Shown piece by piece: positions 1 through 64,000 of a stretch of 64,000 bases of DNA. Below the pieces are notes generated by a model. The model did not search any database and had not been told where the DNA came from. It saw only the letters and a program-made list of their open reading frames with translations. The stretch lies in contig JACRJU010000015.1 of NCBI GenBank assembly GCA_016219925.1, positions 4,672 through 68,671 of the forward strand, read 5' to 3'. Numbering within the stretch: position 1 is the first letter of the stretch; each line of letters opens with the position of its first letter. The position numbers were made by a program, and so were the translations under genes. The stretch comes from Candidatus Uhrbacteria bacterium. Lineage in GTDB: Bacteria > Patescibacteriota > Patescibacteriia > UBA9934 > GWF2-40-263.

Positions 1-1
1 T

Positions 2-1111
2 ATGTTTGCGAGCCGTTTGCAGGGGGCCGTTTATCGGCATTGCTTTAAACCTATTGCTTTTCGTTTTGATGCGGAGTCTGTTCATGATTGCCTGACGAAA
101 ATGGGGGCGTGGATGGGTCGGCACCCTTCGCTTCGTAAGACTGCCGGTCAGTTATGGCATTATGAACACCCCGCTTTGCGCCAACAGGTTTGCGGGATTT
201 CGTTTGAGAATCCCGTTGGCCTCACGGCGGGGTTTGATAAAGACGGCCTGCTCACGGATATTTTGCCAGAGGTGGGCTTCGGTTTTGCGGAGATTGGTTC
301 AGTGACGGGGCGACCCTGTTCGGGAAATCCGCGCCCGCGACTTTGGCGCCTGCCGCACAGTCGGGCGCTGCTGGTTTATTATGGGTTAAAAAATGAAGGA
401 TGTGAGACCGTGGCGCACCGGCTCGCGCAGTCGCGGCGGCGCATCCCTCTCGGAGTCAGTATTGCCAGAACCAACGATCAGATAGCCTGCACGTTGGAGA
501 TGGGTGTTGAGGATTATCGACACTCCTTCAAAACGGTTGAACCGGTCTGTGACTATTTGACGGTCAATATCAGCTGTCCGAATGCGTTTGGCGGAGAACC
601 GTTTACCCATCCCGATCGGCTTGATTTTTTGCTTAGAGCTCTTGATGAAATCCAAACAATCAAACCGGTTTTTCTAAAAATGCCGGCGGATCTTTCCTTA
701 AGCGAAGCGGAAGAACTCGCGACGGTTGCGCTTACACATCGCGTTCACGGTTTTATTTTTTCCAACCTGACAAAGCGTCGCGATACTCCCGCGATTAGTC
801 CACGCGACTCTTTCGCGTCTGCGAAGGGCGGAATCAGCGGACGACCCGTGTTTGAACCGTCCAATCGGTTGTTAAAGCATTTTTATAGATCCTATGGCGC
901 GCGCTTCACGCTGATCGGATCCGGGGGAGTCTTTTCAGCGGACGATGCTTATGAGAAAATTTGTTCAGGAGCGACTCTTATTCAACTCGCCACCGGGATG
1001 ATCTTTGAAGGTCCACAGGTGATCGGACAGATCAATAAAGGCGTGGTGGAGCGGCTCGAACGCGACGGTTTCACCTCTGTTTCCCAAGCGGTCGGCGCTT
1101 ATCTTCGTTAA
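2..1111 (+). CDS. pyrD: Dihydroorotate dehydrogenase (quinone), class 2; 5' end truncated by the window edge
   Basis: The translation has the motifs GFGFAEIGSVT and NPRPRLWRL and a C-terminal FMN-binding GSGGV region typical of PyrD. The ORF is already open at base 2. Confidence 0.8.
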   Translation: MFASRLQGAVYRHCFKPIAFRFDAESVHDCLTKMGAWMGRHPSLRKTAGQLWHYEHPALRQQVCGISFENPVGLTAGFDKDGLLTDILPEVGFGFAEIGSVTGRPCSGNPRPRLWRLPHSRALLVYYGLKNEGCETVAHRLAQSRRRIPLGVSIARTNDQIACTLEMGVEDYRHSFKTVEPVCDYLTVNISCPNAFGGEPFTHPDRLDFLLRALDEIQTIKPVFLKMPADLSLSEAEELATVALTHRVHGFIFSNLTKRRDTPAISPRDSFASAKGGISGRPVFEPSNRLLKHFYRSYGARFTLIGSGGVFSADDAYEKICSGATLIQLATGMIFEGPQVIGQINKGVVERLERDGFTSVSQAVGAYLR

Positions 1112-1117
1112 GGGATT

Positions 1118-2017
1118 ATGGCAAAAGTAACGTTTATTGGACTTGGAGAGATTGGCGGAGCGATAGCTCATGTGATTGGGTTACGCGCGAAAATTTGTGC
1201 ATGGGATAAAGACCCGGCAAAAGTTCTTGGGGGAGTGCGCTCAATGGAGGAAGCGTTAAGCGGAGCCGATGTGGTTTTTTTGTGTATCCCCTCTTGGGTC
1301 ATACGAGATGTGGCGACACAAGCGGCTGGGTATCTGTCTCCCCAGACGATTGTGATTTCGTTGGCGAAGGGTTTGGAAGCCGACTCGCTCAAAACAATGG
1401 ACGTGGTTTTGCAGGAGGTGTTGCCGGAATATACCGTTGGGGTGATGGGCGGCCCCCTTCTTGCTGAAGAACTGATGGCTGACCTGCCGGGAGTGGGAGT
1501 GCTTGGCGCGAAGAAAGCTGACGCCTTTCAAGTTTTACAACCTCTTTTTGCAGATTCAAATTTACGTCTTGAATACACAAATGATTCAACCGCCGTTGCC
1601 CATGCGTCTGTTTTGAAAAACATCTATGCCGTGGCCTTGGGCATCGCCGAGGGTCTTGGCTGGGGGTGGAATGGCAAAGGTTGGCTTGCGGCGCGCGGAC
1701 TTAAAGAGATGAAAGAGATCATGGCTCATCTTAAATGCGATGTTTCGGTTGCTTCCGGCACGGCTGGAGCTGGTGACTTTCTCGCTACGGCCTTAAGCCC
1801 CGATTCGTTTAATCGCACAACCGGTCTTTCGATTGCTAAAACCGGAGAATGTACACAGCCCAGTGAAGGATGCCGAGCGGTAGCCTCTGTCATTTCACGG
1901 CTCGGCAAAAAAGACGCGGATCTCCCGATTCTCTTTTCTCTTGATCGCATTATCAACCAACATGAATCTCCAAAAACCGCTTTTCAAAATTTGTTCGCGT
2001 CCGAAGACGCGACGTAA
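1118..2017 (+). CDS. NAD(P)-dependent glycerol-3-phosphate dehydrogenase-like oxidoreductase
   Basis: There is an N-terminal Rossmann motif (FIGLGEIGGAIA). The C-terminal helical domain, with ARGLKEMKEI, resembles the GpsA motif TRGLAEM. The gene is adjacent to an FGGY kinase. Confidence 0.5.
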   Translation: MAKVTFIGLGEIGGAIAHVIGLRAKICAWDKDPAKVLGGVRSMEEALSGADVVFLCIPSWVIRDVATQAAGYLSPQTIVISLAKGLEADSLKTMDVVLQEVLPEYTVGVMGGPLLAEELMADLPGVGVLGAKKADAFQVLQPLFADSNLRLEYTNDSTAVAHASVLKNIYAVALGIAEGLGWGWNGKGWLAARGLKEMKEIMAHLKCDVSVASGTAGAGDFLATALSPDSFNRTTGLSIAKTGECTQPSEGCRAVASVISRLGKKDADLPILFSLDRIINQHESPKTAFQNLFASEDAT

Positions 2018-3176
2018 AGGCCATGTCCTTGTTCTAGACGCCGGGACGACCGGAGTCAAAGCTTTTGTTTTCAATGCGCAGGGAGATATTCTGGCCAAAG
2101 CCTATCGTCCACTCAAAAAATCTCGGCCAAAAAATGGCTGGGTTGAGCAGGATCCTCTTGAGATTTTGGGCTGCTGCCGCATGGTCATTCAAGAGGCGGT
2201 ACAATCTTCTGCGGTCGTCGTTTCAAGCATTCGAGGGATGGGAATAACCAATCAACGTGAGGCAACGGTCGTTTGGAATCGCCAGACAGGCAAGCCCGTC
2301 TATCCCATGATTGGTTGGGAAGATCAGCGCACACGCACCTTCTGCACGATCCTTAGGAAGGAGCACGGAAAAGCCATTCAGGAAAAAACCGGCCTGGAAG
2401 TCCTGCCATATTTTTCTGCTTCTAAATTGAAATGGATTTTGGAGCGTCATGACTTTTCGACCCTGTTGTTCGGGACGCTCGATACATGGCTTCTTTGGAA
2501 TCTTTGCGATGAGCATCCGCATTTGACGGATGAAACCAACGCGGCACGCACCCTTTTGTATGATATCGGCAAGCGCAAATGGGATGCTCAACTTTTTGAT
2601 TGGTTTGGGATTCGTCCTGACGTCCTGCCTCGAGTGATGCCTTCGCGTAGTTGCTTCGGTCACCTCGCAAAAGACATTATCGGTAAACCGATCTCCATCC
2701 TTGCCATGTGTGGGGACCAACAAGCAAGCACTTATGCCGCGTTGCGCATAAAAGGTGTTCAAAAGAATCATGTCACCAAAGTGACCTATGGAACAGGAGT
2801 TTTTTTGGTGCAAGTGATCGGACGAAAGATGCAGATTCACGCGCCATTTTTTACAACGCTGATGCCGGCTGTTGGTAAGGGAAGCGTGTTTGCGTTGGAA
2901 GCAAAGATTGAAGGAAGTGGGGAAACCGTGACACGACTTTTGAAGTACCCAAAATCATTAGAACGATATTTTAAAAATTTGACAAAAAAAGTTAATCATC
3001 TCGTTGTTCAGCTTCCTGTCAGGCCAAGGCAGATGGTGGTTGATGGAGGTGTGGCGCGTGATGGGATTGTTGTTGAAATTCAAGAGCGAGCAACGGGCAT
3101 TGAAACCTGTTTGCAGACGCCATTTGATGGGACGGCGCTTGGGTGTGCTCTGCTTGTTTGGGACGCTGTTCATTGA
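1941..3176 (+). CDS. FGGY-family carbohydrate kinase (glycerol kinase-like, shorter than canonical GlpK)
   Basis: The N-terminal motif VLVLDAGTTGVKAFVF matches FGGY kinases, and the sequence WVEQDPLEI is characteristic. The start is uncertain: the ORF overlaps the upstream gene, and the next in-frame Met is at 1962. Confidence 0.55.
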   Translation: MIALSTNMNLQKPLFKICSRPKTRRKGHVLVLDAGTTGVKAFVFNAQGDILAKAYRPLKKSRPKNGWVEQDPLEILGCCRMVIQEAVQSSAVVVSSIRGMGITNQREATVVWNRQTGKPVYPMIGWEDQRTRTFCTILRKEHGKAIQEKTGLEVLPYFSASKLKWILERHDFSTLLFGTLDTWLLWNLCDEHPHLTDETNAARTLLYDIGKRKWDAQLFDWFGIRPDVLPRVMPSRSCFGHLAKDIIGKPISILAMCGDQQASTYAALRIKGVQKNHVTKVTYGTGVFLVQVIGRKMQIHAPFFTTLMPAVGKGSVFALEAKIEGSGETVTRLLKYPKSLERYFKNLTKKVNHLVVQLPVRPRQMVVDGGVARDGIVVEIQERATGIETCLQTPFDGTALGCALLVWDAVH

Positions 3177-3234
3177 CGGCGACCCGATTTTGTGCTATAT
3201 TGTATGCGGCAATCACGCCTCTGAAGGGAACAAC

Positions 3235-3522
3235 ATGCACTCGGACCGGACTCTCATCGGTGCCCTCGTCCTCGTGACGGTCTTCGCCGTCAGCCTCCTC
3301 GGCTACGACATTTGGCAGCTCGCCACCGGAACGGTGGACCTCAACAAGCACATTCCGTTGATGGTGCCGCTCGCGCTCGGTTCGATCGTCGCCTGCGGGG
3401 TCGTGGTCATCCGTCACGATCGTCCCGCGCGCGCGGCCGTATTCGCGCATGTGCGCAAGGACTCGGCGTTCCACTCCGAGAATCTGCCTACCGAGCGAGC
3501 TGCTCCCGCCCACATCGAGTAG
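3235..3522 (+). CDS. Small hypothetical membrane protein in a GC-rich island
   Basis: An internal ATG at 3235 follows a GAAGGGAA RBS-like stretch. The product is 95 aa with two predicted TM helices. The region is visibly GC-rich relative to its flanks. A hairpin followed by a T-run sits downstream at 3551-3588. Confidence 0.4.
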   Translation: MHSDRTLIGALVLVTVFAVSLLGYDIWQLATGTVDLNKHIPLMVPLALGSIVACGVVVIRHDRPARAAVFAHVRKDSAFHSENLPTERAAPAHIE

Positions 3523-3598
3523 CGCCGGACATCCCGGCCACCTCCCCCTCTGATGATCACCCTTCCGGTGGTCATTTTCTTTTTTTACTCTTGCGCGT

Positions 3599-3961
3599 AT
3601 GATACGAGAGGTTATGCTGCGAAATGTACAGTTTTCACGCGTCATGGCGGCTCTCTTGATTGGGTTGATTTTTGTTCCTTCCGCGCATGTGTTTGCGGCT
3701 CACATGTCGATGCCGATGGACTGCGAGCGAGGCACGCCGTGTCCACTCGTTGCACCGACCGGTTGTATTGACTTATGTGTGCGCACATATGAAGCGCAAA
3801 AAGAAGTCGCTTTGGGAAAAACCTTGCCTTCCGGAATGTTCGGGCAAACGACGCCAGTTTCCCGCGTCTTTCCGATCGAGCCAACTCTACCGATTTTTTA
3901 TCAACGCCTTTTCTTTCCCCAAGGGACAGATCTCTCTTTATTGCGCCAGCGGCGTAATTGA
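3599..3961 (+). CDS. Small secreted Met/Cys-rich protein (possible copper-binding periplasmic protein)
   Basis: It has a signal-peptide-like N-terminus (MAALLIGLIFVPSAHVFAA) followed by HMSMPMDCERGTPCPL. It lies directly upstream of the HMA-domain protein and copA. Start choice between 3599, 3614 and 3644 is uncertain. Confidence 0.4.
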   Translation: MIREVMLRNVQFSRVMAALLIGLIFVPSAHVFAAHMSMPMDCERGTPCPLVAPTGCIDLCVRTYEAQKEVALGKTLPSGMFGQTTPVSRVFPIEPTLPIFYQRLFFPQGTDLSLLRQRRN

Positions 3962-4002
3962 TCAAAACCGGTTTTTGTAAGGAGATTCATTCTTAACCGG
4001 TT

Positions 4003-5358
4003 TTGTGTATGGCTCAAAAGTATGATTTTGAATTAAGGGGGACCACCTGCCAGAGTTGCGAGGTCGTCATTGAGCGCGATCTCTCTACTCTTGGTGGAGT
4101 TCAACATGTGAGTGCTTCTCACAACACAGGACGTCTAACGATTGAGACGTTTGAGGTTGCTAATGAGGAAAAATTGCTCAGACGCATCAACGAACGATTG
4201 GGTCCTCATGGGTATCAGGCATCGGAAGAATATTCCCGTCAAAAAATTCAAGCCCCATGGAATCTGTCGCGCATTGGCGGCGCTTTGGTTTTGATTCTTG
4301 CGGTGTATGTGATTTTTAAGTGGATGGGATTGTCGACGTTCTCGCCGCAGGCAGAGTCGGCAGGAGGATTGTTCGCGATTTTTGCCATTGGACTGGTCGC
4401 TTCGGTTTCGTCCTGTACCGCTGTTGTTATTGGTTTGCTCGCGGCGGTTTCGTCTGCAAAAGCTAAAGAACAAGCTCACGTCTCATCCAAAGATCGTTTA
4501 CGCCCACATTTTTTATTTAACATCGGCCGCATCGTTGGGTTTGCCGTTTTTGGCGCGCTGATTGGTCTAATCGGTTCGGCCTTTCAACTTTCAACGACGC
4601 TCAACGGTCTTTTCGTCATTGTCATCGCGCTGGTGATGATGAGTCTCGGATTGCATCTGCTTGATGTGGTGCCTTCCCATTTTGCTCGGCTCGCGCCACC
4701 AAAGTGGCTGTCGCATCGCATCCACGCCTTGCAAGATAGTAAGCATCCGGCCGTGCCGTTTGTGTTGGGAGCACTCACGTTTTTTCTTCCATGCGGATTC
4801 ACCCAGTCCATGCAGTTGTATGCACTTTCGCTCGGTAATCCCCTGCAGGCCGCTTTGGTGATGGCCGTATTTGCGCTTGGAACCGCGCCTGCGCTTTTAA
4901 GCGTTGGAATCTTAACTTCTGTTGCGAAAGGCAAAACCCTTCAACGAGTGATGCGCGTTGCCGGTGCCGTTGTGGTGGTGCTTGGTCTGACGAACATGCA
5001 AAACGGTGCGGCTTTGTTTGGAATGAATTTTTCGCCGAAGCATACATCCGCGGCGTCTCCTTCCGCAACGCTCTTGCAAGGAGGGCAGCAATATATCCAA
5101 ATGGAAGTGACATCGCGATCCACCTACGAACCTGATACGCTTGAGGTCATCGAGGGGGTGCCGGTTGAATGGCAGGTGTATGGGTCCAAATCTATGGGAT
5201 GCGCCAGCACGCTTGTTCAAAGGGATTTCGGCGTGCAAACGCGCCTACAGCCCGGCATTAACACCATTCGCTTCACCCCAAACAAAGTTGGAAACTTTTT
5301 ATTCAGCTGTTCGATGGGAATGGTGCGCGGAACGCTGATCGTTAAGCCGCGGGGATAA
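4003..5358 (+). CDS. Heavy-metal-associated (HMA) domain fused to a DsbD/CcdA-like transmembrane core and a C-terminal cupredoxin-like domain
   Basis: The N-terminus has a TCQSC metal-binding CxxC in an HMA-like fold. A polytopic membrane core carries paired Cys motifs (SSCTAV and FLPCGF) like the DsbD_2/CcdA family. The C-terminal ~90 aa form a beta-rich domain with a CSMGM motif. Confidence 0.55.
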   Translation: MCMAQKYDFELRGTTCQSCEVVIERDLSTLGGVQHVSASHNTGRLTIETFEVANEEKLLRRINERLGPHGYQASEEYSRQKIQAPWNLSRIGGALVLILAVYVIFKWMGLSTFSPQAESAGGLFAIFAIGLVASVSSCTAVVIGLLAAVSSAKAKEQAHVSSKDRLRPHFLFNIGRIVGFAVFGALIGLIGSAFQLSTTLNGLFVIVIALVMMSLGLHLLDVVPSHFARLAPPKWLSHRIHALQDSKHPAVPFVLGALTFFLPCGFTQSMQLYALSLGNPLQAALVMAVFALGTAPALLSVGILTSVAKGKTLQRVMRVAGAVVVVLGLTNMQNGAALFGMNFSPKHTSAASPSATLLQGGQQYIQMEVTSRSTYEPDTLEVIEGVPVEWQVYGSKSMGCASTLVQRDFGVQTRLQPGINTIRFTPNKVGNFLFSCSMGMVRGTLIVKPRG

Positions 5359-5456
5359 AGGCCTCGCTATCCAGTGATTATTTCTAAACCATCACCACGT
5401 GGCACCGGCCAAGAATAGGAGCCGTCTCTGTTCGTCACCATCTTCTCATTTATCCT

Positions 5457-7658
5457 ATGTCAAAAATTACATTCAATATTGAAGGCATGCACTGCGCGTC
5501 GTGTGCCATCAAAATCGAAGGGCAACTGAAAAAAGTTCCCGGCGTGCAAGAAGCGAACGTCAATTATGCTCTTGCAGAAGCCACCATAGATTTTGATGGA
5601 GATAAGACGAGTGTTCAAGCGCTTCATGATGTTGTTATCAAAGAAGGTTACAAAGTCGTCGAACCACCCCAAGTCAACCAGGACGGTCATCCGGGAAACC
5701 ATGAGCCCGGCGGCAAACACGCCCATCACGCGGGCGGGACAAAATCCGAAGTCGCTGTACGGGCAACCGTCGCGCTTGTGATTGCGGTGCCAGTGCTCGT
5801 GATCGCGATGGCGAAATTGAAGTTCGGCCCCATTTTGTTCGGTGAATTGTTTTCGGATTGGATCGAATCCATTGGTTCAACGATCGTCGTGCTTGGGCCT
5901 GGCATGGTGTTTCATAAGGCGGCTTGGCGCTCTCTGCTTCGCATGAGCGCGAATATGGATACGTTGATTTCACTGGGAACGCTCGTGGCGCTCGTGTTTA
6001 GCTGGTGGGCGTTCTCCGCTGGAAAGCCACGCTATTTTGAAACCGCTGCCATCATTACCGGCTTTATTTTGCTTGGCCGATATTTGGAAGCGCGTAGCAA
6101 AGGCCAAGCCAGCGCGGCTATTCAGAAACTGCTCGAACTGGGCGCGAAGATGGCCCATCAACTTTTGCCGGATGGATCCGTCCAAGATGTTTCGATTGAT
6201 CAGCTTAAAAAAGGCGACCTCGTTATTGTGAAGCCCGGGGAGAAAATTCCCTTGGACGGAATCGTGAAGAAAGGCGATTCGTCTGTTGATGAATCCATGC
6301 TTACAGGCGAGAGCATGCCGATCGAGAAACGAGACGGCGATCAAGTATTTGGAGCGACCTTAAATCAACAAGGAGCATTGACGGTCGAGATTTCGACAGA
6401 AAGCGAGGGGAGTGTCCTTTCGCAAATCATTCGACTCGTCAAAGAAGCCCAACAAAAGAAGGCCCCCATTCAAAAACTCGCTGACCGCATCTCGGGTATT
6501 TTTGTCCCCGTGGTTATTGGGGTGGCGATTGTGACTTTTCTTGTCTGGTTCGGTTTGAGTAAAGATGTTGCTCAATCGCTTATTTCAGCCGTGGCCGTTC
6601 TGGTTATCGCCTGTCCCTGTGCACTTGGATTAGCAACTCCGACGGCTATCCTCGTCGGGACCGGTCGGGGTGCCCGCATGGGGATTCTCATTAAAAACGG
6701 TGAAGCGCTCGAACGCGGTCGCAACCTCAATGTGATCATGTTTGATAAAACCGGGACGCTCACACAAGGCAAGCCCGTGGTGACGGATGTGATTGCTTCT
6801 GGAGCTTCAGATTTTTTGGCTATTGCTGGCGCAGCTGAATCACTCTCTGAACATCCGCTTGCACAGGCTGTGCTTCGAAAAGCCAAGGAGGTCGGTGGCG
6901 CTTTTCCCCAAGCCTCCGGTTTTCAATCTCATACCGGCAAAGGCATTGCCGCGCTGGTAAATGGGAAGACGGTACGCATCGGACAGGAGCGATGGATGGA
7001 ATCGCTTGGGATTCAGCTCTCCTCTGACACCCAAAAGTCTTTGGTTGAACTATCAGGTCAAGGGAAGACGGTCGTGGTAGTGGCGCAAGAACAGACCGTG
7101 CTTGGTTTGCTGGCTATTGCGGATCAGGCCAAACCGGACGCGAAACAAACCGTTGCGCAATTGCGCGCGCGTGGACTGGATGTGGTGATGATTACGGGCG
7201 ATCAGGAGCGCACCGCGCGTGCCATTGCGGCGGAACTCGGCATTGAAGAAGTTCGGGCGCAAGTGTTTCCGGATCAAAAATTGGAGATTGTGAAAGAGGC
7301 ACAACAGTCTGGCAAAAGAGTGGCGTTTGTTGGCGATGGCATCAACGACGCTCCAGCGCTCACGCAAGCTGATCTTGGTATTGCCGTTGGGACGGGCACC
7401 GATATTGCCATCGAAGCCGGCCAGATTGTTCTTGTCGGCGGGGGTCCCGAAAAAGTGATCCAAGCGATTCAGTTGTCTCGCAGGACTTATGCCAATATCA
7501 AACAGAATTTGTTCTGGGCTTTTATCTATAACATCGTGGGTATTCCTCTTGCGGCGATTGGACTGCTCAATCCGATTATCGCTGCGGCGGCCATGGCGTT
7601 TTCGTCCATTTCGGTCGTGCTCAACTCGCTACGTTTGCGCCACGTCAAACTGAAATAA
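5457..7658 (+). CDS. copA: Copper-translocating P1B-type ATPase
   Basis: Present are an N-terminal HMA domain ([13 protein letters not shown]), the CPC motif ([10 protein letters not shown]), DKTGTLT, and GDGINDAP. Confidence 0.9.
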
Positions 7659-7690
7659 AAAACCAGACGTCTGAGTCTGGCAGCAGCTCG

Positions 7691-8386
7691 TTAGGGGTGA
7701 GCCCGGCGGGCTGTTTTGATTACGTGGCGGTAGGTGCGGACGTAGTCGTAGTTCGACCAGGCTGTCGCGGCCATGATAAGAGCGGTGTCGATCCATCCCA
7801 GAAGCGGACTTCCGATCGGGTTCAGGATCAGGTGGAAAACGAGGATGCCCGGAAAGCAAATGCGTGTGCGCCATTTGCCCGAGCTTCCTGCACTGATCTT
7901 GACGCCGGGCGCTTCACGCAGGGCCCATGCGCGGTGGAACATGCTCGTCGCATCGCGTTCGAAGCTGATCCATGCGATCAGGATCACCTGAACGAAGAAG
8001 ATCGGAGAAGCGCCAGAGAGCACGATGAGCGCCGTGTCGATCGTGATGCCTCCGAGCTTTGTAAGGTACTGCACTTTGTCTGCGTGAGAATCGTACAACT
8101 CACCGAAAGGACTCACGATCCCGAGGCGACGTGCGATCCAGCCGTCCAGCCCATCGCAGATCGCTCCCAATGAAGAGAGCCCGATGCCGACCCAGCGTAG
8201 AACGAACAGGTCAAAGGTCAACTCGTGGCCGGCGAGGAACAGGCAGAAGGTGACGAGCAGGATGAGCAGGCCTAGACGCGAGAGCCACGCGCCGAGGATG
8301 GTGATGTAGTTGGCGGTGTTCTGCCGCGTGAACGAAAGCAATTCTTCGTCGTAGAAGAAATGAGCAAGAGTCGCGATAAAACGCAC
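7691..8386 (-). CDS. CDP-alcohol phosphatidyltransferase family protein (PgsA-like)
   Basis: The motif DGLDGWIARRLG...G...DSHADK matches the CDP-OH phosphotransferase signature D-G-x2-A-R-x8-G-x3-D-x3-D. It is a polytopic membrane protein on a GC-rich segment. Confidence 0.7.
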   Translation of the reverse strand: MRFIATLAHFFYDEELLSFTRQNTANYITILGAWLSRLGLLILLVTFCLFLAGHELTFDLFVLRWVGIGLSSLGAICDGLDGWIARRLGIVSPFGELYDSHADKVQYLTKLGGITIDTALIVLSGASPIFFVQVILIAWISFERDATSMFHRAWALREAPGVKISAGSSGKWRTRICFPGILVFHLILNPIGSPLLGWIDTALIMAATAWSNYDYVRTYRHVIKTARRAHP

Positions 8387-8395
8387 GAGACCTCC

Positions 8396-9361
8396 TTAGA
8401 CCATCAGTCCTTTGAACTCCTCGACCATGGGGACGAGTTCGCTTTCAAGGCCGTAAGCATCTGCGATCGTAATCGCCGTCCAGTCTGCTGTCAACAACGA
8501 ACGAAAAACTTTTTCGAAAGGCTCTTTTCCCACGATGGGTTGGCGCTCGACAGGAAGACCGCGCTTCGTATACAGCCGTTCAAGAATCGCAAAACGTTTT
8601 TGCACGCGCGGATGATCCTGTGCGTCTGTCAAAAAAATGAAATGGAACGGGGCGCAAAGTTTTTTCGTTGCGGCCGTTACATCAAACCCGTTCATTTCAT
8701 TGTGATTGAGTTCGGGGATGACATTAAAGAACGCCGGAATTTTTCCGGTTTCGTTGAATTTGATTTTCCAGTTGTAGGCGATGGCTTGATTGCGCGTGGA
8801 CGAGTAGATCACCGGAATTTTTCCGCGCAATCGTCCAGCCAAATGCTCACCAGTCTTTCGATACATGAGCGGCTTGAGTGTTTTGACCAGACGAGCACTG
8901 TCACGCAATCCTCGTTCATCGCCGAGTAGTTTGAGAAGGGCGCGCAAAGCGAATCCGAGAGCCATGCGTGGTTGGATGCCGGTGTTTGGAATTTCGATAT
9001 AGGGTGCATGATGTTTCTTTGCCAGATCGATGAGTTTTCCCCCCGAGGCAATCACCGCCACAGGCAGTTTATGTTTACGGGCTGTTTCATATCCATCGAG
9101 TGTTTCCTCCGTATTGCCCGAGTATGAGCCAGCGATCACAAGAGGTCGAGAGACACACTCGATGGGAGCGGACAGTCCATAATCGGATGAGATAGAGAGT
9201 GGGAGTTTAGGATGACACAGAAGCGCGAGGTCGGCCGCCAAGTGCGATCCGCCCATGCCGATATAAAAAGCCTGATCAAACGGCTTGAGATGTGAAGCGT
9301 TTTGAACCTTTGGAACGAAGGTGAATTGTTGAGGAAATTGTTTTACTGCGTTGGACATCAT
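8396..9361 (-). CDS. SIS-domain bifunctional phosphoglucose/phosphomannose isomerase (archaeal-type PGI/PMI)
   Basis: The motif IGMGGSHLAADLA is SIS-domain-like. Length and architecture resemble PGI/PMI. I placed the start at MMSNAVKQ (9361) rather than the ORF maximum. Confidence 0.55.
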   Translation of the reverse strand: MMSNAVKQFPQQFTFVPKVQNASHLKPFDQAFYIGMGGSHLAADLALLCHPKLPLSISSDYGLSAPIECVSRPLVIAGSYSGNTEETLDGYETARKHKLPVAVIASGGKLIDLAKKHHAPYIEIPNTGIQPRMALGFALRALLKLLGDERGLRDSARLVKTLKPLMYRKTGEHLAGRLRGKIPVIYSSTRNQAIAYNWKIKFNETGKIPAFFNVIPELNHNEMNGFDVTAATKKLCAPFHFIFLTDAQDHPRVQKRFAILERLYTKRGLPVERQPIVGKEPFEKVFRSLLTADWTAITIADAYGLESELVPMVEEFKGLMV

Positions 9362-9529
9362 AATGCATGTAGTGAGTTTTGATGTTTCATTGTATGTCTT
9401 TGTGTGGCAGGTCAGCAACAGGGATGACAACCGAAAGGGACGGTTTATTTCTGTCTGTGGATATGTTTTCGCATCCACCGAGCGTAAATGCTATACTTTT
9501 AATAATAAATCACGCTTAAGTTTTAACTT

Positions 9530-9748
9530 TTGTCTATGAAAGACGGAAAATGTGGCGTCCATTGCGTTGCTTGGTGGCTCCTTTGGGTGGGAGGCATCAA
9601 CTGGGGACTCGTTGGTCTCTTTGATTGGAACCTCGTTGAAGTCATTTTTGGCTCATGGGGTTGGCTCGTGCGTTTGATCTACATCCTCGTTGGTCTTTCC
9701 GCGCTTCTACTCCTGTTTGATAAGAAGTGCTCGAAGTGCCGTTCCTAA
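9530..9748 (+). CDS. DUF378-family small membrane protein
   Basis: The sequence GINWGLVGLFDWNLVEVIFG is typical of the DUF378/COG2155 family. It is about 70 aa with two TM helices. Confidence 0.55.
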   Translation: MSMKDGKCGVHCVAWWLLWVGGINWGLVGLFDWNLVEVIFGSWGWLVRLIYILVGLSALLLLFDKKCSKCRS

Positions 9749-9809
9749 TCACCTCACCCTCGTATCACAAACGGCCCACCCAGGCCGTTTTGTGGTAAGA
9801 TGGCTCATT

Positions 9810-10466
9810 ATGAGAGATGGTTTTCGCCCCACGGGGGAGGAATTGTGGAAAGCCTCAAAAGATCATGAGCCGGAAGCAACCGGTGAGCCGATCCCCCTTC
9901 CGGAAGATGTTCGTGAGTCGGTTGAGATGTATCGCACCACCATGGAGCACGAGTTGCTTCAAGATTTTGGTTTGCCAGAAGTCCCTCCTCAAATTTTGGC
10001 TGAAATGGAATCCGTTGTTCGCTCGATAGAAGCCGCGGTGCGTGAAAAAGGTTTTGTGGATGAATGTGATGAATCGGTGATGGATCAACTTCGCATTTTG
10101 GCGATCAAAACGAGCCACTTTCAAGAAGATCCGCAACACATCGTTTTGAAATCCATACCCGAAGAAGGTTTCCATGTTTCCTATCGAGAAAAATTTGGAG
10201 AAACGCACGAGCGGATGATGACCGAGGATGAACAAGACTTCCTGTTTCAGTTGGAGATGTGGGCAGATCAAATGAATGGGTTGAAGAATGTCGAATCATT
10301 CAAAGCGCTCGCGAAGGTCATGAAAACTCGAGCGAAGATGAAGCCGGAAAGTTCGCGTGAGGCATTTGTCATTGATGAAATGAAAAAAAAGTATGAGGCG
10401 CATGGATTTACGCCTGAGCAAGTGCGTGATCTCCTGCTTCTTTCCGAAACGGAGGACATTTCTTAG
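9810..10466 (+). CDS. Hypothetical acidic protein
   Basis: The ORF has coding-like composition and no recognisable motif. Start chosen at MRDGF. Confidence 0.4.
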   Translation: MRDGFRPTGEELWKASKDHEPEATGEPIPLPEDVRESVEMYRTTMEHELLQDFGLPEVPPQILAEMESVVRSIEAAVREKGFVDECDESVMDQLRILAIKTSHFQEDPQHIVLKSIPEEGFHVSYREKFGETHERMMTEDEQDFLFQLEMWADQMNGLKNVESFKALAKVMKTRAKMKPESSREAFVIDEMKKKYEAHGFTPEQVRDLLLLSETEDIS

Positions 10467-12242
10467 TTGATCCCAGAAGGACAAGAACCCGGTCTACAAA
10501 AGTTAAAGATCATGAAAGAAGTTTGGGAGGCTTATTTATCCGGTGAGGAAAAGACGCGTTATTTGAAACTTGCGGCTGGCTTGACGGTTGTGGGGGCGGC
10601 AGAGGGGATCGCTCCTTCATTGATCGGTCTTGCTATGGATAATCCAAGCGCAAAAATGGCCGCCATGCTTGCTCTCGGTTATCTTGGAACGCAAACCGTG
10701 ACCGGATGGGTTCAGAAAAAATTATCGGTTGACTTTGATCGTTTTCTCCATGACATCATGCAGAAACAGGAAGGATTGAATCAACGCTTGGCGCGCGATC
10801 TGGCCTTTCAACCCGGAGAACGCATGGCTAAAGGTGAAAGTCGTGGAAAAATCACCGCGACGCTTCGACGATCGCAAGATGCGTTTCAAGATATTCTTTA
10901 CTCGGTGGCAAAGACCCAAGCGCCTGCGATTGCGAGTACGGTCGTTGGTCTTGGAATGATGCTTGCAAATGATTGGCGACTTGGACTCGTGAGTTTGACG
11001 AGCGCTCCCATCGCGGTCGCGATTTCAAGACGCAATGAAAAGAAATCTGGACCGATTATTGAGGAGGCTTATCGAAATGAAGAAAAGATTGCTGAAGAGG
11101 TGGAGGATCAACTTCTTGCGCATCAGGATATTGTTTTAAGCGGGATGCGGGAACAAATGGCAGGACGTCTGGAAGGGCTTGCCAAGAAGAAAGGAGATCT
11201 CTCGCACGAACGTCGTTCTGCTCGACAAGGGATGCAGTTTCAATCGCAGACGCTTAACGGCGGAGTGTTTGCGGCTTTGACAGCGGGAGGGGTCGCGCTT
11301 CGGGAACTGGGAGTGCAACAAAGTGGGGCGATCGTGACCGCTCTTGTTTATAGCGGGATGTTTCGAAATAGTTGGGATCAAATCGTTTATGCAAATAATT
11401 CTCTTCTGGAAAGTCTCAAATCTATTGAGATGATGGAGGAGGTTTTTAACGGGTATGCAGATGCAGAGGTTGAGGCGGATGATCAACGGATCGGGGCTTC
11501 AGAAATTGAAGAATACTCCTTCGAGGTGGATCATGTTTCTCTTGGGCTTGAAGGAGAAGGAAAAATCATTGATGACGTATCTTTTCGCGTTCCAGCCGGA
11601 GGTGTCGTGCGTTTAGAAGGGAAGAGCGGTCAAGGAAAGACGACGCTCACGCGGCTTATGTCTGGATACTATCAACCGAGCCAAGGAGAAATTCGAATCG
11701 GAGGGCACGCGGTTTCGGAGATAAAAAAAGCTGGTCCCGATTCTCTTTATGCGCGTGTCGCGTATCTCTCACAACATCCCTACATTTTTGAAAGTGGGAG
11801 CATCAAAGATAATTTAGCGTTCGGGAATCCGGACGTCACGGATGATCAAATGCGGGCTGTGCTTCAGGAGTTGGAATTAGCCCCTCGTTTTACAATAAAA
11901 GGGGTCCTTCAGCTCGATGAGAAACCCCAAGGACTTTCTGGAGGAGAAAAAGCACGATTGGGTTTGGCGCGTGTTTTGTTGAAGATTCGGTCTCACGAAA
12001 ACGGTGGGGTGGTCTTTTTGGATCAGGCCACCGAAGAGCTTGATGAACAGACTGAAGCGCAGGTTGCCCATATTCTTCTTGAAGAAAAGAGACAACGTCC
12101 CAACACAACGTTTGTGATCATCAGCCATCGTGAGGAATTTGTTGAGGCGTTATCTCATCCAAAAGAGGGAGAGGGACTTTCGATACAACGCGTCCGTTTA
12201 AGTGGGGGGAAACTTGTGGAGGATTCATCTGTGGTAAACTAA
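10467..12242 (+). CDS. ABC transporter, fused N-terminal membrane/helical domain and C-terminal ATPase
   Basis: It has Walker A (GKSGQGKTT), the ABC signature LSGGEKARL, and Walker B (VVFLDQATEELD). The start is TTG at 10467 or ATG at 10512. Confidence 0.75.
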   Translation: MIPEGQEPGLQKLKIMKEVWEAYLSGEEKTRYLKLAAGLTVVGAAEGIAPSLIGLAMDNPSAKMAAMLALGYLGTQTVTGWVQKKLSVDFDRFLHDIMQKQEGLNQRLARDLAFQPGERMAKGESRGKITATLRRSQDAFQDILYSVAKTQAPAIASTVVGLGMMLANDWRLGLVSLTSAPIAVAISRRNEKKSGPIIEEAYRNEEKIAEEVEDQLLAHQDIVLSGMREQMAGRLEGLAKKKGDLSHERRSARQGMQFQSQTLNGGVFAALTAGGVALRELGVQQSGAIVTALVYSGMFRNSWDQIVYANNSLLESLKSIEMMEEVFNGYADAEVEADDQRIGASEIEEYSFEVDHVSLGLEGEGKIIDDVSFRVPAGGVVRLEGKSGQGKTTLTRLMSGYYQPSQGEIRIGGHAVSEIKKAGPDSLYARVAYLSQHPYIFESGSIKDNLAFGNPDVTDDQMRAVLQELELAPRFTIKGVLQLDEKPQGLSGGEKARLGLARVLLKIRSHENGGVVFLDQATEELDEQTEAQVAHILLEEKRQRPNTTFVIISHREEFVEALSHPKEGEGLSIQRVRLSGGKLVEDSSVVN

Positions 12243-12248
12243 ATTCTT

Positions 12249-12716
12249 ATGAAACTCGAATCAAGAAAAGCCGCGCCGGATTTTACCCTGCCGGATCAAC
12301 AGGGAAAGCCGCACACTCTAAGCGATAGCCGAGGGCAATGGGTCCTCCTGTATTTTTATCCGAAAGATGATACGCCGGGATGTACGCAGGAGGCCTGCGG
12401 CATTCGGGATCACTTCCTGCGTTTCAGGCGTGCCAAATTGAAGGTGTTAGGTGTTAGTGTGGATTCCGTCAGGAGCCATGAGAAGTTCGTCAAGAAATAT
12501 GATCTGCCGTTTGTTTTGCTTTCGGATACAGAAAAAATGGTGGTTAAGACTTACGGCGTTTGGGCTAAAAAGAAATTTATGGGCAAGGAGTACATGGGAA
12601 TCAATCGCACGTCATTCTTGATAGACCCCGACGGAATCATCGCGCGCGTGTATAAAGATGTGAAGCCTGCGATCCACGCCGAACAGGTCTTGGACGATCT
12701 GAAAGGTTTGTTATAA
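12249..12716 (+). CDS. bcp: Thiol peroxidase / peroxiredoxin Bcp
   Basis: The motif FYPKDDTPGCTQEA matches the Bcp/PrxQ active site. Confidence 0.85.
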   Translation: MKLESRKAAPDFTLPDQQGKPHTLSDSRGQWVLLYFYPKDDTPGCTQEACGIRDHFLRFRRAKLKVLGVSVDSVRSHEKFVKKYDLPFVLLSDTEKMVVKTYGVWAKKKFMGKEYMGINRTSFLIDPDGIIARVYKDVKPAIHAEQVLDDLKGLL

Positions 12717-12761
12717 TGCGAGCGACAATGAATGAAAAGGTAACTACCAACCATTGGGTGA

Positions 12762-12838
12762 AGACGGATTTGTGACCATGTCTCCGGGCCAACGGACTTA
12801 TCGCCGTTGTTCCTTCCGACATGGTCACAAATCCGTCT
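12762..12838 (+). repeat. Conserved-core hairpin element, copy 1: 20-bp perfect outer inverted repeat enclosing a core ending in an inner CAACGG/CCGTTG hairpin
   Basis: The outer arms are GACGGATTTGTGACCATGTC at 12763-12782 and GACATGGTCACAAATCCGTC at 12818-12837. The core is TCCGGGCCAACGGACTTATCGCCGTTGTTCCTTCC. It lies between bcp and rplI and ends about 18 nt before the rplI ATG. Confidence 0.8.
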
Positions 12839-12855
12839 CATGTCGTATCATAATT

Positions 12856-13302
12856 ATGAAAGTCATTCTTCTTGTAGACGTTAAAGCGCTGGGAAAGCAG
12901 GGAAGCATCGTTGAAGTGAGCGACGGGCATGCCCGTAATTTTCTTTTTCCACAGAATCTCGCTGTTGCTGCCACTCCCGAGGCGCTCGAGAAAAAACGAT
13001 TGCGAGAAGAAGCGCTAAAAAAAGAGTCTCACAAAGAGTTGAGTCTTTTTGGCGATCTGGCCGCGAAACTCGACGGGCATGAAGTCCTGATCGAGCAGAA
13101 AATGAATGACAACGGAACGCTCTATGGCGCTGTCGGTGCAACACAGATCGCCTCTGCGCTAAAAAAAGACGGCTTTAAGCAAATTGATTCATCCATGATT
13201 CATCTCGATGAACCCCTTAAGGAACCGGGAGAGTACGCCGCCAAAGTTGTGCTCCCACACGGTTTTGAGGCGGACATTCGAGTTATTATCGAAGGGAAAT
13301 AA
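12856..13302 (+). CDS. rplI: 50S ribosomal protein L9
   Basis: [37 protein letters not shown] is a canonical L9 N-terminus. Start at ATG 12856; the upstream in-frame extension runs through the hairpin repeat and is rejected. Confidence 0.9.
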
Positions 13303-13304
13303 GT

Positions 13305-14924
13305 ATGCGCCACAAATATGTCTTCGTGATCGGGGGAGTGATGTCGTCAGTCGGGAAAGGAGTCACATCCGCGTCCATCGCTAAACTGATGCAAGCGCGC
13401 GGGTACAAGGTCACCAACATCAAGTGTGACATGTACATCAACATTGATGCGGGGACGATTCGTCCGACGGAACACGGAGAAGTCTTTGTGGGAGAGGATG
13501 GAATTGAGGCGGATCAGGATTTGGGAAATTACGAACGCTACACAGGCAACGCCATGAAGGCAGAAAATTACATTACGACCGGTCAGGTTTATCAAGAAGT
13601 GATTCGCAAAGAGCGCAATTTGGAATACGCGGGAGAAGACGTCGAAGTCGTGCCAGACATCCCAAACGAGATTATTCGCCGCATCCAGGCCGCCGCAAAG
13701 AAAGATCAGGCGGAGATTACCGTTGTGGAGTTTGGGGGGACGGTTGGGGAATATCAGGTTCTGCTTTTTTTGGAAGCCGCGCGCATGATGAAGCGTGCCC
13801 ATCCCAAAGATATCGCTTTTGTGCTCGTGAGTTATCTGCCGGTTCCCAGCCATATTGGCGAGATGAAAACCAAGCCGACCCAGCATGCTTCTCGTACCCT
13901 AAATGAGGCGGGCATTCAGGCGGATTTTATCGTGGCGCGCGGGCCGCATATGCTCGATAAGCCGCGCTGTGATCGCTTGTCGGTTTTTTGCAATGTGGAC
14001 GAAGGGCATGCGTTGAGTGCCCCTGATGTCGAGACGATTTATGAAGTGCCGCTCGTATTGGAAAATCAGGAATTTTCAAAAAAGATGCTTCAACGGTTGA
14101 ACCTCAAACCGAAGAAGAAGGACTTAGAGGAGTGGGGGAAGTTCGTAAAAAAAATTAAGAGTCTGAGACGCGAGTTGAACATTGGGATCGTTGGGAAATA
14201 TTTTGGGACGGGAGATTTTACGCTTTCCGATTCCTATATTTCGGTGATTGAATCCATCAAACACGCATGCTGGTCGCAGGGGGTGAAACCGAAACTCACC
14301 TGGATCAACTCTGAGACTTTTGAAAAAAATCCCTCACAACTTAAGACGCTTTCTTCTTACGATGGCATTATTGTTCCGGGTGGCTTTGGGGAAAGAGGAG
14401 TCGAGGGGATCATCGCCGCCATTCAGTACGTTCGGGAAAACAAGATTCCGTATTTTGGGTTGTGTTATGGAATGCAGCTTGCGTGTATCGAATTCGCGCG
14501 GCATGTGGTCGGCCTCAAAGAGGCTCACACCACGGAGATCAATCCAAAAATAAAAGTTCCCATCATCTATCTCAATCCCCTGCAGGCCCGCAATGTGGTC
14601 GAAAAAAAGTACGGGGCGACGATGCGTCTTGGCGCGTATGCTTGTGAACTCGTTTCAGGAACCAAAGCGCGCAAGGCGTATGGCAAGCAGATGATTTCCG
14701 AACGCCATCGCCATCGATATGAGTTTAACAATGCGTATCTTGAAACGCTTCGAGATGCCGGGTTGGTAATTTCAGGAGTGAATCCACAACAACATTTGAT
14801 TGAAATTATTGAGCTAAAAAACCACCCGTTTTTTGTGGGGGTCCAGTTCCATCCGGAGTTTCAATCGCGGCCGCTTGATCCGCACCCGTTGTTTTTGGCT
14901 TTCGTCAAAGCCTCAATGAAATAG
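13305..14924 (+). CDS. pyrG: CTP synthase
   Basis: The N-terminus is YVFVIGGVMSSVGKG, and the C-terminal glutamine amidotransferase domain contains GLCYGMQ. Confidence 0.95.
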   Translation: MRHKYVFVIGGVMSSVGKGVTSASIAKLMQARGYKVTNIKCDMYINIDAGTIRPTEHGEVFVGEDGIEADQDLGNYERYTGNAMKAENYITTGQVYQEVIRKERNLEYAGEDVEVVPDIPNEIIRRIQAAAKKDQAEITVVEFGGTVGEYQVLLFLEAARMMKRAHPKDIAFVLVSYLPVPSHIGEMKTKPTQHASRTLNEAGIQADFIVARGPHMLDKPRCDRLSVFCNVDEGHALSAPDVETIYEVPLVLENQEFSKKMLQRLNLKPKKKDLEEWGKFVKKIKSLRRELNIGIVGKYFGTGDFTLSDSYISVIESIKHACWSQGVKPKLTWINSETFEKNPSQLKTLSSYDGIIVPGGFGERGVEGIIAAIQYVRENKIPYFGLCYGMQLACIEFARHVVGLKEAHTTEINPKIKVPIIYLNPLQARNVVEKKYGATMRLGAYACELVSGTKARKAYGKQMISERHRHRYEFNNAYLETLRDAGLVISGVNPQQHLIEIIELKNHPFFVGVQFHPEFQSRPLDPHPLFLAFVKASMK

Positions 14925-14934
14925 TCGTTTTAGC

Positions 14935-14970
14935 CCAAGCGGGGTTGACAAAACCCCGTTTTTTTGATAT
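14935..14970 (+). promoter_or_regulatory. Overlapping intrinsic terminator hairpin and sigma70-like promoter (TTGACA, 17 bp, TATATT)
   Basis: The hairpin GGGGTTGACAAAACCCC is followed by TTTTTTT. The same sequence supplies TTGACA at 14942-14947 and TATATT at 14965-14970, 17 bp apart. Confidence 0.5.
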
Positions 14971-15036
14971 ATTTTGTGGTTCCCAAGTTTCTTTTCTCAA
15001 CCCATCACACGCCGGCGAACCGGCCTTGGAGGATCC

Positions 15037-15531
15037 ATGATCGCTCTGATCGAGTTCTTCGTCCTTCTCTTCGCAACGGTGGGTCTGTTCACGCTTGCGT
15101 GGCGGATTCTCCGAAGCGGATGGGGGTACGTCGCCAAGGGCATCGGCTGTATCGCCGTCATCGTCCTGTGGTGGGCGATGATCAATCAGCCCTTCAGCGG
15201 TCGCTGGGGTGGTGACCATGGCGTCCTCACCGACATGATCGCGACCTTTGGAATCATGATCGGGGCCACTTGGGGACTGCGCCGTGTCGGCAACGATCGG
15301 CGCCGTCAAGCAGCGGTCGTGGGAGGGACGCTCGTTCTCCTCGCGCTCATGTGGATTCCGCGCGTGCTCTCTGGCACATTCACCCTCCCGCCTGTGCCCT
15401 CAGCTCCCGCGACGTCCGTCCCTTCACCTGCTCCAGCTCGCGATGCCGGCCCCCGCCACCATCACGCGGGCGGCTTGCTCGACTGTGACGCTCTCTCCTA
15501 CGAGGGCAAGCAGAAGGCTGGTTGCCCCTAG
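15037..15531 (+). CDS. Hypothetical membrane protein with Pro/Ser-rich C-terminus, GC-rich island
   Basis: ATG 15037 is preceded by GGAGGA. There are two or three TM helices and then a PPVPSAPATSVPSPAP tail. The segment is strongly GC-rich. A strong terminator hairpin lies at 15537-15591. Confidence 0.45.
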   Translation: MIALIEFFVLLFATVGLFTLAWRILRSGWGYVAKGIGCIAVIVLWWAMINQPFSGRWGGDHGVLTDMIATFGIMIGATWGLRRVGNDRRRQAAVVGGTLVLLALMWIPRVLSGTFTLPPVPSAPATSVPSPAPARDAGPRHHHAGGLLDCDALSYEGKQKAGCP

Positions 15532-15536
15532 TTCCT

Positions 15537-15591
15537 GCCCGGATCTCAATGATGACCCATCATCTGCGAGATCCGGGCGCTCTTTTTTTAT
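15537..15591 (+). terminator. Rho-independent terminator
   Basis: The 11-bp stem GCCCGGATCTC/GAGATCCGGGC is followed by CTCTTTTTTT. Confidence 0.6.
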
Positions 15592-15621
15592 CAATCTCTG
15601 TGGTGGTATAATCTCGCCGAT

Positions 15622-16158
15622 ATGTTTTCCCCTGGTCTTGTCGTCATCACAGGCCCGATGTTTTCGGGCAAAAGTACGGAGCTCATCCGACGTCTCACTA
15701 TTGCGAAGATTGCCAAGCTTCCCGTACAGGTGTTTAAGCCCGCGCGCGATACACGCACCGCATCGCAGATTTGTTCGCGAGATGGCTGTTGCATTTCAGC
15801 AATCAACGTTTCTGGCCCGGCAGATATTCTCGAGCTCGCCAAAGACGCTCGCGTGGTCGGCATTGACGAGGCTCATTTTTTTGAGGAGAGTCTTGGCACT
15901 ATTGCCATGACGCTTGCACGCAGTGGCAAACAAGTTATCATCGCCGGCCTTAACCTCGATTTTCAGGAACGGCCTTTTGCATGCATTCCCGAACTGCTGG
16001 CTCTCGCTGATGAGATTGTGCAGGTACACGCCTTGTGCACGGCTTGTAACGAGCGTCTTGCAACCCGTTCCCAGAGGCTGTTAGGCGGCCAGGAGCGCTA
16101 TCAGGTGGGCGACACGGAATATGCTCCTCGATGTTTGCACTGCTTCAAGCCTTCTTGA
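15622..16158 (+). CDS. tdk: Thymidine kinase
   Basis: The P-loop GPMFSGKSTELIRR, the sequence DEAHFF, and the C-terminal zinc ribbon CTACNE...C all fit Tdk. A TATAAT -10 lies upstream at 15607-15612. Confidence 0.9.
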   Translation: MFSPGLVVITGPMFSGKSTELIRRLTIAKIAKLPVQVFKPARDTRTASQICSRDGCCISAINVSGPADILELAKDARVVGIDEAHFFEESLGTIAMTLARSGKQVIIAGLNLDFQERPFACIPELLALADEIVQVHALCTACNERLATRSQRLLGGQERYQVGDTEYAPRCLHCFKPS

Positions 16159-16212
16159 CAGTTTTGTCCCATTCCAGCACACTTCTAACTTCTCACTTCT
16201 TACTTCTTCCCT

Positions 16213-16494
16213 ATGGCACACAAAAAAGCCGGTGGTTCCACAGACCTTGGCCGCGATTCGCAAAGTAAACGTCTTGGCGTCAAAGTCGCGGATGGACAGC
16301 CGATTGCAGCAGGACAGATCATTGTCCGTCAGCGCGGCACAAAAATTCATCCAGGCAAAAATGTCCGCAAAGGCGCGGATGATACCTTGTATGCGGCGAT
16401 TCAAGGCATCGTGAAATTTACAAGCAAAAAGGCCGAGAATTTTCACGGAGCGCTCAAAGTGCGTAAAACAGCGAACGTGGAATCCCAAAAATAA
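16213..16494 (+). CDS. rpmA: 50S ribosomal protein L27
   Basis: [10 protein letters not shown]...SKRLGVK...[14 protein letters not shown] is a canonical L27 N-terminus. Confidence 0.9.
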
Positions 16495-16496
16495 AT

Positions 16497-16523
16497 CAAA
16501 AACACCCGTTCGGGTGTTTTTGG
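16497..16523 (+). terminator. Rho-independent terminator after rpmA
   Basis: AACACCCG TTCG GGTGTTTTTGG forms a hairpin followed by a T-run. Confidence 0.6.
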
Positions 16524-16565
16524 TTTTGCCGAGGTCCCTATAAATTTGATACCATGAGAGCACCT

Positions 16566-16826
16566 ATGCAAACGATTGAACAACAGATTGAACAGGTTCT
16601 TGAACAGATCCGACCAGCTCTACGATTAGATGGGGGCGGCATCGAGCTTGTGCGTTTCGATGAGGCCACCGGAACCGTCTATGTTCGGATGCGCGGAGCC
16701 TGTGTGGGATGTCCAATGTCGGAGATCACTCTTAAGATGGGTGTGGAGGCGGCATTGCAGGATGTCCTCCCGCAGGTGATGCAAGTGATCGCCGAAGACC
16801 CAGACGCATGTGAGTCGAACCCGTAA
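16566..16826 (+). CDS. NifU-like Fe-S cluster scaffold domain protein (Nfu)
   Basis: It contains the CVGCPMSE CxxC motif and the overall Nfu C-terminal domain pattern. Start at MQTIEQ. Confidence 0.65.
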   Translation: MQTIEQQIEQVLEQIRPALRLDGGGIELVRFDEATGTVYVRMRGACVGCPMSEITLKMGVEAALQDVLPQVMQVIAEDPDACESNP

Positions 16827-17205
16827 GCGCGTAAAACAGTTCTTCAAAACTTTTCGCGAGCTCATCGTGGCCAGCCCACTTTCCCGCTGGACGCTCCTCG
16901 CAAGCTTTTTGATTTTTCTCGCGATGCTTGCCTTACCTATCTGGCGGGTGGTTCCTCTGGCGTCAACCAAGCCGTTTATCCCGCTCCATTACAATATCTA
17001 TTTTGGTGTGGATCGTTTTGGTCCGTGGGAGCAAGCTTTTGTGATTCCAGCGCTCGGTTTGCTCTTTTGGTTCATCAGCGCGATCATGCAAACGATTTTT
17101 TTTCGCAAAGAAAAACTGCTCGTGCGATTTTTTGCGATGAGTACTGTATTCATCGAGCTGATTTTTCTCGTCGCGATCATCTTGCTCATTTTGCTTAACA
17201 TCTGA
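16810..17205 (+). CDS. Hypothetical membrane protein
   Basis: There are three or four predicted TM helices. It is tightly packed directly upstream of mraY. Confidence 0.4.
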   Translation: MSRTRKRVKQFFKTFRELIVASPLSRWTLLASFLIFLAMLALPIWRVVPLASTKPFIPLHYNIYFGVDRFGPWEQAFVIPALGLLFWFISAIMQTIFFRKEKLLVRFFAMSTVFIELIFLVAIILLILLNI

Positions 17206-17206
17206 T

Positions 17207-18262
17207 ATGCCCCTTGAATCGTTTCAAATCGTTCGGGTTCTGCTCTTGAGTGCGCTCGCGTTTGCGACCGCCTTTGCCTGGGCGCCCCTCTTGATGCATG
17301 CCCTGCAAAAGTGGCGCATGGCCAAGACGATTCGACCCGCTTCGGATGCGCCGGTGTATGCAAAACTCCATGCAAAAAAAGTCGGAACGCCAACGATGGG
17401 TGGCATTTTGATCTGGGCGACGGTATTGTTATTGGCGCTGGTTTTTGATGCTCTGTACACGTCCTTTCCGCAAAACGCCATTTTTGCACAGTTCACTTTT
17501 CTTTCGCGCCAGCAGACTTTGCTTCCTTTGGGAGCTCTTGTGGCTTCAGCGATCGTGGGGTTTGTGGATGATTATTTCAACGCGCGCGGTATCGGACCCA
17601 AGGGCGGGGGATTGCGCATGCGTCACCGATTGTTTATCTACACCGCTATTGCGGTGGTGGGGGCATGGTGGTTCCGCGCGAAACTTGATTGGGATTTACT
17701 CCACGTGCCGTTCATTGGTGATTTCAACATTGGCTTGTGGTATGTCCCCTTTTTTATTTTTGTAATTGTGGCCACAGCGTTTTCGGTAAATGAAACTGAC
17801 GGACTGGATGGTTTGGCTGGCGGAACTTTGCTCACCTCGTTTGGCGCCTATGCGATAATCGCTTTCGCGCAGGGGAAATATGATCTGGCGGTTTTTTGCG
17901 GAGTGATTCTTGGAGCGCTTTTGGCTTTTCTGTGGTTCAACATTAATCCAGCCAGTTTTTTTATGGGCGATACGGGTGCGATGGCTTTGGGAGTGACGCT
18001 CGGCATCGTGGCCATGCTCACCAACGCCGCCTTGCTGTTGCCGATTGTCGGTTTTATTTTTTTGTTGGAATCGCTTTCGGTGTTGGTGCAAGTCGGTTGG
18101 CGTCTGACGTTTAAGAAAAAACTTCTTTTATCCGCGCCGTTCCATCACCATCTTGAAGCAACGGGTTGGACCGAACCGCAGATTGTGATGCGGCTATGGG
18201 TGATTTCGATGGTGTTTGCGGCCATTGGAGTCAGTTTGGCTTTGCTTGATGCTTTGATGTAG
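17207..18262 (+). CDS. mraY: Phospho-N-acetylmuramoyl-pentapeptide transferase
   Basis: It is a polytopic membrane protein with the MraY-type motifs GTPTMGG, NAVNLTDGLDGLA-like (NETDGLDGLAGG), and C-terminal HHH. Confidence 0.9.
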   Translation: MPLESFQIVRVLLLSALAFATAFAWAPLLMHALQKWRMAKTIRPASDAPVYAKLHAKKVGTPTMGGILIWATVLLLALVFDALYTSFPQNAIFAQFTFLSRQQTLLPLGALVASAIVGFVDDYFNARGIGPKGGGLRMRHRLFIYTAIAVVGAWWFRAKLDWDLLHVPFIGDFNIGLWYVPFFIFVIVATAFSVNETDGLDGLAGGTLLTSFGAYAIIAFAQGKYDLAVFCGVILGALLAFLWFNINPASFFMGDTGAMALGVTLGIVAMLTNAALLLPIVGFIFLLESLSVLVQVGWRLTFKKKLLLSAPFHHHLEATGWTEPQIVMRLWVISMVFAAIGVSLALLDALM

Positions 18263-18282
18263 AGACCTCTATAAACGCGTTC

Positions 18283-19386
18283 ATGAAACATTCTGCTCAC
18301 ACAATGGATGTCCCGCTCCTTCTGATCGTTTTCGCGATTGTTCTTTTTGGATTGATCATGCTCTGGTCCGCTTCGGCGCCCAGCGGCTATGAGCAGTTTT
18401 CAGACAGCTATTATTATTTGAAGCATCAACTCATTTTTGGATTCATTCCCGGGGTGGCCGCGATGTTTCTTCTTTCACGTGTTTCCTATACGTTTTGGCA
18501 CCGACATGCGTGGAATCTGCTCATCATTTCTCTTGCCTTGCTCGTTTTGGTTTTTATTCCGGGCGTTTCCGCAGGAATCGGGACAGCTCATAGCTGGATT
18601 TCGGTAGGTGGATTGTTTTCCGTTCAGCCCTCCGAGATCGTGAAGCTGACTTTTTTGTTTTATCTTGCGGCGTGGTTGGGCGCGCGCGATGAACACGGGA
18701 TGCGCGATGCGCATTCGGGTTTCTTGCCGTTTCTTCTCGTACTCGGAACAATTATGTTGTTGATGGTTCTTCAGCCGGATATCGGCACGATGTCCATCAT
18801 CGCCGCCATGGCGCTCGTGGTGTATTTCACGGCAGGTGCGCCGATCGTTTATGTGGGGGGACTCATTTTGGCGGGGGTGGGAGCGCTCACGATACTCATT
18901 AAGGCCGCCCCCTATCGCGCCGCGCGATTCACAACATTTCTGCATCCCGAGCTTGATCCAAAAGGAATCGGTTATCACATCAATCAAGCTCTTCTTGCGA
19001 TCGGTTCCGGCGGATTTTTTGGTCTTGGGTATGGCCACTCGCGACAAAAGTTTCAGTACCTGCCGGAAGTCGCTGGTGATTCTATTTTTGCCGTTGTGGG
19101 AGAAGAACTCGGATTTGTAGTTTCTTTGCTGGTGATCGGAATATTTTTGCTCTTGTTGTGGCGTTTGCTTCACATCGCGCAACATGCGCCGGACAAATTC
19201 GCCAAATATGTCGTCATCGGTATTGCGTCTTGGATTTGTATTCAGGCGTTTGTGAATATCGGTTCGATGGTTGCCTTGATGCCCATCACAGGTGTACCGT
19301 TGCCGTTCATCAGTTACGGTGGAACATCCCTTGCGGTGACAATGGCCGCAATCGGTGTTGTGCTCAACATTAGTAAACACGCATGA
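18283..19386 (+). CDS. ftsW: Peptidoglycan glycosyltransferase FtsW/RodA (SEDS family)
   Basis: It has SEDS-family topology and motifs (PSE.VKL; GGTSL near the C-terminus) and sits between mraY and murG. Confidence 0.85.
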   Translation: MKHSAHTMDVPLLLIVFAIVLFGLIMLWSASAPSGYEQFSDSYYYLKHQLIFGFIPGVAAMFLLSRVSYTFWHRHAWNLLIISLALLVLVFIPGVSAGIGTAHSWISVGGLFSVQPSEIVKLTFLFYLAAWLGARDEHGMRDAHSGFLPFLLVLGTIMLLMVLQPDIGTMSIIAAMALVVYFTAGAPIVYVGGLILAGVGALTILIKAAPYRAARFTTFLHPELDPKGIGYHINQALLAIGSGGFFGLGYGHSRQKFQYLPEVAGDSIFAVVGEELGFVVSLLVIGIFLLLLWRLLHIAQHAPDKFAKYVVIGIASWICIQAFVNIGSMVALMPITGVPLPFISYGGTSLAVTMAAIGVVLNISKHA

Positions 19387-20447
19387 AGATTTTGTTGGCC
19401 GGAGGAGGAACACTCGGCCCCGTCACCCCCCTGCTTGCTCTCGTTGAAGCCTGGCGCGCACGCGACCCGCAAGCGCAATTTGTGTTTGCCGGAACTCCAA
19501 CCGGGCCTGAACGTTCGATTGTTGAACGTCAGTATCACGTTGCGTTTCGGCCAATTCCGGCTGTGCGATTTGAACGGTTTTTCAGTTTGGAGTGGTTCGC
19601 TTTGCCGGTGTTTGTCCTTATCGCTCTGATCGCCGCTTTCAAAATGATCATTCAGGAAAAACCTGATGTGATTGTGGGGGCAGGAGGATATACCCAAGTC
19701 CCGATGATCATGGTTGGGTGGATTCTGCACGTACCTTCGTTTGTATTTCAGACGGATGTACGCCCCTTATTATCTACACGTCTCGCCGCGCCATTTGTGC
19801 ATCGCATTTATCTTGGATGGTCGCAGACAACATCGTTTTGGTTACACAAAAAAATGGAAGTCCTAGGTGTCCCCGTCCGTGCGTCTTTGCAGACAGGCTC
19901 ACGCGAGCGCGCCATAAAACGATTTGGTTTGGATGCCAGCAAGAAAACTCTGTTGGTGATTGGTGGCGGAACCGGTTCGCTCTGGTTCAATGAACAGTTG
20001 GTTCAGATCGTTCCTCAGCTTGCGCAAGCGTTTAATGTGATTCATTTGACGGGGCGCGGAAAAACGCCGCGCTCGCTTGAGCACCCACCGGGAGGATATT
20101 TCTGTGCGGAAATTTTAGATGAGGGGATGGAAGATGCCTATGCGGCGGCAGATCTCGTTCTGGCGCGCGCGGGGATGGGAACGATTAGTGAACTGTCGGC
20201 TCTTGGCAAATGCGCAATCCTGATTCCATTGCCTCATTCTGCCCAGCGCGAGAATGCTCAAGCGATGGAACAAGGAAGAGCCGCGCGTGTGCTTGATCAA
20301 GATCAGACAGATGCGTCAATGCTTCTTGATGAAATACGTTCACTGATGGAAGACCCGCAAAAACGGGAGGTGTATCAACAGCGCATAAGAGTTGTGTTGC
20401 GCACGGATGTCACAGACACTGTCATCAATCACATTTTGCAAAAATAA
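19383..20447 (+). CDS. murG: UDP-GlcNAc:undecaprenyl-PP-MurNAc-pentapeptide GlcNAc transferase
   Basis: The N-terminal G-loop (ILLAGGGTLGPVTP) and a GT28 C-terminal domain match MurG. It is translationally coupled to ftsW. Confidence 0.85.
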   Translation: MKILLAGGGTLGPVTPLLALVEAWRARDPQAQFVFAGTPTGPERSIVERQYHVAFRPIPAVRFERFFSLEWFALPVFVLIALIAAFKMIIQEKPDVIVGAGGYTQVPMIMVGWILHVPSFVFQTDVRPLLSTRLAAPFVHRIYLGWSQTTSFWLHKKMEVLGVPVRASLQTGSRERAIKRFGLDASKKTLLVIGGGTGSLWFNEQLVQIVPQLAQAFNVIHLTGRGKTPRSLEHPPGGYFCAEILDEGMEDAYAAADLVLARAGMGTISELSALGKCAILIPLPHSAQRENAQAMEQGRAARVLDQDQTDASMLLDEIRSLMEDPQKREVYQQRIRVVLRTDVTDTVINHILQK

Positions 20448-20483
20448 AGAGACACCTCATCGGGTGTCCCTTCATTTTGACGA

Positions 20484-20657
20484 TTAAGCGGCTGCTTCGT
20501 CGCCACCTTCCTCCGGGGCGTTTTCGCCCTCGGTTGGCGCTGCTGGTTCAGCAGCTGGCTGTGATTCCATAGAACCACCCGCACAGTCTGGGCACTTCTG
20601 CTCGGCATCGAGTTCTGCAGGTGCGCCGCACGCTGTGCAAACTCCGGATCCTTCCAT
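20484..20657 (-). CDS. Small zinc-ribbon protein with acidic Pro/Ala/Glu-rich tail
   Basis: The motif CTACGAP...CPDCAG provides four Cys. The start is either MEGSG or the upstream MLIHIN. Confidence 0.35.
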   Translation of the reverse strand: MEGSGVCTACGAPAELDAEQKCPDCAGGSMESQPAAEPAAPTEGENAPEEGGDEAAA

Positions 20658-20777
20658 AAGAGTATGGTTTATGTGAATTAGCATTGGAAGTTTACGTGTC
20701 TGGTTTTATTCTGTCAAACCTCATATTCCACTCTTTCATTTGAACAGAAATACCGTCCTAAAAACTAGGACGGTATT

Positions 20778-20853
20778 TGGTGCGCCGGGAGGGGGTCGAA
20801 CCCTCGACCACGAGCTTAAAAGGCTCTTGCTCTACCACTGAGCTACCGGCGCA
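20778..20853 (-). tRNA. tRNA-Lys (anticodon TTT), CCA encoded
   Basis: The reverse complement folds as a cloverleaf: acceptor GCGCCGG, D-arm GCTCAGTGGTAGAGC, anticodon loop CTTTTAA, T-arm GAGGGTTCGACCCCCTC, then CCA. Confidence 0.85.
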
Positions 20854-20887
20854 ATAAAATAAGCGACAAAAATGTATCACTCTTATA

Positions 20888-21016
20888 GAGTTTTGGCAAG
20901 ATGAATTGGGATAAAAAAATCCAGGCAGAAGGGCCTGGGGAAGAGGTGTGCCGTGTTAGGACGACTTGTCCAGGACGAGCGGGAGGCCGAGCTTGCGCAC
21001 GAGCGCGACGAGCTCA
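20888..21016 (-). repeat. 129-bp direct repeat, copy 1 (3' end of paralog gene plus its terminator)
   Basis: It is identical to 21826-21954. On the minus strand it includes the terminator hairpin CCAGGCCCTTCTGCCTGG plus TTTTTTT, and the last ~20 codons of the gene (…AELVALVRKLGLPLVLDKSS). Confidence 0.85.
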
Positions 21017-21708
21017 GCGAGCTTCGCCTCGTGAAGCGTGTTCGGACGTGTGTTGGGTGGTGGCGGCTGGGTGAACGCGTGGTCCCCGACTTTATACGTG
21101 ACCACGTTATTGCGTTCGTGACTCCAGTACGTATTCCATCTTCTGAGCGAGCACAGGGCTTCGATCGTTGTGGAGTCGATCGTCTGCCCGTCAAAGTGGA
21201 AGGCTACGTTGAACGTCAGGAGTTGATCGTTCTGGTGAAAGATGAACGTTGCGTAACCAGGAATGTCGCTGAGAGTGCCATCTATGGAGTACTGCCAGCC
21301 ATAGTTTCCAGATGGGACGAACCCGAACCACTCTGTGTCGCTATGTGCCAAGGGTTCGGGTACTGTTGGGACATCCCGCAGAAGGCCTTCGTAGAACCAT
21401 CGGAGCACGTTTGGTCCTGCAAGGGTGGAAGGGCAGGCGCGCTTGAACTCTTGCAGGAGAGTATGATCGTTCGGATGCATGATGGAGTCCACACTTCCGA
21501 CGATACCGGTTCCCGTGTCCAGCAGGTCCTCGCACTCCTGCAGAAGTTGCGCGAAGAGGTCGCGCGTCAGTCGAGCCTCTGGCGGAATGATCGTATTGTG
21601 TAGCCTCTGCAAGCGCGCTACCGAACGCGCACCAAGCACGAGAATGAGGTATGGCATCCACATACCATGTTCCGCGAGTCGGTCTCGTAGTGTCGACTGA
21701 TAGTTCAT
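20956..21708 (-). CDS. Hypothetical protein, GC-rich, tandem paralog A
   Basis: It is a 250-aa ORF with no recognised domain. It is homologous to the downstream-adjacent paralog B; for example, ILVLGARSVARLQRLHNTIIP aligns with ILMLGARSATHFQHLHDKVIP. Confidence 0.55.
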   Translation of the reverse strand: MNYQSTLRDRLAEHGMWMPYLILVLGARSVARLQRLHNTIIPPEARLTRDLFAQLLQECEDLLDTGTGIVGSVDSIMHPNDHTLLQEFKRACPSTLAGPNVLRWFYEGLLRDVPTVPEPLAHSDTEWFGFVPSGNYGWQYSIDGTLSDIPGYATFIFHQNDQLLTFNVAFHFDGQTIDSTTIEALCSLRRWNTYWSHERNNVVTYKVGDHAFTQPPPPNTRPNTLHEAKLAELVALVRKLGLPLVLDKSS

Positions 21709-21825
21709 TTCACACCTATTGCCTTGTGTTGCCTTCTGCGATTTCCTTTCTTCTGTTTTTGCGATTTCAAGACCAAGTTGAAATTAGTACGATTGTAATA
21801 AACTGTCAACAACCTCACATTCCAC

Positions 21826-21954
21826 GAGTTTTGGCAAGATGAATTGGGATAAAAAAATCCAGGCAGAAGGGCCTGGGGAAGAGGTGTGCCGTGTTAGGAC
21901 GACTTGTCCAGGACGAGCGGGAGGCCGAGCTTGCGCACGAGCGCGACGAGCTCA
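21826..21954 (-). repeat. 129-bp direct repeat, copy 2
   Basis: Identical to 20888-21016. Confidence 0.85.
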
Positions 21955-22714
21955 TTGAGCTTCGCTTGGTCGATCTCGCACTTGTCGGGCAGGTTGGTTT
22001 CCGGAAGCGTGAAGCTGTCATCGGGGAAGATGTAGAAGATCTCGTACCTCTCTCCGTGAACGCTGTAGGAGCAATCCCAGGGGGAGGAAGTTCGAGAAGC
22101 GCTGAAGTCGTCAGGTGCTCAAGCTGTGAGGCCTTGAGGTGCACATGGACGATCAGCATCCGTTCCGTCTTGGTGGCGATGTAGCCTTTGGGGAGTACGA
22201 CTCCTTCGGGCAGATCCGTCTTGCTGTTGTGAAGACGGAAGGTGAAGGTCACAGGGCAGGAGACCTCGCCCAGTATGCACTTGATCCACGTTCCCAGACC
22301 GTCTTCGTCGGACACGAGGATGTCGCGGTTCCAGAGGTCTCCGTCTGGGATGGGCGTCTGCTTGCTGTGTTCGCTCAGGAGGGTTTGGTAGTACCTCTGA
22401 AGCGTTGCCGGTTTTTGGGAATTTCCTCTGCGAGCGCGGTTGAACTCCCGCAGGAGCATCTCGTCGCTGGGACGCGCGAAGCGGCTCGAGCGTTTGGCGT
22501 CGCCTTCTCCCGTCTCCAGCATCCGTTCGCGTTCCTGCTTGAGCGCGATGAAGAGGTTACGAGGAAGCCGACACTCCAGAGGGATCACCTTGTCGTGTAG
22601 ATGCTGGAAGTGCGTTGCGGAACGCGCTCCCAGCATGAGAATGACGAAGGCCGTCCGCAGCCCGTACCTGTCCAGCAGGTCGAGCGTTGGAAACTCACTG
22701 TTCATGGGTATCAC
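21894..22714 (-). CDS. Hypothetical protein, tandem paralog B; apparent frameshift near a C5/G5 homopolymer at ~22088-22096
   Basis: The N-terminal ~205 aa are in one frame. The conserved C-terminus (…KLNELVALVRKLGLPLVLDKSS, stop at 21894-21896) is in another frame. The longest single ORF (21815-22714) instead reads through into a Ser/Arg-rich out-of-frame tail. Confidence 0.45.
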
Positions 22715-22949
22715 CGTGTTGGTCTTTGAACTTTTCCTAAACCGCCAAGCGGCTGCATGCGGGTGACCATTTCCGCACGCAAGGATTCTGCTCGTCCTAT
22801 GGACGCTTTCACTGCAGAGTGTCCATCGGGTCGCGTCAAAGACGTTTGCTCACCATGAGCTGACCCGTTTTTCCGTCCTATGGACGGCTTCCTTTGTGAT
22901 GGAAGGAAGAAGTATAAGTTAGCTCACCTGTGATAAACTGTCAACATCT

Positions 22950-25550
22950 ATGATTCCTTTCGCCTCGTGGCATACCGAGCCCTTTTCCGCTGTTCTTAAA
23001 GCATTTGAAACGACCACGCAGGGATTAGCCGATGCAGAAGTTCTTGCTCGACAAAAAAGTTTTGGTTTGAATGAACTCCCCAAAGAGAAATCGGTTTTCT
23101 GGTGGGTTATTTTTGGTCGTCAGTTTTTGAGTCCGCTCATGCTGATTCTGATCGTCGCTTCAATCCTTTCTGGATTGTTAGGAGATCCGATTGATGCCGC
23201 GGTTATTTTTGCCGCTGTCGTGCTTAATACCGTCATTGGCTTTGTTCAGGAATTCAAAGCAGACCGCGCTCTGACTCGGCTCCAATCGCTTGTGAAGCCT
23301 GTGGCTCTCGTGCGACGCGCAGGTCGTACTGTGAAAGTGAAGGCACGTGATTTGGTCCCCGGAGATATTTTGCTTTTACATCTAGGCGATCAGGTGAGCG
23401 CGGATGCGCGCTTGATCGAGTCTGTTGAACTTCAAGTCAACGAAGCGCCTCTGACTGGCGAATCTTTGCCCGTCCTTAAACACGTCGAGCCGCTTGGAAA
23501 AACGGTTGCGCTTGCCGAGCGCGCTGATATGGTTTTTGCGGGTACCAGCATTGTCGGCGGACACGGACAAGCCGTCGTGGTTGCAACGGGGTTGCAAACG
23601 CAGATCGGCAACATTGCCAACCTTATTGCCACCACCGATGAGACACAGACGCCGCTTCAACAACAGCTCGTTCATCTCGCGCATTGGATTTCTTTTCTTG
23701 TTGTTGGTTTGGTCGCGATTTTATTTGTGTTGGGCGTTGTCGTTGGTCGCGATACCTTGCAGATGTTTGAAGTCGCCGTCGCTCTTGCGGTCGCGGCGAT
23801 TCCCGAAGGTCTCGCGGTTTCGGTGACCATTATTTTAGCGATCGGGATGCAGCGGATTTTGAAGCGCCGAGCCCTCGTTCGCAAAATGATCGGAGCCGAA
23901 ACGCTTGGGAGTGTTTCGGTGATTTGTTTTGATAAAACCGGGACGCTCACGCAGGGAGAAATGCGTGTGACATTCGTCCTCTTGCCCGATCAAACTGTTG
24001 ACGCCGCGCGCGTCCATGAAAAATCAGATGGACCTATCAGAGAACTGCTTGAAGATTTGGTCCTTTGTAATGATGCCCAGCGGGCAGACGGACAAGACGG
24101 GAAGGAGATTTCGGGAAGCCCAACTGAGCGCGCGCTCTTGGCATTTGTCATGGAATCCGGGGTTGATGTGCAAAAGGCGCGCGACCATGCTCCCCGCGTG
24201 AGCGAAATTTCTTTTGACTCTTCGCGCAAGTTTCATCTCACTCAACATCAATACGGCGATGCGTTCCGAACGGTCATGACCGGCGCTCCAGCAAAAATTT
24301 TAGCGGCGTGCGATTTATCCGAACATAAGCGCGTTTCCATTGAGAAGCAGATTGAGGATTTTGCAAAAAAAGGTTTGCGATTGGTGGCGGTAGCTCGAAG
24401 AACGGATATCAAACCGTTCGAACATTCTTCTACAAAAGATTTGGAAGGATTCGATTATCTAGGTTTGGTGGTTCTCCAAGATCCTTTGCGCCTGAACATC
24501 CAGGAAGAGATCGCTGTGGCGCTCCGCGCGGGGATCCGTCCCGTCATGATCACAGGCGATCATCCAGAGACAGCGCGCTGGATTGCCCAGCAAGCCGGCA
24601 TCGAAGCGACGAGCACCTCTGTTCTCACGGGTTCGCAACTAGATGAGTGGGATGATGAGCGGCTCGCAAAGCATATTACGGAAATTGCCGTTTTTGCCCG
24701 CGTCGAACCGCGGCATAAAATGCGTATCGTTCAAGCTTGGCAAAAACACGGAGAGGTGGTGGCGATGACCGGTGACGGTGTGAACGATGCACCGGCGCTT
24801 AAAGCGGCGGATATCGGGATTGCGATGGGGTCGGGGACCGAAGTGGCCAAGCAGGCGAGCGATCTCGTTCTTTTGGACAACAATTTTGCCACGATCACTT
24901 CGGCTGTGGCGGAAGGCCGCGCGATGTTCGATAACATTCGAAAATCCTCCGCCTATCTTTTGGCGGATAGCTTTACCGAAATCATTTTAATCGCCGGGTC
25001 CTTGTTACTCGGACTTCCGACGCCGCTTCTTCCCATTCAAATTCTTTGGATCAATTTAATTTCTGACAGTCTGCCCAATATCGGTCTCACTCTTGAACCG
25101 GCTGAAAAAGATGTGATGACCCAACCACCTCGTCAGCGCACGGAAGCCGTTTTGAACAAAGAAGTAACCGTGATGATTTTCACCATCGGCATCGTGACGG
25201 ATCTCATTTTGTTCATCCTCTATTTTTTACTCCTGCGGTCACTTGGCTCCATTACGGAAGTGCGCACGATTCTGTTTATGGCGGTCGGGATTGATTCGTT
25301 GTTTTACATCTTCGCCCTGCGCAGTTTTCGCCGGACAATTTTTTCTCTCAACCCGTTTTCCAACCTCTGGCTTGTCGGCGGCGTGCTGATCGGTTTTGCC
25401 CTGATGCTCTTGCCTCTCGTTCATCCAGTTCTACGCGACGTGTTTAGCCTCTCCGTCCTGCGCTTGTCCGATTGGCTGGTCTTGCTTATGATGGGGCTGG
25501 TTAAGTTGATCATGATTGAAGCCGTTAAAGAACGCTATTTCTCCGTATGA
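22950..25550 (+). CDS. P-type ATPase, type IIA-like cation transporter (Ca2+/Mg2+-ATPase family)
   Basis: It has DKTGTLT, a PEGL motif in TM4 (IPEGLAVSV), TGDHPETA, GDGVNDAPALK, and ten TM-like segments. Confidence 0.85.
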   Translation: MIPFASWHTEPFSAVLKAFETTTQGLADAEVLARQKSFGLNELPKEKSVFWWVIFGRQFLSPLMLILIVASILSGLLGDPIDAAVIFAAVVLNTVIGFVQEFKADRALTRLQSLVKPVALVRRAGRTVKVKARDLVPGDILLLHLGDQVSADARLIESVELQVNEAPLTGESLPVLKHVEPLGKTVALAERADMVFAGTSIVGGHGQAVVVATGLQTQIGNIANLIATTDETQTPLQQQLVHLAHWISFLVVGLVAILFVLGVVVGRDTLQMFEVAVALAVAAIPEGLAVSVTIILAIGMQRILKRRALVRKMIGAETLGSVSVICFDKTGTLTQGEMRVTFVLLPDQTVDAARVHEKSDGPIRELLEDLVLCNDAQRADGQDGKEISGSPTERALLAFVMESGVDVQKARDHAPRVSEISFDSSRKFHLTQHQYGDAFRTVMTGAPAKILAACDLSEHKRVSIEKQIEDFAKKGLRLVAVARRTDIKPFEHSSTKDLEGFDYLGLVVLQDPLRLNIQEEIAVALRAGIRPVMITGDHPETARWIAQQAGIEATSTSVLTGSQLDEWDDERLAKHITEIAVFARVEPRHKMRIVQAWQKHGEVVAMTGDGVNDAPALKAADIGIAMGSGTEVAKQASDLVLLDNNFATITSAVAEGRAMFDNIRKSSAYLLADSFTEIILIAGSLLLGLPTPLLPIQILWINLISDSLPNIGLTLEPAEKDVMTQPPRQRTEAVLNKEVTVMIFTIGIVTDLILFILYFLLLRSLGSITEVRTILFMAVGIDSLFYIFALRSFRRTIFSLNPFSNLWLVGGVLIGFALMLLPLVHPVLRDVFSLSVLRLSDWLVLLMMGLVKLIMIEAVKERYFSV

Positions 25551-26146
25551 AGCCTTCAGCCTTTTTTGCAAAACTGCGCGTTTCACATCGCGCGCATGAA
25601 CAGCTTCGTCGCGAAGTGATCGCGCTGTCCAATCAGGCTCTTTCAACCAGCAAGCGCGCCATTTTTGCGATGCATCGCGATGATCGCGCAGGGGCGTCAA
25701 CTCTTCTGGCTCAAGCCGATGCATTGTTCAAGAAGGCTGAACGATTATTTAAGCGAGAAGCGGCGCTGGCCCACGAGGGGGCGTATCGCGCGGCGCTTGA
25801 GGAGTATGCGGAGGCTTTGTTGTTCTTACAGTATTTGGAAAAAGGGAAGCTCGGGCCGATTGATCCGCGCGCCATGGAATCGCTCGTGTATCTGGCGGGT
25901 CTGTGTGATACGACCGGCGAGATTGTCCGCTATACCTTAAGGCAAGTGACGCTTGGCAACATACGCCTCGTGACGCTCGCGCGTGACACCGTCGAGATGG
26001 TCATCGAATTTTTGCTCGATTTGGATGCCACGGGCTATCTGCGCACCAAAGCCGATCAAGCCAAAGGAAATCTCAAACGTTTGGAAGAAATTCTCTATGA
26101 CCTTTCTTTGCGACAATCCGTGGATCTTCCATCGCGACGAAGTTGA
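25547..26146 (+). CDS. Translin-family protein
   Basis: YLAGLCDTTGEIVRY matches the translin/TRAX motif YLxGvxDLTGELxR. The C-terminal LEEILYDLSLR matches translin VEEVVYDLSIR. Confidence 0.7.
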   Translation: MKPSAFFAKLRVSHRAHEQLRREVIALSNQALSTSKRAIFAMHRDDRAGASTLLAQADALFKKAERLFKREAALAHEGAYRAALEEYAEALLFLQYLEKGKLGPIDPRAMESLVYLAGLCDTTGEIVRYTLRQVTLGNIRLVTLARDTVEMVIEFLLDLDATGYLRTKADQAKGNLKRLEEILYDLSLRQSVDLPSRRS

Positions 26147-26162
26147 TCTGTTGGAAGAGGAG

Positions 26163-26726
26163 ATGGACGAGATTTTTCGTCGTCATCGCGCAGAACCGAA
26201 TCATAGCGGTTCGCAAATGGAAGATCGTGTGCTGAAGGAGCAAACCGATTTGGAAGAGATAGCCGAAGCCGAGTTGACGCTCCAGATCGGCCCCGAGTAC
26301 TTATTATCGCCGCACGATCAGGAGTTCGAGACGGATGATATCGTTGAGCGACCCATTTTGAATACCCTTAAAGAACAGGCCGCGCGCGATGGGTTGTATC
26401 AGCGTGTGTACCTGTGGGCCAAGGACGTCTTTCACTTCGCGCATCAGGCTTATCAAGTTTCCGGTCGTACAGACGAAGGGCTCTTTCGTACCTATCTTAC
26501 AGTGAAGATGATCCCGATCAAACTCATGGCGATATCTACAGAGAGTCGAATTGGAGATGCGATAAGCGATCAGATCGCCAAAAAAGAATTCGCCTTGTGC
26601 CTGACGTATTTTGAACGAGCACTTGACGGACTCAAACGCCGTTCTCTTTTGGCTGACGAAGAGGCGATTATGCTTTATAAGCAAGGCAAGATGCTTGTGC
26701 AAGCGATCAAAACACGAGGCCTATGA
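26163..26726 (+). CDS. Hypothetical protein, possible divergent translin/TRAX-like partner
   Basis: The motif YQVSGRTDEGLFRTYL weakly resembles the translin motif. It sits immediately downstream of the translin gene. Start is either 26163 or 26097. Confidence 0.35.
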   Translation: MDEIFRRHRAEPNHSGSQMEDRVLKEQTDLEEIAEAELTLQIGPEYLLSPHDQEFETDDIVERPILNTLKEQAARDGLYQRVYLWAKDVFHFAHQAYQVSGRTDEGLFRTYLTVKMIPIKLMAISTESRIGDAISDQIAKKEFALCLTYFERALDGLKRRSLLADEEAIMLYKQGKMLVQAIKTRGL

Positions 26727-27385
26727 ATCGACCTTCCGTCTGCGCCATCATTCCCGCTTTTAATGAAGAGACGACGATCGCCCAAGTCGTCCGTCCGCTT
26801 GTGACGTCTGAAGGGATTGATGAAGTCGTGGTCGTGTCGGATGGTTCAACCGATGAGACAGCACATCTGGCTCGTCGGGAAGGGGCGACGGTTTTGGAAC
26901 TGCCACGTCGCGGAGGAAAAGGCGAAGCGATGCATTTCGGCGTTGAACAGACGACGGCGCAGGTGCTCGCTTTTTTTGATGCGGATTTGCGCGGGCTCAC
27001 GCATGAGCATGTCGAGCGGTTGTTGCTTCCCGTGGTGAATGGAGGGCGATGGATGAATGTTGGTATTCGCGACCGCGGCCGTCTTTGGACATGGGTTTCC
27101 CACCACCTCCCTTTGATTAGCGGGGAGCGAGCTATGCGTCGCGAGGTTTTTGAAGGCATTCCAGCCGAGTATTTGCATGGGTTTATGGTTGAAACTTCTC
27201 TCAATTACTATTGCCGGACGCATCGTCTACGCTATGGGGCCGTGGATTTGCCCGGCTTGTCCATTCGGCGCAAGTACGAAAAAGTGTCCTGGCCCCGGGC
27301 TGTGGTACAATATACTCGTATGTTTTGGCAGGTTGGCGAAGCGATGCTCGTTGTACGCCTCGCTCGTTTATTAAAGAGATTTTAA
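26723..27385 (+). CDS. Glycosyltransferase family 2
   Basis: The N-terminus is CAIIPAFNEE.TI..V…VVVSDGSTDET, a GT2 DXD-type motif. Confidence 0.7.
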   Translation: MNRPSVCAIIPAFNEETTIAQVVRPLVTSEGIDEVVVVSDGSTDETAHLARREGATVLELPRRGGKGEAMHFGVEQTTAQVLAFFDADLRGLTHEHVERLLLPVVNGGRWMNVGIRDRGRLWTWVSHHLPLISGERAMRREVFEGIPAEYLHGFMVETSLNYYCRTHRLRYGAVDLPGLSIRRKYEKVSWPRAVVQYTRMFWQVGEAMLVVRLARLLKRF

Positions 27386-27388
27386 TTT

Positions 27389-28870
27389 ATGGCGCCCCTC
27401 GATCTCTCTTCCATAGAAAATTTCAAAGATGCGATGGTGACCGTGATGGGTCTGGGTCGTTTCAAGCAGGGGAGCGGCGTTGGCGCGGCCAAATGGCTCA
27501 TGCGCCACGGCGCACAGATCGTCATCACAGATCTCAAAACCGAAGCTGAACTGCAAGAGTCGGTTGATGAAATCACCAAGTGGTATACCCAGTATAAAAA
27601 GGAATACAAAGATCGGCCGATTTATGCGCCGGTATTTGTATTGGGTGAGCACCACGAGGATGATTTCACCAACGTAGATTTGGTGATGCAAAATCCCGGT
27701 GTGGTGCGCGAATCCGAGTTCGTTCAGCTCGCGAAGCAAAACGGCATTCATGTGGAAAGCGACGTTTCGCTGTTTTTTCGTTACTGCCCATTTCTGATTT
27801 ATAGCGTGACCGGCACGCGCGGCAAGTCCACCACAACCGCCCTGCTCGGCGAAATGTTGCGCAACCTTCACCCCAAAGCCGTCATCGCGGGAAACATCAC
27901 ACGCTCGCCGCTTGAGGACTTGGATTGGTTGCTTGAGGAAAAAGCGCCGGTGCCGATCGTTCTTGAATTGTCCTCCTGGCTTTTGGAAAGTTTGGAAGGG
28001 CTGGGCATCGGCCCGCAAATCGCTCTGCTCACCAATGCCTACAAAGATCATCTCGACCGATACAAATCTTTTGAACATTACCTGTGGGCGAAGGAACTTA
28101 TTTTCAAAGAACAAAAACCAGATCAATACGCCCTATTGAATGCCGATCAGGAGTTGATGGATGAGATCGCTTCGCGCATTGTCTCCAAGAATGTTTATTG
28201 GTTTTCTTCTAAACCGCTTCCATCGGGCAAGGAAGGCGTGTTTAGCGATGGCGACGAGCTGAAGCGCTCGATTGGCGGCGAGGTGAAAACCTTCGCTCAT
28301 GTCCATGACCTCACGACGCTTAAGGGGGAGCACAACGTGATGAATGCGCTTGGCGCTTCACTGGCCGCGCATCTAGGCGGGGTTTCTGATCAACAGATTC
28401 ATCAGGCTTTGAAAGCTTTTGTTGGCCTTCCGGGGCGTCAGCAGATTTTGGGTGAGCTTGAAGGCGTGGTTTATGTAAACGATACCACCGCGACATCGCC
28501 CGAAGGGGTGATAGCCGCGCTCAAGCGATTCGGCAACGGTGGGAACATCATTTTGATCGCCGGAGGATCTTCCAAAGGCTTGGGGTTTGATGAGATGGCG
28601 GCGCTGGTGCGAATGCAATGCAAATATGTTGTGCTTTTCGAAGGAACCGCGCTTGATGACCTTTCGCGCGCGATTGGCCCGGATGTTCCGATGGCGCGTG
28701 CGGGGTCCATGGCTGATGCCATGAAATCAGCAGGCGCTCAAGCCAAACTTGGCGATGTGATCTTGCTTTCGCCGGGCACGTCCAGTTTCGGCATCTTCAA
28801 AAACGAATTCGATCGCGGCGAACAATTTAATGCGGCGTTTGAGCAAATCAAAAAATCCGCACAATCGTAG
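27389..28870 (+). CDS. murD: UDP-N-acetylmuramoylalanine--D-glutamate ligase
   Basis: The sequence VMGLGRFKQGSGVGAAKWL, the P-loop VTGTRGKSTTTALLGEML, and a Mur ligase C-terminal domain fit MurD. Confidence 0.9.
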   Translation: MAPLDLSSIENFKDAMVTVMGLGRFKQGSGVGAAKWLMRHGAQIVITDLKTEAELQESVDEITKWYTQYKKEYKDRPIYAPVFVLGEHHEDDFTNVDLVMQNPGVVRESEFVQLAKQNGIHVESDVSLFFRYCPFLIYSVTGTRGKSTTTALLGEMLRNLHPKAVIAGNITRSPLEDLDWLLEEKAPVPIVLELSSWLLESLEGLGIGPQIALLTNAYKDHLDRYKSFEHYLWAKELIFKEQKPDQYALLNADQELMDEIASRIVSKNVYWFSSKPLPSGKEGVFSDGDELKRSIGGEVKTFAHVHDLTTLKGEHNVMNALGASLAAHLGGVSDQQIHQALKAFVGLPGRQQILGELEGVVYVNDTTATSPEGVIAALKRFGNGGNIILIAGGSSKGLGFDEMAALVRMQCKYVVLFEGTALDDLSRAIGPDVPMARAGSMADAMKSAGAQAKLGDVILLSPGTSSFGIFKNEFDRGEQFNAAFEQIKKSAQS

Positions 28871-30169
28871 GTGATGACTATGCCTATGGTGCTATCCCTT
28901 ATTCGCCGCTTCGTGCCAAAGCCCGTGTTCGGCGCCTACCACTTTGTCCTCGCGTTGATCGCTGCCGCCGTGTATCGACATCCTTCCGAGAAATTGATCG
29001 TTGTGGGGGTTACGGGTACAAATGGAAAATCTTCGACCGTGCAATTCATCGGCCGGATTCTTGAACATACGGGCAGACGTGTGGGGTGGACGACGACGGT
29101 CGGATTCAAAATCGCTGAGCGCGAATGGGTGAACGATAAAAAAATGACGATGCTCGGCCGGTTTCAAACCCAGCGTTTCTTGCGCCAGATGGTCGATGCT
29201 GGTTGCGCAGTGGCGATCATCGAGACGTCTTCGCAAGGAATTGCGCAATCGCGACACGTTGGCATTCATTACGATATAGCCGTTTTTACAAATTTGACTC
29301 CAGAACACATCGAAGCCCACGGTGGCTTCGAAGCTTATAAAGCGGCCAAGGGAAAATTGTTTGCGGCGTTGGCACGAGCGAAAGAGAAAACGATCCATGG
29401 AACACCGGTGAAAAAAGCGAGCGTGGTGAATGTTCTGGATGAGCATGCCGCGTATGTGCTTTCGTTTGGAGCCGGGCAGGCGTATCCCTTTGGCAAGCAG
29501 GCGACGGATGTGGTGATGAACAAAAACGGCACAACGTTTTCGATCGCAGATACCGCGTTTCATTTCAAACCAATCGGACGGTTTAATTTTGAAAATGTCC
29601 TTGCCGCGATCACCACCTGTCAGGCTCTTGGATTGACCCTTCGTGATATCGCTGATGGGGTTTCACGTTTAGAGCCCGTTCCGGGACGACTGGAGGTTAT
29701 TGACGAGGGTCAGTCTTTTACGGTCATTGTGGATTACGCGCCAGAACCCGCGGCGTTGAATGCCACCTATGAGGCGCTTGCGCTTATCGGAGGACGACGC
29801 TTAATCCATGTACTTGGTTCAACAGGAGGCGGGCGTGATGTGGCGCGACGCCGTGTGTTGGGCCAGATGGCCGCAGGGCACGCCGCGATTGTGATCGTCA
29901 CCAATGAAGATCCATATGATGATGACCCCAGCGCGATCATTGAAGATGTTGCGGCCGGCGCGCGTGAACATGGCAAGCGTGATGGGATCGATTTGTTTGC
30001 TCTTTTGGATCGTCAAGAAGCCGTGAACAAAGCCATGGCCATTGCGCAGGAAGGCGACATCGTGCTGATGACCGGAAAGGGAAGTGAACCGGTGATGGCC
30101 GTCGCCCACGGCCGAAAAATTCCTTGGGATGATCGAGCCGCCGCGCGGAAAGCCTTGCACCACTTATGA
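28871..30169 (+). CDS. murE: Mur ligase family protein, MurE-like (short N-terminal domain)
   Basis: It has VGVTGTNGKSST, then IIETSSQGIAQSRHVG and FTNLTPEHIEAHG, as in MurE. It is about 50 aa shorter at the N-terminus than typical MurE. Confidence 0.7.
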   Translation: MMTMPMVLSLIRRFVPKPVFGAYHFVLALIAAAVYRHPSEKLIVVGVTGTNGKSSTVQFIGRILEHTGRRVGWTTTVGFKIAEREWVNDKKMTMLGRFQTQRFLRQMVDAGCAVAIIETSSQGIAQSRHVGIHYDIAVFTNLTPEHIEAHGGFEAYKAAKGKLFAALARAKEKTIHGTPVKKASVVNVLDEHAAYVLSFGAGQAYPFGKQATDVVMNKNGTTFSIADTAFHFKPIGRFNFENVLAAITTCQALGLTLRDIADGVSRLEPVPGRLEVIDEGQSFTVIVDYAPEPAALNATYEALALIGGRRLIHVLGSTGGGRDVARRRVLGQMAAGHAAIVIVTNEDPYDDDPSAIIEDVAAGAREHGKRDGIDLFALLDRQEAVNKAMAIAQEGDIVLMTGKGSEPVMAVAHGRKIPWDDRAAARKALHHL

Positions 30170-30675
30170 AATCTTCACGATCTTTTGAACTTAAACCCCA
30201 CGAAGAAGCGCTTGCCACCGTTCGTCAGGCCATTCTTCCAAACAGCCCGAAGTTTATGATCTACATCGTGTGGCTTTTGATTCCGTTTTTCTTTTTGTTC
30301 CCTTTGTTTCGTCTGGGCATCGGCGGAGTTGCGGTTTTTTTCGGACTCGTGATTTCAGGCGGCCTCTTGCTTCTGCGACAATATATTCGTTGGTCGGGAA
30401 CGCATTTGATTTTGACGGACAAGCGCGTGGTGGACATTGAACAGCGTGGCTTCTTCGATCGTGTAGTGACCGAGGCGCCATATACGCAAATTGACGAAGC
30501 GAGCTACCGTATCAAAGGATTTTGGGCGACGGTGTTGCGCTATGGGAGTGTGCGTTTTGATCTTTCAGGCTCCGCGGCCGATATCCAATTTGATCACATC
30601 AATCGTCCGGCGCGAATTCATAATCTCGTTAATGATTTGCGTGAAGAACATCGCAAAGAAGATCTCGCGCTTTAA
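30166..30675 (+). CDS. Bacterial PH-domain (bPH_2/DUF304-like) membrane protein
   Basis: It has an N-terminal TM hairpin followed by ILTDKRVV…RF, typical of YdbS/YdbT-like PH domains. Confidence 0.45.
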   Translation: MKSSRSFELKPHEEALATVRQAILPNSPKFMIYIVWLLIPFFFLFPLFRLGIGGVAVFFGLVISGGLLLLRQYIRWSGTHLILTDKRVVDIEQRGFFDRVVTEAPYTQIDEASYRIKGFWATVLRYGSVRFDLSGSAADIQFDHINRPARIHNLVNDLREEHRKEDLAL

Positions 30676-30678
30676 TCC

Positions 30679-31146
30679 ATGCCTTCTGCCTCTACCCCAT
30701 TTGTTTCCCGACTTGTTCGGTGGCGATATCTGGTGTTCATCAATCTGATCTTGATTGGGTTTCTGGGATTTACGCTTGGACGGGAGTGGTGGCACGCGCG
30801 GGATATTCAAAGAGAAATCAATCATTTGCAAGCTCAAGCGGATACCTTGACCAAGAGAAATAGTGAATTAGCCGAGTTGCAAAGCGCCGTGCAGACCCAG
30901 TCGTTTATCGAGCGCGAGGCGCGGCTGAAACTCGGATTGAAAAAACCCGGAGAGGAAGTGGTCGTGATTCAACCCCGCGAAACTTCCGGGACGCCAAATG
31001 CGGAACAACAGGTTGATGGATCAGATCCTTTACATCTGGTTATCCCCAAAGAAACCTCGCGACCACAGGTTCCCAACGCGACCAAATGGTGGTATTACTT
31101 CTTTAATAAAAATGCGTTCACAGAACTTGCGCGATATGATGATTGA
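30679..31146 (+). CDS. Septum formation initiator FtsB/DivIC-like protein
   Basis: It has a single N-terminal TM segment and then a coiled-coil region (QREINHLQAQADTLTKRNSELAELQSAV…REARLKLGL). Confidence 0.5.
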   Translation: MPSASTPFVSRLVRWRYLVFINLILIGFLGFTLGREWWHARDIQREINHLQAQADTLTKRNSELAELQSAVQTQSFIEREARLKLGLKKPGEEVVVIQPRETSGTPNAEQQVDGSDPLHLVIPKETSRPQVPNATKWWYYFFNKNAFTELARYDD

Positions 31147-32068
31147 AAAACAAGAACCCATTCAAGAAGGATTGCCTGCATCACCTTCTTCAGAAACCAC
31201 GCGGCGCCAACGCCCGTTTTTTCTGTTTCTGGTCGTGCTTGGGTGCCTGGCCGTTTTGAGCATTGGGATGTATGGGTTGCCCCCGACGAGTCCTTTGGTC
31301 CGCGCGGTGAGTCGGGTTTTGCCTTATCCGGCTGTCGTCGTGAATACCTCTGTGATCACTCTGGGGGATTACGCAAATGAATACGATGCTCTGATAAAGT
31401 TTGTTGTTTCTGCAGATACGCAAAAACCACCGTCCGATGAGGTTGTGCGTCAAACGATTCTTGAAGCTCTGACCAACAAAGCGGCCATACGGGCACTGGC
31501 GCGTACCTCTGGTGTAAAGCTGGATCAGAAAAAAGTCGAAGCGTTTTATCAGGATGTGGTAAAGGGCGAGGAGAGCGAGCAGGCCTTGTCCAAGCAATTA
31601 AAAGAAACATTTGGTTGGAGCACCCAGCAATTTAAGAAGCGCATTATTGAGTCGATTGTTTTGGCGATGCAGATGAGCGATAGCGTCCTGCACGATGCGA
31701 AACAGCAAGAAGGACCGCGTGCGGATATTCAAGAAGCGTTGAAACGGTTGGATGCGGGAGAGGAGTTCACGACGGTCGCGGCGGATGTCCAGCAAAAACA
31801 AGGGGGCGCCCCGCAGGGGGATTTGGGGTATCAATCGGTTGGATCGCTTCCGACGGAATGGGCTCCAGCCGCTTCGCTCAAGATTGGCGAACGTACACCG
31901 ATTTTGGAATCGGATCAGGGGTTTGTGATTTTGAAGGTCGTCGATCGCATCGAGGCGGGTGAAGATTCGCAGGTGCATTTGCTTGCGGTTGCGGTTCCGA
32001 AGAAGACACTCGAGGACGCGGTGAAGGCGTACCTTGCCGAGGCTCGGGTGTGGACATTTATTCGTTGA
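31136..32068 (+). CDS. Membrane-anchored parvulin-type peptidyl-prolyl cis-trans isomerase (PrsA/SurA-like)
   Basis: The C-terminal rotamase domain contains GGAPQGDLGYQSVGSLPTEWAPAA…GFVILKV. It has an N-terminal TM anchor. Start at MMIEKQ. Confidence 0.6.
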   Translation: MMIEKQEPIQEGLPASPSSETTRRQRPFFLFLVVLGCLAVLSIGMYGLPPTSPLVRAVSRVLPYPAVVVNTSVITLGDYANEYDALIKFVVSADTQKPPSDEVVRQTILEALTNKAAIRALARTSGVKLDQKKVEAFYQDVVKGEESEQALSKQLKETFGWSTQQFKKRIIESIVLAMQMSDSVLHDAKQQEGPRADIQEALKRLDAGEEFTTVAADVQQKQGGAPQGDLGYQSVGSLPTEWAPAASLKIGERTPILESDQGFVILKVVDRIEAGEDSQVHLLAVAVPKKTLEDAVKAYLAEARVWTFIR

Positions 32069-32177
32069 CGGTTTCATTGACCATCGAGGACGTTTCTGGC
32101 AGAATGCGGGTCGTGCCGAGGCGATTCACTCGGCGTCTATCTTTATTGGATCGATAGAGAGCGTTGGGTAAAAACAG

Positions 32178-32253
32178 GCCGATGTAGCTCAGCTGGTAGA
32201 GCAATGCTTTCGTAAAGCAGAGGTCGCGGGTTCGATTCCCGCCATCGGCTCCA
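32178..32253 (+). tRNA. tRNA-Thr (anticodon CGT), CCA encoded
   Basis: The cloverleaf has acceptor GCCGATG/CATCGGC, D-arm GCTCAGCTGGTAGAGC, anticodon loop TTCGTAA, and T-arm GCGGGTTCGATTCCCGC. Confidence 0.85.
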
Positions 32254-32286
32254 CTCAAATAATATTAACGATCCCAAAATTTTTGT

Positions 32287-32360
32287 GCGGGATTCGTACA
32301 GTGGGAGTATGCAAGCTTCCCAAGCTTGAGACGCGGGTTCGATTCCCGTATCCCGCTCCA
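32287..32360 (+). tRNA. tRNA-Gly (anticodon CCC), CCA encoded
   Basis: It has acceptor GCGGGAT/ATCCCGC, anticodon stem CAAGC/GCTTG with loop TTCCCAA, and a T-arm containing TTCGATT. Confidence 0.8.
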
Positions 32361-32362
32361 AT

Positions 32363-32398
32363 AAAAAGACTCCAGTTCACCTGGAGTCTTTTTATTGG
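32363..32398 (+). terminator. Rho-independent terminator after the tRNA pair
   Basis: AAAAAGACTCCAG TTCAC CTGGAGTCTTTTTATT forms an 8-bp stem followed by a T-run. Confidence 0.7.
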
Positions 32399-32451
32399 AG
32401 TCTATTTACAAGTTTATCTGGCGCGTTTTTTTTGGTATCATATCTGTGCGT

Positions 32452-33213
32452 ATGAAAAAGGTTGTTTCGTTCGGCTTGTCTATGCTCTTCGTGGCCTTGT
32501 CCGCGTTTTCCGCGCAGGCTCAATCATTCGAAAGCGTTGTCTCGACATCCTTCGATGCCCAGACGATCGTCAAAGGCTACACGCTTTCCTCTGATGATAG
32601 CCTCATGCGTTTGGGAATTCGGCCCGGGACCCTCAACGTGGAGACACGTGTGGATATCAAAACGCTCGATTCTTCCCTCATGGCCGATGCGCTTCCGGAA
32701 GATCGAATGCTCGTCGGAAATATCTATTTGTTCGATATTCTCAATAAGACCAGCTACGATGGAAAGGACTTTTTCTTTCTGGAGATCGCTTATCCGCAAG
32801 ACACGCGTGTGCATGGGAAACGGCGGATCAGCTTCTACAATAAAGTAAAATTGCGATGGGAAGAGTTGCCCTCACAAGACCATCCTAAAACATCCTCGGT
32901 GCGCGCGCTCATTCATCTTCCTTATGCGCGTCTCGCCATCTTTGAAGAGACGATCCCCGAGGTTGGGCAGGCGAGTTGGTACGGGTATCGCGGATGCGAC
33001 TGTGCGGCCTCGCCGGATTACCCCAAAGGGAGCTCTCTCGTTGTCGAACGCGTAGATGATCCAACCAAAACCGTAACGGTAAAGGTGAACGATTATGGAC
33101 CGGATCGCGAAGGGCATCCCGAGCGCGTGATTGATCTGGATAAAGTGGCGTTTAAAAAACTCGCGCCACTTGGCGCAGGGGTCATCGACGTTAGAGTTCG
33201 TCTGCTTCAATAA
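32452..33213 (+). CDS. RlpA-like double-psi beta-barrel (DPBB) domain protein with signal peptide
   Basis: The signal peptide is MKKVVSFGLSMLFVALSAFSAQA. The C-terminus, QASWYGYRGCDCAA…VKVNDYGP…IDL, matches the RlpA/DPBB family. Confidence 0.7.
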   Translation: MKKVVSFGLSMLFVALSAFSAQAQSFESVVSTSFDAQTIVKGYTLSSDDSLMRLGIRPGTLNVETRVDIKTLDSSLMADALPEDRMLVGNIYLFDILNKTSYDGKDFFFLEIAYPQDTRVHGKRRISFYNKVKLRWEELPSQDHPKTSSVRALIHLPYARLAIFEETIPEVGQASWYGYRGCDCAASPDYPKGSSLVVERVDDPTKTVTVKVNDYGPDREGHPERVIDLDKVAFKKLAPLGAGVIDVRVRLLQ

Positions 33214-33221
33214 TTTTCCAC

Positions 33222-33902
33222 ATGATTTCCCTCAAACACGTCTCCAAAATCTATCCTCCCAATGTGGTCGGCGTTGAGGCGATCAGTTTGCATATCAAGC
33301 CGGGCGAATTTGTGTCCATTGTCGGGCAGAGCGGAACAGGGAAGTCCACGCTGGCGAAATTATTATTTGCAGAAGAGCGTCCCACGCGCGGGACGATTGA
33401 AATTGGCGGTTGGGACATCACCAACATTCGCGATCACGAAGTGCCGCTTCTACGTCGTCAGATCGGAGTGGTCTTTCAAGATTTTAAGTTGCTCCAAAAG
33501 AAAACGGTTTATGAAAACATTGCTTTTGCGCTTCAAGTTTCAGGCACGCCGGCCAAGCGCATCCGCGACGTAGTGCCCCTCGTGCTCAACATTGTGAACC
33601 TGTCGGATAAAACTGACCGGTATCCCGGCCAGCTCTCTGGTGGGGAAGCCCAGCGTGTGGCTATCGCGCGCTCGCTTGTCCATCAACCCAAAGTGCTTGT
33701 GGCGGACGAGCCGACCGGCAATCTGGATACATTGAATGCGGGAGAGATTCTCGATCTGCTCAAAAAAATTAATGAATTTGGCACGACGGTGGTGCTCGTG
33801 ACGCACGACCGCGATATCGTAAACCGTTTGAAACGACGGGTGATTACTCTGGACGGAGGAAAAATTGTTTCGGATGTCGAAGAAGGGCGGTATCGCCTCT
33901 AA
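33222..33902 (+). CDS. ftsE: Cell division ATP-binding protein FtsE
   Basis: It has Walker A GQSGTGKST, the signature [13 protein letters not shown], and Walker B VLVADEPTGNLD. It is about 226 aa and adjacent to ftsX. Confidence 0.9.
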   Translation: MISLKHVSKIYPPNVVGVEAISLHIKPGEFVSIVGQSGTGKSTLAKLLFAEERPTRGTIEIGGWDITNIRDHEVPLLRRQIGVVFQDFKLLQKKTVYENIAFALQVSGTPAKRIRDVVPLVLNIVNLSDKTDRYPGQLSGGEAQRVAIARSLVHQPKVLVADEPTGNLDTLNAGEILDLLKKINEFGTTVVLVTHDRDIVNRLKRRVITLDGGKIVSDVEEGRYRL

Positions 33903-33907
33903 GAGAT

Positions 33908-34825
33908 ATGTTCTTGATTTCTTCTTATCGAGTTGGAAAGTTCGCCCTGCAAAATTTTTGGAGGAATTTTTGGTTATCGGTTATTACGATCACCATGCTC
34001 ATGTTGACGTTACTTACGGTCAACATCATTGTCGTGCTCAACTACGTGACGGATCGAGCGATCCAAGCGGTTGAGGATCGTGTTGAAGTCTCAGTCTATT
34101 TTTACGCGACTTCGCCGCAAACCGCTGTGGACAATGCCGTCGCCTATCTGCGCTCAATCAGTCAAGTGCGTAACGTGCAGGTCATCACGGCCGATGAGGC
34201 GCTGACGCAATTCAAAGATCGCCATGCCGGGGATGAAGTCATCACTAAGTCGCTCGAGGAAATCGGCAATAACCCCTTTGGGCCGTCGCTCGTGGTTAAG
34301 GCCAAGCAGGTTTCTGACTTCGATCTTATTTTAGAGGCTCTTGAGAATCCGCAGTTCCGCGACCAGATTCGCGAGAAAGATTTCTCCAACTATCAAGATA
34401 TTGTCGCGCGCATCAAAGACACCACTCAACGTATTCGGATGTTTGGTTTGGCATTGAGTGGAGTCTTTCTCTTTATTGCCATTCTGATTGTTTTTAACAC
34501 GGTGCGTATGAGTCTCTTCATTCATCGCGAGGAGATCGGCATTATGAAACTCGTTGGCGCCTCCAATGGATTCGTGCGTTCGCCATTTTTGCTTGAGATG
34601 ATTTTATTGAGTTTGGTTGCCTTGGTGGCGACCTTAGCGATTGTGTATCCATCGCTGGCCGCGCTTGAGCCGAAGTTCGGTTATTATTTTGGCGGGGAGA
34701 CCATTGGGTTGATTGATTATTTTGAAAAGAACGGTTGGGAAATTTTTGGCTTGCAGTTTGTTGGGCTCGCGGCGTTGACGCTGATTTCGACCGGATTGGC
34801 AATGCGCAAGTATTTGAAGGTATAA
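33908..34825 (+). CDS. ftsX: Cell division protein FtsX (permease-like)
   Basis: Topology has an N-terminal TM, a large extracellular domain and three C-terminal TMs, with the MKLVGAS motif. It lies immediately downstream of ftsE. Confidence 0.8.
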   Translation: MFLISSYRVGKFALQNFWRNFWLSVITITMLMLTLLTVNIIVVLNYVTDRAIQAVEDRVEVSVYFYATSPQTAVDNAVAYLRSISQVRNVQVITADEALTQFKDRHAGDEVITKSLEEIGNNPFGPSLVVKAKQVSDFDLILEALENPQFRDQIREKDFSNYQDIVARIKDTTQRIRMFGLALSGVFLFIAILIVFNTVRMSLFIHREEIGIMKLVGASNGFVRSPFLLEMILLSLVALVATLAIVYPSLAALEPKFGYYFGGETIGLIDYFEKNGWEIFGLQFVGLAALTLISTGLAMRKYLKV

Positions 34826-34832
34826 GGGTTTT

Positions 34833-35192
34833 ATGAATCCTGACCTTCTGCGGGGACTGATCATATGGGCGCTGTTGTCTGTTGGTGCTTTTTTATTTTG
34901 GGTATTTATCCCGGAGTTCCAGATCGTTCCCGTGTGGGGATGGGGAGCGATTTCCTCGAATGCGGCGACGTGCGCGCTTGTTTTTTTGGATAAAGTTTTT
35001 GCCCGTGTAGGTTTCAGGCGCATTCCAGAGATGGCTTTTTATCTTGCGACCTTTTTAGGAGGATCCTTTGGCATGCTGGTTGGGATGTACGCTTTTTCTC
35101 ATAAGACACGCAAGACCTCGTTTCAAATTGTTGTCGGCGCGCTTGTGCTCGCACAAGCGGCGATGGTTGTTTGGATGGGGATAAGACTTTAG
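34833..35192 (+). CDS. DUF1294-family small membrane protein
   Basis: It carries the AFSHKTRK motif characteristic of DUF1294. Confidence 0.45.
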   Translation: MNPDLLRGLIIWALLSVGAFLFWVFIPEFQIVPVWGWGAISSNAATCALVFLDKVFARVGFRRIPEMAFYLATFLGGSFGMLVGMYAFSHKTRKTSFQIVVGALVLAQAAMVVWMGIRL

Positions 35193-35248
35193 TGGCGTCT
35201 GGGACGGCGTGTCCCCCAACCCTCTTGCGTAAAAATCCCTGTTGAAAA

Positions 35249-35285
35249 AAGTAAGACGTGCACCAAAAAGGTGAACGTCTTACTT
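35249..35285 (+). terminator. Hairpin terminator (bidirectional)
   Basis: GTAAGACGT…ACGTCTTAC forms a stem flanked by A/T runs. Confidence 0.45.
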
Positions 35286-35359
35286 TGGTTCCCGGGCAGG
35301 GACTCGAACCCCGATACTCAGGACCAAAACCTGATGTCCTGCCGTTAGACGACCCGGGA
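35286..35359 (-). tRNA. tRNA-Gln (anticodon TTG), CCA encoded
   Basis: The reverse complement has acceptor TCCCGGG/CCCGGGA, anticodon stem TCAGG/CCTGA with loop TTTTGGT, a T-arm containing TTCGAGT, then ACCA. Confidence 0.8.
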
Positions 35360-35436
35360 ATAACGCCGACATCATATGCTAGACACAATTTTTTTTCAAT
35401 GTTACGATCGCTCAAGTTCTTTTTGGAGGGATATTG

Positions 35437-36312
35437 ATGTCTGCGCCTGTCTGTCATCGTTCGCGTTCTGCGGCAAGGACTCCAAGCCCGCAGGTTCATC
35501 CTTCGCGATCTGTCTCGACGCGTCGGTTGCCCGAGGGCGACTACACGCTCATCATCGGCGGGACGTCAGGCCTTGGCCGGGAGATTGCGCTCCAATGCTT
35601 GGAGCGCAATGTGACGCCTATCGTGCTCGGTCGGAGCGCTCAACGCGCCGTGGCTGATCAAGACCTCAAGAAGGCCGTGCCCTTCACTCTGGATCTGTTC
35701 GATCTGGGCCGCCTTGCCTCTTCAATCCATCGCCTTCTGCGGTTCATCGATCAGGCCAACATCACGCACCTCTTCTGGGTGGCTGGGATCGCCCAGTCCA
35801 GGCCTTTCCTCGATTTGACGCGCATCGAGATCGCCCATCTGCTCGGCGTCCATCTGGAAGGATCGCTTCTGCTTTTGCACAGTCTCCTCAACCAACGCAA
35901 GGAACGTGGCCAGCCTGTGCACCTTGTCGTCGTCTCTTCCACAAGCGTCTACGGGGACTGCAACGGCAACGAGCTCCTTAACGCAGTTCAGGCGGCCAAG
36001 GCGAGCGTCGCACGCGGTCTCGCCAGTTCGCTCTTGCGCGATGTTCCCGGTTCGCTCGTGTCGCTGTTCATGCTTGCGGCCATGGATACGGCGTTCCACA
36101 CGGATCGCTCCGTCGATTCTACGTCGCTCCTCCAGCCCGAACAAGTGGCCACCATCATGGCCGTGCAGACCGGTGTCGGCCACGGTCCGACCCACCGTCC
36201 TTCGCAGATGTCTACGGTCACGACGCCGTTCGCGCGCTTCCTCGTGGAGCGCGAGCTCGACGGTTCACCGCGTGTGAACCTCTACACCGCGTTTCCCGAT
36301 CAACCCTTCTAG
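35437..36312 (+). CDS. Short-chain dehydrogenase/reductase (SDR) with unusual ~40-aa Ser/Arg/Pro-rich N-terminal extension; GC-rich island
   Basis: The NAD(P)-binding motif IIGGTSGLGREIA is present. The N-terminus, SAPVCHRSRSAARTPSPQVHPSRSVSTRR, precedes the Rossmann fold. A GGAGGG RBS lies upstream. Confidence 0.65.
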   Translation: MSAPVCHRSRSAARTPSPQVHPSRSVSTRRLPEGDYTLIIGGTSGLGREIALQCLERNVTPIVLGRSAQRAVADQDLKKAVPFTLDLFDLGRLASSIHRLLRFIDQANITHLFWVAGIAQSRPFLDLTRIEIAHLLGVHLEGSLLLLHSLLNQRKERGQPVHLVVVSSTSVYGDCNGNELLNAVQAAKASVARGLASSLLRDVPGSLVSLFMLAAMDTAFHTDRSVDSTSLLQPEQVATIMAVQTGVGHGPTHRPSQMSTVTTPFARFLVERELDGSPRVNLYTAFPDQPF

Positions 36313-36381
36313 CCCACCCCGGGCTTTTTTGTTACACTTTCTTTACCCTCTTTACGTTCTGAATGATAAGTCATTGTCGAA

Positions 36382-36444
36382 GTGATCCTTTACCGGAGGG
36401 AACAACGGCGACGAGTCTGTTGGCCCGGAGGCAGAGGATCACTC
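36382..36444 (-). repeat. Conserved-core hairpin element, copy 4 (reverse orientation)
   Basis: The reverse complement of 36395-36428 is CCGGGCCAACAGACTCGTCGCCGTTGTTCCCTCC, the same core as copies 1-3. It is flanked by the complementary arms GTGATCCT/AGGATCAC. Confidence 0.7.
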
Positions 36445-36460
36445 CGAATATTCAATCATT

Positions 36461-36943
36461 ATGAAACCCACCTGCCTTTTTATCGGTCGTTTCCAACCGT
36501 TTCACATCGGCCATCTTATGGTCGTTCAGGGGATGACAAAAGTTTGTGGACGCATTGTCATCGGCATCGGGAGTGCTGATAAAAAGGGATCGGACGAGAA
36601 TCCTTTCAGCGTCGAAGAGCGCAAAGAGATGATCCAACGCGCTCTTCAAGCGGAAGATATCATTCCGATGTTTGATGTGGAATTTGTGGAGCTTCCCGAT
36701 CAGCCCCAAGACGAAGCTTGGACGCAGCTTGTTTTGGAAAAAGTGGGACGCATCGACAAAATTTGGACGGGCAATGAAGACACCAAGAATTGCTTTGAAG
36801 GAAAAACTGAAATTCAGTGGATCAAAGAAGTGCCGGGTTTCAACGGCACAGAGATTCGCGCGATGATGAAGAAAGGCGGGTACTGGGAAGAAAAAGTTCC
36901 GGATGATGTCGCCAGTTTTATCAAGCAGACGGGTCGTTATTAG
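36461..36943 (+). CDS. Nicotinamide-nucleotide adenylyltransferase, archaeal/NadM-type
   Basis: The sequence CLFIGRFQPFHIGHL contains the (H/T)xGH nucleotidyltransferase motif. The protein is ~160 aa, and ISGTEIR-like (FNGTEIR) is present. Confidence 0.7.
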   Translation: MKPTCLFIGRFQPFHIGHLMVVQGMTKVCGRIVIGIGSADKKGSDENPFSVEERKEMIQRALQAEDIIPMFDVEFVELPDQPQDEAWTQLVLEKVGRIDKIWTGNEDTKNCFEGKTEIQWIKEVPGFNGTEIRAMMKKGGYWEEKVPDDVASFIKQTGRY

Positions 36944-37035
36944 TGTTCGACATTTGTTCGTAAACCTGTTAGCATAAAAGCACAACAAAAATGATCCCAC
37001 CCCTAGGGTTAGACCAACCCGAGGGGCATTTCTGT

Positions 37036-39021
37036 ATGAACTTCAAACTCCATTCCTCTTATCAACCAGCTGGTGATCAACCAAAAGCGATTGAACAGCT
37101 TGTGGATGGCCTTGACGCAGGTGAACGTTCTCAAACTTTGCTCGGGGTTACCGGTTCAGGAAAAACTTTCACCATCGCCAATGTGATCGAACGCGTTCAG
37201 CGACCAACATTGGTGATTGCGCACAACAAAACTCTCGCGGCCCAGCTCTGCAATGAATTTCGCGAGTTTTTTCCGGAGAACGCTGTGGAATATTTTGTAA
37301 GCTACTACGATTATTATCAACCGGAGGCGTACATGCCACGCACCGATACGTACATCGAAAAGGAAGCCATGATCAACGAAGAAATCGATCGCCTCCGCCA
37401 TGCGGCCACGCAAGCTTTATTGAGTCGGCGCGATGTGATCGTTGTCGCTTCGGTGTCTTGTATTTATAACTTGGGAAGTCCAAAGGCGTACGAACGTGAA
37501 ATGTTGCATGTGGCCGAAGGACAAAGAGAACCCCGTGAAAACATCATCCGTCGACTCATCGAAATGCAATTTGAACGAACGAATGCGGATTTGACGCGCG
37601 GACATTTTCGTATGCATGGCGATGTGCTCGAACTGATGCCGATGAATCAAGAAGTGTTGTATCGCCTGTTGATGGAAGACGAGGAGATCATCACGATTCA
37701 GGAACTTGATCCGATCACGCGAAAAATCAAACAAGCCGTGCACGATATCTGGGTCTTTCCAGCTAAGCACTATGTCGTTTCAACCTCCGCCCAGAAAGAC
37801 GCGATTCATGCTATCCGACACGAACTTGCGGGACGGTTGAAAGAACTCGAAGCGGCCGGATTGGTGCTTGAAGCCGAACGGTTGAGTCGTCGCACACGCT
37901 ACGATCTTGAATTGATCGAACAGATCGGTTATTGCAACGGCATCGAAAATTATTCGCGCTACTTTGACGGGCGAGCGCCTGGGGAATCTCCTCAAACACT
38001 CATGGATTATTTCCCAGAAGATTTTTTAATGGTGGTTGATGAATCGCATGTGACGATTCCGCAGGTTTCGGGAATGTACAACGGCGATCAGGCGCGCAAG
38101 AAAACTCTGATCGAACATGGGTTTCGTCTTCCGTCCGCTTTAGACAATCGTCCGCTGCAGTTTAAAGAATTTGAAGGCAAATTTTCTCAAGTGATCTTCA
38201 CGACCGCCACTCCCGGCCCGTACGAAAAAAATGTTTCTTCGCGTGTAGTCGAACAGATCATTCGGCCGACGGGCTTGGTGGATCCAAAAATTTTTGTGCG
38301 GCCGGTATCGGGTGAGGTGGGGCAGGTTGAAGATCTGATCAAGGAAATCGAGAAGCGCGCGGCGAAGAAAGAGCGCGCGCTGGTGACGACGCTGACCAAG
38401 AAAATGGCGGAAGACCTTACGGAATTTTTGCAAGAGAAGGGGATCAAAGTTCAGTATCTCCATTCGGATGTCGAAACGCTGGATCGCATTACCGTGCTCA
38501 CGGATTTGCGTCGCGGCGCGCACGATGTGGTCGTCGGGGTGAACTTGCTTCGCGAGGGGCTGGATCTTCCGGAAGTGACGCTTGTGGCGATTTTGGATGC
38601 GGATAAAGAGGGATTCCTGCGTTCAGAGACGTCTATTATCCAAACGATCGGGCGCGCGGCGCGTAATGTGAACGGAGAAGTCATTTTGTATGCCGATGAA
38701 TTGACCGGTTCGCTCAAACGCGCGATTAAAGAAACCGATCGTCGTCGCAAACTCCAAGTGGCGTATAACGAAGCGCATGGTATTACTCCTGAAACGGTGC
38801 ACAAAGCGATTGGCGATATTCGCGCGATGCTTGGAGGTGAGGAGGAAAAACAAACGAACGATGTGCTCGCGCTTGAGTTGACTGCCGAGCCGCATGAAAT
38901 TGAAGAGGTTATCAAAGAAAAAGGTCACGAGATGCGGGAGGCCGCGCGTAAACTGGATTTTGAAACCGCGGCGCTCTTGCGGGACGAAATTACTCTGCTC
39001 AAGAAAGAATTGAAAAAGTAA
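37036..39021 (+). CDS. uvrB: Excinuclease ABC subunit B
   Basis: It has [10 protein letters not shown], helicase motifs, and the C-terminal UVR domain (…[19 protein letters not shown]). Confidence 0.95.
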
Positions 39022-39026
39022 TCAGT

Positions 39027-41564
39027 ATGCAAGACAAAATCATCATTAAAGGGGCGCGGGAGCATAATCTCAAAAATATTTCGCTTGAACTTCCGCGCAA
39101 CAAATTGGTGTGCATGACGGGGGTTTCAGGTTCGGGCAAGTCGAGTTTGGCGTTTGATACGATTTTTGCAGAAGGCCAGCGTCGTTATGTGGAATCGCTT
39201 TCCGCGTACGCGCGGCAATTTTTGGGTCAGATGGAAAAGCCGGACGTGGATGACATTGAAGGATTGTCGCCGGCGATTTCCATTGATCAAAAAGCGCATT
39301 CGAACAATCCTCGATCCACCGTCGCCACCATCACGGAAGTCTACGATTATTTGCGCGTTCTGTTTGCGCGCGTCGGGCGGCCGCATTGCGTGACGTGCGG
39401 GCAAGAGATTCAAAAGCTTACGAACGAGGAAATGGTGGATGTGGTATTGGAAAGGCTTAAAGGGCAAAAAGGAACGAAAGGGATGATCAAAATTCTGGCA
39501 CCGGTCGTTCTTGGCCGCAAAGGGGAGTATTACCAGCTGTTATACGATTTATATAATTCTGGATTTGCGCGCGTGCGCATTGATGGCAAAGAGTATCGGC
39601 TCGATCAACAGATTAAACTCGCCCGTTATCAACAACACACGATTGAAGTCGTGGTGGATACGATCCCCGTCGTCGATCTCTCTGATGGCGTCGATCAGAC
39701 GAAGACTGGTCGTCAGCGTCTTGCCGAAGCGCTTGAAACCGCCATTAGTCGCGGCAATGATGTGGCGACGATCGTCTATCCTGACGGAAAAGAGCAGATG
39801 CTTTCGGCAAAATTCAGTTGTCCAAAAGATGGTTTTTCTTTTCCAGAAATTGAACCGCGCTTGTTTTCATTTAACTCGCCCTATGGGGCCTGTCAGGCCT
39901 GTACCGGGCTTGGGACGGCTGAATTATTTAGCGAGGAGTTGTGTCCGGTGTGTATGGGCGCGCGTTTGCGAAAAGAATCCTTGTACGTGTGGCTGCCTGG
40001 CAGGGAGGAGAAGGGGGTTTCGATTGTGGATGTCACACGTATGTCCATTGACGAAGCGGTCGGCTATTTTTCTTCCATCTCCCTGACAGAAAAACAACAA
40101 GAAATATCGGGGTCGATTTTGAAAGAAATCCAGGGACGGTTGCAGTTTATGTTGGATGTCGGCTTGCATTATCTGACACTCAACCGCATGGCCGGCTCGC
40201 TCTCCGGCGGCGAAGCTCAGTGTATTCGTCTCGCTTCGCAAGTCGGCACGCGATTGGTCGGAGCGATGTATGTGCTTGATGAGCCCACGATCGGGCTTCA
40301 TCAACGCGACAACGATCGTCTCATTCGTACGCTCGAGCATCTGCGCGATTTGGGCAACACTGTGATCGTTGTCGAGCATGATGAGGACACGATTCTCGCA
40401 TCTGACTATATGGTGGAAATCGGGCCGGGGGCTGGACGTCATGGTGGCGAGGTGGTAGCGGCTGGAGCGACGCCGAAGATTTTTGAAGATAAAAAATCGT
40501 TGACCGCGGCGTATTTGCGTGGCGACCAGAAGATTGAAATTCCCAAAGAGCGTCGCACCATTGGCAAGGATGCCATTAAAATCAAAGGCGCTTCACAGAA
40601 TAATCTCAAAAATATTGATGTGGAGATTCCTCTGCGCCGTTTTGTGTGCGTCACGGGTGTTTCGGGTTCAGGCAAATCAACCCTCGCGTATGAGACCATG
40701 TATAAAACCATCGCGAAACGTCTCTATGGCAGTAAACACACCCCCGGTGCGCACAAATCTTTGTTGGGCATCGAGTATATCGACAAGGCGATTTTGATTG
40801 ATCAGTCGGCGATCGGTCGCACCTCGCGCTCCAATCCCGCTACTTATACTGGTGCCTGGGGACCGATTCGAGAGCTGTTTGCTCTGACGGCTGAAGCGCG
40901 CTATCGCGGCTACAAAGTCGGTCGGTTCAGTTTCAATCGGCCTGGTGGTCGATGCGAGCATTGCGAAGGTCATGGCATGATTGCGATCGAAATGCACTTT
41001 TTGCCGACGGTGTATGTGAAGTGTGACGTGTGCAAAGGGCGGCGGTTCGATCGTGAGACGTTGGAGATCGCATACAAGGATAAAAATATTTTTCAAGTGC
41101 TCGAGATGACCGTGGAAGAGGCGCGAGAGTTTTTCAAAGACATTCCAGCCATTGAAGATAAGCTTTCTACACTCAATGACGTTGGATTGTCGTATGTAAA
41201 GCTCGGTCAACCAGCGCCGACATTATCTGGGGGTGAAGCCCAGCGCGTGAAGCTCTCTACAGAACTTTCCAAGCGTCAGACCGGCCGCACGCTTTACTTG
41301 CTTGATGAGCCGACAACCGGTTTGCATTTCGCGGATGTGAAAAAATTGCTCGAAGTGCTTCACATGCTTGTTGACAAGGGAAATTCCGTGATTGTAATCG
41401 AACACAATTTGGACGTGATCAAGACCGCTGATTGGATTATTGATCTGGGACCGGAAGGGGGAGATTTGGGCGGCGAGGTGGTGTTCGCGGGAACTCCGGA
41501 GGAGATCGTCCGTCATGCAAAAAGTTACACCGGGCAGTATCTGAAGCGGGTGTTAAAGAGGTGA
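39027..41564 (+). CDS. uvrA: Excinuclease ABC subunit A (845 aa, shorter than typical ~940 aa)
   Basis: Two ABC modules are present: [14 protein letters not shown] with [12 protein letters not shown], and [14 protein letters not shown] with [12 protein letters not shown]. Zinc-finger Cys pairs are present. Confidence 0.95.
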
Positions 41565-41592
41565 TGTGTGAGACGGAATGGCTTCCCCTTGG

Positions 41593-41665
41593 GGTACGAT
41601 GATATGAACACAGGTGAATCACGGGAGGAACCCTATGGATTCCCCTGTGTTCATATCATCGTACC
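41593..41665 (+). repeat. 22-bp perfect inverted repeat (hairpin) just downstream of uvrA
   Basis: GGTACGATGATATGAACACAGG at 41593-41614 pairs with CCTGTGTTCATATCATCGTACC at 41644-41665. The loop is 29 nt. Confidence 0.8.
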
Positions 41666-41784
41666 AACGGATTGTTTGCCGGTCATCTTCACGTTGTCCA
41701 TGTTGATGAAAAGAGATCAGGGCATGTCACAAATCCGTCTCATGAATGGTGATGATGTAAGAGCGGGATCTGTCCGTGTACGCC

Positions 41785-41935
41785 GGCCAGTGGGGGCCCG
41801 GCTGGCCATTTCCCCATCCGTGCTCGCAAGCTGCGCGCGGATGGGAGCCCCATGGCCGCCTGCCCACTAGCCGTGACGGCTTATTCATTCGCAATGCGAC
41901 TTGATTGCCCGAGCTTGTCGAGGGCTGCTCTTGCA
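41785..41935 (+). repeat. GC-rich ~150-bp element A (long imperfect hairpin); inverted copy of 47821-47961
   Basis: The reverse complement of 47821-47961 matches this segment with only a few mismatches. Internally it contains CCAGTGGGG…CCCACT and CCATCCG…CGGATGG stems. Confidence 0.8.
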
Positions 41936-42095
41936 ATGCGGCGTAGTCCATGCCTCCTCGATATAATCAATCATTCCTCACCGAACGAGCGGGGGGCGTC
42001 GGTCAGGTCTGTACTGATCTGTAATTTGTATCTACCGCAAGCGCAAATAAAAACAGGCGAGAGTGTACCCACCTGTTTCTTCACCTGGTTCTTTG

Positions 42096-42650
42096 TTACT
42101 TTACTATCAGAACTCCCTCCATGCCGTTGGCCCGATGAGAGCCGACGTCGCAGTAGAACGCGTAGGTTCCTGGCTTCGTTGGCGCATTGAATGTCACGGC
42201 TTCGCCTTGCTTAATGGCATACTTCAGACCAATTTCGTCAATGACGAACGTGTGAAAGCCGTTGTTCTTTGTGAAGGTGATTTGCATTTTCTCGCCCGGC
42301 TTGGCTGTGAGCGACTTTGGCACAAACGAAAAGTTGGCCGCCTCCATATTGACTTTTTGAGTGGCGCCACCGAGCGAAATGTCGGTTACAGGTACGCCGT
42401 CTTCTGAAGTCGGCTGAGTCGCTTCGTCGTTTTGTGGAGTGATCGTTGCCGAGATATTGCCGGACTGGACAACGGTTTCGCCCTGCTCGTTTTCTTGGAC
42501 TTTTTCTTGTGCGCTTTCGGAGGCTTCTTCGCCGGCCTGATCGAGCGTATTTGGTTGAGAATCGGCAAGAGGAGCTTTTACGGAAGCCGCGGGGGCACAG
42601 CCAGCACCAATGAGCGCAAGGGCTGGCAACAAAAGGAGGTACTTGAGCAT
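42096..42650 (-). CDS. Lipoprotein with type-1 copper (cupredoxin/plastocyanin-like) domain
   Basis: The lipobox is LIGAGC. At the C-terminus, NNGFHTFV…YAFYCDVGSHRANGMEGVLIV supplies the His, Cys, His and Met ligand pattern of blue copper proteins. Confidence 0.7.
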   Translation of the reverse strand: MLKYLLLLPALALIGAGCAPAASVKAPLADSQPNTLDQAGEEASESAQEKVQENEQGETVVQSGNISATITPQNDEATQPTSEDGVPVTDISLGGATQKVNMEAANFSFVPKSLTAKPGEKMQITFTKNNGFHTFVIDEIGLKYAIKQGEAVTFNAPTKPGTYAFYCDVGSHRANGMEGVLIVK

Positions 42651-42678
42651 AAGAGAGATAATGAGTTAATGGTGCCGT

Positions 42679-42860
42679 TATAGTCATCACATTATGAAAC
42701 GGGACTCGATAAACGGTAAAAATTTCACAGGACTTGTTTTTCACTGATAAAAATACTCTCGGTATCTACGGATACCGTTCGCATTTTTATCAGCTCCAAA
42801 ACGGCGTTCTGTAAAATTTTTCCTCGTTTCTAAGTCCCGTTTCATAATGTGATGACTATA
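42679..42860 (+). repeat. 182-bp near-perfect palindromic element (28-bp terminal inverted repeats plus nested 11-bp and 7-bp inverted repeats); MITE-like
   Basis: The terminal repeats TATAGTCATCACATTATGAAACGGGACT at 42679-42706 and AGTCCCGTTTCATAATGTGATGACTATA at 42833-42860 are perfect. Nested inside are CTGATAAAAAT/ATTTTTATCAG and CGGTATC-TAC-GGATACCG. The arms between the repeats are also largely complementary. Confidence 0.8.
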
Positions 42861-42908
42861 GGTTAACATCGTTGTGCGGGGCCCGCAACAAGAAAACGTC
42901 AATGAATT

Positions 42909-44237
42909 ATGATCCCAGGATATATCGCAATAAGGAACAAAACGTTGCCGGATGAACCCGGAGTCTATTTTTATTATGACGTCGCGGGCAAGCTCCTCTA
43001 TGTAGGGAAAGCCACTTCTTTGCGCTCACGCGTCGGTTCCTATTTCACCAAAGCGCATGAAAATCGTATTGCCGATATGGTGGCACAGATCCAGCGGATC
43101 GATTATATTGTCACGCCGACCGTGATTGAAGCTTTGGTACTCGAGGCCAATCAAATCAAAGCCAAGAAACCCAAATACAATATTCTCCAACGCGACGACA
43201 AGAGTTTTTTGTATTTGGTGATCACGAACGAGCCGTATCCAAAACCCGTTTTGATGCGTGGGCATGAGCTCGAGCGATTGGGAATTGATCCCTTTAGAAC
43301 CGCCCTGACGGCGCAAGCCAAGAGAAAATTTTTGCGCGTATTTGGCCCGTATCCCTCTGGGGCTTCGCTTAAAAAAGCCCTCGATCTCATCCGTCGAGCC
43401 ATCCCGTGGAGCGATTGCAATCCACCATCAGTGACCGGCCGCCACCGCCCATGCTTCAACGTTCATCTCGAAAAATGTCCGGGCGTCTGTACGGGAGCCA
43501 TCACCCAAAAAGCGTATCGTGCCATCATTCGCCAGCTCGTTCTTTTTTTTGATGGAAAGAAAAAGGTTTTGATGCGCGCGATGGAGCGTAATATGAAGCG
43601 TGCAGCTGATGCGTTGAAATTCGAAGAGGCGGCCGCGATACGCCGACACGTATATGCTCTTCAACATATTCAAGACGTGGCGCTGATTTCGCGTGAGGAT
43701 ATTGAGTTGCCGTATGCGACATCAGTGTCGGACGAGGCTGTTGATCTTGATGGACGAATTGAAGCTTACGACATCAGCCATATCTCCGGGACATCCGCCG
43801 TTGGCTCAATGATTGTTTTTGAAGAGGGGAAGCCAACCAAGTCGCTCTATCGTAAGTTCAAAATTAAAACAGTGATCGGTCCAGACGATGTGGGGATGCT
43901 TGAAGAAATGATGCGTCGTCGATTGGCGCGAACAAAAATCGCGCCGAAGGCCTGGCCCTTGCCGCAGATCATGGTGATTGATGGCGGGGAGGGGCAGGTG
44001 CGGCGCGTGCAGGATGTCATGAATGAATTGGGAATCCAGGTTCCTCTCATGGGGATCGCAAAAGGATTTGATCGTAAACAGGATCGTTTGGTGTTTGATC
44101 ATTCAAATCTCGAGCTTCTGCGAGTGGCGAAGCGTGGCAAAGAGTTGTTTCAGTGGGCGCGCGACGAGGCGCATCGGTTTGCGGTTTCGTATCACCGATC
44201 TTTGCGTTTAAAGCGTTTTTTTGGCGCGAAGCGTTGA
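42909..44237 (+). CDS. uvrC: UvrC-like excinuclease (GIY-YIG N-terminal domain; 442 aa, lacks the usual C-terminal extension)
   Basis: PGVYFYYDVAGKLLYVGKATSLRSRVGSYF is the canonical GIY-YIG start of UvrC. The Cys-containing region (CPGVC) and the RNase H-like UvrC region follow. Confidence 0.75.
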   Translation: MIPGYIAIRNKTLPDEPGVYFYYDVAGKLLYVGKATSLRSRVGSYFTKAHENRIADMVAQIQRIDYIVTPTVIEALVLEANQIKAKKPKYNILQRDDKSFLYLVITNEPYPKPVLMRGHELERLGIDPFRTALTAQAKRKFLRVFGPYPSGASLKKALDLIRRAIPWSDCNPPSVTGRHRPCFNVHLEKCPGVCTGAITQKAYRAIIRQLVLFFDGKKKVLMRAMERNMKRAADALKFEEAAAIRRHVYALQHIQDVALISREDIELPYATSVSDEAVDLDGRIEAYDISHISGTSAVGSMIVFEEGKPTKSLYRKFKIKTVIGPDDVGMLEEMMRRRLARTKIAPKAWPLPQIMVIDGGEGQVRRVQDVMNELGIQVPLMGIAKGFDRKQDRLVFDHSNLELLRVAKRGKELFQWARDEAHRFAVSYHRSLRLKRFFGAKR

Positions 44238-44732
44238 AAGCTGGCTGACTTGGAAACCAATCATGTCGGAAGGGAGATCGTTGAGAGGGTGAAACATCCC
44301 CTCGACGGGTTCAAACAGGAGACTGACTTCCATCACATGGAACAGATGCAGAGTGCGGCCACAGGGATGATCGTCATCGAACTGCATAGCGAGATATCGC
44401 GGTTGTGCCGGAAGCGGGCTTACACCGAGTTCCTGTTCCCATCGCGTGGTGATGCGTTCTATAGTGTCGGTAATGCGCGCGATCGTTCCGGGGAAATGCC
44501 ATAAGTGTGGCCATGCCGGATCATTCGGCTCGCGGCGTGTGAGCAAAATTTCTTTGCCGGAAGGCGTTTGGCGAATAATGAGCAGTTCAAAAGCGGCGTA
44601 CGGCACCACATGGGTCAGTTCGCGAAAGGCGTAAAGGGGAAGCTGACCTTCTCGTTTTGCGAAGGTTGCGAGATAATGCAGTTGTCGCTTGCACAACGGC
44701 TCAAGGAGTTTTAGAAAAATCCATTCCATCAT
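44208..44732 (-). CDS. NUDIX-fold protein with degenerate Nudix box
   Basis: The pattern ILLTRRE…W.FPGT…IERITTRWEQELGV resembles the NUDIX fold (W.lPGG…RE..EE.G) but has substitutions at the catalytic positions. Confidence 0.35.
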   Translation of the reverse strand: MMEWIFLKLLEPLCKRQLHYLATFAKREGQLPLYAFRELTHVVPYAAFELLIIRQTPSGKEILLTRREPNDPAWPHLWHFPGTIARITDTIERITTRWEQELGVSPLPAQPRYLAMQFDDDHPCGRTLHLFHVMEVSLLFEPVEGMFHPLNDLPSDMIGFQVSQLSTLRAKKTL

Positions 44733-44984
44733 ATGAAAAGACAAGGGTACCATCGTCTCGCTGAAATTTTGGGTTGGTATGGCGTGGCGGCCGTGTTAGT
44801 GGCCTATGCCGCGATCAGCCTCGGTTGGCTTTCCCGTGAGCATACATTCTATCATATCCTCAATGCCACAGGTGGAGCGGGAATTTTAATCGATGCGTGG
44901 TTCGATCGCAATTATCAACCCGTGGTGTTGAATGCGATTTGGGTGATTGTGGCGTTGATCGCGCTTGCTCAAATTGTTTTGTAA
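44733..44984 (+). CDS. Small hypothetical membrane protein (two TM helices)
   Basis: It is an 83-aa ORF with two hydrophobic helices, followed by a terminator at 45005-45025. Confidence 0.4.
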   Translation: MKRQGYHRLAEILGWYGVAAVLVAYAAISLGWLSREHTFYHILNATGGAGILIDAWFDRNYQPVVLNAIWVIVALIALAQIVL

Positions 44985-45004
44985 CATGATGAAGTTTTTA
45001 TCCA

Positions 45005-45025
45005 CAGGCCGCAAGGCCTGTTTTT
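45005..45025 (+). terminator. Rho-independent terminator
   Basis: CAGGCC GCAA GGCCTG is followed by TTTTT. Confidence 0.65.
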
Positions 45026-45077
45026 ATTTTAAGCTAAAATAAGCGAAATAAAAGTGATAGAAAAATGGAAAAAAGTG

Positions 45078-45140
45078 TTGACGGGTGTTTAAGGGTGGAA
45101 TAAAATGGATGCAGGTGGAACAAAGTGGGGATTGGAACAG
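45078..45140 (+). promoter_or_regulatory. mraZ promoter (TTGACG, 17 bp, TAAAAT) with downstream GTGGAA/GTGGGG direct repeats (candidate MraZ operator)
   Basis: TTGACG is at 45078-45083 and TAAAAT at 45101-45106. GTGG(A/G)(A/G) repeats start at 45095, 45115, 45125 and 45133, spaced about 10 or 20 bp apart. Confidence 0.5.
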
Positions 45141-45200
45141 TCGTTCCGATGCTCACTTTATTTTCTAAAAAGTGACCTTCCACCTCCCACTCCGCGCCGT

Positions 45201-45632
45201 ATGTTTATTGGCGAGTACAAGCACACGCTGGACGACAAGGGCCGCATCGCGGTTCCGAAGAAGTTCCGCAAACAGCTTTCGCGCGGGGCGGTGGTGACCA
45301 GAGGTCTCGACACGTCCCTCTTCCTGTTCCCCAAGGAGGAGTGGGACAAGCTTGCGGAGCGTTTAGCAAGTTTGCCCCTGGGGCAGTCCAACAGCCGTGC
45401 CTTCGCCCGACTCATGCTTGCGGGTGCTATGGACATTGCATTGGACAAACAGGGGAGGGTCGTGTTGCCGGAATACCTCCGAGAGTACGCCGGGATGAGC
45501 AAGAACATCATTCTGGCTGGTCTGTACAATCGTCTCGAGTTGTGGGATGAGGCGAAATGGGAAACATACAAGAAACGTGTGGAGAGCGATGCTGATAGCG
45601 TCGCGGAGAAATTGGGGGAGTTGGGATTTTAG
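45201..45632 (+). CDS. mraZ: Transcriptional regulator MraZ
   Basis: MFIGEYKHTLDDKGRIAVPKKFR…LDKQGRVVLP shows the duplicated MraZ/SpoVT-AbrB-like motifs. The gene is visibly GC-rich. Confidence 0.85.
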   Translation: MFIGEYKHTLDDKGRIAVPKKFRKQLSRGAVVTRGLDTSLFLFPKEEWDKLAERLASLPLGQSNSRAFARLMLAGAMDIALDKQGRVVLPEYLREYAGMSKNIILAGLYNRLELWDEAKWETYKKRVESDADSVAEKLGELGF

Positions 45633-45718
45633 CTAAAGGGGTAGCGGGCTTTGGGGCGACTTCTATCGCCATAAGGCCGGCTACCCAACCTTCGGCAGTC
45701 GCCGAAGCATAAGGGGGA

Positions 45719-46618
45719 GTGGGACCCAATATGTCAACAACACATATTCCAGTCCTCCTTCAAGAGGTGCTTACGTACCTCCAACCGGAGCCGAACCAAT
45801 CTTTCATTGACGGTACCGTGGGGCAGGGGGGACACGCTGAGGCTTTGCTTGAGCGCGTTCTCCCTGAGGTCCGTCAGACCGTTAGATATCTTGCGATCGA
45901 TCGCGATGCAAGCAATCTTGCGGTCGCGAAAGATCGGCTTTCTCGTTTCGGCGCGTCAGTCGTGTCTGTGCATGACCGTTACGCCAACGTTAAAGCGTGC
46001 GCGTATGCTCATCACTTTACGGCCGTCGATGGAATCCTTCTGGATCTTGGGTTCAGCTCTATTCATGTAGATGATCCAAGTCGCGGTTTCTCCTTTCGGT
46101 CTGATGGACCGTTAGATATGCGTTATGACGTGTCTGGTGGCCTGACGGCTGCGGACATCGTCAATACGTGGAGTGAAGATGAGCTGGCACGCGCGTTTCG
46201 ACAATACGGGGAAGAGACCAAGGCGCGAGACGTCGCAAAAGCGATTATCGCGCGACGCAAAAAGCGTCCATTTGAACGGACGCTTGAGCTTTCCGAGTGT
46301 GTGCAGAAAGTGGTCCCGAAGCGAGGACAGATTCATCCGGCGACGCGCGTGTTTCAAGCCTTGCGCATTGCCGTCAACGATGAGTTGGGCGAGCTCACAC
46401 GAGCCTTGCCGGATCTCGTCGATCTGCTTCGCCCCGGCGGCCGGCTGGCGATCATCACCTTCCATTCGTTGGAAGACCGCATCGTCAAGACGTTTATGAA
46501 AGAGCGTCTTGATCTGCGGGTGCTGACGCGCCATGCGATCAAGCCATCGATCATGGAAGTGCGGGAAAATCCCCGCGCCCGCAGCGCCAAATTGCGCGTT
46601 GCGGAAAAAATTTCTTAA
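45719..46618 (+). CDS. rsmH: 16S rRNA (cytosine1402-N4)-methyltransferase RsmH (MraW)
   Basis: It has HIPVLLQEVL, DGTVGQGGHAEALL, and DLGFSS. Confidence 0.9.
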   Translation: MGPNMSTTHIPVLLQEVLTYLQPEPNQSFIDGTVGQGGHAEALLERVLPEVRQTVRYLAIDRDASNLAVAKDRLSRFGASVVSVHDRYANVKACAYAHHFTAVDGILLDLGFSSIHVDDPSRGFSFRSDGPLDMRYDVSGGLTAADIVNTWSEDELARAFRQYGEETKARDVAKAIIARRKKRPFERTLELSECVQKVVPKRGQIHPATRVFQALRIAVNDELGELTRALPDLVDLLRPGGRLAIITFHSLEDRIVKTFMKERLDLRVLTRHAIKPSIMEVRENPRARSAKLRVAEKIS

Positions 46619-46644
46619 TTCTCGATCACATACGTCCCCACCGT

Positions 46645-46995
46645 ATGGCTCTGTCTCAAACTTTTTCTCCTTCGTTTGTTTTGCATCGTCAACACTCGGG
46701 TTGGCGAATGCCCTCGCGCGCCTGGTTCAATGTCGCTTCGTTGATCGTTTTGATTTCGTTGTGTATCGGTTATGTGGTGCAAGTGAATCGCACCGTATCG
46801 CAGGGTTATCAAATGCGTGAGCTGGAAACGCGCATTAACGATTTAACGATTACAAATCAAAAAATGGAAGTGGCCACCCAGCAGGCCCAGTCGCTCGATA
46901 ATATCGCGCGCGCGACAAAGATGATCGGACTGGTCAAGGCCGAGCGACCGGTGTATGTGCAAGCCGGTGCGCCTTCGTACGCCATGGCAAAATAG
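46645..46995 (+). CDS. FtsL-like cell division protein (single TM plus coiled coil)
   Basis: It follows rsmH in the canonical position, with one TM helix and then a heptad-like region (RELETRINDLTITNQKMEVATQQAQSL). Confidence 0.45.
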   Translation: MALSQTFSPSFVLHRQHSGWRMPSRAWFNVASLIVLISLCIGYVVQVNRTVSQGYQMRELETRINDLTITNQKMEVATQQAQSLDNIARATKMIGLVKAERPVYVQAGAPSYAMAK

Positions 46996-47118
46996 ATAAA
47001 ACGAAAAAGGAGAGCGCCGAGCGCTCTTTTTTGGTTTATGAAGAGTGTCATCCTGAAGGAGTTTCAAGCGACTGAAGGATCTCGAGGTAAATGACCGTAA
47101 GTTACGATTGCGATCACG

Positions 47119-47193
47119 ATTTATCCTGCCTTCGGGCCAACGGACTCATCGCCGTTGTTCCCTCCGGCAGGATAGATCGTGATCGGTTCGTGC
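47119..47193 (+). repeat. Conserved-core hairpin element, copy 2
   Basis: The outer arms CGATCACGATTTATCCTGCC and GGCAGGATAGATCGTGATCG are complementary with one U·G. The core is TTCGGGCCAACGGACTCATCGCCGTTGTTCCCTCCG. Confidence 0.8.
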
Positions 47194-47267
47194 CTGCAGA
47201 CACGGGCCTGGTTGTAGTGTTCTCAAAACGGACGTGTTATACTTTTATCATCGAGATTCAAGGAGGT

Positions 47268-47819
47268 ATGCTTTCAACGGTTTTTATTGACGCTGGTCAA
47301 GCGACGCGCGTATTCGCACAGATCAACTGGCTTCAGCCCAGTTGGGATTTGTTTATCGTGCTCTTTTTTATTATCGCGTCGTTGCTCTACGGTATTTCAC
47401 TCGGTCGCGATCGCATCATTGTCATTCTGGTTTCGATCTACATGGCGTTGGCGATCGTCAATTATATTCCGTTCATCAGCGCTTTCACGGCTGACATTTC
47501 CGTCAACGACGCCTTTGCGTTGCGTATTTCCGTCTTCCTTGGCATCTTCATTCTCCTTTTCTTTTTTCTTTCGCACTCCGCGCTTCTGCGCACTCTTGGT
47601 CATGCCGCGGCTCAAGGCCCACTCTGGCAGGTGATGATTTTTTCGTTTCTTCATGTGGGACTTCTCATCAGTGTAACCTTGTCTTTTTTTCCGGCCAGTC
47701 TTTCAAGTGTGCTTTCACCACTTACACAAGCGTTTTTTACGAGCGATATTGCGCGCGCGGCATGGGTCTCATTGCCGGTGTTAGCGATGGTGGTGATCGG
47801 TCGCGGGTACGACGATTAA
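47268..47819 (+). CDS. Hypothetical polytopic membrane protein
   Basis: ATG 47268 is preceded by AGGAGG. There are about five TM helices and no recognised family. Confidence 0.4.
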   Translation: MLSTVFIDAGQATRVFAQINWLQPSWDLFIVLFFIIASLLYGISLGRDRIIVILVSIYMALAIVNYIPFISAFTADISVNDAFALRISVFLGIFILLFFFLSHSALLRTLGHAAAQGPLWQVMIFSFLHVGLLISVTLSFFPASLSSVLSPLTQAFFTSDIARAAWVSLPVLAMVVIGRGYDD

Positions 47820-47820
47820 A

Positions 47821-47961
47821 GCCCTCGACAAGCTCGGGCAATAAAGTCGCATTGCGAATGGATAAGTAGTCACGGCCAGTGGGGAGGCGGCCATGGGGCC
47901 CCCATCCGCGCGCAGCTTGCGAGCACGGATGGGGAAATGGCCAGCCGGGCCCCCACTGGCC
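47821..47961 (-). repeat. GC-rich ~150-bp element B (inverted copy of 41785-41935)
   Basis: It is the reverse complement of element A. It is followed by TCTGTACTGATCTGAAATCTGTATCT, a direct copy of the motif at 42008-42033. Confidence 0.8.
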
Positions 47962-48066
47962 GTATATCCATCATCTGTCTATCTGTACTGATCTGAAATC
48001 TGTATCTTCTGTAATCTGTACTTCCGAGCTTGTCTCGGTCTCTTTTTTTGTTATACTTACCTGCGT

Positions 48067-49710
48067 ATGCTTCAGCTTTACAATACGCTCACGCACAAAA
48101 AAGAACCGTTTGAACCTCTCAAAAAAGGGCGGGTCGGGATTTATGCCTGCGGTCCAACGGTTTACTGGTTTGCCCACCTTGGAAACATGCGGGCGTTTTT
48201 GTTTGCAGACCTTTTGCGCCGCGTGCTGAGTGCGAACGATCTGGCGGTAAAGTTCGTCATGAATATTACGGATGTCGGCCACCTTACGGACGATGCCGAC
48301 GAAGGGGAAGATAAGATGCTTGTTTCGCAACGTGCAGCGTTTATTTGTCCTAAGTGCAAGAAGTTCCACATTAGTGGATTGATATTGAAAAAAAATCAAA
48401 CAGAGGATAATCGAATTTTTAAAAATACGACTTTAGAAAGCCAATATGTGATATGTCAGAACAAGAAATGTAATGAAAAGATTTTTTTCAATTCCGAAAA
48501 CCTAGCTTTACATCCGATGCTTAGTGAATTGGCTCGTTTTTATGAAAAACAGTTTAAGATGGATATTAAACAGTTCAACATTATACCCGCCACAGAATAT
48601 CCGCGTGCCACAGATAATATTAAGGTACAGATTCAAATGATTAAAGATATAGAAAAGAATGGTTTTACATATAAGACGACAGATGGGATCTATTTTAATA
48701 CTTCAAAGCTTCATGATTATGGAATTCTTTCAGGTCAAAAAAGTAATGAAAAAGAAGGTGGCATCCGCGTGGCAATGAAAGAAAAAAAAAATGCAACAGA
48801 TTTTGCATTATGGAAGTTTAGTTATCCAAATGGTATTAGCAGAGAAGATTACATTTCAAACATGAAGAGTGGGTTAACCTTAGTAAATACCAACTGGAAA
48901 GGAAAGAAATTAATTTTGCGAGATCCTGAAATGGAATGGGATGCGCCGTGGGGGACGGGGTTTCCCGGTTGGCATATCGAATGTTCGGCCATGTCGAAAA
49001 AATATCTCGGGTTCCCGTTTGATATTCACACCGGCGGCGTGGATCACATCGCCGTTCACCATGAAAACGAACTTGCGCAATCCATCGGATGTTGCGGCAT
49101 TTATGAGGCGCGGTTTTGGATGCACAGTGAATTTTTGACGGTTGATGGGGGCAAGATGAGCAAGTCGCTTGGCAATTTGTTCACGCTTCAGGATCTTATC
49201 AACAGAGGCTATGATCCACTCGCGTTTCGTTATCTCACCCTTAGTGCACACTATCGCACCAAGCTCAACTTCACCTGGAAGGCACTTACCGCATCGCAAA
49301 ATGCGCTTCATCGCCTGTACGATACCGTGCGCGATTGGGACACACCGAAGATTGGGTGCTCGGAGTATGAACAGCGATTTGACGCGGCGTTTGAAGATGA
49401 TTTGAATGCTCCGCAAGCGCTCGCGGTGATGTGGGAGATGATTGAAGACGGGGCATTGCCGACTTCGGGTAAAGCTCAGTCTATGTTGAAGTTTGATCGC
49501 GTGCTCGGTCTTGGACTTGAAGCGTATATCGCAACCCCCCTTTTTATCCCAGAAGAGGTACGTGCGCTGATCGCCGAGCGCGAAATCGCGCGTGACGCAA
49601 AAGATTGGTCAGCGTCTGATCGACTGCGCGAACAGATCGAACAGCTCGGGTTCACTATTGAAGATACCCCTAAGGAAACAAAAGTTCGTCAAAAAAGATT
49701 ATCGCTATGA
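48067..49710 (+). CDS. cysS: Cysteinyl-tRNA synthetase with an inserted AT-rich zinc-ribbon segment
   Basis: CGPTVYWFAHLGN is the HIGH-type motif. Also present are GFPGWHIECSAM, the Zn site, and KMSKSLGN. An extra ~60 aa inserted after DKMLVSQRAAF contains CPKCKK…CQNKKCNEK. Confidence 0.9.
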   Translation: MLQLYNTLTHKKEPFEPLKKGRVGIYACGPTVYWFAHLGNMRAFLFADLLRRVLSANDLAVKFVMNITDVGHLTDDADEGEDKMLVSQRAAFICPKCKKFHISGLILKKNQTEDNRIFKNTTLESQYVICQNKKCNEKIFFNSENLALHPMLSELARFYEKQFKMDIKQFNIIPATEYPRATDNIKVQIQMIKDIEKNGFTYKTTDGIYFNTSKLHDYGILSGQKSNEKEGGIRVAMKEKKNATDFALWKFSYPNGISREDYISNMKSGLTLVNTNWKGKKLILRDPEMEWDAPWGTGFPGWHIECSAMSKKYLGFPFDIHTGGVDHIAVHHENELAQSIGCCGIYEARFWMHSEFLTVDGGKMSKSLGNLFTLQDLINRGYDPLAFRYLTLSAHYRTKLNFTWKALTASQNALHRLYDTVRDWDTPKIGCSEYEQRFDAAFEDDLNAPQALAVMWEMIEDGALPTSGKAQSMLKFDRVLGLGLEAYIATPLFIPEEVRALIAEREIARDAKDWSASDRLREQIEQLGFTIEDTPKETKVRQKRLSL

Positions 49711-50891
49711 AGAAGGTCACCGCTTTTCTTGTTTTGATCATGCTAGTTGGCGCGGGATGTTCTCGTCAAACCGCTATTTCAAATCAAATCGGCACATCAC
49801 ATTTTGGCCGATTGGTTGGCGGACCAGTGACCGAAAGTTTCATCGCAGGTGGGTGGGTGCGGCCGCATCCCGGCCCGTTTTGGTGGGATCAGATTGAAAC
49901 CAGCCAGGACGTTTACGAGTGGTCGCAGGCCGACCAAACTGTTCAGTATTGGCAAGCGCGCCATCAAGCGATTCTCGCGACTCTCTGGCCGTTTGCCCAG
50001 TGGGATCAAGAGCGTTGTCGCGCCAAAGAGCCGAAGGTAAAAAATCCATTCGGTTCCGGCTTGGCGCATCTGGGCGACGTCTGTCACAACGATTCGTTTC
50101 AAGAGTGGGTCCAGAAGGTTGTTGAGCGCTATGACGGCGATGGGTTTGATGACATGCCCGGCTTGAAATATCCAATAACGCACTGGGAAGTCGGCAACGA
50201 GCCGGATCTTCAAACGAAGGACATCACCTTTTTCCAATCCGGCCCCAATGGCTATGTGGATGTGTTGCGCTTGGCGCGCGAGGTCATTTTGAAAGCGGAC
50301 TCAAACGCCGTGATTGTCCCTGCGGGGATGTCTGGGATGCAGAACCAGGCGCAAACGTATTGGCGTACGGTGTTACAAAGCGGTCATGATTTGATGACCA
50401 TGGGGAATGTTCATTCGATTGGAGCGTCCGAAGATTTTTTCGCCAGAGACTATCGTTTGTTTTTGAACAGCGCGAATTTGAAAGATATTCCGTTTTGGAT
50501 GACAGAAGCTTTGGTTGGTTCGCAAGAGCAGGAGTGGTCTGATGAACAGAAGGCCCCGCAGACGTTGATCGGGTATGCGAGCGCGTTTGCGAGTGGTGCG
50601 CAGGTGATTTTTGATGTGGGAAAAAATGATCCTACCGGCGGCCCAGGCGAACCCGCCGAGCAAACGTTCCAGCGCGTGGTTCAACAGCTCGATCATTTTG
50701 AGAAAGCCGACTGGCTCGATAAAAGCGTGGTGCGGTTTACCATCGGTCGTCGAACGGTTTATGTGCTCTGGGCGGGAGCGGAACTTCCTGAAGATGTTAA
50801 AGGTCGAGTGACCGTATGGACGTATGACGGAAAGGAAAGTTTGGTTGATGCGCGATCTGTGAAAGCGGAGGTGCCGATGTTTGCGTATTAA
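49707..50891 (+). CDS. Secreted lipoprotein, clan GH-A-like glycoside hydrolase
   Basis: It has a signal peptide and lipobox (LVGAGC). The sequence HWEVGNEPD is the NEP catalytic acid/base motif of (beta/alpha)8 clan GH-A enzymes. Confidence 0.5.
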   Translation: MKKVTAFLVLIMLVGAGCSRQTAISNQIGTSHFGRLVGGPVTESFIAGGWVRPHPGPFWWDQIETSQDVYEWSQADQTVQYWQARHQAILATLWPFAQWDQERCRAKEPKVKNPFGSGLAHLGDVCHNDSFQEWVQKVVERYDGDGFDDMPGLKYPITHWEVGNEPDLQTKDITFFQSGPNGYVDVLRLAREVILKADSNAVIVPAGMSGMQNQAQTYWRTVLQSGHDLMTMGNVHSIGASEDFFARDYRLFLNSANLKDIPFWMTEALVGSQEQEWSDEQKAPQTLIGYASAFASGAQVIFDVGKNDPTGGPGEPAEQTFQRVVQQLDHFEKADWLDKSVVRFTIGRRTVYVLWAGAELPEDVKGRVTVWTYDGKESLVDARSVKAEVPMFAY

Positions 50892-50896
50892 GCGCT

Positions 50897-51892
50897 ATGG
50901 AAAAAAAATTCGTTGCCAATAAAGCGTTTTTGATCAACCCCCAAGGAAAAATTTTGCTTATTCGTTATGCGGGCGAGGGCGATCATGCCAACTCCGCCGG
51001 CCGATTGGATATTCCCGGCGGGCGGATGGAAGCACACGAGCATCCCCGTGAAGGTTTGGCGCGTGAAGTGAAAGAAGAGGTAGGGATTTCGATTGACCCC
51101 GCGCTCGCGCGTCCGTTTTATATTGATCTTTGGGGCGTGCGTGGCGATGTCGAACACGAACCCATCGTCGGGGTTTTTTATGCGGTGCCGGTTCGGGACG
51201 AGGCCATCACCTTGTCGGATGAGCATAAAGAATCTGTGTGGTATGACCCACGAGGGCCGTTGCCTGAAGGACTGACCGATGCGGTGCGCGGAGCGATTGA
51301 GGCGTATCGAAATAACGAAGGCATCGTGACCGCCGCGGACGATGCGATCAAAGGACGCGAAGGGTTTGGATTGATTCAGGTTTTTACCGGCAACGGGAAA
51401 GGGAAGACCACAGCCGCCCTTGGGGAGGCCATGCGCGCACACGCGATCGGTAAGCGCGTTGTCATTATCTATTTTGACAAAGGAGGAACGACGCATTATT
51501 CGGAGCGCAAGATTTTAGAGAAGCTTGGGATACCGTTCGTTGCGACCGGACGCGACCGTATTGACCCCGTCACCGGTCGGTTTGATTTTTCGATTCTCGA
51601 AGAAGATAAACAAGAAGCCGCGCGCGGTTTAGCAGAAGCAGAAAAAGCCCTGGCGCAAGGGATTGATCTTATCGTCCTCGATGAGATCAACTCAACCGTT
51701 TCTTTGGGAATGCTGGATGAATCTTCTGTTCTTCATCTGCTTAAGAAAAAACCTGAGCGGACTGAACTTGTGTTGACGGGTCGCAATGTGCCAGATTCAT
51801 TTATCCAAAAAGCGCACCTTGTGAGCGAGATGCGCCTGCGTAAGCATTATTTTTACTCGGGCGTTCCGGCGCGCGAGGGATTGGATTTTTAG
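50897..51892 (+). CDS. Fusion protein: N-terminal NUDIX hydrolase plus C-terminal CobA/CobO/BtuR-type ATP:corrinoid adenosyltransferase-like P-loop domain
   Basis: The Nudix box is GRMEAHEHPREGLAREVKEEVGI. The CobO-like domain has IQVFTGNGKGKTTAALGEAMRA, DLIVLDEI, and LVLTGR. Confidence 0.7.
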   Translation: MEKKFVANKAFLINPQGKILLIRYAGEGDHANSAGRLDIPGGRMEAHEHPREGLAREVKEEVGISIDPALARPFYIDLWGVRGDVEHEPIVGVFYAVPVRDEAITLSDEHKESVWYDPRGPLPEGLTDAVRGAIEAYRNNEGIVTAADDAIKGREGFGLIQVFTGNGKGKTTAALGEAMRAHAIGKRVVIIYFDKGGTTHYSERKILEKLGIPFVATGRDRIDPVTGRFDFSILEEDKQEAARGLAEAEKALAQGIDLIVLDEINSTVSLGMLDESSVLHLLKKKPERTELVLTGRNVPDSFIQKAHLVSEMRLRKHYFYSGVPAREGLDF

Positions 51893-53241
51893 CGAAGCAA
51901 AATCGTGGCCAAACCGAGGAACGTCAGGAATCCCAGGACGTCTGTCGCGGTGGTGATGAACACCGTGGCTGAAGAGGCTGGATCTTTTCCGAGACGTTTC
52001 ATAATGAGCGGGACGAGTGTTCCAAAAAATCCGGCGACAAGAAGATTTGTCATCATGGCGATGCTTAAGACGAGGGCTAAACGCAGATCATGATTAAACA
52101 AGATGACAATGGCCGCTACAATCAGACCGTTGATCACCCCGTTGATGAGACCGGCTAAAAGTTCACGAGAAATCGTCGGCCACGCCGTTTTCAAATCGAT
52201 TTGATTGAGCGTGATGCCGCGCACCAAAACGGCGAGCGTTTGCGTTCCGGCGTTGCCGCCCATGCCTGCAACGATTGGCATATAGACGGCCAGCAAAACA
52301 TATTTTGAAATGGTTTCATCAAACAAGCTCACCGTGAACGAAGCGAGAAACGCCGTGGCAAGGTTGATGATGAGCCATTTGTAACGCGAGGATACCTTCG
52401 CCCATGTGGAATCTGCGACCGTTTCCTCCTGACGCACGCCGGCCAAATGGTAAAGCGAAGCGGATTCGTGTTTAGAGATGCGACTGAGCAAGTCATCGGA
52501 ATAAATAACCCCGATCACGTTTCCGGTTTTACCTCGTACGACCACGCGCGCGTGCGGATGCTGGCGGAAGACTTCCAGGACTTCTGCATGGTTGGCGTCA
52601 TGGGCGATGGAGGGGACGTGTCGGATGAGTCGTTCGATCGGCTCGCTTGGACGAGCGATGGCCAAGGCGTGGCCGGGAATGTAGCCGATGATTTTGTTCG
52701 CGCGCATCGCGATGACGGTTGGGATGCGGCCCGTGCGCGATTCATGCTCTTTGATTTTGCGCGCTACGGCTTGAACCGTTTCACCCGTTTCGATTTGGAT
52801 ATAGTCCGCACTCATGAGTCCCGCGGCCGTTTGCGGATCAAACGACGACAAGAGCTCGACGCTATTTTTCAGCTCGCGCGTGAGGCGCGAGATCAAACGG
52901 TGTCGTCGGAGTTTTGGGAATTGTCTTAAGAGGTCCGTTGTTTGATCGGGATCCAACTCATTGAGCGCTTCAATGATGACTTCATCTTTGATTTTTCTTG
53001 CGATGTCATTGAGGGTTTGTTTACCGAGGTTGCACAAGAGCACCGCTCGAATTTCCGGCGCAAGCGAAAGGAAGCGTTTGACACGCTCCTTTTTGTTGAA
53101 TTGCATTTGGTGCACGAGTTCACGCACGTCGCGCGCGGAAAATTTTTTTGTTGCCATACCTCCGTTGGCTTCTATTGTACACCGAGCTTTCGCTTCAAAC
53201 AAAAAAGACCTCCCATTGGATGAAGACCGATTTGTGACCAT
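51889..53241 (-). CDS. mgtE: Magnesium transporter MgtE
   Basis: It has the N-terminal MgtE_N domain, tandem CBS domains, and a C-terminal five-TM MgtE domain (GNAGTQ, PLIMKRLGKDPA). Confidence 0.85.
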   Translation of the reverse strand: MVTNRSSSNGRSFLFEAKARCTIEANGGMATKKFSARDVRELVHQMQFNKKERVKRFLSLAPEIRAVLLCNLGKQTLNDIARKIKDEVIIEALNELDPDQTTDLLRQFPKLRRHRLISRLTRELKNSVELLSSFDPQTAAGLMSADYIQIETGETVQAVARKIKEHESRTGRIPTVIAMRANKIIGYIPGHALAIARPSEPIERLIRHVPSIAHDANHAEVLEVFRQHPHARVVVRGKTGNVIGVIYSDDLLSRISKHESASLYHLAGVRQEETVADSTWAKVSSRYKWLIINLATAFLASFTVSLFDETISKYVLLAVYMPIVAGMGGNAGTQTLAVLVRGITLNQIDLKTAWPTISRELLAGLINGVINGLIVAAIVILFNHDLRLALVLSIAMMTNLLVAGFFGTLVPLIMKRLGKDPASSATVFITTATDVLGFLTFLGLATILLR

Positions 53242-53300
53242 ATCTCCAGGCCAACGGACTCATCGTCGTTGTTCCCTCCGATAGGGTCACAAATCTGTCT
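53224..53300 (+). repeat. Conserved-core hairpin element, copy 3 (overlaps the mgtE start codon)
   Basis: The arms AGACCGATTTGTGACCATATC and GATAGGGTCACAAATCTGTCT have two mismatches. The core is TCCAGGCCAACGGACTCATCGTCGTTGTTCCCTCCG. The mgtE ATG (complement of 53239-53241) lies inside the 5' arm. Confidence 0.75.
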
Positions 53301-53334
53301 CCTGTGCCTTGAACGGTCTTGTGATACGAATGAT

Positions 53335-53409
53335 TGGTCGGGCTGGCGGGACTTGAACCCGCGGCCTCTTCGTCCCGAACGAAGCGCGCTACCACTGCGC
53401 CACAGCCCG
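53335..53409 (-). tRNA. tRNA-Pro (anticodon CGG), CCA encoded
   Basis: The reverse complement has acceptor CGGGCTG/CAGCCCG, D-arm GCGCAGTGGTAGCGC, anticodon loop TTCGGGA, and a T-arm containing TTCAAGT. Confidence 0.8.
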
Positions 53410-53442
53410 ACGAATCATTCCTATTTTTTCTTAAACAATGAG

Positions 53443-53515
53443 TCGGGCCAGCGGGGCTCGAACCCACGGCCTCCAGACCCCCAGCCTGGCGCTCTACCTA
53501 CTGAGCTATGGCCCG
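53443..53515 (-). tRNA. tRNA-Pro (anticodon GGG)
   Basis: The reverse complement has acceptor CGGGCCA/TGGCCCG, D-arm GCTCAGTAGGTAGAGC, anticodon loop CTGGGGG, and a T-arm containing TTCGAGC. CCA is not encoded. Confidence 0.8.
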
Positions 53516-53580
53516 TCTCGTCGTTCAAGCATGTACAACAGGGAGGATCATAGCGTTCCTGTTTATGAAAATCAAGGGAC

Positions 53581-54126
53581 ATGGTAACCTTTTCAATTAT
53601 GATTTGGCCGATCCTTTCTCTTCTCGCATTTTTTTTGCTTGCCTCGCTCGCCTATGCCGCGTGGCGCGGCGCGCCATGGGTGCCAACCTGGAAACGCGAT
53701 CTCAAACGCATCGAGCGGTTGGCGCAACTTCAAGAAACGGATCGCTTCGTCGAGCTGGGATGTGGAACAGGGCGCGTGTGCCGACACCTCGCGAGAACCT
53801 CCGGGGCCGTATCGCACGGAGTCGAGTTGTCGGTTCTTCAGTGGGCTTATGCGCGTTTGCTTGGTCTGCTTGCTTTTTCCGGCAAGGCCTGCGCCCAGCA
53901 TCACATTTTTTTAGCCGATGCGTTTTATTTTGATCTATCGCCTTATAATGTTGTGTATTTATTTTTGATGCCCGAAACGTATAAAAAAATACGTCGGAAG
54001 CTCACGAGCGAACTGGCTTCCGGCGCGCGGGTGATCACGTATGTGTGGCCTATTCCCGGCTGGACGCCTTCGTATGTGGATCGTGTTGAAGGTAGTCCGG
54101 ATTTATACGTGTATGTGAAGAAGTAG
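53581..54126 (+). CDS. Class I SAM-dependent methyltransferase with N-terminal TM anchor
   Basis: FVELGCGTGRVCRHLA is SAM-binding motif I. The protein is small, about 180 aa. Confidence 0.6.
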   Translation: MVTFSIMIWPILSLLAFFLLASLAYAAWRGAPWVPTWKRDLKRIERLAQLQETDRFVELGCGTGRVCRHLARTSGAVSHGVELSVLQWAYARLLGLLAFSGKACAQHHIFLADAFYFDLSPYNVVYLFLMPETYKKIRRKLTSELASGARVITYVWPIPGWTPSYVDRVEGSPDLYVYVKK

Positions 54127-54129
54127 GTC

Positions 54130-55749
54130 TTATTGTCCGCTCGCTTTTTTTCGTTTGAGCGATCCGATGATTCCCATTGGGATGGTTCGCTTAACCGTCG
54201 CCATCACCTCGTCGAGGCTTTGTGCAGTGGGTTCCACGTCTCCTGGGCTGACGCCACCGTTTTGAATCGTGTTTGCGGCATCGTCGTAATACCACATTGG
54301 CACCTCTTTCATGTGTCCGGTGGCCTGCAGTTTTTGATGATCCACTGGCAGTTCAAGATGTTTTTTCAGGGCCTCGCCCAGTCGCAGAGCTTCAATCACC
54401 GGCCGCAGATCAATACTGCGCTCCTGTCGTGTGATGATATTGGTGTGTCCGGTTGATCGGCGTTGGACGATGAGATCCATCCGTTTTGCCGCGCGCAAAA
54501 ATCCCGGTAGGGCGATATTGTCGCTTTGCACAACAGCCGCTTTCAAATCGGCCGAACCCTGCTTGAGCTTGAGCACTTCTCCTTTGCCAGACGCTTGCAG
54601 GTCCTCCCATTCCTTGGGAAGCTCTTCTGCGCGTTTTTGCTCTTCGACGATATGGTAGTGCAATAAAGGGAGGATAAAATCCAGAACCTTCATCGGGTTA
54701 TCAGAAAAGGCGCGGTTAAGATTCATCATCAACCCAGACAACCCGAACGCGCGGTCGAGCGGATCGTCGCTGATTGTGCCTTTGCCTTCCAGATCGTCGC
54801 GTTTGGCCCAGGCCAGAATTTTTTGAAACGCTTTTTGATTTGCGAGCCCGAGATATTCCGCAACGAGGCTCGAAGCCGTCGCATCGCGCCGGCCGTTTGC
54901 TTTGTTGACGAGATGGTGATCGAACATTCCGCCGAGGTCAACGGTGAGTGTGCCTTTTTTTAACAGATTCTCCGCGGTCTCGCCTTCAGGCAGGGCCGGC
55001 CAAAAGATCACTTGAGCCTTGTCGATACCCGGAAATTTTTTTGTTCCAAAACGCGCGAGCAAGTACGCGGCGGTTGCGGTATCAGCTTGGATTTTTGGAA
55101 ATAACACCATCGTGTGTACAGGGATGCCCGCATCGTCAACAAATTTTTCCTGCGCGTCATCCCAGAAGTATCGTTTGAAATCGTTGTCCGACTTGCCGAC
55201 GAGCACCAGTTTGCCATCGAGAACAAGCGGAGGATCGAGCGGGGATTGTTTTGGCTTTTCATCAATAAACGGATCGTCGCCGCCGATCGAAACGTGAAAA
55301 TCTTTGTTTTCTTTGAGAAGACCGGAAGACAAAAGTTGTTGCCTGATGGTGACAAGCGGATTTCCCGAGTTCGCGTCTTTATCCCCCGAGCTTGCGACAG
55401 TTCCGTCGAATGACGGGGTCGAGGGGGCACGCACCGTTTTATCCCCCGAGCTTGTCGAGGGGGCAGAGGCGGACTGTGGGGTGAGATAGGTGTAAGAGCC
55501 CATTTGGCCGTAACCGTCGAATGTAAGAGTCGCGCGCGAAAGCGGCAGGTTTACGGTTTGCGAAAGAGTTTTCAGTTGAGCGGTCAGGGCTTCAACATCA
55601 ACGGAATCAAAATAACCGACCGTCAGATGATGTTCAGGTCGCTTTATGCGTTTTTCAATGCCATTTTTTCTCCAGGAGACGACCTGCGGATGCTGTTCGA
55701 TCTGTTCAAACGGCAGGTCGTATCCAATCCACGCGGATAAAAGGATCAT
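54130..55749 (-). CDS. Two-domain protein: N-terminal 2H-phosphoesterase-like (LigT-like) domain with an inserted Ser/Pro-rich 20-aa tandem repeat, plus an uncharacterised ~350-aa C-terminal domain
   Basis: Two H-x-T/S-x motifs are present (HHLTVGYF and FHVSIGG). The DNA has a 60-bp tandem duplication: TTTATCCCCCGAGCTTG at 55378 and again at 55438. The C-terminal domain has an FDHH motif but not the canonical DHH spacing. Start at MILLSAW. Confidence 0.5.
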   Translation of the reverse strand: MILLSAWIGYDLPFEQIEQHPQVVSWRKNGIEKRIKRPEHHLTVGYFDSVDVEALTAQLKTLSQTVNLPLSRATLTFDGYGQMGSYTYLTPQSASAPSTSSGDKTVRAPSTPSFDGTVASSGDKDANSGNPLVTIRQQLLSSGLLKENKDFHVSIGGDDPFIDEKPKQSPLDPPLVLDGKLVLVGKSDNDFKRYFWDDAQEKFVDDAGIPVHTMVLFPKIQADTATAAYLLARFGTKKFPGIDKAQVIFWPALPEGETAENLLKKGTLTVDLGGMFDHHLVNKANGRRDATASSLVAEYLGLANQKAFQKILAWAKRDDLEGKGTISDDPLDRAFGLSGLMMNLNRAFSDNPMKVLDFILPLLHYHIVEEQKRAEELPKEWEDLQASGKGEVLKLKQGSADLKAAVVQSDNIALPGFLRAAKRMDLIVQRRSTGHTNIITRQERSIDLRPVIEALRLGEALKKHLELPVDHQKLQATGHMKEVPMWYYDDAANTIQNGGVSPGDVEPTAQSLDEVMATVKRTIPMGIIGSLKRKKASGQ

Positions 55750-55843
55750 AGTACTTCTCATTATACAAAAAGAAGAGCCCCGCGCGAAGTCGAGTTCAGC
55801 CGTGATATGCACGGGACTCTTCTTCTCACGGGGCGAGATGGGT

Positions 55844-56293
55844 CTACAGGGTGGTCACCGTGACCACCCCGCCGTTGGTGTCCGGGCCGTAGATGCGCCA
55901 GGCACTCGTCGTCAGACCGAACTCGACGCGACAGCCCGGGGTGCTGTACGTGGGCTTGACGTTGACGGAGAGGAAGTACTGCACTTCCCCGTCGCGCCAC
56001 GACGGGGTCACGCGCCGGAGGTTGATCTCCACCGTGCCCTTCGCGACGCCGTCCACGACCTCGACGCCGTCGAAGAGGTGAACGAACACGCCCGCGATCT
56101 TGCCGCGGCGGTGGGTGGGCACGTTGCCCTCGGCCGTGATGTCCTCGAGCTGGCACTGGCCGATGACGACGAACGCCGTCTCCAGTTCGTCGATGTGGAA
56201 CTTCGCGATCGCGAGCGTTCCGCCCTTGGGGCCGGGCTTGCTACTGGTGGCGTACGGCCTTGCACACGCGATCAGGGTCTCGAGCTTCATCAT
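55844..56293 (-). CDS. Hypothetical beta-rich protein in a strongly GC-rich island
   Basis: It is a 149-aa ORF with codon third positions dominated by G/C, unlike its neighbours. No confident family assignment. Confidence 0.4.
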   Translation of the reverse strand: MMKLETLIACARPYATSSKPGPKGGTLAIAKFHIDELETAFVVIGQCQLEDITAEGNVPTHRRGKIAGVFVHLFDGVEVVDGVAKGTVEINLRRVTPSWRDGEVQYFLSVNVKPTYSTPGCRVEFGLTTSAWRIYGPDTNGGVVTVTTL

Positions 56294-56547
56294 CTTCTCC
56301 TTGCTGTCAGAATCCTCGAGAGGACGAAATCACCATGATCCCGCCCCCAGCTTCTCCCCATTTCCTTCGATCTGGGTAGAATGAGAGGCGCGATTGACGC
56401 TAGAACATATCACGTTTTAGGGCTTTTGTCAAGATGAGGCGTCCATATTTTCGCTTATTTTCAATCAAAAATAGCCACTTTACAGAAAATCCAAGATCGT
56501 ATACTTATATACACATCATTTAATTCGACATTTTCGAGAGGAGGCCT

Positions 56548-56988
56548 ATGACCATTGACGATCTTTTAACCATTCAGCCGGGCGCCCGCGTAAGCATCGC
56601 GAACCGGCCGTTTTCCTATGTGGGGCGCAGTGGGCTTAAGCTTGATGACGACTCGATCGTCTACTGGCTTTACGGTGATGATGATGAGCTGTTGAGCGTC
56701 ACGCCCGATGACGAAGAGCTGGTGCTTTTTGAGAGCCTTGAGGATGAGTTGGAGCCGGATGACAGTGTTTTTTTTCGGGGCAAAGAATACGAGTTTAGTT
56801 ACGAGAGCGCTGGGAAGATTACGCAAGTGGAAGGTGAGGCCGATACGGAAATGGATGATCGGTACCTGTTTTCTGAATATCAGTCGCCAGAAGGCGAGCG
56901 CTTGCGCATCGTGACAAATGAAAATACCGGCGAAGTGTGCGCCTATCTCGGTCACACCATTTCAGAAGACGACTTGAACGAGATTTGA
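56548..56988 (+). CDS. Hypothetical highly acidic protein
   Basis: It is a 146-aa Asp/Glu-rich ORF. AGGAGG lies 5 nt upstream of the ATG. Confidence 0.4.
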   Translation: MTIDDLLTIQPGARVSIANRPFSYVGRSGLKLDDDSIVYWLYGDDDELLSVTPDDEELVLFESLEDELEPDDSVFFRGKEYEFSYESAGKITQVEGEADTEMDDRYLFSEYQSPEGERLRIVTNENTGEVCAYLGHTISEDDLNEI

Positions 56989-57004
56989 TAAGATAAGGAG
57001 CGTC

Positions 57005-58198
57005 ATGCACCGCTCCCTTTCGATTATCGTCGTTGGTGTGCTCGTTGTGTTGTCGCTGACCGGAGCGTCGTATTTGGTGCTCACAAAATTTAGTCCTCAA
57101 CGCGAGATCCGCCTTATGCTTGTTGCCATGTCGGCTCAAGGGGCGTTTTCGCAAAATAGCGGCTGGAGCTGGACGCACACAGTAAATCAGAAACAGATCA
57201 CAACCACGCTCTATACTTCTGGTCAGATTGACTGGAGCGATCCCGCACGCATCAATCACCGCAGTGCGTTTCATCTTGTGCGTGTTGGGGACGAGAACGC
57301 CTATGCAAATCTTTCAGGCGAGTGGCGTCGGGTCAACGGCGTAGACTATCTGACGTATCATCCTCCCGGTCCCGTCGTTCCCGGCGTGGATTTTTCACAA
57401 GACGGCACATGGGTTTCTTTTGAGCAAAAAGAATTGGCCTCGTGGGGACCGATTTTGTTGGGGGTTGATGTCCCGCTTGATCTGACGCTCACCAAAACCG
57501 TATGGACACCCGAGGGATTGGAGCGTCTTCATGAGCTGTTGTCTGTGGCAGACGTTTTTCTCGTTTCTTACAACGGTCTGACTGAATTGATCGATGGCGC
57601 GCAAACGCGCATTCTGGACGCTCGGTTTGATAGCGATGCCTTACACGCATTCACCAATGCGCTCGTGCGCGCAAAAGAAGGCGACGAACCGACTGATGCC
57701 CAGCGCATCCGTGCCACAATGCTCGCCGATCAATTGCGACAACTCTCGCTCCGCTTCTGGATCGGCACAAAAGATCATCGTCTGTATCGTCTGCAAACGG
57801 CGGGTCCGATTTCGCAGGACAACGGGCAAGATCCAGTTCAAGCCGACATCCGCATCGATTTTCATTTTCCAAAACCCGCAGAGCTTATTGAGCCGCCATC
57901 GCGCGCGCTCACTTTCGCCACCCTGCTTCACGCCACGCTCACACCCTCCGCAAACGGCTCTCGCACCCTTGGCTCGCAACAGACTTTTGTGAATGATGCC
58001 ACCGTGCGTCTTCCGATTCAGCAAATAATTGACACGGAAGACATTGACAACGACGGCTTGCCCAGTTTATTGGAAGCCTTTTATGGAACAGATCCGACGC
58101 GTGCGGATTCGGATGGTGATGGTGTGAACGACGGTGATGAGGTGTCTCAAGGCAGAAATCCAAGCGGGAAGGGATCACTGTTTGGATTTGGTTTATGA
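57005..58198 (+). CDS. Membrane-anchored protein with C-terminal thrombospondin-type-3-like Ca-binding Asp-rich repeats; translationally coupled to ftsI
   Basis: It has an N-terminal TM helix. The C-terminus is DIDNDGLPSLLEAFYGTDPTRADSDGDGVNDGDEV. Its stop overlaps the ftsI start (ATGA at 58195). Confidence 0.45.
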   Translation: MHRSLSIIVVGVLVVLSLTGASYLVLTKFSPQREIRLMLVAMSAQGAFSQNSGWSWTHTVNQKQITTTLYTSGQIDWSDPARINHRSAFHLVRVGDENAYANLSGEWRRVNGVDYLTYHPPGPVVPGVDFSQDGTWVSFEQKELASWGPILLGVDVPLDLTLTKTVWTPEGLERLHELLSVADVFLVSYNGLTELIDGAQTRILDARFDSDALHAFTNALVRAKEGDEPTDAQRIRATMLADQLRQLSLRFWIGTKDHRLYRLQTAGPISQDNGQDPVQADIRIDFHFPKPAELIEPPSRALTFATLLHATLTPSANGSRTLGSQQTFVNDATVRLPIQQIIDTEDIDNDGLPSLLEAFYGTDPTRADSDGDGVNDGDEVSQGRNPSGKGSLFGFGL

Positions 58199-59973
58199 GT
58201 GCCCTGCGAAAATCTCGATGGTCAGATCGTTCGACGCCAAAGCGCGACACGCGTCTGCAGACCTTGCGGTTATTTATGTTGCTGTTTGCTTGCGTGATCG
58301 GGGTGAAACTGTTTGTCTTGCAAATTATTGATCATGGTTTTTATCAAGCTCTCGCCAGCGGCCAGCACGAGATTTTGCGCAACCTCATCCCAAATCGGGG
58401 CACCGTTTTTGTTCATGATTATAAAGATGAAAAATTGATTCCGGTAGCAACGAATCAGCTGCTCGCGCAGGTATACGCCGATCCACGCAAAGTCACGGAT
58501 CCCGAATCAACCGCTCAAGCGCTTGCAAAAATTTTTGGCTACGACGAAAAAAAAACTGCCGCTTTGCAAAAGCGTCTCGACCAACCGCAGGATCCGTATG
58601 AACCCATCGAACGCGAAGTGCCTGACGATCAACTTGATCGCCTGACCGCTTTAAATCTTCCCGGCATTGAGTTCACCCGCGAGGCATCGCGGTTGTACCC
58701 CGAGGCGTCCATGAGCGGGCATGTGATCGGATTTATGGGTTCAGATCAAGATGGAAATCGGTCGGGCAAATATGGGATTGAAGGATTTTTTAACGAGCTC
58801 CTTTCTGGGATTCCCGGAACTCTGCGTTCTGAAAAAGATATTTCCGGGCGACTGATTGCCGTGGGCGAACACGCGCTTGTTCCCGCTGTTGACGGAGCGG
58901 ATGTGGTTTTGACACTTGATCGCACCATCGAATTCAAAGCGTGTACGCTGTTGAAAGCCGCCGTGGAAAAACATGGCGCGGACGGCGGGAGTATCCTTGT
59001 GGTTGATCCTTCGACCGGGAAAATCTTGGCTATGTGCGGTGCGCCGGATTTTGATCCCAATCATTATTCATCGGTGAAATCCATCAATCAATTTAACAAT
59101 CCAACCATTTTTGATGCCTACGAACCCGGCTCGGTTTTCAAACCGATCACCATGGCCGCGGCCCTCGACGTTGGAGCCGTCACGCCTTCCACACATTTTG
59201 TGGACACTGGTTCGGTGAAAGTCGAGGGGTGGCCCAAACCGATCGGTAATGCGGAGGGGAAGTCTTACGGCGATTCCGACATGACAAAAGTGCTTGAAGA
59301 TTCGATCAATACCGGCATGGTTTTTGCCATGCGACAGATGGGGCAGGATGTGTTTGTGGATTATGTGAAGCGATTTGGTTTGGGAAAATTTACAGGGATC
59401 GAGCTTGAAACTGAAGCGTCGGGAAACATTTCAGCGCTCGAAAAAAAACCTGAACTGTATAAAGCCACCGCGACGTTTGGACAGGGGATCACCGCAACAC
59501 CACTCCAACTCCTCATGGCTTATGCGGCCATGGCGAACGGCGGGATGTTGAAGAAGCCGCTGATTGTGGATGAGGTGCGATATGCCGATGGGCGCGTGGA
59601 AAAACGCGAGCCACAGGATGTGGGGCGGGTGATGGATGAAAAAACATCGCGCACGATTGGGGCGATGTTGGTTTCGGTGATTGAACACGGTCATGGAAAA
59701 AAGGCCGGAGTGCCTGGATATTACATTGCGGGCAAAACCGGTACGGCGCAGGTTGCACGTCGTGATGGCAATGGCTATTCGGAAGACTCAACGATTGGTT
59801 CATTCGCGGGGTTTGGACCGGTTGAAGCGCCGAAATTCGCGATGATCGTGCGTGTGGATCATCCGCGCGATGTGGTGTGGGCGGAGTCTACGGCCGCGCC
59901 GCTATTTGGGGAAATGGCCCAGTTTCTGTTACAGTATTTCGAAGTACCACCCGTAAGAAAAGTTGAATTATGA
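58195..59973 (+). CDS. ftsI: Peptidoglycan D,D-transpeptidase FtsI / class B penicillin-binding protein
   Basis: It has an N-terminal TM helix and the transpeptidase motifs SVFK (GSVFKPITMAAAL), SIN and KTGTA. Confidence 0.9.
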   Translation: MSALRKSRWSDRSTPKRDTRLQTLRLFMLLFACVIGVKLFVLQIIDHGFYQALASGQHEILRNLIPNRGTVFVHDYKDEKLIPVATNQLLAQVYADPRKVTDPESTAQALAKIFGYDEKKTAALQKRLDQPQDPYEPIEREVPDDQLDRLTALNLPGIEFTREASRLYPEASMSGHVIGFMGSDQDGNRSGKYGIEGFFNELLSGIPGTLRSEKDISGRLIAVGEHALVPAVDGADVVLTLDRTIEFKACTLLKAAVEKHGADGGSILVVDPSTGKILAMCGAPDFDPNHYSSVKSINQFNNPTIFDAYEPGSVFKPITMAAALDVGAVTPSTHFVDTGSVKVEGWPKPIGNAEGKSYGDSDMTKVLEDSINTGMVFAMRQMGQDVFVDYVKRFGLGKFTGIELETEASGNISALEKKPELYKATATFGQGITATPLQLLMAYAAMANGGMLKKPLIVDEVRYADGRVEKREPQDVGRVMDEKTSRTIGAMLVSVIEHGHGKKAGVPGYYIAGKTGTAQVARRDGNGYSEDSTIGSFAGFGPVEAPKFAMIVRVDHPRDVVWAESTAAPLFGEMAQFLLQYFEVPPVRKVEL

Positions 59974-61253
59974 AGTCATTTATCCAAAAGTGTCTCGTTC
60001 AAAAAGTTCACGGCTTGATTGCGAAGCATCAACCGATCATTATCGGTGTCACGGGTTCTGTGGGAAAAACATCAACGCGCGATGCCATTGCCGCTTTGTT
60101 GTCTTCCACTCATGATGTTGCCCCCAACATCAAAAATTACAACAACGAATTCGGACTGCCTCTGACAATTTTGGGGAAAGTTTCTCCCGGTCGCTCGGTG
60201 TTCGGCTGGCTGTCGTTGTTGCTGTCCTCGCCCAAGCGGCTCCATCAGGTTTATGTGTTGGAGTATGCCATTGATCACCCCGGCGATATGGATCACTTGT
60301 GTGAAATCGTGATGCCTACCGTAGCGGTCATGACACGCATCTCTCCGGTGCACGCTGAATTTTTTCGTTCCATCGAAGAGCTCGCCGAAGAAAAAGCCAA
60401 ATTGATTGCGTGCGTGCCGGAAGATGGTTTGGTGGTGCTCAATGCGGATGATCCGCGTGTCATAGGTTTGTCTGGACACGCGCAAGCGCCACATGTCACG
60501 TATGGATTTTCTTCTTCCGCGGATGTTCATGTGGTGGATTATGGCGTATGGACGCGCGATGATTTTTCGTTCAAGCCGGGCGAGCTGTTTTCAAAAATGT
60601 CGTTCGGGATTGTTCAGAACGAGGGCCGACTTGATATGGAAATCAAAAATGTGCTCGGACGCAACGTGGCCGGTTCGATGGCGGCGGCTGTGGCTGTGGC
60701 TCGTCATTTGGGCGTGAGTGATGCCGATGTGTTTGCGTCGATTCCAAAAGTCGTGTTCGAACCAGGACGGCTCAATCCGATTGCGGGCATCAAAGGCTCG
60801 CTCATTTTGGACGGCAGTTATAATGCGGCGCCAGCATCCATGCAGGCGGCGCTCGAAACACTCGCAGAATTTCACCCCGCACAAAACGCGCGTCGCATCG
60901 CCGTGCTTGGACACATGGCCGAGCTGGGTGCTTACACCGGGGAAGAGCACAGGCAAATCGGGTTTAAGGCCGCCGAGGTCGGAGTGGATGTGCTCGTCGT
61001 TGTTGGGGAAGTGGCCGATGGGATTCGCCACGGCGCCATCGAAGCCGGAATGTCGGAATCGACGGTTGAGTTTTTTTCAGACCCGGTGAGTGCCGGCCAC
61101 TGGCTTGACGCGCACGTGCATACAGGCGATATTGTTTTGGTGAAAGGATCGCAGAGCGCGCGCATGGAGAAGGTGGTGAAGGATCTGATGGCTGAACCTC
61201 TGCGTGCTCCTGATCTGCTTGTGCGGCAAGAATCTTATTGGTTAGAAACTTAA
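59970..61253 (+). CDS. murF: UDP-N-acetylmuramoyl-tripeptide--D-alanyl-D-alanine ligase
   Basis: IIIGVTGSVGKTSTRD is the P-loop, and the middle and C-terminal Mur ligase domains are present. It follows ftsI. Confidence 0.85.
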   Translation: MKSFIQKCLVQKVHGLIAKHQPIIIGVTGSVGKTSTRDAIAALLSSTHDVAPNIKNYNNEFGLPLTILGKVSPGRSVFGWLSLLLSSPKRLHQVYVLEYAIDHPGDMDHLCEIVMPTVAVMTRISPVHAEFFRSIEELAEEKAKLIACVPEDGLVVLNADDPRVIGLSGHAQAPHVTYGFSSSADVHVVDYGVWTRDDFSFKPGELFSKMSFGIVQNEGRLDMEIKNVLGRNVAGSMAAAVAVARHLGVSDADVFASIPKVVFEPGRLNPIAGIKGSLILDGSYNAAPASMQAALETLAEFHPAQNARRIAVLGHMAELGAYTGEEHRQIGFKAAEVGVDVLVVVGEVADGIRHGAIEAGMSESTVEFFSDPVSAGHWLDAHVHTGDIVLVKGSQSARMEKVVKDLMAEPLRAPDLLVRQESYWLET

Positions 61254-61261
61254 TCTCATCT

Positions 61262-61849
61262 ATGGCGACACCAAAAAAGAAAGACGGCGCGGGAGGATTC
61301 AGTGTGACGATCATTTTTGTTTTAAGTATTGTCGTGCTGATTTTGATCTTTGTTCTGTTCTCACGCGATCAAGGCGCCAAGACGGTCGAGAAGACGCTCG
61401 CGAATCTCGCCACGACGAATCAAGAGCTTCAGAAGTCTCAACAAAAGGAGGCAATCAAACCACTTGCCGATCGGCTCAAAGATGCCAGTGTTGATCCCAA
61501 TAATGTGTGGATGATGGCGGATGGATGTAAAGAGCCCTATTGTTTGTTCATCAAGATTGCAACGGATGGCAAGGAGCCGGCCGTGGCAACCACGCGTGGA
61601 TTGGCGCGTTGGAAAGGGCGTTACGAGGATTATAAGGATAAGGGAGGCGCGGCGTGCGATGCGTTTATTCTCGAGGACAATACGGTGCACGCGATTGATA
61701 TGAGTTTGCTTGCGAGCCTCGAGCAGAAGTTGCTCAAGCAGTCGACGAATCAAGATCCGACACAGGTGAGCGTGTATGTGCGCGAGAATGATAAACCGGA
61801 AGATCCGTGTCATAATCCAGCCGTCGTGATGAACGTGCATTTCGAGTGA
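61262..61849 (+). CDS. Hypothetical membrane-anchored protein
   Basis: It has one N-terminal TM helix (FSVTIIFVLSIVVLILIFVLF) and a soluble domain with conserved Cys residues. Confidence 0.4.
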   Translation: MATPKKKDGAGGFSVTIIFVLSIVVLILIFVLFSRDQGAKTVEKTLANLATTNQELQKSQQKEAIKPLADRLKDASVDPNNVWMMADGCKEPYCLFIKIATDGKEPAVATTRGLARWKGRYEDYKDKGGAACDAFILEDNTVHAIDMSLLASLEQKLLKQSTNQDPTQVSVYVRENDKPEDPCHNPAVVMNVHFE

Positions 61850-61893
61850 TCTCTTGAATCAAGCGGTGGGATGTGTTATTCTGCCGCCGTCCC

Positions 61894-61968
61894 GGCCCCA
61901 TCGTCTAACGGTTAGGACGGCAGGTTCTCATCCTGCAAATCGGGGTTCGATTCCCCGTGGGGTCACCA
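61894..61968 (+). tRNA. tRNA-Glu (anticodon CTC), CCA encoded
   Basis: It has acceptor GGCCCCA/TGGGGTC, D-arm GTCTAACGGTTAGGAC, anticodon loop TTCTCAT, and a T-arm containing TTCGATT. Confidence 0.85.
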
Positions 61969-62002
61969 CAAAAACCGGCTGGCTTTTGCCAGGCGGTTTT
62001 TG
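61969..62002 (+). terminator. Rho-independent terminator after tRNA-Glu
   Basis: AAAACCGGCTGGC TTTT GCCAGGCGGTTTTTG forms a hairpin followed by a T-run. Confidence 0.6.
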
Positions 62003-62088
62003 TGACCTATGGGAATCGAACGCGAAAGGATTCGTGGACGCGTCGTTTTCCACAAAAAACCGAATTTGTTATATTGTTCAGGTTGTTT

Positions 62089-63045
62089 ATGAATCGTATT
62101 CTAGAAACCACCAAGTTTGTCGTTGACCATGCCGATCATGTTCGCATCAACCACGATCGTTTGATTGAATTTGCCGGCACGTTTGATCATGGATCGGCAA
62201 CACATTGGTTGCAAGCCGCTCCGTTTGATTTCTCCCATTTTTCAGATGAAGAAAAGCTCCATTTCCTCTTTCTCTTTAATGTATTGAGTTTTTGCTATTG
62301 GGGAGAACCCAAGTGGACCGTTCACTATCAGAACAAAAAATATGATGGAGCTTGGGGAATGATTTTGGCGCTAGGACGTGCCATCGAAGAAGAAGGAGAT
62401 CTCCTTAATTTCGATACATGCTCACGGTTGCCCAAGGAGACTTTTGCGTCCGTTTTGCGCGGCGATGGAGAGATCCCTTTGTTTGAAGAACGATGGAGCA
62501 TCGTGCAAGAAGTCGGAAAAATCATGGTTGAACAATTCGATGGAAAAGTTTCTATCCTTTTGGCTCGAGCAGACGGAGACGCTCATATTCTATTGGATCT
62601 GATCGACAAGGCATTTCCTTCTTTTTTTGACGCGTCCATTTATAAGAATCAAACGATCTTTTTTCAAAAGCGCGCGCAGTTGTTTGTGGCGGACGTTTAT
62701 CAAATTTTTGATGGAAAAAGTTTTGGAGCACTTCAAAAGGTTGATCAAATTACTGCTTGTGCAGATTACAAACTTCCACAAATTCTCCGCAAGTTTGATA
62801 TTCTTCAATACACAAAAGCTCTTTCACAAAAAATAGACTCCCAACAGGAACTCCCGCACGGATCAGTAGAGGAAATCGAAATTAGAGCCCACACGATTTG
62901 GGCCGTAGAGCAACTAACAAATGAAATCAAAAAACGCCTGCCGCACATTCAGGCGTTTCAAGTGAACGATCATTTATGGCTCGCCACACAGGAAAAATTC
63001 TCTATTGATAAGCCATACCATCGCACACGAACGACAGCATATTAG
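62089..63045 (+). CDS. Hypothetical protein (possibly DUF2419-type queuosine-salvage-like; weak)
   Basis: It is a 318-aa ORF that starts after the tRNA terminator. The family call is from vague recollection only. Confidence 0.35.
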   Translation: MNRILETTKFVVDHADHVRINHDRLIEFAGTFDHGSATHWLQAAPFDFSHFSDEEKLHFLFLFNVLSFCYWGEPKWTVHYQNKKYDGAWGMILALGRAIEEEGDLLNFDTCSRLPKETFASVLRGDGEIPLFEERWSIVQEVGKIMVEQFDGKVSILLARADGDAHILLDLIDKAFPSFFDASIYKNQTIFFQKRAQLFVADVYQIFDGKSFGALQKVDQITACADYKLPQILRKFDILQYTKALSQKIDSQQELPHGSVEEIEIRAHTIWAVEQLTNEIKKRLPHIQAFQVNDHLWLATQEKFSIDKPYHRTRTTAY

Positions 63046-63071
63046 CCTCATAGTTGTGTTATACTATTTTT

Positions 63072-64000
63072 ATGCCCGTGGAGGAACTGTTTTTTGAAAT
63101 CGGAACCATCCTCGTTTTGGCGGCGTTTTTCTCGCTCGTGGTTTTTCGTTTTCGCCAGCCGCTCATTTTGGGATACATCATAACCGGCATCGTTGCCGGT
63201 CCGGGCGTACTCGCGCTGACGCATAACACGGAAGTGTTTGAAGTGATGTCGCAAATCGGTGTGGCGTTTTTGTTGTTCACGGTCGGGCTCGGTCTTAACT
63301 GGCGATCGCTCAAAGAAGTCGGCGGCATTTCGCTTGCAACGGGCGTTGGTCAAGTCCTTTTTACAACCGTGATCGGCATGGTGATCGGTCTGGGGCTTGG
63401 GTTTAATCTGGTTTCGAGCGTCTATCTGGCCGTCGCGTTTTCTTTTTCCTCTACGATCATCATCGTGAAGCTCCTTATGGATAAAGAAGAAATCGACACG
63501 CTCTATGGCCGCATCAGCGTAGGTTTTCTTCTCGTACAAGATTTCATCGCCATGTTGCTTTTGTTGGGCATTGCTTCGCTTACCGGCGGGGCGACTCCGG
63601 AGCAGGCGTTTGCTTCCGTTGTTCTCAAGGCTTTGATTCTTGTGCCGATTCTCTGGCTCGTTTCTGCCAAGCTGATTCCGCGTTTGCTTTCGTATGTTGC
63701 GCGATCGCAGGAGATGCTGTTTATTTTTTCCGTTGCGTGGTGTTTTTTGGTCGCTGGGATTTTGGTGATGTTCGGTTTTGGAATGGAGATCGGGGCGCTC
63801 ATCGCCGGCATTGCTCTTTCCAGTTCAGTCTATCAGCGCGAAATCAGCGCGCGCGTCCGGCCGCTACGCGATTTTTTCTTGATCATCTTCTTTATCGTTC
63901 TCGGTACTCGTCTTGGCTTTGAACACGCCAGCGTGCTTCTGATTCCAACGATCATTTTCAGCTTATCTATCCTGATTGGTCATCCGCTCATCGTCCTTTT
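63072..64000 (+). CDS. Monovalent cation:proton antiporter (CPA2/KefB-like), 3' end outside the window
   Basis: It is polytopic, with GIVAGPGVL, FLLF.VGL and SSTIIIVKLL motifs typical of Na+/H+ and K+/H+ exchangers. Confidence 0.75.
   Translation, partial: MPVEELFFEIGTILVLAAFFSLVVFRFRQPLILGYIITGIVAGPGVLALTHNTEVFEVMSQIGVAFLLFTVGLGLNWRSLKEVGGISLATGVGQVLFTTVIGMVIGLGLGFNLVSSVYLAVAFSFSSTIIIVKLLMDKEEIDTLYGRISVGFLLVQDFIAMLLLLGIASLTGGATPEQAFASVVLKALILVPILWLVSAKLIPRLLSYVARSQEMLFIFSVAWCFLVAGILVMFGFGMEIGALIAGIALSSSVYQREISARVRPLRDFFLIIFFIVLGTRLGFEHASVLLIPTIIFSLSILIGHPLIVL

Follow-up and report, generated by a model that had tools for sequence, protein, structure and literature searches.

Two inverted copies of a dispersed, GC-rich hairpin repeat bracket mraZ, rsmH and an ftsL-like gene in a Candidatus Uhrbacteria genome

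Introduction

Can a block of genes at the start of a division and cell-wall cluster be turned round by the two inverted repeats that enclose it, or are these repeats copies of something that occurs elsewhere? The question is raised by 64,000 nucleotides (64 kb) of a Candidatus Uhrbacteria bacterium (assembly GCA_016219925.1, contig JACRJU010000015.1), the whole of which is called the window here. In a reading of the letters alone (the sequence-only reading), two segments of about 150 bp lying 6 kb apart were taken as near-perfect reverse complements, each able to fold into a long hairpin. Inversion of the bracketed segment was proposed. As the fallback, the pair was taken for copies of a repeated structured element or the scar of a mobile element. 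The pair, its surroundings, its relatives in other genomes and the explanations that compete for it are described below.

Results

The inverted pair

Two inverted arms are found by repeat search at 41784–41926 and 47820–47962, 143 nt each, 95% complementary, spaced by 5893 nt. In blastn they are identical at 136 of 143 positions (E = 5e-62). The longest identical run is 62 nt. The seven mismatches all lie within 41846–41905. The reverse complementarity seen at first sight is therefore borne out, and so is the long imperfect palindrome: each arm consists of a GC-rich imperfect hairpin of 90 nt and a non-palindromic tail of 53 nt (Table 1). Folding of the 143-bp unit as RNA, suggested in the sequence-only reading, gives −67 to −79 kcal/mol for the arms. 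As DNA, the hairpin alone folds at −38.2/−35.3 kcal/mol in copy 2 (z −5.6/−4.7) and at −29.7/−30.3 kcal/mol in copy 1 (z −3.0/−2.7). Three of the seven differences are uncompensated and disrupt pairing in the 3′ arm of copy 1, for which reason this copy is called decaying; copy 2 is fully paired. Copy 1 is thus partly decayed and copy 2 intact. A coding role for the unit was rejected, as a 74-aa ORF running through copy 1 is interrupted by a stop codon in copy 2.

Table 1. Positions of the hairpin modules and of neighbouring repeat features in the window
Feature	Position	Strand	Evidence
Hairpin module, copy 1; the CCGTGCTCGCAAGCTGCGCGCGG-bearing strand is +	41784–41873	+	Covariance model R1, 64.1 bits, E = 1.5e-9; 28 Watson-Crick pairs and 2 broken
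Apex of copy 1, 23 nt, CCGTGCTCGCAAGCTGCGCGCGG	41818–41840	+	Exact match to the pattern that retrieves 84 metagenome stretches
Tail of copy 1: spacer and small module TTGATTGCCCGAGCTTGTCGAGGGCT	41874–41926	+	Common only to copy 2
Hairpin module, copy 2; the apex-top strand is −	47873–47962	−	Covariance model R1, 73.2 bits, E = 2.4e-11; 30 Watson-Crick pairs and 1 G·U
Apex of copy 2, 23 nt	47906–47928	−	Exact match to CCGTGCTCGCAAGCTGCGCGCGG
Tail of copy 2; first base directly after the membrane-protein stop codon	47820–47872	−	Sequence and repeat search
AT-rich motif TCTGTACTGATCTGTAATTTGTATCT, degenerate ATCTGTA heptads, direct copy 1	42008–42033	+	2 matches found, 0 expected
AT-rich heptad array ATCTGTA/ATCTGAA, about 5 units, direct copy 2	47982–48022	+	Not in the 36-nt gap of the relative
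Terminator-like hairpin CCGAGCTTGTCTCGG and T-run, overlapping promoter-like TTGTCT-16-TATACT	48024–48057	+	Sequence

Surroundings of the two copies

Between the arms lie genes for a cupredoxin, a GIY-YIG/UvrC-type nuclease, MraZ (by Pfam), RsmH, an FtsL-like ORF and a membrane protein. The start of the membrane-protein gene is at about 47268, not at 47091. The gene list drawn up from the letters alone largely stands; its NUDIX-like label does not gain support, the 181-aa ORF at 44208–44753 having no Pfam match at 1e-4. The GC anomaly ascribed to mraZ is present but slight (0.55–0.58, window mean 0.51). The CysRS of the window is 100% identical to a protein recorded at NCBI for Candidatus Uhrbacteria.

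An AT-rich motif of 26 nt had been seen in direct copies beside both segments. Exactly two copies are found, at 42008–42033 and 47982–48007, where none is expected by chance. Because the motif is direct and the units are inverted, it is not regarded as part of the same mobile unit as the hairpin.

The 53-nt tail is specific to the Uhrbacteria genome and is not present in the Acidimicrobiia or metagenome copies described below. A 560-aa ORF contains its last ~26 nt twice, at 55373–55461; the last 17 nt lie at 55445–55461. The terminator-like hairpin CCGAGCTTGTCTCGG (48024–48050) resembles the tail end and is a variant of the same module. The tail is itself built from another small repeat. A second hairpin family, unrelated to the first, is present in four copies in the window and carries a conserved apex of 35 nt on copy-specific arms; one half arm lies 44 nt upstream of copy 1, and the 272-nt gap between ftsL and the membrane-protein gene contains one of its hairpins. 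From the tail repeats, the terminator-like variant and the half arm, both intergenic regions are read as BIME-like mosaics of small repeat modules. The second family suggests that a conserved apex on copy-specific stems is a general design in the Uhrbacteria genome. The transcript from mraZ to the membrane-protein gene probably carries copy 2 in its 3′ untranslated region, ahead of the terminator-like hairpin.

Distribution of the family

In an Acidimicrobiia MAG of 70–73% GC, a 24-nt piece of the tip matches two hairpins, both of them intergenic. The 35-nt tip of these hairpins is identical to that of the window, and their lower stems differ yet remain complementary (CCGGTT/AACCGG and CCGAGC/GCTCGG, against GGCCAT/ATGGCC in the window). 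The 23-nt apex CCGTGCTCGCAAGCTGCGCGCGG retrieves 84 metagenome stretches with a GC content of 0.33 to 0.73. More than 20 copies occur in one dataset, Ga0207140, on 17 loci totalling 133 kb. This dataset is assigned to a Legionellales bacterium on the strength of its PBP1C, to which proteins of Aquicella and Legionella come closest. The hairpin family is dispersed, multi-copy and present in at least three phyla (CPR/Patescibacteria, Actinomycetota, Pseudomonadota). Within the 64-kb window itself, blastn finds no other full copy of the 143-nt unit. Copy number in the sampled loci is lowest at 2 in 64 kb and highest at more than 20 in 133 kb.

No match to the two hairpin cores is observed by blastn in 72,556 plasmids, a collection that in principle includes Coxiella and rhizobial replicons; a link to Coxiella QMITE2 or to Bradyrhizobium did not emerge from this search. 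No family match is found in 50,697 phages. Among 5,426 E. coli genomes none matches the apex, on which ground it was rejected as a copy of, or a complement to, a universal cellular sequence. A phage origin of the element was rejected as well: the phage collection is without a match, and the single match in a viral contig is another plain-stem copy. Literal sequence searches of the literature for the family returned nothing relevant. The family is rare, and its dynamics are poorly sampled.

Structure and covariation

A covariance model, R1, was built from 14 copies and run against 580 kb of loci. It gives 98 matches, four of which lack the exact 23-mer. The apices of these four, which form the unbiased sample of the apex, differ from CCGTGCTCGCAAGCTGCGCGCGG by 1–3 nt; for the other members the invariance of the apex is partly built in, most of them having been collected via the exact 23-mer.

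Most copies belong to class A. Read 5′ to 3′, class A consists of a variable outer stem P1, a 5′ junction that is usually GGGTCCTGTC, stem P2, stem P3 and the apex, followed by a C-rich 3′ bulge (G/A)CCCC, the return of P2, the 3′ junction GCCACCC and the return of P1. In the Uhrbacteria genome the 5′ junction is GGGGGCCCGGCT in place of the usual GGGTCCTGTC. The register in which P3 is paired in R1 suits every subfamily. The apex folds by pairing of CCGUGC with GCGCGG, a UC bulge, pairing of GCA with UGC, and a closing AGC triloop. Class B is the minority and carries the same apex on unrelated stems. One of its subgroups has junction motifs of its own, CCCAC..TAC and TTGCCGTA; one plain-stem copy of class B stands after a 5S rRNA gene. 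At one locus (L054) two copies lie 40 nt apart, with entirely different stems and with apex and junctions alike.

Covariation was scored on 60 confident R1 matches, in an alignment fitted to the model itself. Standard pairs are found in 91.4% of cells, against 73.1% after shuffling and 36–52% when the partners are slid by 1–3 columns. Changes on both sides occur in 20 of the 32 pairs of the three stems. The covariation score is 0.444 against 0.129 and is reached in none of 500 shuffles. In about 10 of the 60 copies, pairing extends 18–40 bp beyond the core, in sequence unique to each copy. The copy-specific stems were also considered as guide-like sequences; this was rejected, three of the long arms having no match in viral contigs.

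Insertion into genes and intergenic regions

Two in-frame copies are known, from loci L025 and L059, both in the Legionellales bacterium. One lies in PBP1C, in a variable linker, within an insert of ~115 aa that is missing from all homologues; the protein is 879 aa long, against ~767 aa in every homologue. CGTC-type REPs adjoin the hairpin copy inside this insert. The other lies in a 505-aa ORF, in the opposite orientation. Nested copies are present at three loci (L068, L004 and L060). Two subfamilies with linked variants, CCCCGTC..CTCCG and CCCCATC..CTCAG, occur in one genome.

For copy 2 an empty site is available. A relative (locus L088, GCA_040960315.1) has a membrane protein 89% identical to that of the window, and its mraZ-rsmH-ftsL-membrane protein-cysS string is collinear with the window and in the same orientation. 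The gap between the membrane-protein gene and cysS is 36 nt in the relative and 247 nt in the window; a TGTTATACTT box just before cysS is the sole part of this intergenic region common to both. The gap between ftsL and the membrane-protein gene is 68 nt against 272 nt. The orthologous gaps of the relative contain neither copy 2 nor the AT-rich array nor the second-family hairpin. Given the collinear genes and the 36-nt gap, copy 2 is regarded as an insertion. No R1 match is found in ~40 kb of loci from relatives (L088–L091). The fallback of the sequence-only reading, a repeated structured element or mobile-element scar, gains its support from this empty site and from the dispersed, multi-phylum family.

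No transposase, recombinase, integrase or invertase, and no Y1_Tnp domain, is encoded among the ~50 ORFs of the window. In the 580 kb of loci, no genuine protein family recurs beside the copies and no parent IS is found. The largest cluster of neighbours was rejected as a mobilising enzyme; it is an artefact of spurious ORFs that read through the repeat. Direct repeats do not flank the window copies, whose insertion boundaries are approximate, the relative with the empty site being too diverged between genes. As no target-site duplication, mobilising enzyme or recent presence/absence polymorphism between strains was found, mobility is deduced from the distribution of the copies alone.

Discussion

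Comparison with known elements

The closest described elements are the CGTC-tagged REPs and the Rickettsia RPEs, but the hairpin is much longer here. The superfamily of CGTC-tagged REPs includes RPE-4 and RPE-6 of Rickettsia, dRS3 of Neisseria and the REPs of Coxiella (Di Nocera, De Gregorio & Rocco 2013, PMC3733652). In its members a stem-loop stands between an unpaired tag, CGTC or one of the variants TGTC and CCTC, and a CCA tail, with stems of 8–9 bp starting with A/T pairs and loops of 4–5 nt, ~25–30 nt in total; they occur in several phyla, include in-frame intragenic copies, have no dedicated transposase, and some lie within palindromes never found empty (PMC3733652). The present family resembles them in part. 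At the position of the tag, its copies read TGTC in 36, CGTC in 11, CATC in 7, TGCC in 3 and TGTT in 1 of 60. In 39 of 60 the 3′ junction reads GCC with an A next to it, which is comparable to the CCA tail. The family, too, is spread over several phyla, and its copies are found where genes are convergent or in tandem as well as in frame within genes (L025, L059). No dedicated transposase adjoins them, and some lie within longer palindromes not found empty elsewhere.

The differences are nevertheless considerable. Both window copies read GGCT at the tag position. The A of the 3′ junction pairs with the T of GGGT in P1, and in the window copies the junction is GCCT. Between the junctions lie 53–61 nt, against ~21–23 nt in the CGTC REPs, and these hold two stems and a structured apex of 23 nt. 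P2 has 6 bp, begins with GC in 45 of 60, and is followed by an internal loop, P3 and the apex. Conservation is highest in the apex rather than in the tag. The family is REP/RPE-like, a distinct variant with a long hairpin, whose membership of the CGTC superfamily is not established.

The RPE-1 type of Rickettsia palindromic element was reportedly set out by Ogata and colleagues in 2000. Like RPEs, the family consists of selfish-looking palindromic elements of ~100–150 bp with long hairpins. Unlike RPEs, which are AT-rich and confined to Rickettsia, it is GC-rich even in a host of 33–40% GC and is spread over at least three phyla with an identical apex. With REPINs and their RAYT transposases it shares long hairpins made of inverted halves, a non-autonomous and dispersed character and a proposed movement as single-stranded DNA. 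It has no GTAG tag, however, and neither the window nor the surroundings of any copy contain a gene for a RAYT or another Y1/HUH protein. In REPINs it is the base of the hairpin, made of the REP halves, that is conserved and the tip that varies, and in the present family the reverse holds; REPINs are inherited vertically within a lineage, whereas the apex is common to several phyla.

The small form of Coxiella QMITE2 (Wachter et al. 2018, PMC5896051) is described as a REP-like hairpin with a palindromic tip of 23 nt and matches of 83–100 nt in other bacterial classes. By description, QMITE2 and the present family are alike in length (~90–190 nt) and in the high stability predicted for the hairpin; both are dispersed, overlap the ends of genes and include in-frame insertions. 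Of the traits of MITEs, direct target-site repeats and IS-like terminal inverted repeats are not identified in the family, and the whole element is palindromic. The attC sites of integrons are likewise imperfect palindromes, of ~60–140 nt, in which the folded single strand with its unpaired bases is functional and structure matters more than stem sequence. Their conserved boxes (R″/R′), however, are at the base, their tip is variable, and they stand in cassette arrays beside an integrase gene; none of this applies here.

Preferred interpretation

The two segments of the window are probably, with a fair measure of doubt, two copies of a non-autonomous REP/MITE-like palindromic repeat with a 90-nt three-stem core. 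The repeat is apparently selfish. Jointly with this reading, it is also a little better than an even chance that the cross-phylum family had not been catalogued before. The element would spread, or would have spread, as a folded hairpin of single-stranded DNA on which an enzyme acts in trans, its gene lying elsewhere or having since been lost. The apex and the junctions would be the recognition determinants, and the stems would need only to pair. The long inverted flanks unique to single copies may result from insertion into the centres of palindromes; they may also result from template switching of replication at a stable hairpin, with quasi-palindrome correction. In the Uhrbacteria genome the core would travel with its 53-nt tail, and the inverted pair would be a by-product of two insertions.

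Some observations fit the repeat reading less readily. A near-invariant apex on covarying stems, across phyla of 33–73% GC, would be expected from purifying selection on function. Conservation of the apex is unusual for MITEs, in which the ends and not the tip are conserved. The adjacent copies of locus L054, with their unlike stems, are not predicted by recent copy-and-paste.

A bolder proposal can be put forward tentatively, as something rather less probable than not. The apex, which occurs on at least two unrelated architectures (classes A and B), might be the recognition module of an undescribed system of hairpin-specific mobilisation or DNA processing that crosses phyla (CPR, Actinomycetota, Pseudomonadota). 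Such a system might perhaps generate the copy-unique inverted flanks, the palindrome growing round a stable tip. The second hairpin family of the window would then hint at a general class of bacterial repeats that has gone unrecognised.

Alternative explanations

The alternative that survives best, though it is unlikely, is a functional structured RNA: an sRNA or a 3′-UTR element that acts through its apex and internal loops. It might, for instance, bind a protein, stabilise an mRNA as its 3′ hairpin or serve as a factor-dependent terminator, and its usefulness would explain why copies persist. Conservation of apex and junctions on covarying stems agrees with it. So does position: numerous copies sit shortly after a gene or in the space between convergent genes, a plain-stem version comes after a 5S rRNA gene, and copy 2 stands between a stop codon and a terminator-like hairpin. 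Stabilisation of upstream mRNA is, moreover, known for REPs (PMC3733652).

Neither strand, however, is favoured. Relative to tandem genes, 12 copies have the same and 11 the opposite orientation, counted in unambiguous contexts and by crude gene calling; copies are also found between convergent and, against an RNA, between divergent genes. A mismatch A·C on one strand is G·U on the other, and in the stems 41 G·U stand against 35 A·C, the two being about equal in every lineage. At the gathering threshold Rfam recognises only tRNA, rRNA and RNase P in the window and 10 loci; in permissive scans of four copies it yields only miRNA-precursor models, which are generic long hairpins, far below threshold. 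From the lack of orientation bias, the near equality of G·U and A·C and the lack of an Rfam family it is concluded that constraint acts on pairing in both strands, as in a DNA hairpin or cruciform. The copies in frame inside ORFs, the uncompensated decay of copy 1 and the lack of a T-run 3′ of the hairpin on either strand in the window also count against the RNA.

Constraint that is symmetric on both strands, with the element in either orientation, agrees with a domesticated structural site in DNA as well. Here a widely conserved host protein, be it a topoisomerase, a nucleoid protein or a factor of replication or repair, would bind the hairpin or cruciform, and the site would be retained for a function of the chromosome, as proposed for REPs and BIMEs. 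The conservation of the apex across phyla and the resemblance of the small-repeat mosaic in one intergenic region to BIMEs point the same way. The distribution does not: it is very patchy, with no copy in ~40 kb of the close relative, in E. coli, in plasmids or in phages, whereas a site on which a universal protein depends should occur widely. The number of copies also varies, as the sampled loci of the window and of the Legionellales bacterium show. A domesticated site is considered distinctly improbable.

The same empty-site relative bears on the invertible segment with which the question began. The 143-bp repeats would serve as crossover sites for inversion of the 5.9-kb block and would switch mraZ-rsmH-ftsL and their neighbours. 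The block is bounded exactly by the repeats, and 95% identity with an identical run of 62 nt is long enough for homologous recombination. The repeats are, however, ordinary members of a dispersed family, and the 64 kb encode neither an invertase nor a site-specific recombinase. The right junction, from the membrane protein and cysS on to FtsI-MurE, is collinear with the repeat-free relative. Inversion would disrupt the conserved mraZ...cysS...ftsI string. Since this string has the same order and orientation in the relative, the present orientation of the block is taken as ancestral, and the comparison of synteny proposed in the sequence-only reading gives no sign of inversion. Copy 1, moreover, is decaying through its stem-breaking substitutions. 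The inversion proposed there is thus not upheld, and a switch of this kind is very improbable. Rare RecA-mediated inversion by homologous recombination between the 143-bp repeats is possible in principle.

That the pair was made by a mis-join or chimeric duplication would be conceivable in a MAG contig, repeats being a classic source of mis-assembly, yet the copies differ at seven positions and in their flanks, the same architecture occurs in dozens of independent assemblies, and the gene order on either side of copy 2 matches an independent relative, so that an artefact can be all but dismissed.

Significance

The appropriate annotation for the two segments is a pair of copies of a dispersed repeat, not an inversion switch for the division cluster. 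For the biology of the locus the finding is ordinary. The family is moderately interesting, the cross-phylum apex being its interesting part.

REPs, RPEs, MITEs and other small palindromic repeats are as a rule confined to single lineages, and it is their ends that are conserved. Unlike these, the present family keeps a 23-nt tip and junction motifs across Patescibacteria, Acidimicrobiia and Legionellales, from 33% GC in the Legionellales genome to 73% GC in the Acidimicrobiia genome, and is able to sit in frame inside genes of an essential type. Because tip and junctions are kept while the stems covary, a sequence-specific partner is implied, whether enzyme or host factor, which different phyla would have in common or pass between them. 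To our knowledge, no transposase has been known for CGTC-type REPs since 2013; a recognition module as sharply defined as this one could be a handle on that question. The reduced genomes of the CPR are colonised by several such hairpin families.

Repeat elements of the window

Four hairpins of family 2, a second repeat family unrelated to the main family, are present together with a half arm (table below). Arms are 18-21 nt long and are separated by exactly 35 nt in all four copies; two copies have arms in common, and those of the other two are unrelated. The apex is TCCGGGCCAACGGACTYATCGCCGTTGTTCCYTCCG and is conserved. Family 2 has no match in Rfam, was not found in any of the 91 fetched loci, and is missing from the orthologous gap of the relative. 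One copy adjoins a tRNA gene bordered by its own inverted repeat.

The TTTATCCCCCGAGCTTG..GTCGAGGGGGCA repeat occurs twice in tandem within a minus-strand ORF of 560 aa that has no match in Pfam. The 143-nt unit, the form that the main family takes in the window, carries a tail whose final ~26 nt match this repeat (17/17 identical), which makes it a third small repeat module. The ~180-nt palindrome has outer arms of 55 nt, 82% complementary, around an inner pair of 23-nt arms. The 73-nt hairpin, with 28-nt arms (96% complementary) and a loop of 17 nt, is unrelated to the main family.

Coordinates of genes and repeat elements in the window and in fetched loci (L-numbers) carrying the main-family hairpin
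Feature	Location	Coordinates	Context
mraY, ftsW, murG, two Mur ligases	window	17207-30169	
mraZ-rsmH-ftsL	window	45105-46995	
ftsI, one Mur ligase	window	58195-61253	
cysS	window	48067-49710	low-GC segment 48250-48900
Family-2 hairpins	window	12762-12838, 36377-36447, 47111-47185, 53224-53300	last copy adjoins tRNA gene
Family-2 half arm	window	41726-41740	
tRNA gene	window	53338-53409	22-nt inverted repeat either side, 53324-53345 / 53403-53424
TTTATCCCCCGAGCTTG..GTCGAGGGGGCA tandem	window	55373-55461	ORF 54130-55812 (minus strand)
~180-nt palindrome	window	42679-42860	whole cupredoxin / uvrC-like intergenic gap
73-nt hairpin	window	41593-41665	29 nt past uvrA stop codon
Plain-stem version	L005	4430-4510	5S rRNA at 4628-4743, minus strand
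Extended copies	L039; L064; L014; L016; L069	3325-3496; 2947-3106; 5488-5643; 2594-2745; 8209-8348	
Nested copies	L068; L004; L060/L076	~1000-1130; ~2800-2950; 	
Tandem repeats	L025	8470-8620	directly upstream of in-frame hairpin, Legionellales PBP1C gene
CCCCAGCTTAAAACATGCTGGGG hairpin	L012; L059; L072	~589; ~3323; ~5082	
Inverted pair	L054	4864-4952 (+), 4993-5078 (-)	40 nt between members

Gene organization of the window

The division/cell-wall cluster is split into three blocks. It is interrupted by cysS and other genes, as it also is in L088, a fetched locus of a close relative with no main-family hairpin in that locus. The membrane-protein ORF at 47091-47819 is over-extended. The gene probably starts at ~47268, because the alignment of an 89% identical orthologue begins at Met-60 of the ORF; a 272-nt gap therefore lies behind ftsL. 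The encoded CysRS has 547 aa, versus ~457 aa in all of 120 homologues among the matches listed. The ~90 additional residues contain CxxC...CxxC motifs and look like a foreign in-frame insertion, since their coding segment has 31-36% GC in a genome of 51% GC.

Main-family copies in other loci

In L005 the main-family apex stands on a perfect 16-bp stem with GCGCCGAYCCA inverted repeats outside; this hairpin sits where an rrn operon ends, ~150 nt downstream of the 5S rRNA gene. This second, plain-stem architecture is common to L036, L037 and L082. In the extended copies, near-perfect inverted flanks of 25-40 bp prolong the hairpin past the conserved core. The flanks are unique to each copy, and three of them have no match in viral contigs. 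In the nested copies a complete core lies within remnants of an older degenerate copy, which reads GGGTTCTGT ... CACCCGCGG.

The tandem repeats of the Legionellales locus L025 comprise GTTGCGAGGAAATAAAGCCYCGTC twice and TTGAYTCGAGTCACCCCA twice, all translated in frame; GTTGCGAGGAAATAAAGCCYCGTC resembles a CGTC-type REP. In three Legionellales copies the 3' half of the element has an additional small hairpin, CCCCAGCTTAAAACATGCTGGGG, inserted into it. The two inverted members in L054 have the same apex and junction motifs and completely different P1-P3 stems, a combination that simple, recent copy-and-paste does not easily explain.

Follow-up and report, generated by a model that had tools for sequence, protein, structure and literature searches.

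The DNA analysed here, a stretch of 64,000 nucleotides from Candidatus Uhrbacteria (the window), contains a cupredoxin lipoprotein gene (42096-42650, minus strand) and a divergently oriented uvrC (42909-44237, plus strand), both identified with the backing of Pfam, and 182 of the 258 bp between them are occupied by a near-perfect palindrome. The question raised by this locus is whether the palindrome is a mobile element, as its MITE-like size and architecture suggested in the initial annotation, or a cruciform or transcribed hairpin belonging to this particular intergenic region. The comparisons described below make it highly probable that 42679-42860 is one copy of a family of non-autonomous DNA transposons (MITEs) of Candidatus Uhrbacteria. 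The family is previously undescribed but is of a well-known kind, the miniature non-coding transposons that insert at TA. What lifts it above the routine is that some copies lie exactly in translation signals with the open reading frames kept, that the full length of the element is a covarying hairpin, and that the element has a polarity.

Sequence and Fold of the Palindrome

The segment 42679-42860 reads TATAGTCATCACATTATGAAACGGGACT ... AGTCCCGTTTCATAATGTGATGACTATA and has the palindromic structure first attributed to it. Its 28-bp termini are perfect, with TATAGTCATCACATTATGAAACGGGACT at 42679-42706 on the plus strand and at 42833-42860 on the minus strand (0 mismatches); this sequence occurs exactly twice in the window and found a match in none of 100 shuffles. 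The arms are 82% complementary over 55 nt, and an 11-bp inverted repeat is nested at 42744-42754 / 42783-42793. The central palindrome has the stem CGGTATC/GATACCG as originally proposed, but its loop is the 4-nt TACG and not TAC, a trivial correction. Folded as single strands, the plus and minus strands each form one long stem-loop, with energies of −93 and −100 kcal/mol, respectively, compared with −36 to −38 kcal/mol for shuffled sequences, which places the fold far above chance (z of −14 to −15; −13.7 for the plus and −15.4 for the minus strand). The central hairpin occupies 42744-42793, with arms CTGATAAAAAT/ATTTTTATCAG around CGGTATC-TACG-GATACCG, and is flanked by an inner left arm (42707-42743) and an inner right arm (42794-42832), which are complementary save for small internal loops in the minimum free energy structures. 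Because an identical element is present at 748-929 of L004, a contig of Logan SRR12113407, in which the same population was assembled independently, the palindrome is not an assembly artefact. No Rfam family was detected in the window at gathering thresholds except seven tRNAs, and none at E ≤ 1 in 42600-42950.

Copies of the Element at Other Loci

Exact 20-mers of the terminal repeat, searched in 185,579 species genomes, led to one other MAG, Patescibacteria FW215_bin.11, with matches on three contigs (L001-L003), and in metagenome contigs they gave four matches (L005-L008). A search of 1.8 billion representative proteins with a 42-aa open reading frame called within the element gave one useful match, which led to an additional copy (L020). 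The family is thus known from eight loci in all, at least three of them in one MAG (FW215_bin.11); besides the window copy, elements of 120-183 bp with this terminal repeat as their boundary occur at seven unrelated loci in Uhrbacteria and Patescibacteria assemblies. The complete copies are those at 6908-7089 of L008 (182 bp, the same length as in the window), 8630-8812 of L006 (183 bp), 2057-2237 of L020 (181 bp), 5446-5626 of L007 (181 bp) and 255-435 of L005 (181 bp), the last two representing a shared locus, together with a shorter form at 6487-6606 of L002 (120 bp); half copies broken at contig ends lie at 7409-7526 of L003 and 1-118 of L001. The flanking genes differ at each locus and include mreB and a DUF4012 gene, a Wzy-type gene and a conserved hypothetical gene, secG and a thioredoxin-like gene, an htrA-like gene, an fn3 gene and a truncated integrase. 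For every host that carries a copy, the best protein matches are to Candidatus Uhrbacteria.

The copies share the central hairpin, which has the common form xGAxAAAAA..GTAkC..GmTAC..TTTTTxTC with a compensatory difference between GTATC/GATAC and GTAGC/GCTAC. The L002 copy is a 120-bp deletion derivative that lacks this hairpin, and the junction is at a GCG microhomology common to both sides; deletion at a short shared sequence is expected for slippage across a palindrome. The half copy in L001 (region 1-400) adjoins what is left of a tyrosine recombinase gene, its last ~95 codons, in which the HxxR, H and Y motifs are present and the N-terminal part is missing, and genes for a MazF-like toxin and its antitoxin lie beside this remnant; this copy seems to have landed in or beside a decayed mobile region.

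A protein-coding reading of the element was considered and rejected. A frame is open through the whole of the L008 copy but is broken in L006, L007 and the window, with a stop at codon 5 of the same frame in L007, and open reading frames through the element are therefore not conserved. The 42-aa frames called in the window (42741-42869, minus strand) and in L004 (810-938), and the 50-aa counterpart in L020, are annotation artefacts of the repeat that are useful as protein-database handles for finding copies.

The copy number is low, which counts against a MITE: the element is present once in the 64-kb window, where searches with a 28-mer (up to 3 mismatches) and a 27-mer (up to 8 mismatches) revealed no further copies, and a family profile run with nhmmer over 165 kb added no new ones. 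There was no match to the element in viral contigs, plasmids or phages, and no long element with the exact 20-mer turned up in the genome and metagenome scans.

Empty Sites and the TA Duplication

The relatives that are nearest at uvrC (UvrC 73-76% identical) keep the gene order uvrA, cupredoxin (reverse), uvrC without the element, and their orthologous cupredoxin-uvrC spacers are 47 bp (L009) and 75 bp (L012) long, compared with 258 bp in the window. Alignment of the filled and empty sites shows a single TA in the relative exactly at the junction. The window has GGTGCCGT-(TA-element-TA)-GGTTAACAT where L009 has GGTGC-TA-GGTTAACAT. Two other copies independently give the same result: L008 has aaaggaggttcacc-(TA..TA)-TGTTTCTCAAAAAAATCGG where L014/L015, with an MreB that is 97% identical, have aaaggaggccttcTATGTTTCTCAAAAAAATCGG (also written as AAAGGAGGttcacc-(TA...TA)-TGTTTCTCAAAAAAATCGG compared with AAAGGAGGccttcTATGTTTCTCAAAAAAATCGG), and L002 has gagcgctacc-(TA..TA)-tgattc where L019/L018 have gagcgtcaccTATGAttt, the flanking genes overlapping by ATGA. 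Because removal of the element together with one TA restores the sequence of the relative at all three sites, the mobile unit is 178 bp (42681-42858), its inverted repeats are 26 bp and its target duplication is the 2-bp TA; the proposal that the termini sit in a TA target is thus upheld. It should be recognized that these empty sites are from related species rather than the same strain (UvrC 76% and MreB 97% identical, and 79-81% identity in the third case), and that exact look-ups of the UvrC and cupredoxin sequences of the window for a within-strain empty site returned only one other contig, which has the same filled site.

In the window, the left and right copies of the duplicated TA are at 42679-42680 and 42859-42860, and both assignments are based on the three empty-site comparisons. 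Between them lies the transposon proper, TAGTCATCAC...GTGATGACTA, for which the family profile, the alignments and the lack of a conserved open reading frame define a non-coding element that is on the minus strand in the family orientation (A to B). Its B-side terminal repeat, TAGTCATCACATTATGAAACGGGACT (42681-42706, plus strand), is the perfect complement of 42833-42858 and also bounds the elements of L002, L005-L008 and L020. The A-side repeat (42833-42858, minus strand) adjoins uvrC, and its first 22 nt are invariant in seven family sequences save for one base in L020. Small size, a non-coding sequence, terminal inverted repeats, target duplication and filled and empty sites, features of bacterial MITEs, are all found in this family, and the reading of the palindrome as a MITE is borne out by the combination of copies at unrelated loci, TA duplication and empty orthologous sites.

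The L020 copy (flanks within 2048-2251) has the surroundings AGAGGTCTC-TA-(element)-TA-CTA-TA-GAGACCTCT. This single case is compatible with a 20-bp perfect palindrome centred on TA as the original site, where an earlier excision left a TA-CTA-TA footprint of the Tc1/mariner type before re-insertion; alternatively, the flank may have arisen by local duplication of CTATA. A motif common to the L020 flanks and position 18260 of the window, TAGAGACCTCT, was discarded, as it has one match in the window and was equalled in 7 of 100 shuffles.

Polarity, Covariation and Strand Asymmetry

Only one relative orientation allows the copies to be aligned from end to end. For the window copy this is the minus strand, which scores 149 bits with a family profile as opposed to 62 bits for the plus strand. 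This gives the element a polarity, in the order repeat, module A, central hairpin, module B and repeat. Three subfamilies can be distinguished, one comprising the window copy and L020, the second L008, L006, L002, L003 and L001, and the third L007/L005. The interiors of the copies have diverged, yet their arms are still complementary: in a consensus stem of 64 pairs, 96.6% of cells are paired, compared with 35-46% when the partners are slid, and changes have occurred on both sides in 23 of the 64 pairs, a number that was reached in 0 of 500 shuffles. In helix 2 of the family structure, which includes the inner arms, both sides have changed in 12 of 17 pairs, and even the terminal repeats of L020 have changed together (ATTATG to ACTATG and CATAAT to CATAGT).

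The two strands are not equivalent. Folding is more favourable for the A-to-B strand than for its complement in each of the six full copies, by 8-17 kcal/mol, and this results from G.U pairs, alignment A2 containing about 24 G.U cells and about 5 A.C cells. The A-side repeat is also better conserved, with 0-1 mismatches as opposed to up to 5 in the B-side repeat. From the aligned sequences, it seems that pairing within a single strand, of either RNA or DNA, has been constrained, although the compensatory changes may alternatively have been generated by templated correction of one arm against the other in a quasi-palindrome. In ordinary MITEs only the ends are needed, and the compensatory evolution of the whole stem with a consistent strand asymmetry suggests an extra constraint that is not explained by a plain transposon model.

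Insertions in Translation Signals

The A-side end of the element always faces a gene that reads away from it. The distance from this end to the start codon is 0 nt for mreB in L008 and for the Wzy-type gene in L002, 5 nt for the gene of a 214-aa protein in L006, 15 nt for the fn3 gene in L020, about 35 nt for the gene of a 139-aa protein in L003, 48 nt for uvrC in the window and 166 nt for the thioredoxin-like gene in L007. The L008 copy follows AAGGAGG (plus 6 nt) and precedes the ATG of mreB, so that these two signals are 180 nt apart, and the open reading frame is unbroken. In L002, an overlapping ATGA stop/start has been split by the element and both proteins are unchanged in length: the upstream frame ends at a TAG supplied by the first bases of the element and the downstream ATG is rebuilt from the duplicated TA, so placed that it is at the opposite base of the stem from the stop TAG.

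These insertions raise the possibility that the MITE has also been selected as an RNA hairpin, in which a 90-bp stem, transcribed as part of an operon, joins its flanks so that the Shine-Dalgarno (SD) sequence (L008) or the stop codon (L002) is brought next to the start codon and downstream expression survives; the hairpin might also be a processing or stability signal. This explanation adds to the transposon model and does not replace it, and we regard it as doubtful, with evidence on both sides. The positions of the L008 and L002 copies with their reading frames intact, the short distances of 0 to 48 nt between the A-side end and most of the start codons, and the compensatory changes and near-complete pairing of the stem are consistent with it, and there is a precedent in phage T4, where genes 38 and 25 restore the spacing of SD and AUG by means of a hairpin (PMC3014915). 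Long stem-loop transcripts and processing by RNase III are likewise known for other bacterial MITEs (PMC2229807). On the other hand, the sense mRNA corresponds to the weaker-folding strand at all three loci with co-directional flanks (L008, L002 and L006), a small sample with which the half-known contexts of L003, L001 and L020 agree. With a folding energy of −83 to −95 kcal/mol, the stem might just as well act as a block to ribosomes or as a transcription terminator, and an SD-like motif is present at only 8 of the 29 gene starts checked in the window, so that initiation may not depend on SD sequences. Templated correction between the arms, as noted above, could also account for the compensatory changes.

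Analysis of these two loci leads us to infer that the folded stem in the mRNA would set the SD sequence or the stop codon beside the start codon across the base of the helix, and a hairpin of this type may allow the element to be tolerated in transcribed, gene-dense DNA. The fuller form of the proposal, that the hairpin, once folded in mRNA, drops out of the linear path, so that translation is initiated or re-initiated across the base of the 90-bp stem and the element is rendered harmless in gene-dense genomes, is a speculative one that we consider unlikely to be correct. If true, it would represent a bacterial analogue of ribosome shunting, or an extreme form of split ribosome-binding site, and selection for a harmless hairpin would account for the bias in orientation as well as for the compensatory changes in the arms. 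The L008 and L002 copies are natural test cases for what a 180-bp hairpin does when it separates a start codon from translation signals. In T4, the split ribosome-binding sites of genes 38 and 25 have the same geometry of SD, hairpin and AUG as the mreB copy in L008, but the T4 hairpins are about 15-20 nt and non-mobile, whereas the stem-loop in L008 is 180 nt and its bridging is hypothetical (PMC3014915).

The Proposed Mobilizing Enzyme

The transposon model for the family, to which the hairpin would be an addition, calls for a transposase made elsewhere that would bind both repeats, excise the element and insert it at a TA, which is duplicated. The enzyme may be of the IS630/Tc1-mariner type, acting in trans through cut-and-paste transposition. 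Elements of this type insert at TA with duplication of the TA, and repeats of ~24 bp are sufficient in cis (PMC2170065). The consensus for Tc1/mariner ends is TAYAGYNR (quoted in PMC3464196), which the end of the present element, TA-TAGTCA (TATAGTCA), matches at 8 of 8 positions, although the motif is short and weak and the match is supportive only. The TA duplication, the length of the repeats and this terminal sequence therefore point to an IS630/Tc1-mariner-type transposase acting in trans, and should be viewed as resemblances and not as proof. At all eight sites, TAG or CTA is present on one side of the TA, with a full CTAG only in L006 and in the empty site of L009; a title in the reference list of PMC2170065 refers to a preference of IS630 for CTAG.

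No transposase with matching ends was found. Pfam searches of the 10 window open reading frames without an assigned identity returned either housekeeping families or no match, and reading by eye the lists of translated frames in the flanks of part of the loci brought no transposase to notice. No DDE gene adjoins the L001 or L003 copy, whose neighbours are the truncated tyrosine recombinase, the toxin-antitoxin genes and an ABC transporter.

Movement of the palindrome as single-stranded DNA by an HUH/Y1 enzyme, in the manner of REP/BIME with RAYT or of an IS200/IS605-derived element and with no DDE transposase, would agree with the fact that the whole element is a hairpin of which one strand folds better in every full copy, and with an apparent bias in orientation relative to flanking genes (three fully and three partly informative cases, all in one direction). 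However, REP/RAYT and IS200/IS605-derived elements are without long terminal inverted repeats or target duplication and insert beside a fixed tetra- or pentanucleotide, whereas the present element has exact 26-bp repeats and a TA duplication, which is exact at three sites, and no Y1 transposase gene was seen. Mobilization of this kind is accordingly very improbable.

Likely Effect of the Insertion on the Cupredoxin-uvrC Locus

Insertion of a TA-duplicating transposon accounts for the oversized cupredoxin-uvrC spacer, which matters for its annotation. Subtraction of the element and one TA (258 − 180 bp), together with comparison with relatives that lack the element, gives an original spacer of 78 bp, of which 28 bp remain on the left (42651-42678) and 48 bp on the right (42861-42908), the latter containing the GGTTAACAT that is conserved in L009. 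On the transposon model, the element entered at the TA of ...GCCGT-TA-GGTTAACAT..., splitting this divergent control region into its 28- and 48-bp parts.

The reconstructed empty site has, on the minus strand, TTAACC-17-CATTAT ending 7 nt before the ATG of the cupredoxin gene, a promoter-like pair by consensus match only. The insertion point is directly after TTAACC and the pair is thereby separated. In the filled site, a hybrid promoter toward cupredoxin is predicted, again by consensus match only, in which ATGACT from the end of the repeat is 18 nt from the resident CATTAT, 7 nt before ATG (42658-42687, minus strand), and on the other side TTCATA of the right repeat is similarly 17 nt from a resident TAACAT, also a consensus match only. 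An outward-facing CATAAT is present in both repeats and is preceded at 17-18 nt by a weak −35 hexamer, TTTACC on the cupredoxin side and TTTCCT on the uvrC side. The resulting outward promoter-like sites within the element, TTTACC-18-CATAAT (42691-42720, minus strand) and its weaker twin (42819-42848, plus strand), are consensus matches only, and the number of promoter-like sites in the element region (2 observed, 1.3 expected from shuffles) shows no enrichment. The ends of the repeats may act as outward −35/−10 elements that replace promoter parts separated by the insertion. The −10-like CATTAT, being 7 nt before the ATG at 42650, suggests that the cupredoxin transcript would be leaderless.

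The divergent intergenic position and the overlap of promoter-like hexamers with the ends of the element might favour a resident, non-mobile palindrome of the cupredoxin/uvrC promoter region, such as an operator for a dimeric regulator or a cruciform, but its absence from relatives with the same gene order and the presence of the same element beside unrelated genes (mreB, Wzy-type, secG, htrA-like and fn3) render this exceedingly unlikely.

Relation to Known Elements

The MITE family described here can be compared with those of other bacteria. The Correia repeat, like the present element, begins with TATAGT. Beyond these first bases, the Uhrbacteria element is probably unrelated in sequence to Correia/NEMIS, whose hosts belong to another phylum, and it is present in a handful of copies, compared with hundreds in Neisseria. 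In architecture, the two are similar, the Correia/NEMIS elements being about 100-160 bp with ~24-bp inverted repeats and TA termini with duplication; they have putative divergent outward promoters, give long stem-loop transcripts that are cut by RNase III and have no known transposase (PMC2229807). More generally, the bacterial MITEs that include Correia/NEMIS, RUP and ERIC are <200 bp and have terminal repeats, TA termini, long stem-loop transcripts and putative outward promoters (PMC2229807).

Among the closest parallels are the MITEs derived from IS630/Tc1-mariner elements, which have the same TA target and duplication, repeats of ~24-28 bp and a TA-YAGY end (PMC2170065, PMC2229807, PMC3464196) and are likewise small, non-coding and mostly at gene boundaries. 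An example is RUP of Streptococcus pneumoniae, which is linked to IS630-Spn1, and parent elements include ISY100 (PMC2170065, PMC2229807). The Uhrbacteria element differs from these in its Candidate Phyla Radiation host, in being a covarying, full-length, oriented hairpin, in its low copy number and in that no cognate transposase was found. The ERIC/IRU elements, palindromic repeats of enterobacteria, are also imperfect palindromes of 100-180 bp that are transcribed within operons and oriented with respect to flanking genes (PMC2229807), but their terminal repeats are 4-7 bp, their hosts are different and they have no sequence relation to the Uhrbacteria element.

Candidate Phyla Radiation genomes are small, with densely packed genes, and few mobile elements are thought to occur in them. 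The searchable literature yielded no account of MITEs for the Candidate Phyla Radiation or Patescibacteria. The family can serve as a marker of recent movement and exchange of DNA among Uhrbacteria: the repeat has an identical 22-nt core in lineages that share only 75-90% identity between their UvrC and MreB orthologues. The repeat sequence is also a handle for finding the transposase, and the family explains spurious small open reading frames in annotation, such as the 42-aa gene in L004.

Other Repeats in the Window

A second palindromic family is present in the window as a 77-bp element with perfect 21-bp inverted ends, AGACGGATTTGTGACCATGTC, for which 12762-12838 and 53224-53300 include one diverged full copy; there are also several partial copies, with related cores at 36393-36434 and 47127-47169 and a fragment at 41723-41744. 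This is probably another MITE-like family. A 145-nt direct repeat (20888-21032 / 21826-21970, 97% identical) goes with a pair of neighbouring paralogues (20956-21708 and 21815-22714, minus strand), and no Pfam match was obtained for either gene. Near the cupredoxin-uvrC locus, the uvrA-cupredoxin spacer is 530 bp in the window, whereas the two genes overlap in L009, and a 73-bp hairpin at 41593-41665, 29 nt past the uvrA stop, has 28-nt arms that are 96% complementary and is single in the window. Finally, a pair of 143-nt inverted repeats that are 95% identical (41784-41926 / 47820-47962), each containing a GC-rich hairpin of ~90 nt, brackets a 5.9-kb segment with the cupredoxin gene, the MITE, uvrC, mraZ and rsmH.

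Follow-up and report, generated by a model that had tools for sequence, protein, structure and literature searches.

A Candidatus Uhrbacteria gene whose product is annotated as a 'hypothetical protein' joins a 2H (two-histidine) phosphoesterase domain to one of the DHH phosphoesterase superfamily; the identity of both domains, conservation of the catalytic residues and recurrence of the fusion among relatives are shown. We rate it somewhat better than an even chance that the product is a cytoplasmic bifunctional phosphoesterase, whose two domains act in turn on RNA-derived 2',3'-cyclic phosphate substrates; the substrates, the reaction order and the physiological role are those we infer. Both domains come from known superfamilies and represent no new chemistry or system; the C-terminal metal-dependent phosphoesterase domain represents a previously unclassified family.

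The fusion gene and its product

The gene is located on the minus strand of the window, which is the whole 64,000-nt stretch of DNA analysed. Its extent and its two domains are as follows.

54130-55749, minus strand: fusion gene, complete, 539 aa plus stop; 2H phosphoesterase domain and DHH-superfamily phosphoesterase domain (from the ORF list)
55135-55749, minus strand: 2H phosphoesterase domain, residues 1-205 (from the AlphaFold2 model, Foldseek and the Pfam matches of homologues)
54133-55134, minus strand: two-lobed DHH-superfamily phosphoesterase domain, residues 206-539, of a family without a Pfam or NCBIfam model

The open reading frame given in the initial annotation is real, starting at ATG 55749, ending at 54130 and encoding 539 aa. 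At NCBI, a 100% identical Candidatus Uhrbacteria sequence is recorded as 'hypothetical protein' HZA85_04255, and the same 539-aa gene was called independently in Logan contig SRR12113407_264145. The N-termini of homologues align at ATG 55749 and not at the upstream GTG 55812. A 560-aa reading from GTG 55812 was discarded because the homologues and two gene callers begin at ATG 55749, and also because the extension would cross the intergenic hairpin described below. No signal peptide was seen by inspection (without a predictor), and the model of the protein opens with a β-strand of the 2H fold.

Sequence searches with the whole protein against Pfam, NCBIfam and PDB returned zero matches, and PDB profile searches with three alignments (A2, A4 and A6) returned chance matches only. 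Residues 1-205 were assigned to the 2H domain and residues 206-539 to the DHH-type domain.

The N-terminal domain is predicted to adopt the 2H fold

The two catalytic motifs of the 2H domain were located as follows.

55618-55629, minus strand: first catalytic motif HLTV (H41, T43), residues 41-44, followed by GYF (from homologue conservation)
55285-55296, minus strand: second catalytic motif HVSI (H152, S154), residues 152-155, followed by an invariant GG (from homologue conservation)

The initial annotation had called the N-terminus a 2H phosphoesterase from its HLTV and HVSI motifs and had named structure prediction as the check. Both motifs are present and conserved: H41, T43, F47, H152 and S154 were at least 90% conserved among 32 and 54 homologues, and G156 and G157 were invariant. 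The AlphaFold2 model of the domain (pLDDT 88.7) placed HLTV on strand 40-51 and HVSI on strand 153-156. When this model was compared with the PDB using Foldseek, the best 50 matches were all 2H enzymes, the first being E. coli ThpR/LigT (5ldm, E=1.7e-5, probability 1.00), with viral 2'-5' oligoadenylate phosphodiesterases and AKAP18 ranked lower. Structure prediction thus gave a 2H fold, and the call was borne out. The domain has the two H-x-T/S-x motifs and is predicted to have the bilobed fold of the 2H superfamily.

The Pfam model PF13563 (2_5_RNA_ligase2) scored 16.1 bits against this copy (E=0.012), below the cut-off applied to the 2H domain (gathering threshold, 27 bits), and neither PF13563 nor PF02834 exceeded its gathering threshold in the N-domain of this copy. 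2_5_RNA_ligase2 was matched by 26 of the 54 homologues at E<=1 (best, 2.7e-7).

The N-domain is about 16% identical to E. coli ThpR (LigT/YadP, an RNA 2',3'-cyclic phosphodiesterase). The two share a pair of HxT/S motifs on the central strands of the two lobes, as well as an aromatic residue after the first motif, found at +5/+6 in HLTVGYF here and in HxTxxF of ThpR (PMC4201822). The N-domain differs from ThpR by its 39-residue disordered insertion and its fusion to a second enzyme. It has no equivalent of the catalytic Arg130, and the extended ThpR/LigT motif pair (HxTxxF and HxTxxR) was not found, the second motif being HVSIGG without Arg. When the N-domain profile was compared by hhalign with ThpR as a single sequence, the alignment included the first His motif but was not significant (E=0.093).

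The C-terminal domain is predicted to be a DHH-superfamily phosphoesterase

Four motifs of the C-terminal domain are referred to below.

55078-55089, minus strand: DHH motif I equivalent QADT (Q221, D223), aligned to H-C-D-E of MYG1
54913-54939, minus strand: DHH motifs II and III, DLGGMFDHH (D271, D277, H278, H279), aligned to DVGG...DHH of MYG1
54778-54801, minus strand: RDDLEGKG, in which D319 is the DHH motif IV equivalent, aligned to the invariant D131 of MYG1
54253-54264, minus strand: QNGG, residues 496-499, close to the C-terminal end of the second lobe; Q, N, G and G invariant in 93 sequences

Sequence searches with this domain against Pfam, NCBIfam and PDB gave zero matches. The Pfam DHH (PF01368) and DHHA1 models matched neither the window protein nor any of 23 close homologues, and PF01368 was matched weakly by two distant relatives only (E=0.0016 and 0.23). 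The AlphaFold model (pLDDT 96.2) contained a first lobe with three predicted strands only, followed by a long helical region. Its best nine Foldseek matches in the PDB were all DHH proteins, including family II pyrophosphatase, GdpP, DhhP, NrN and H. pylori 6mtz; these matches were weak (E=8e-4 to 3e-2, TM about 0.2-0.25). In the viral BFVD library, the named entries among the best ~22 matches were all DHH/RecJ/exopolyphosphatase-type phosphohydrolases (best E=3.4e-6; nine matches at E<=1e-3). An hhalign comparison of the catalytic lobe with a MYG1 profile gave 91.5% and E=8.5e-7 over 154 columns, pairing Q/H-x-D, D-x-G-G, DHH and the motif IV Asp of the two, with D271 (motif II) aligned to MYG1 D51. 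By predicted fold and by this profile-profile match, the C-terminal domain belongs to the DHH superfamily. The FDHH motif pointed out earlier is present at residues 276-279 (DHH codons 54913-54921). A DHH assignment had been doubted at that time for wrong spacing, but both the fold and the MYG1 profile match are DHH, and motifs II and III are also close in MYG1.

In the DHH superfamily, the acidic motifs are DxD (motif I), D (motif II) and D (motif IV). Motif I of this domain, Q221-A-D223, keeps the second Asp only, and MYG1 has H-x-D there. The Q, D and T of QADT were invariant in close homologues, and D271, D277, H278, H279, R317 and D319 were invariant in 93 sequences. GGGH, a sequence typical of DHH/DHHA1 enzymes (PMC4081065), is absent from the C-terminal domain; QNGG, found near the C-terminus instead of the GGGH of the DHH/DHHA1 subfamily (NrnA, GdpP, RecJ), is probably its positional equivalent in DHHA1 domains.

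The domain shares with the MYG1 exonuclease (UPF0160, PF03690) an x-D rather than a DxD in motif I, a motif II (D-[LV]-G-G) close to motif III (DHH), and a conserved motif IV Asp. It differs in having Gln where MYG1 has the motif I His, and QNGG where the MYG1 C-terminus has GFIGG[HN]. The PF03690 (MYG1/UPF0160) model gave no match, and the hhalign similarity was confined to the first lobe, with no similarity between the two second lobes (E=0.14). MYG1 was not among the Foldseek PDB matches of the domain, and its entries may be later than the library. As judged by sequence, the family is related to MYG1/UPF0160 but separate from it. The only significant PDB fold matches were NrnA, GdpP, DhhP, NrN and family II pyrophosphatase, which share the two-lobed DHH-type fold. 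They also have the DHH motif and acidic metal ligands in common with the C-terminal domain; they differ from it in that it has neither GGGH nor a Pfam DHH or DHHA1 match. Since motif I begins with Gln and QNGG replaces GGGH, the substrate preference of the domain is not transferable from any characterised enzyme.

The DHH-type family is repeatedly fused to 2H domains

The family of the C-terminal domain is spread across many Patescibacteria lineages and comprises 777 clusters at 50% identity, annotated as 'hypothetical protein'; this widespread unannotated family now has a superfamily assignment. Among 264 members, 147 were standalone, 72 had an N-terminal extension and 12 had a C-terminal extension. 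Nearly all extensions contained two HxT/S motifs. The recurrent Pfam families in 43 long members were 2H only, namely 2_5_RNA_ligase2 (9), LigT_PEase (8) and tRNA_lig_CPD (7), and the rarer 2H families in the same set were AKAP7 (2) and 2H-SAK (1). An HMM built on the N-domain of the window protein missed most of the fused 2H domains of relatives, indicating that they belong to different subfamilies and arose by independent fusions. The sequences thus show a DHH-type family repeatedly fused to different 2H subfamilies, at either terminus.

A few fused homologues (P0040, P0061, P0030, P0049 and P0055) have lost one or both His motifs, suggesting that the 2H step is dispensable in some lineages. 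In two neighbourhoods of standalone homologues, no 2H gene was found beside the family member; the gene upstream of one of them was a very divergent paralogue without DHH. Other lineages have divergent tandem paralogues of the DHH-like domain, likewise without DHH.

A tblastn search of phage and plasmid collections found no family match, and the PADLOC defence-system models matched neither the fusion protein nor p149, the product of the upstream gene. A defence or counter-defence reading was set aside, as all these searches were empty.

A conserved GC-rich gene lies upstream

Two features lie upstream of the fusion gene.

55844-56293, minus strand: conserved gene p149, encoding 149 aa in the same direction as the fusion gene; candidate partner
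55770-55824, minus strand: strong intergenic hairpin with a trailing U-run, separating p149 from the fusion gene (from an inverted repeat and RNA folding)

Of 71 genome loci, 22 had a p149 relative directly upstream in the same orientation, namely 16 of the 21 fused forms and six standalone ones, which makes p149 a candidate partner of the fusion gene. The p149 alignment (A8) showed a conserved core, and its third-codon-position GC content (GC3) was 0.93 versus 0.53-0.60 in neighbouring genes. It had no match in Pfam or PDB, Rfam gave no match in and around it, and a profile search found seven relatives only, all unannotated. The initial annotation had listed GC-rich orphans among the neighbours; a GC-rich gene is indeed there, but it is a single, conserved one. 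The hairpin has a 19-bp stem and a folding energy of -39 kcal/mol (z=-3.5), and none of 200 shuffled sequences was as stable. With its U-run, the predicted structure may be a terminator or an attenuator.

The methyltransferase and the NUDIX-CobO fusion that had been named as neighbours are both real. They are uninformative as context, because two genes and two tRNA genes separate NUDIX-CobO from the fusion gene and the methyltransferase is convergent. The N-terminus of the adjacent methyltransferase appeared hydrophobic by eye (without transmembrane prediction). Two tRNA-Pro genes are located about 600 bp from the fusion gene.

Proposed function and alternatives

How bacteria dispose of RNA fragments with 2',3'-cyclic phosphate ends is only partly understood. 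Metal-independent RNases and many toxins generate such ends, which act as a block to 3' exonucleases. The Patescibacteria hosts have small genomes and rely on nucleotide salvage.

Judging from the two families, the metal-independent 2H domain would first act on an RNA fragment or a 2',3'-cNMP, opening its 2',3'-cyclic phosphodiester to yield a 2'- or 3'-phosphomonoester. The DHH-type domain, predicted to be distantly related to MYG1 and to NrnA-type nanoRNases and to have a full set of metal-binding Asp/His residues, would then strip the phosphate or digest the short RNA to mononucleotides. In Patescibacteria, this may serve a housekeeping role, clearing RNA breakdown products and salvaging them. 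ThpR turns RNA>p into a 2'-phosphate end (PMC4201822), the DHH-family member MYG1 is a 3'-5' RNA exonuclease (PMC6582341), and NrnA-type DHH enzymes join nanoRNase and pAp-phosphatase activities and act on very short RNAs (PMC4081065). It has been described that cyclic ends are opened first and that the linear phosphate is then taken off by a second enzyme (PMC7824862). The 2H-DHH pairing recurs in both domain orders, suggesting that the domains probably act in sequence in clearing or recycling RNA fragments; repeated independent fusion of 2H domains to one DHH-type phosphoesterase is a Rosetta-stone prediction of coupled steps. The broad occurrence in Patescibacteria and the absence of phage, plasmid and PADLOC matches argue for a housekeeping setting. 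Several observations count against this reading: family members are mostly standalone, and the two standalone neighbourhoods had no 2H gene; some fused homologues have lost His motifs; the second 2H motif is without the Arg of the ThpR signature (HVSIGG versus HxTxxR); DHH motif I begins with Gln, and QNGG replaces GGGH; the second lobe is not similar in sequence to that of MYG1; and the PDB fold matches of the DHH domain are weak. The earlier suggestion that the protein processes RNA ends or cyclic nucleotides is reasonable.

E. coli CpdB offers an analogy only, in that one polypeptide opens the 2',3'-cyclic phosphate and then removes the phosphate, which is the logic proposed here. CpdB is a periplasmic 2',3'-cyclic-nucleotide 2'-phosphodiesterase/3'-nucleotidase consisting of a metallophosphoesterase domain and a 5'-nucleotidase C-terminal domain. 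Its folds are unrelated to both domains of the fusion protein, and its periplasmic location contrasts with the lack of a signal peptide, by inspection, in the latter.

A broader version of this proposal is tentative, and we think it doubtful. The C-terminal domain would be a Patescibacteria-wide, unmodelled DHH branch serving as the host nanoRNase or 2'(3')-phosphatase; together with the fused 2H domains it would form an undescribed, dedicated pathway for clearing RNA>p fragments, with p149 (GC3 up to 0.93) as a third component in the Uhrbacteria-type clade.

Degradation of second messengers is an unlikely alternative function. The DHH domain would resemble GdpP, DhhP, Pde2 or NrN in its activity, with c-di-AMP, pApA, cyclic oligoadenylates or SAM-AMP as substrates, and the 2H domain would cut 2'-5' or cyclic linkages like the viral/AKAP7-type 2H phosphodiesterases. 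In its favour, the C-terminal domain matched, by PDB fold, GdpP with c-di-GMP and 5'-pApA, Borrelia DhhP, and NrN with SAM-AMP; viral 2'-5' oligoadenylate phosphodiesterases and AKAP18 occur, at lower rank, among the fold matches of the 2H domain; two fused relatives also touched AKAP7_NLS. However, the best structural match is ThpR and not a 2'-5' phosphodiesterase, and the fused 2H domains are mostly of RNA cyclic-phosphodiesterase types (LigT_PEase, 2_5_RNA_ligase2 and tRNA_lig_CPD). No cyclase, CRISPR, CBASS or other defence gene adjoins the fusion gene, PADLOC gave no match, and the family was not found in phages or plasmids. Moreover, c-di-AMP turnover requires no opening of a cyclic phosphate.

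We consider a function in RNA repair or tRNA splicing equally improbable. Here the 2H domain would heal ends by turning the 2',3'-cyclic phosphate into 2'-P/3'-OH, like the CPDase of fungal and plant tRNA ligases, leaving the DHH domain to trim the end or take off its phosphate so that a separate ligase can act. Seven fused relatives matched tRNA_lig_CPD, the model of the fungal tRNA ligase CPDase, ThpR has been called an end-healing enzyme (PMC4201822), and the tRNA-Pro pair lies about 600 bp off. Against this, inspection of the window neighbourhood and of the conserved neighbours at the 71 loci revealed no ligase, polynucleotide kinase or Hen1-like gene, the adjacent methyltransferase is convergent with an N-terminus that is hydrophobic by eye, and the DHH domain is closest, among characterised enzymes, to degradative exonucleases.

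Least likely of all is a single catalytic domain accompanied by a degenerate, substrate-binding or regulatory module without two-step chemistry: it fits the missing Arg after the second His motif, the Gln in DHH motif I and the QNGG in place of GGGH (PMC4201822; PMC4081065), the loss of His motifs in some homologues and the divergent tandem DHH-like paralogues without DHH in other lineages, but both His motifs and all DHH acidic/His residues are conserved in this protein and in at least 90% of homologues, a pattern that points to purifying selection acting on each active site.

An insertion predicted to be disordered carries a partial duplication

The 2H domain contains an insertion with a short repeat.

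55360-55476, minus strand: Ser/Ala/Thr/Gly/Asp/Pro-rich disordered insertion, residues 92-130, between the two 2H lobes; carries the short repeat
55378-55465, no strand: imperfect direct repeat with a 28-nt unit, TTTATCCCCCGAGCTT followed by GTCGAGGGGGCA, at 55438-55465, and again at 55378-55429 with a 24-nt insertion

A Ser/Pro/Gly-rich linker had been described for this protein. The compositional segment exists at residues 92-130, but it is an insertion inside the 2H domain and not an inter-domain linker. It was missing from 31 of 31 aligned homologues, indicating that it is lineage-specific, and the low pLDDT of the AlphaFold2 model over residues 91-130 (49-65) predicts disorder. The Ser-rich insertion and its repeat would form a disordered loop on the protein surface and take no part in catalysis.

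The perfect 60-bp tandem duplication claimed for this segment was not found: 60-nt units at 55378 and 55438 were only 29/60 identical without gaps. A recent 60-bp tandem duplication was discarded, Tandem Repeats Finder being negative on 53500-56500. The claimed repeat of an SSGDK 20-mer also failed, the protein reading APST-SSGDK versus APST-PSFDGTVA-SSGDK. Instead, an exact 17-nt repeat (55378-55394 and 55438-55454) and an exact 12-nt repeat (55418-55429 and 55454-55465) combined, in a gapped alignment, into one duplicated 28-nt unit with the 24-nt insertion in one copy. The number of chance 17-mers expected in the repeat region was about 9e-5, indicating that the partial duplication is real.

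The fusion gene and its surroundings

The 2H-DHH fusion gene was read from an ATG at 55749 to a stop codon ending at 54130. Its 539-aa product is 100% identical to the NCBI entry 'hypothetical protein HZA85_04255 [Candidatus Uhrbacteria bacterium]', and an independently assembled Logan contig gave the identical 539-aa gene call. A longer start, GTG at 55812, was ruled out because the N-termini of homologues coincide with the ATG at 55749. The gene and nearby features are as follows.

50897-51892, plus strand: NUDIX-CobO fusion gene, with NUDIX and CobA_CobO_BtuR matches
53335-53409 and 53442-53515, minus strand: two adjoining tRNA-Pro genes, anticodons CGG and GGG
53581-54126, plus strand: class I SAM methyltransferase, 181 aa, convergent, ending 4 nt from the fusion gene stop
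54130-55749, minus strand: fusion gene ORF
55770-55824, minus strand: 19-bp hairpin followed by UUUUU (-39 kcal/mol, z = -3.5), between p149 and the fusion gene
55844-56293, minus strand: p149, a co-directional gene of 149 aa, next upstream of the fusion gene
56404-56432, minus strand: TTGACA-17 nt-TATGTT, a promoter-like site extended by TG, 10/12 matches

The N-terminal domain is a 2H enzyme outside the ThpR subfamily

As the initial annotation had proposed, the N-terminal domain (residues 1-205) carries the motifs HLTV (residues 41-44) and HVSI (residues 152-155). H41, T43, H152 and S154 were conserved at 90% or more in alignments of 32 and 54 homologues. Pfam 2_5_RNA_ligase2 matched the domain itself under threshold (E = 0.012) and 26 of the 54 homologues (best 2.7e-7). 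An AlphaFold2 model (pLDDT 88.7, with low confidence confined to an insertion) supported the proposed 2H fold: the best 50 PDB fold matches were all 2H phosphoesterases, the closest being E. coli ThpR/LigT (E = 1.7e-5, probability 1.00). The extended motifs of ThpR are HxTxxF and HxTxxR (PMC4201822). The fusion protein has HLTVGYF at the first; at the second it has HVSIGG, with an invariant GG and without the Arg of ThpR. Thus, the domain is a 2H enzyme, yet not a member of the ThpR subfamily.

The Ser/Ala/Thr/Gly/Asp-rich stretch (residues 92-130) is an insertion within the 2H domain and does not link the two domains. The entire 39-residue segment is missing in 31/31 aligned homologues and is predicted to be disordered in the AlphaFold2 model. 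The perfect 60-bp tandem duplication proposed by the initial annotation is not present: Tandem Repeats Finder detected no tandem repeat in the fusion gene region, and the supposed 60-nt copies share only 29/60 positions. The actual repeat is a 28-nt unit (55438-55465) with a second copy (55378-55429) that contains a 24-nt insertion; the copies translate to APST-SSGDK and APST-PSFDGTVA-SSGDK. Since the chance expectation for exact 17-mers is ~9e-5, this small duplication is genuine.

The C-terminal domain represents a new DHH-superfamily family

The C-terminal domain (residues 206-539) contains the FDHH motif (residues 276-279) and had been left unassigned. Searches of Pfam, NCBIfam and PDB sequences, with the single domain or as a profile, gave no match. 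Its model is two-lobed (pLDDT 96.2), and all nine PDB chains matching it with E < 0.1 belong to the DHH superfamily (H. pylori 6mtz, family II pyrophosphatases, GdpP, DhhP and NrN), although the similarity is weak (E = 8e-4 to 3e-2, TM ~0.25). Among predicted viral structures, all named matches in the best ~22 were DHH/RecJ/exopolyphosphatase-type phosphohydrolases (best E = 3.4e-6). A diverse family profile aligned with a vertebrate MYG1 profile (probability 91.5%, E = 8.5e-7). The 154 aligned columns take in the entire first lobe, with the following pairings.

Q221-x-D223: MYG1 H-x-D
D271-L-G-G: MYG1 D-V-G-G
DHH: MYG1 DHH
D319: MYG1 invariant D131

The paired residues are invariant across 93 sequences. 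The second lobe showed no sequence similarity to that of MYG1; it has an invariant QNGG, probably at the position of the GGGH carried by DHHA1 domains (PMC4081065). The fold matches and the MYG1 alignment assign the domain to the DHH-superfamily phosphoesterases, as a new family for which there has been no model so far. MYG1 is its nearest relative, but it stands outside MYG1, NrnA and every other family that has a model.

The family comprises 777 clusters (50% identity, E <= 1e-3), mostly standalone proteins of ~320 aa. Species-representative genomes place it in many lineages of the Patescibacteria, including Uhrbacteria, Doudnabacteria, Giovannonibacteria, Andersenbacteria, Komeilibacteria, Kerfeldbacteria, Collierbacteria, Microgenomates and Saccharibacteria. 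Many species-representative records with a gene of this Patescibacteria type bear the title 'uncultured Gammaproteobacteria' or 'Pseudomonadales' (loci L010, L011, L014, L015 and others) and are probably mislabelled MAGs; locus L074 comes from a MAG labelled Crocinitomicaceae.

2H and DHH-like domains were joined repeatedly

Of 264 family members, 147 were standalone, 72 were extended at the N-terminus, 12 at the C-terminus and 1 at both ends; this sample is skewed toward fused forms because the query itself is fused. Nearly all extensions contained two HxT/S motifs. The only recurrent Pfam families in 43 long members were 2H families (2_5_RNA_ligase2, LigT_PEase, tRNA_lig_CPD, AKAP7_NLS and 2H-SAK), and an HMM of the fusion protein's own N-domain missed most of these domains. 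It follows from this diversity that the DHH-like domain has been joined more than once, and on either side, to 2H domains of different subfamilies; this argues strongly that the two activities work together. Within the full-text library searched, a single paper named both a 2H phosphoesterase and DHH, and it gave no description of a 2H-DHH fusion.

Standalone DHH-like proteins in other Patescibacteria often adjoin a very divergent tandem paralogue (L001, 4908-5900; also L043, L046, L047, L048, L054, L062, L063, L067, L068 and L075). At least at L001 the paralogue lacks the DHH motif, and it may therefore be an inactive partner subunit.

Proposed function

ThpR converts RNA 2',3'-cyclic phosphates to 2'-phosphate (PMC4201822), MYG1 is a 3'-5' RNA exonuclease (PMC6582341), and NrnA-type DHH enzymes dephosphorylate pAp and degrade 2-5-mer RNAs (PMC4081065). 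With cyclic ends, opening generally comes first and removal of the linear phosphate second (PMC7824862). A two-step enzyme, with substrates and a reaction order that we infer, is the simplest explanation: the 2H domain would open the cyclic phosphate of an RNA fragment or 2',3'-cNMP, and the DHH domain would then take off the phosphate or digest the oligonucleotide. The non-canonical residues mean that specificity is not transferable from any characterised enzyme. Searches of phage and plasmid collections for the family, and of the fusion protein with defence-system models, gave no match; these absences and the lineage-wide chromosomal distribution fit a housekeeping role.

The tRNA_lig_CPD matches in fused relatives hint at RNA repair that prepares ends for ligation, but a ligase or kinase was not found as a conserved neighbour. 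Degradation of a second messenger, which the fold matches to GdpP, DhhP and NrN would favour, fits poorly with fused 2H domains of RNA-CPDase type and neighbours without any signalling or defence gene. That one domain is a pseudo-enzyme, as loss of His motifs in a few homologues might imply, is unlikely here, both active sites being conserved. In fused homologues P0040, P0061, P0030, P0049 and P0055, one or both 2H HxT/S motifs are lost and the DHH-like domain is intact. Both domains belong to superfamilies that are already known.

Upstream gene p149 and other neighbours

The 'GC-rich orphans' of the initial annotation are indeed GC-rich (65-68% GC at 55800-56300), but p149 is a real conserved gene. 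Its relatives occupy the same position at 22/71 loci, with 16 of 21 fused and 6 standalone forms. Its GC3 is 0.93, against 0.53-0.60 in neighbours; that of its relatives is 0.78-0.92, against 0.32-0.77 in the adjacent gene, even in genomes of 44-46% GC. The conserved core is roughly G[DN]VPAHxH...VD[VI]HLRDG...IE[IV]KxR...Y..[VIL]N[VL][FY]P, and p149 matched no recognisable family in Pfam, PDB or PADLOC. The promoter-like site is a good putative sigma-70-like site, and p149 starts ~110 nt downstream of it. The hairpin may be a terminator or attenuator uncoupling p149 from the fusion gene, and TATAAT lies 10 nt ahead of the fusion gene ATG. The window, whose mean GC is 51%, has three other GC-rich islands of 65-67% (about 3200-3600, 15050-15600 and 35900-36300). 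An ORF of GC3 ~0.70-0.77 lies across each island, and none is like p149.

The convergent methyltransferase (~180 aa) is the commonest conserved neighbour, at 16 (possibly 5 more) of 70 loci. Its N-terminus looks hydrophobic, and its match to the PADLOC model 'mad2' (2.2e-12) is probably generic methyltransferase similarity. The tRNA-Pro pair sits between it and an MgtE-like gene. The neighbouring NUDIX-CobO fusion noticed earlier is real (NUDIX, 2.3e-13; CobA_CobO_BtuR, 1.2e-50) and recurs near the 2H-DHH fusion gene in some related loci, e.g. L014 and L020.
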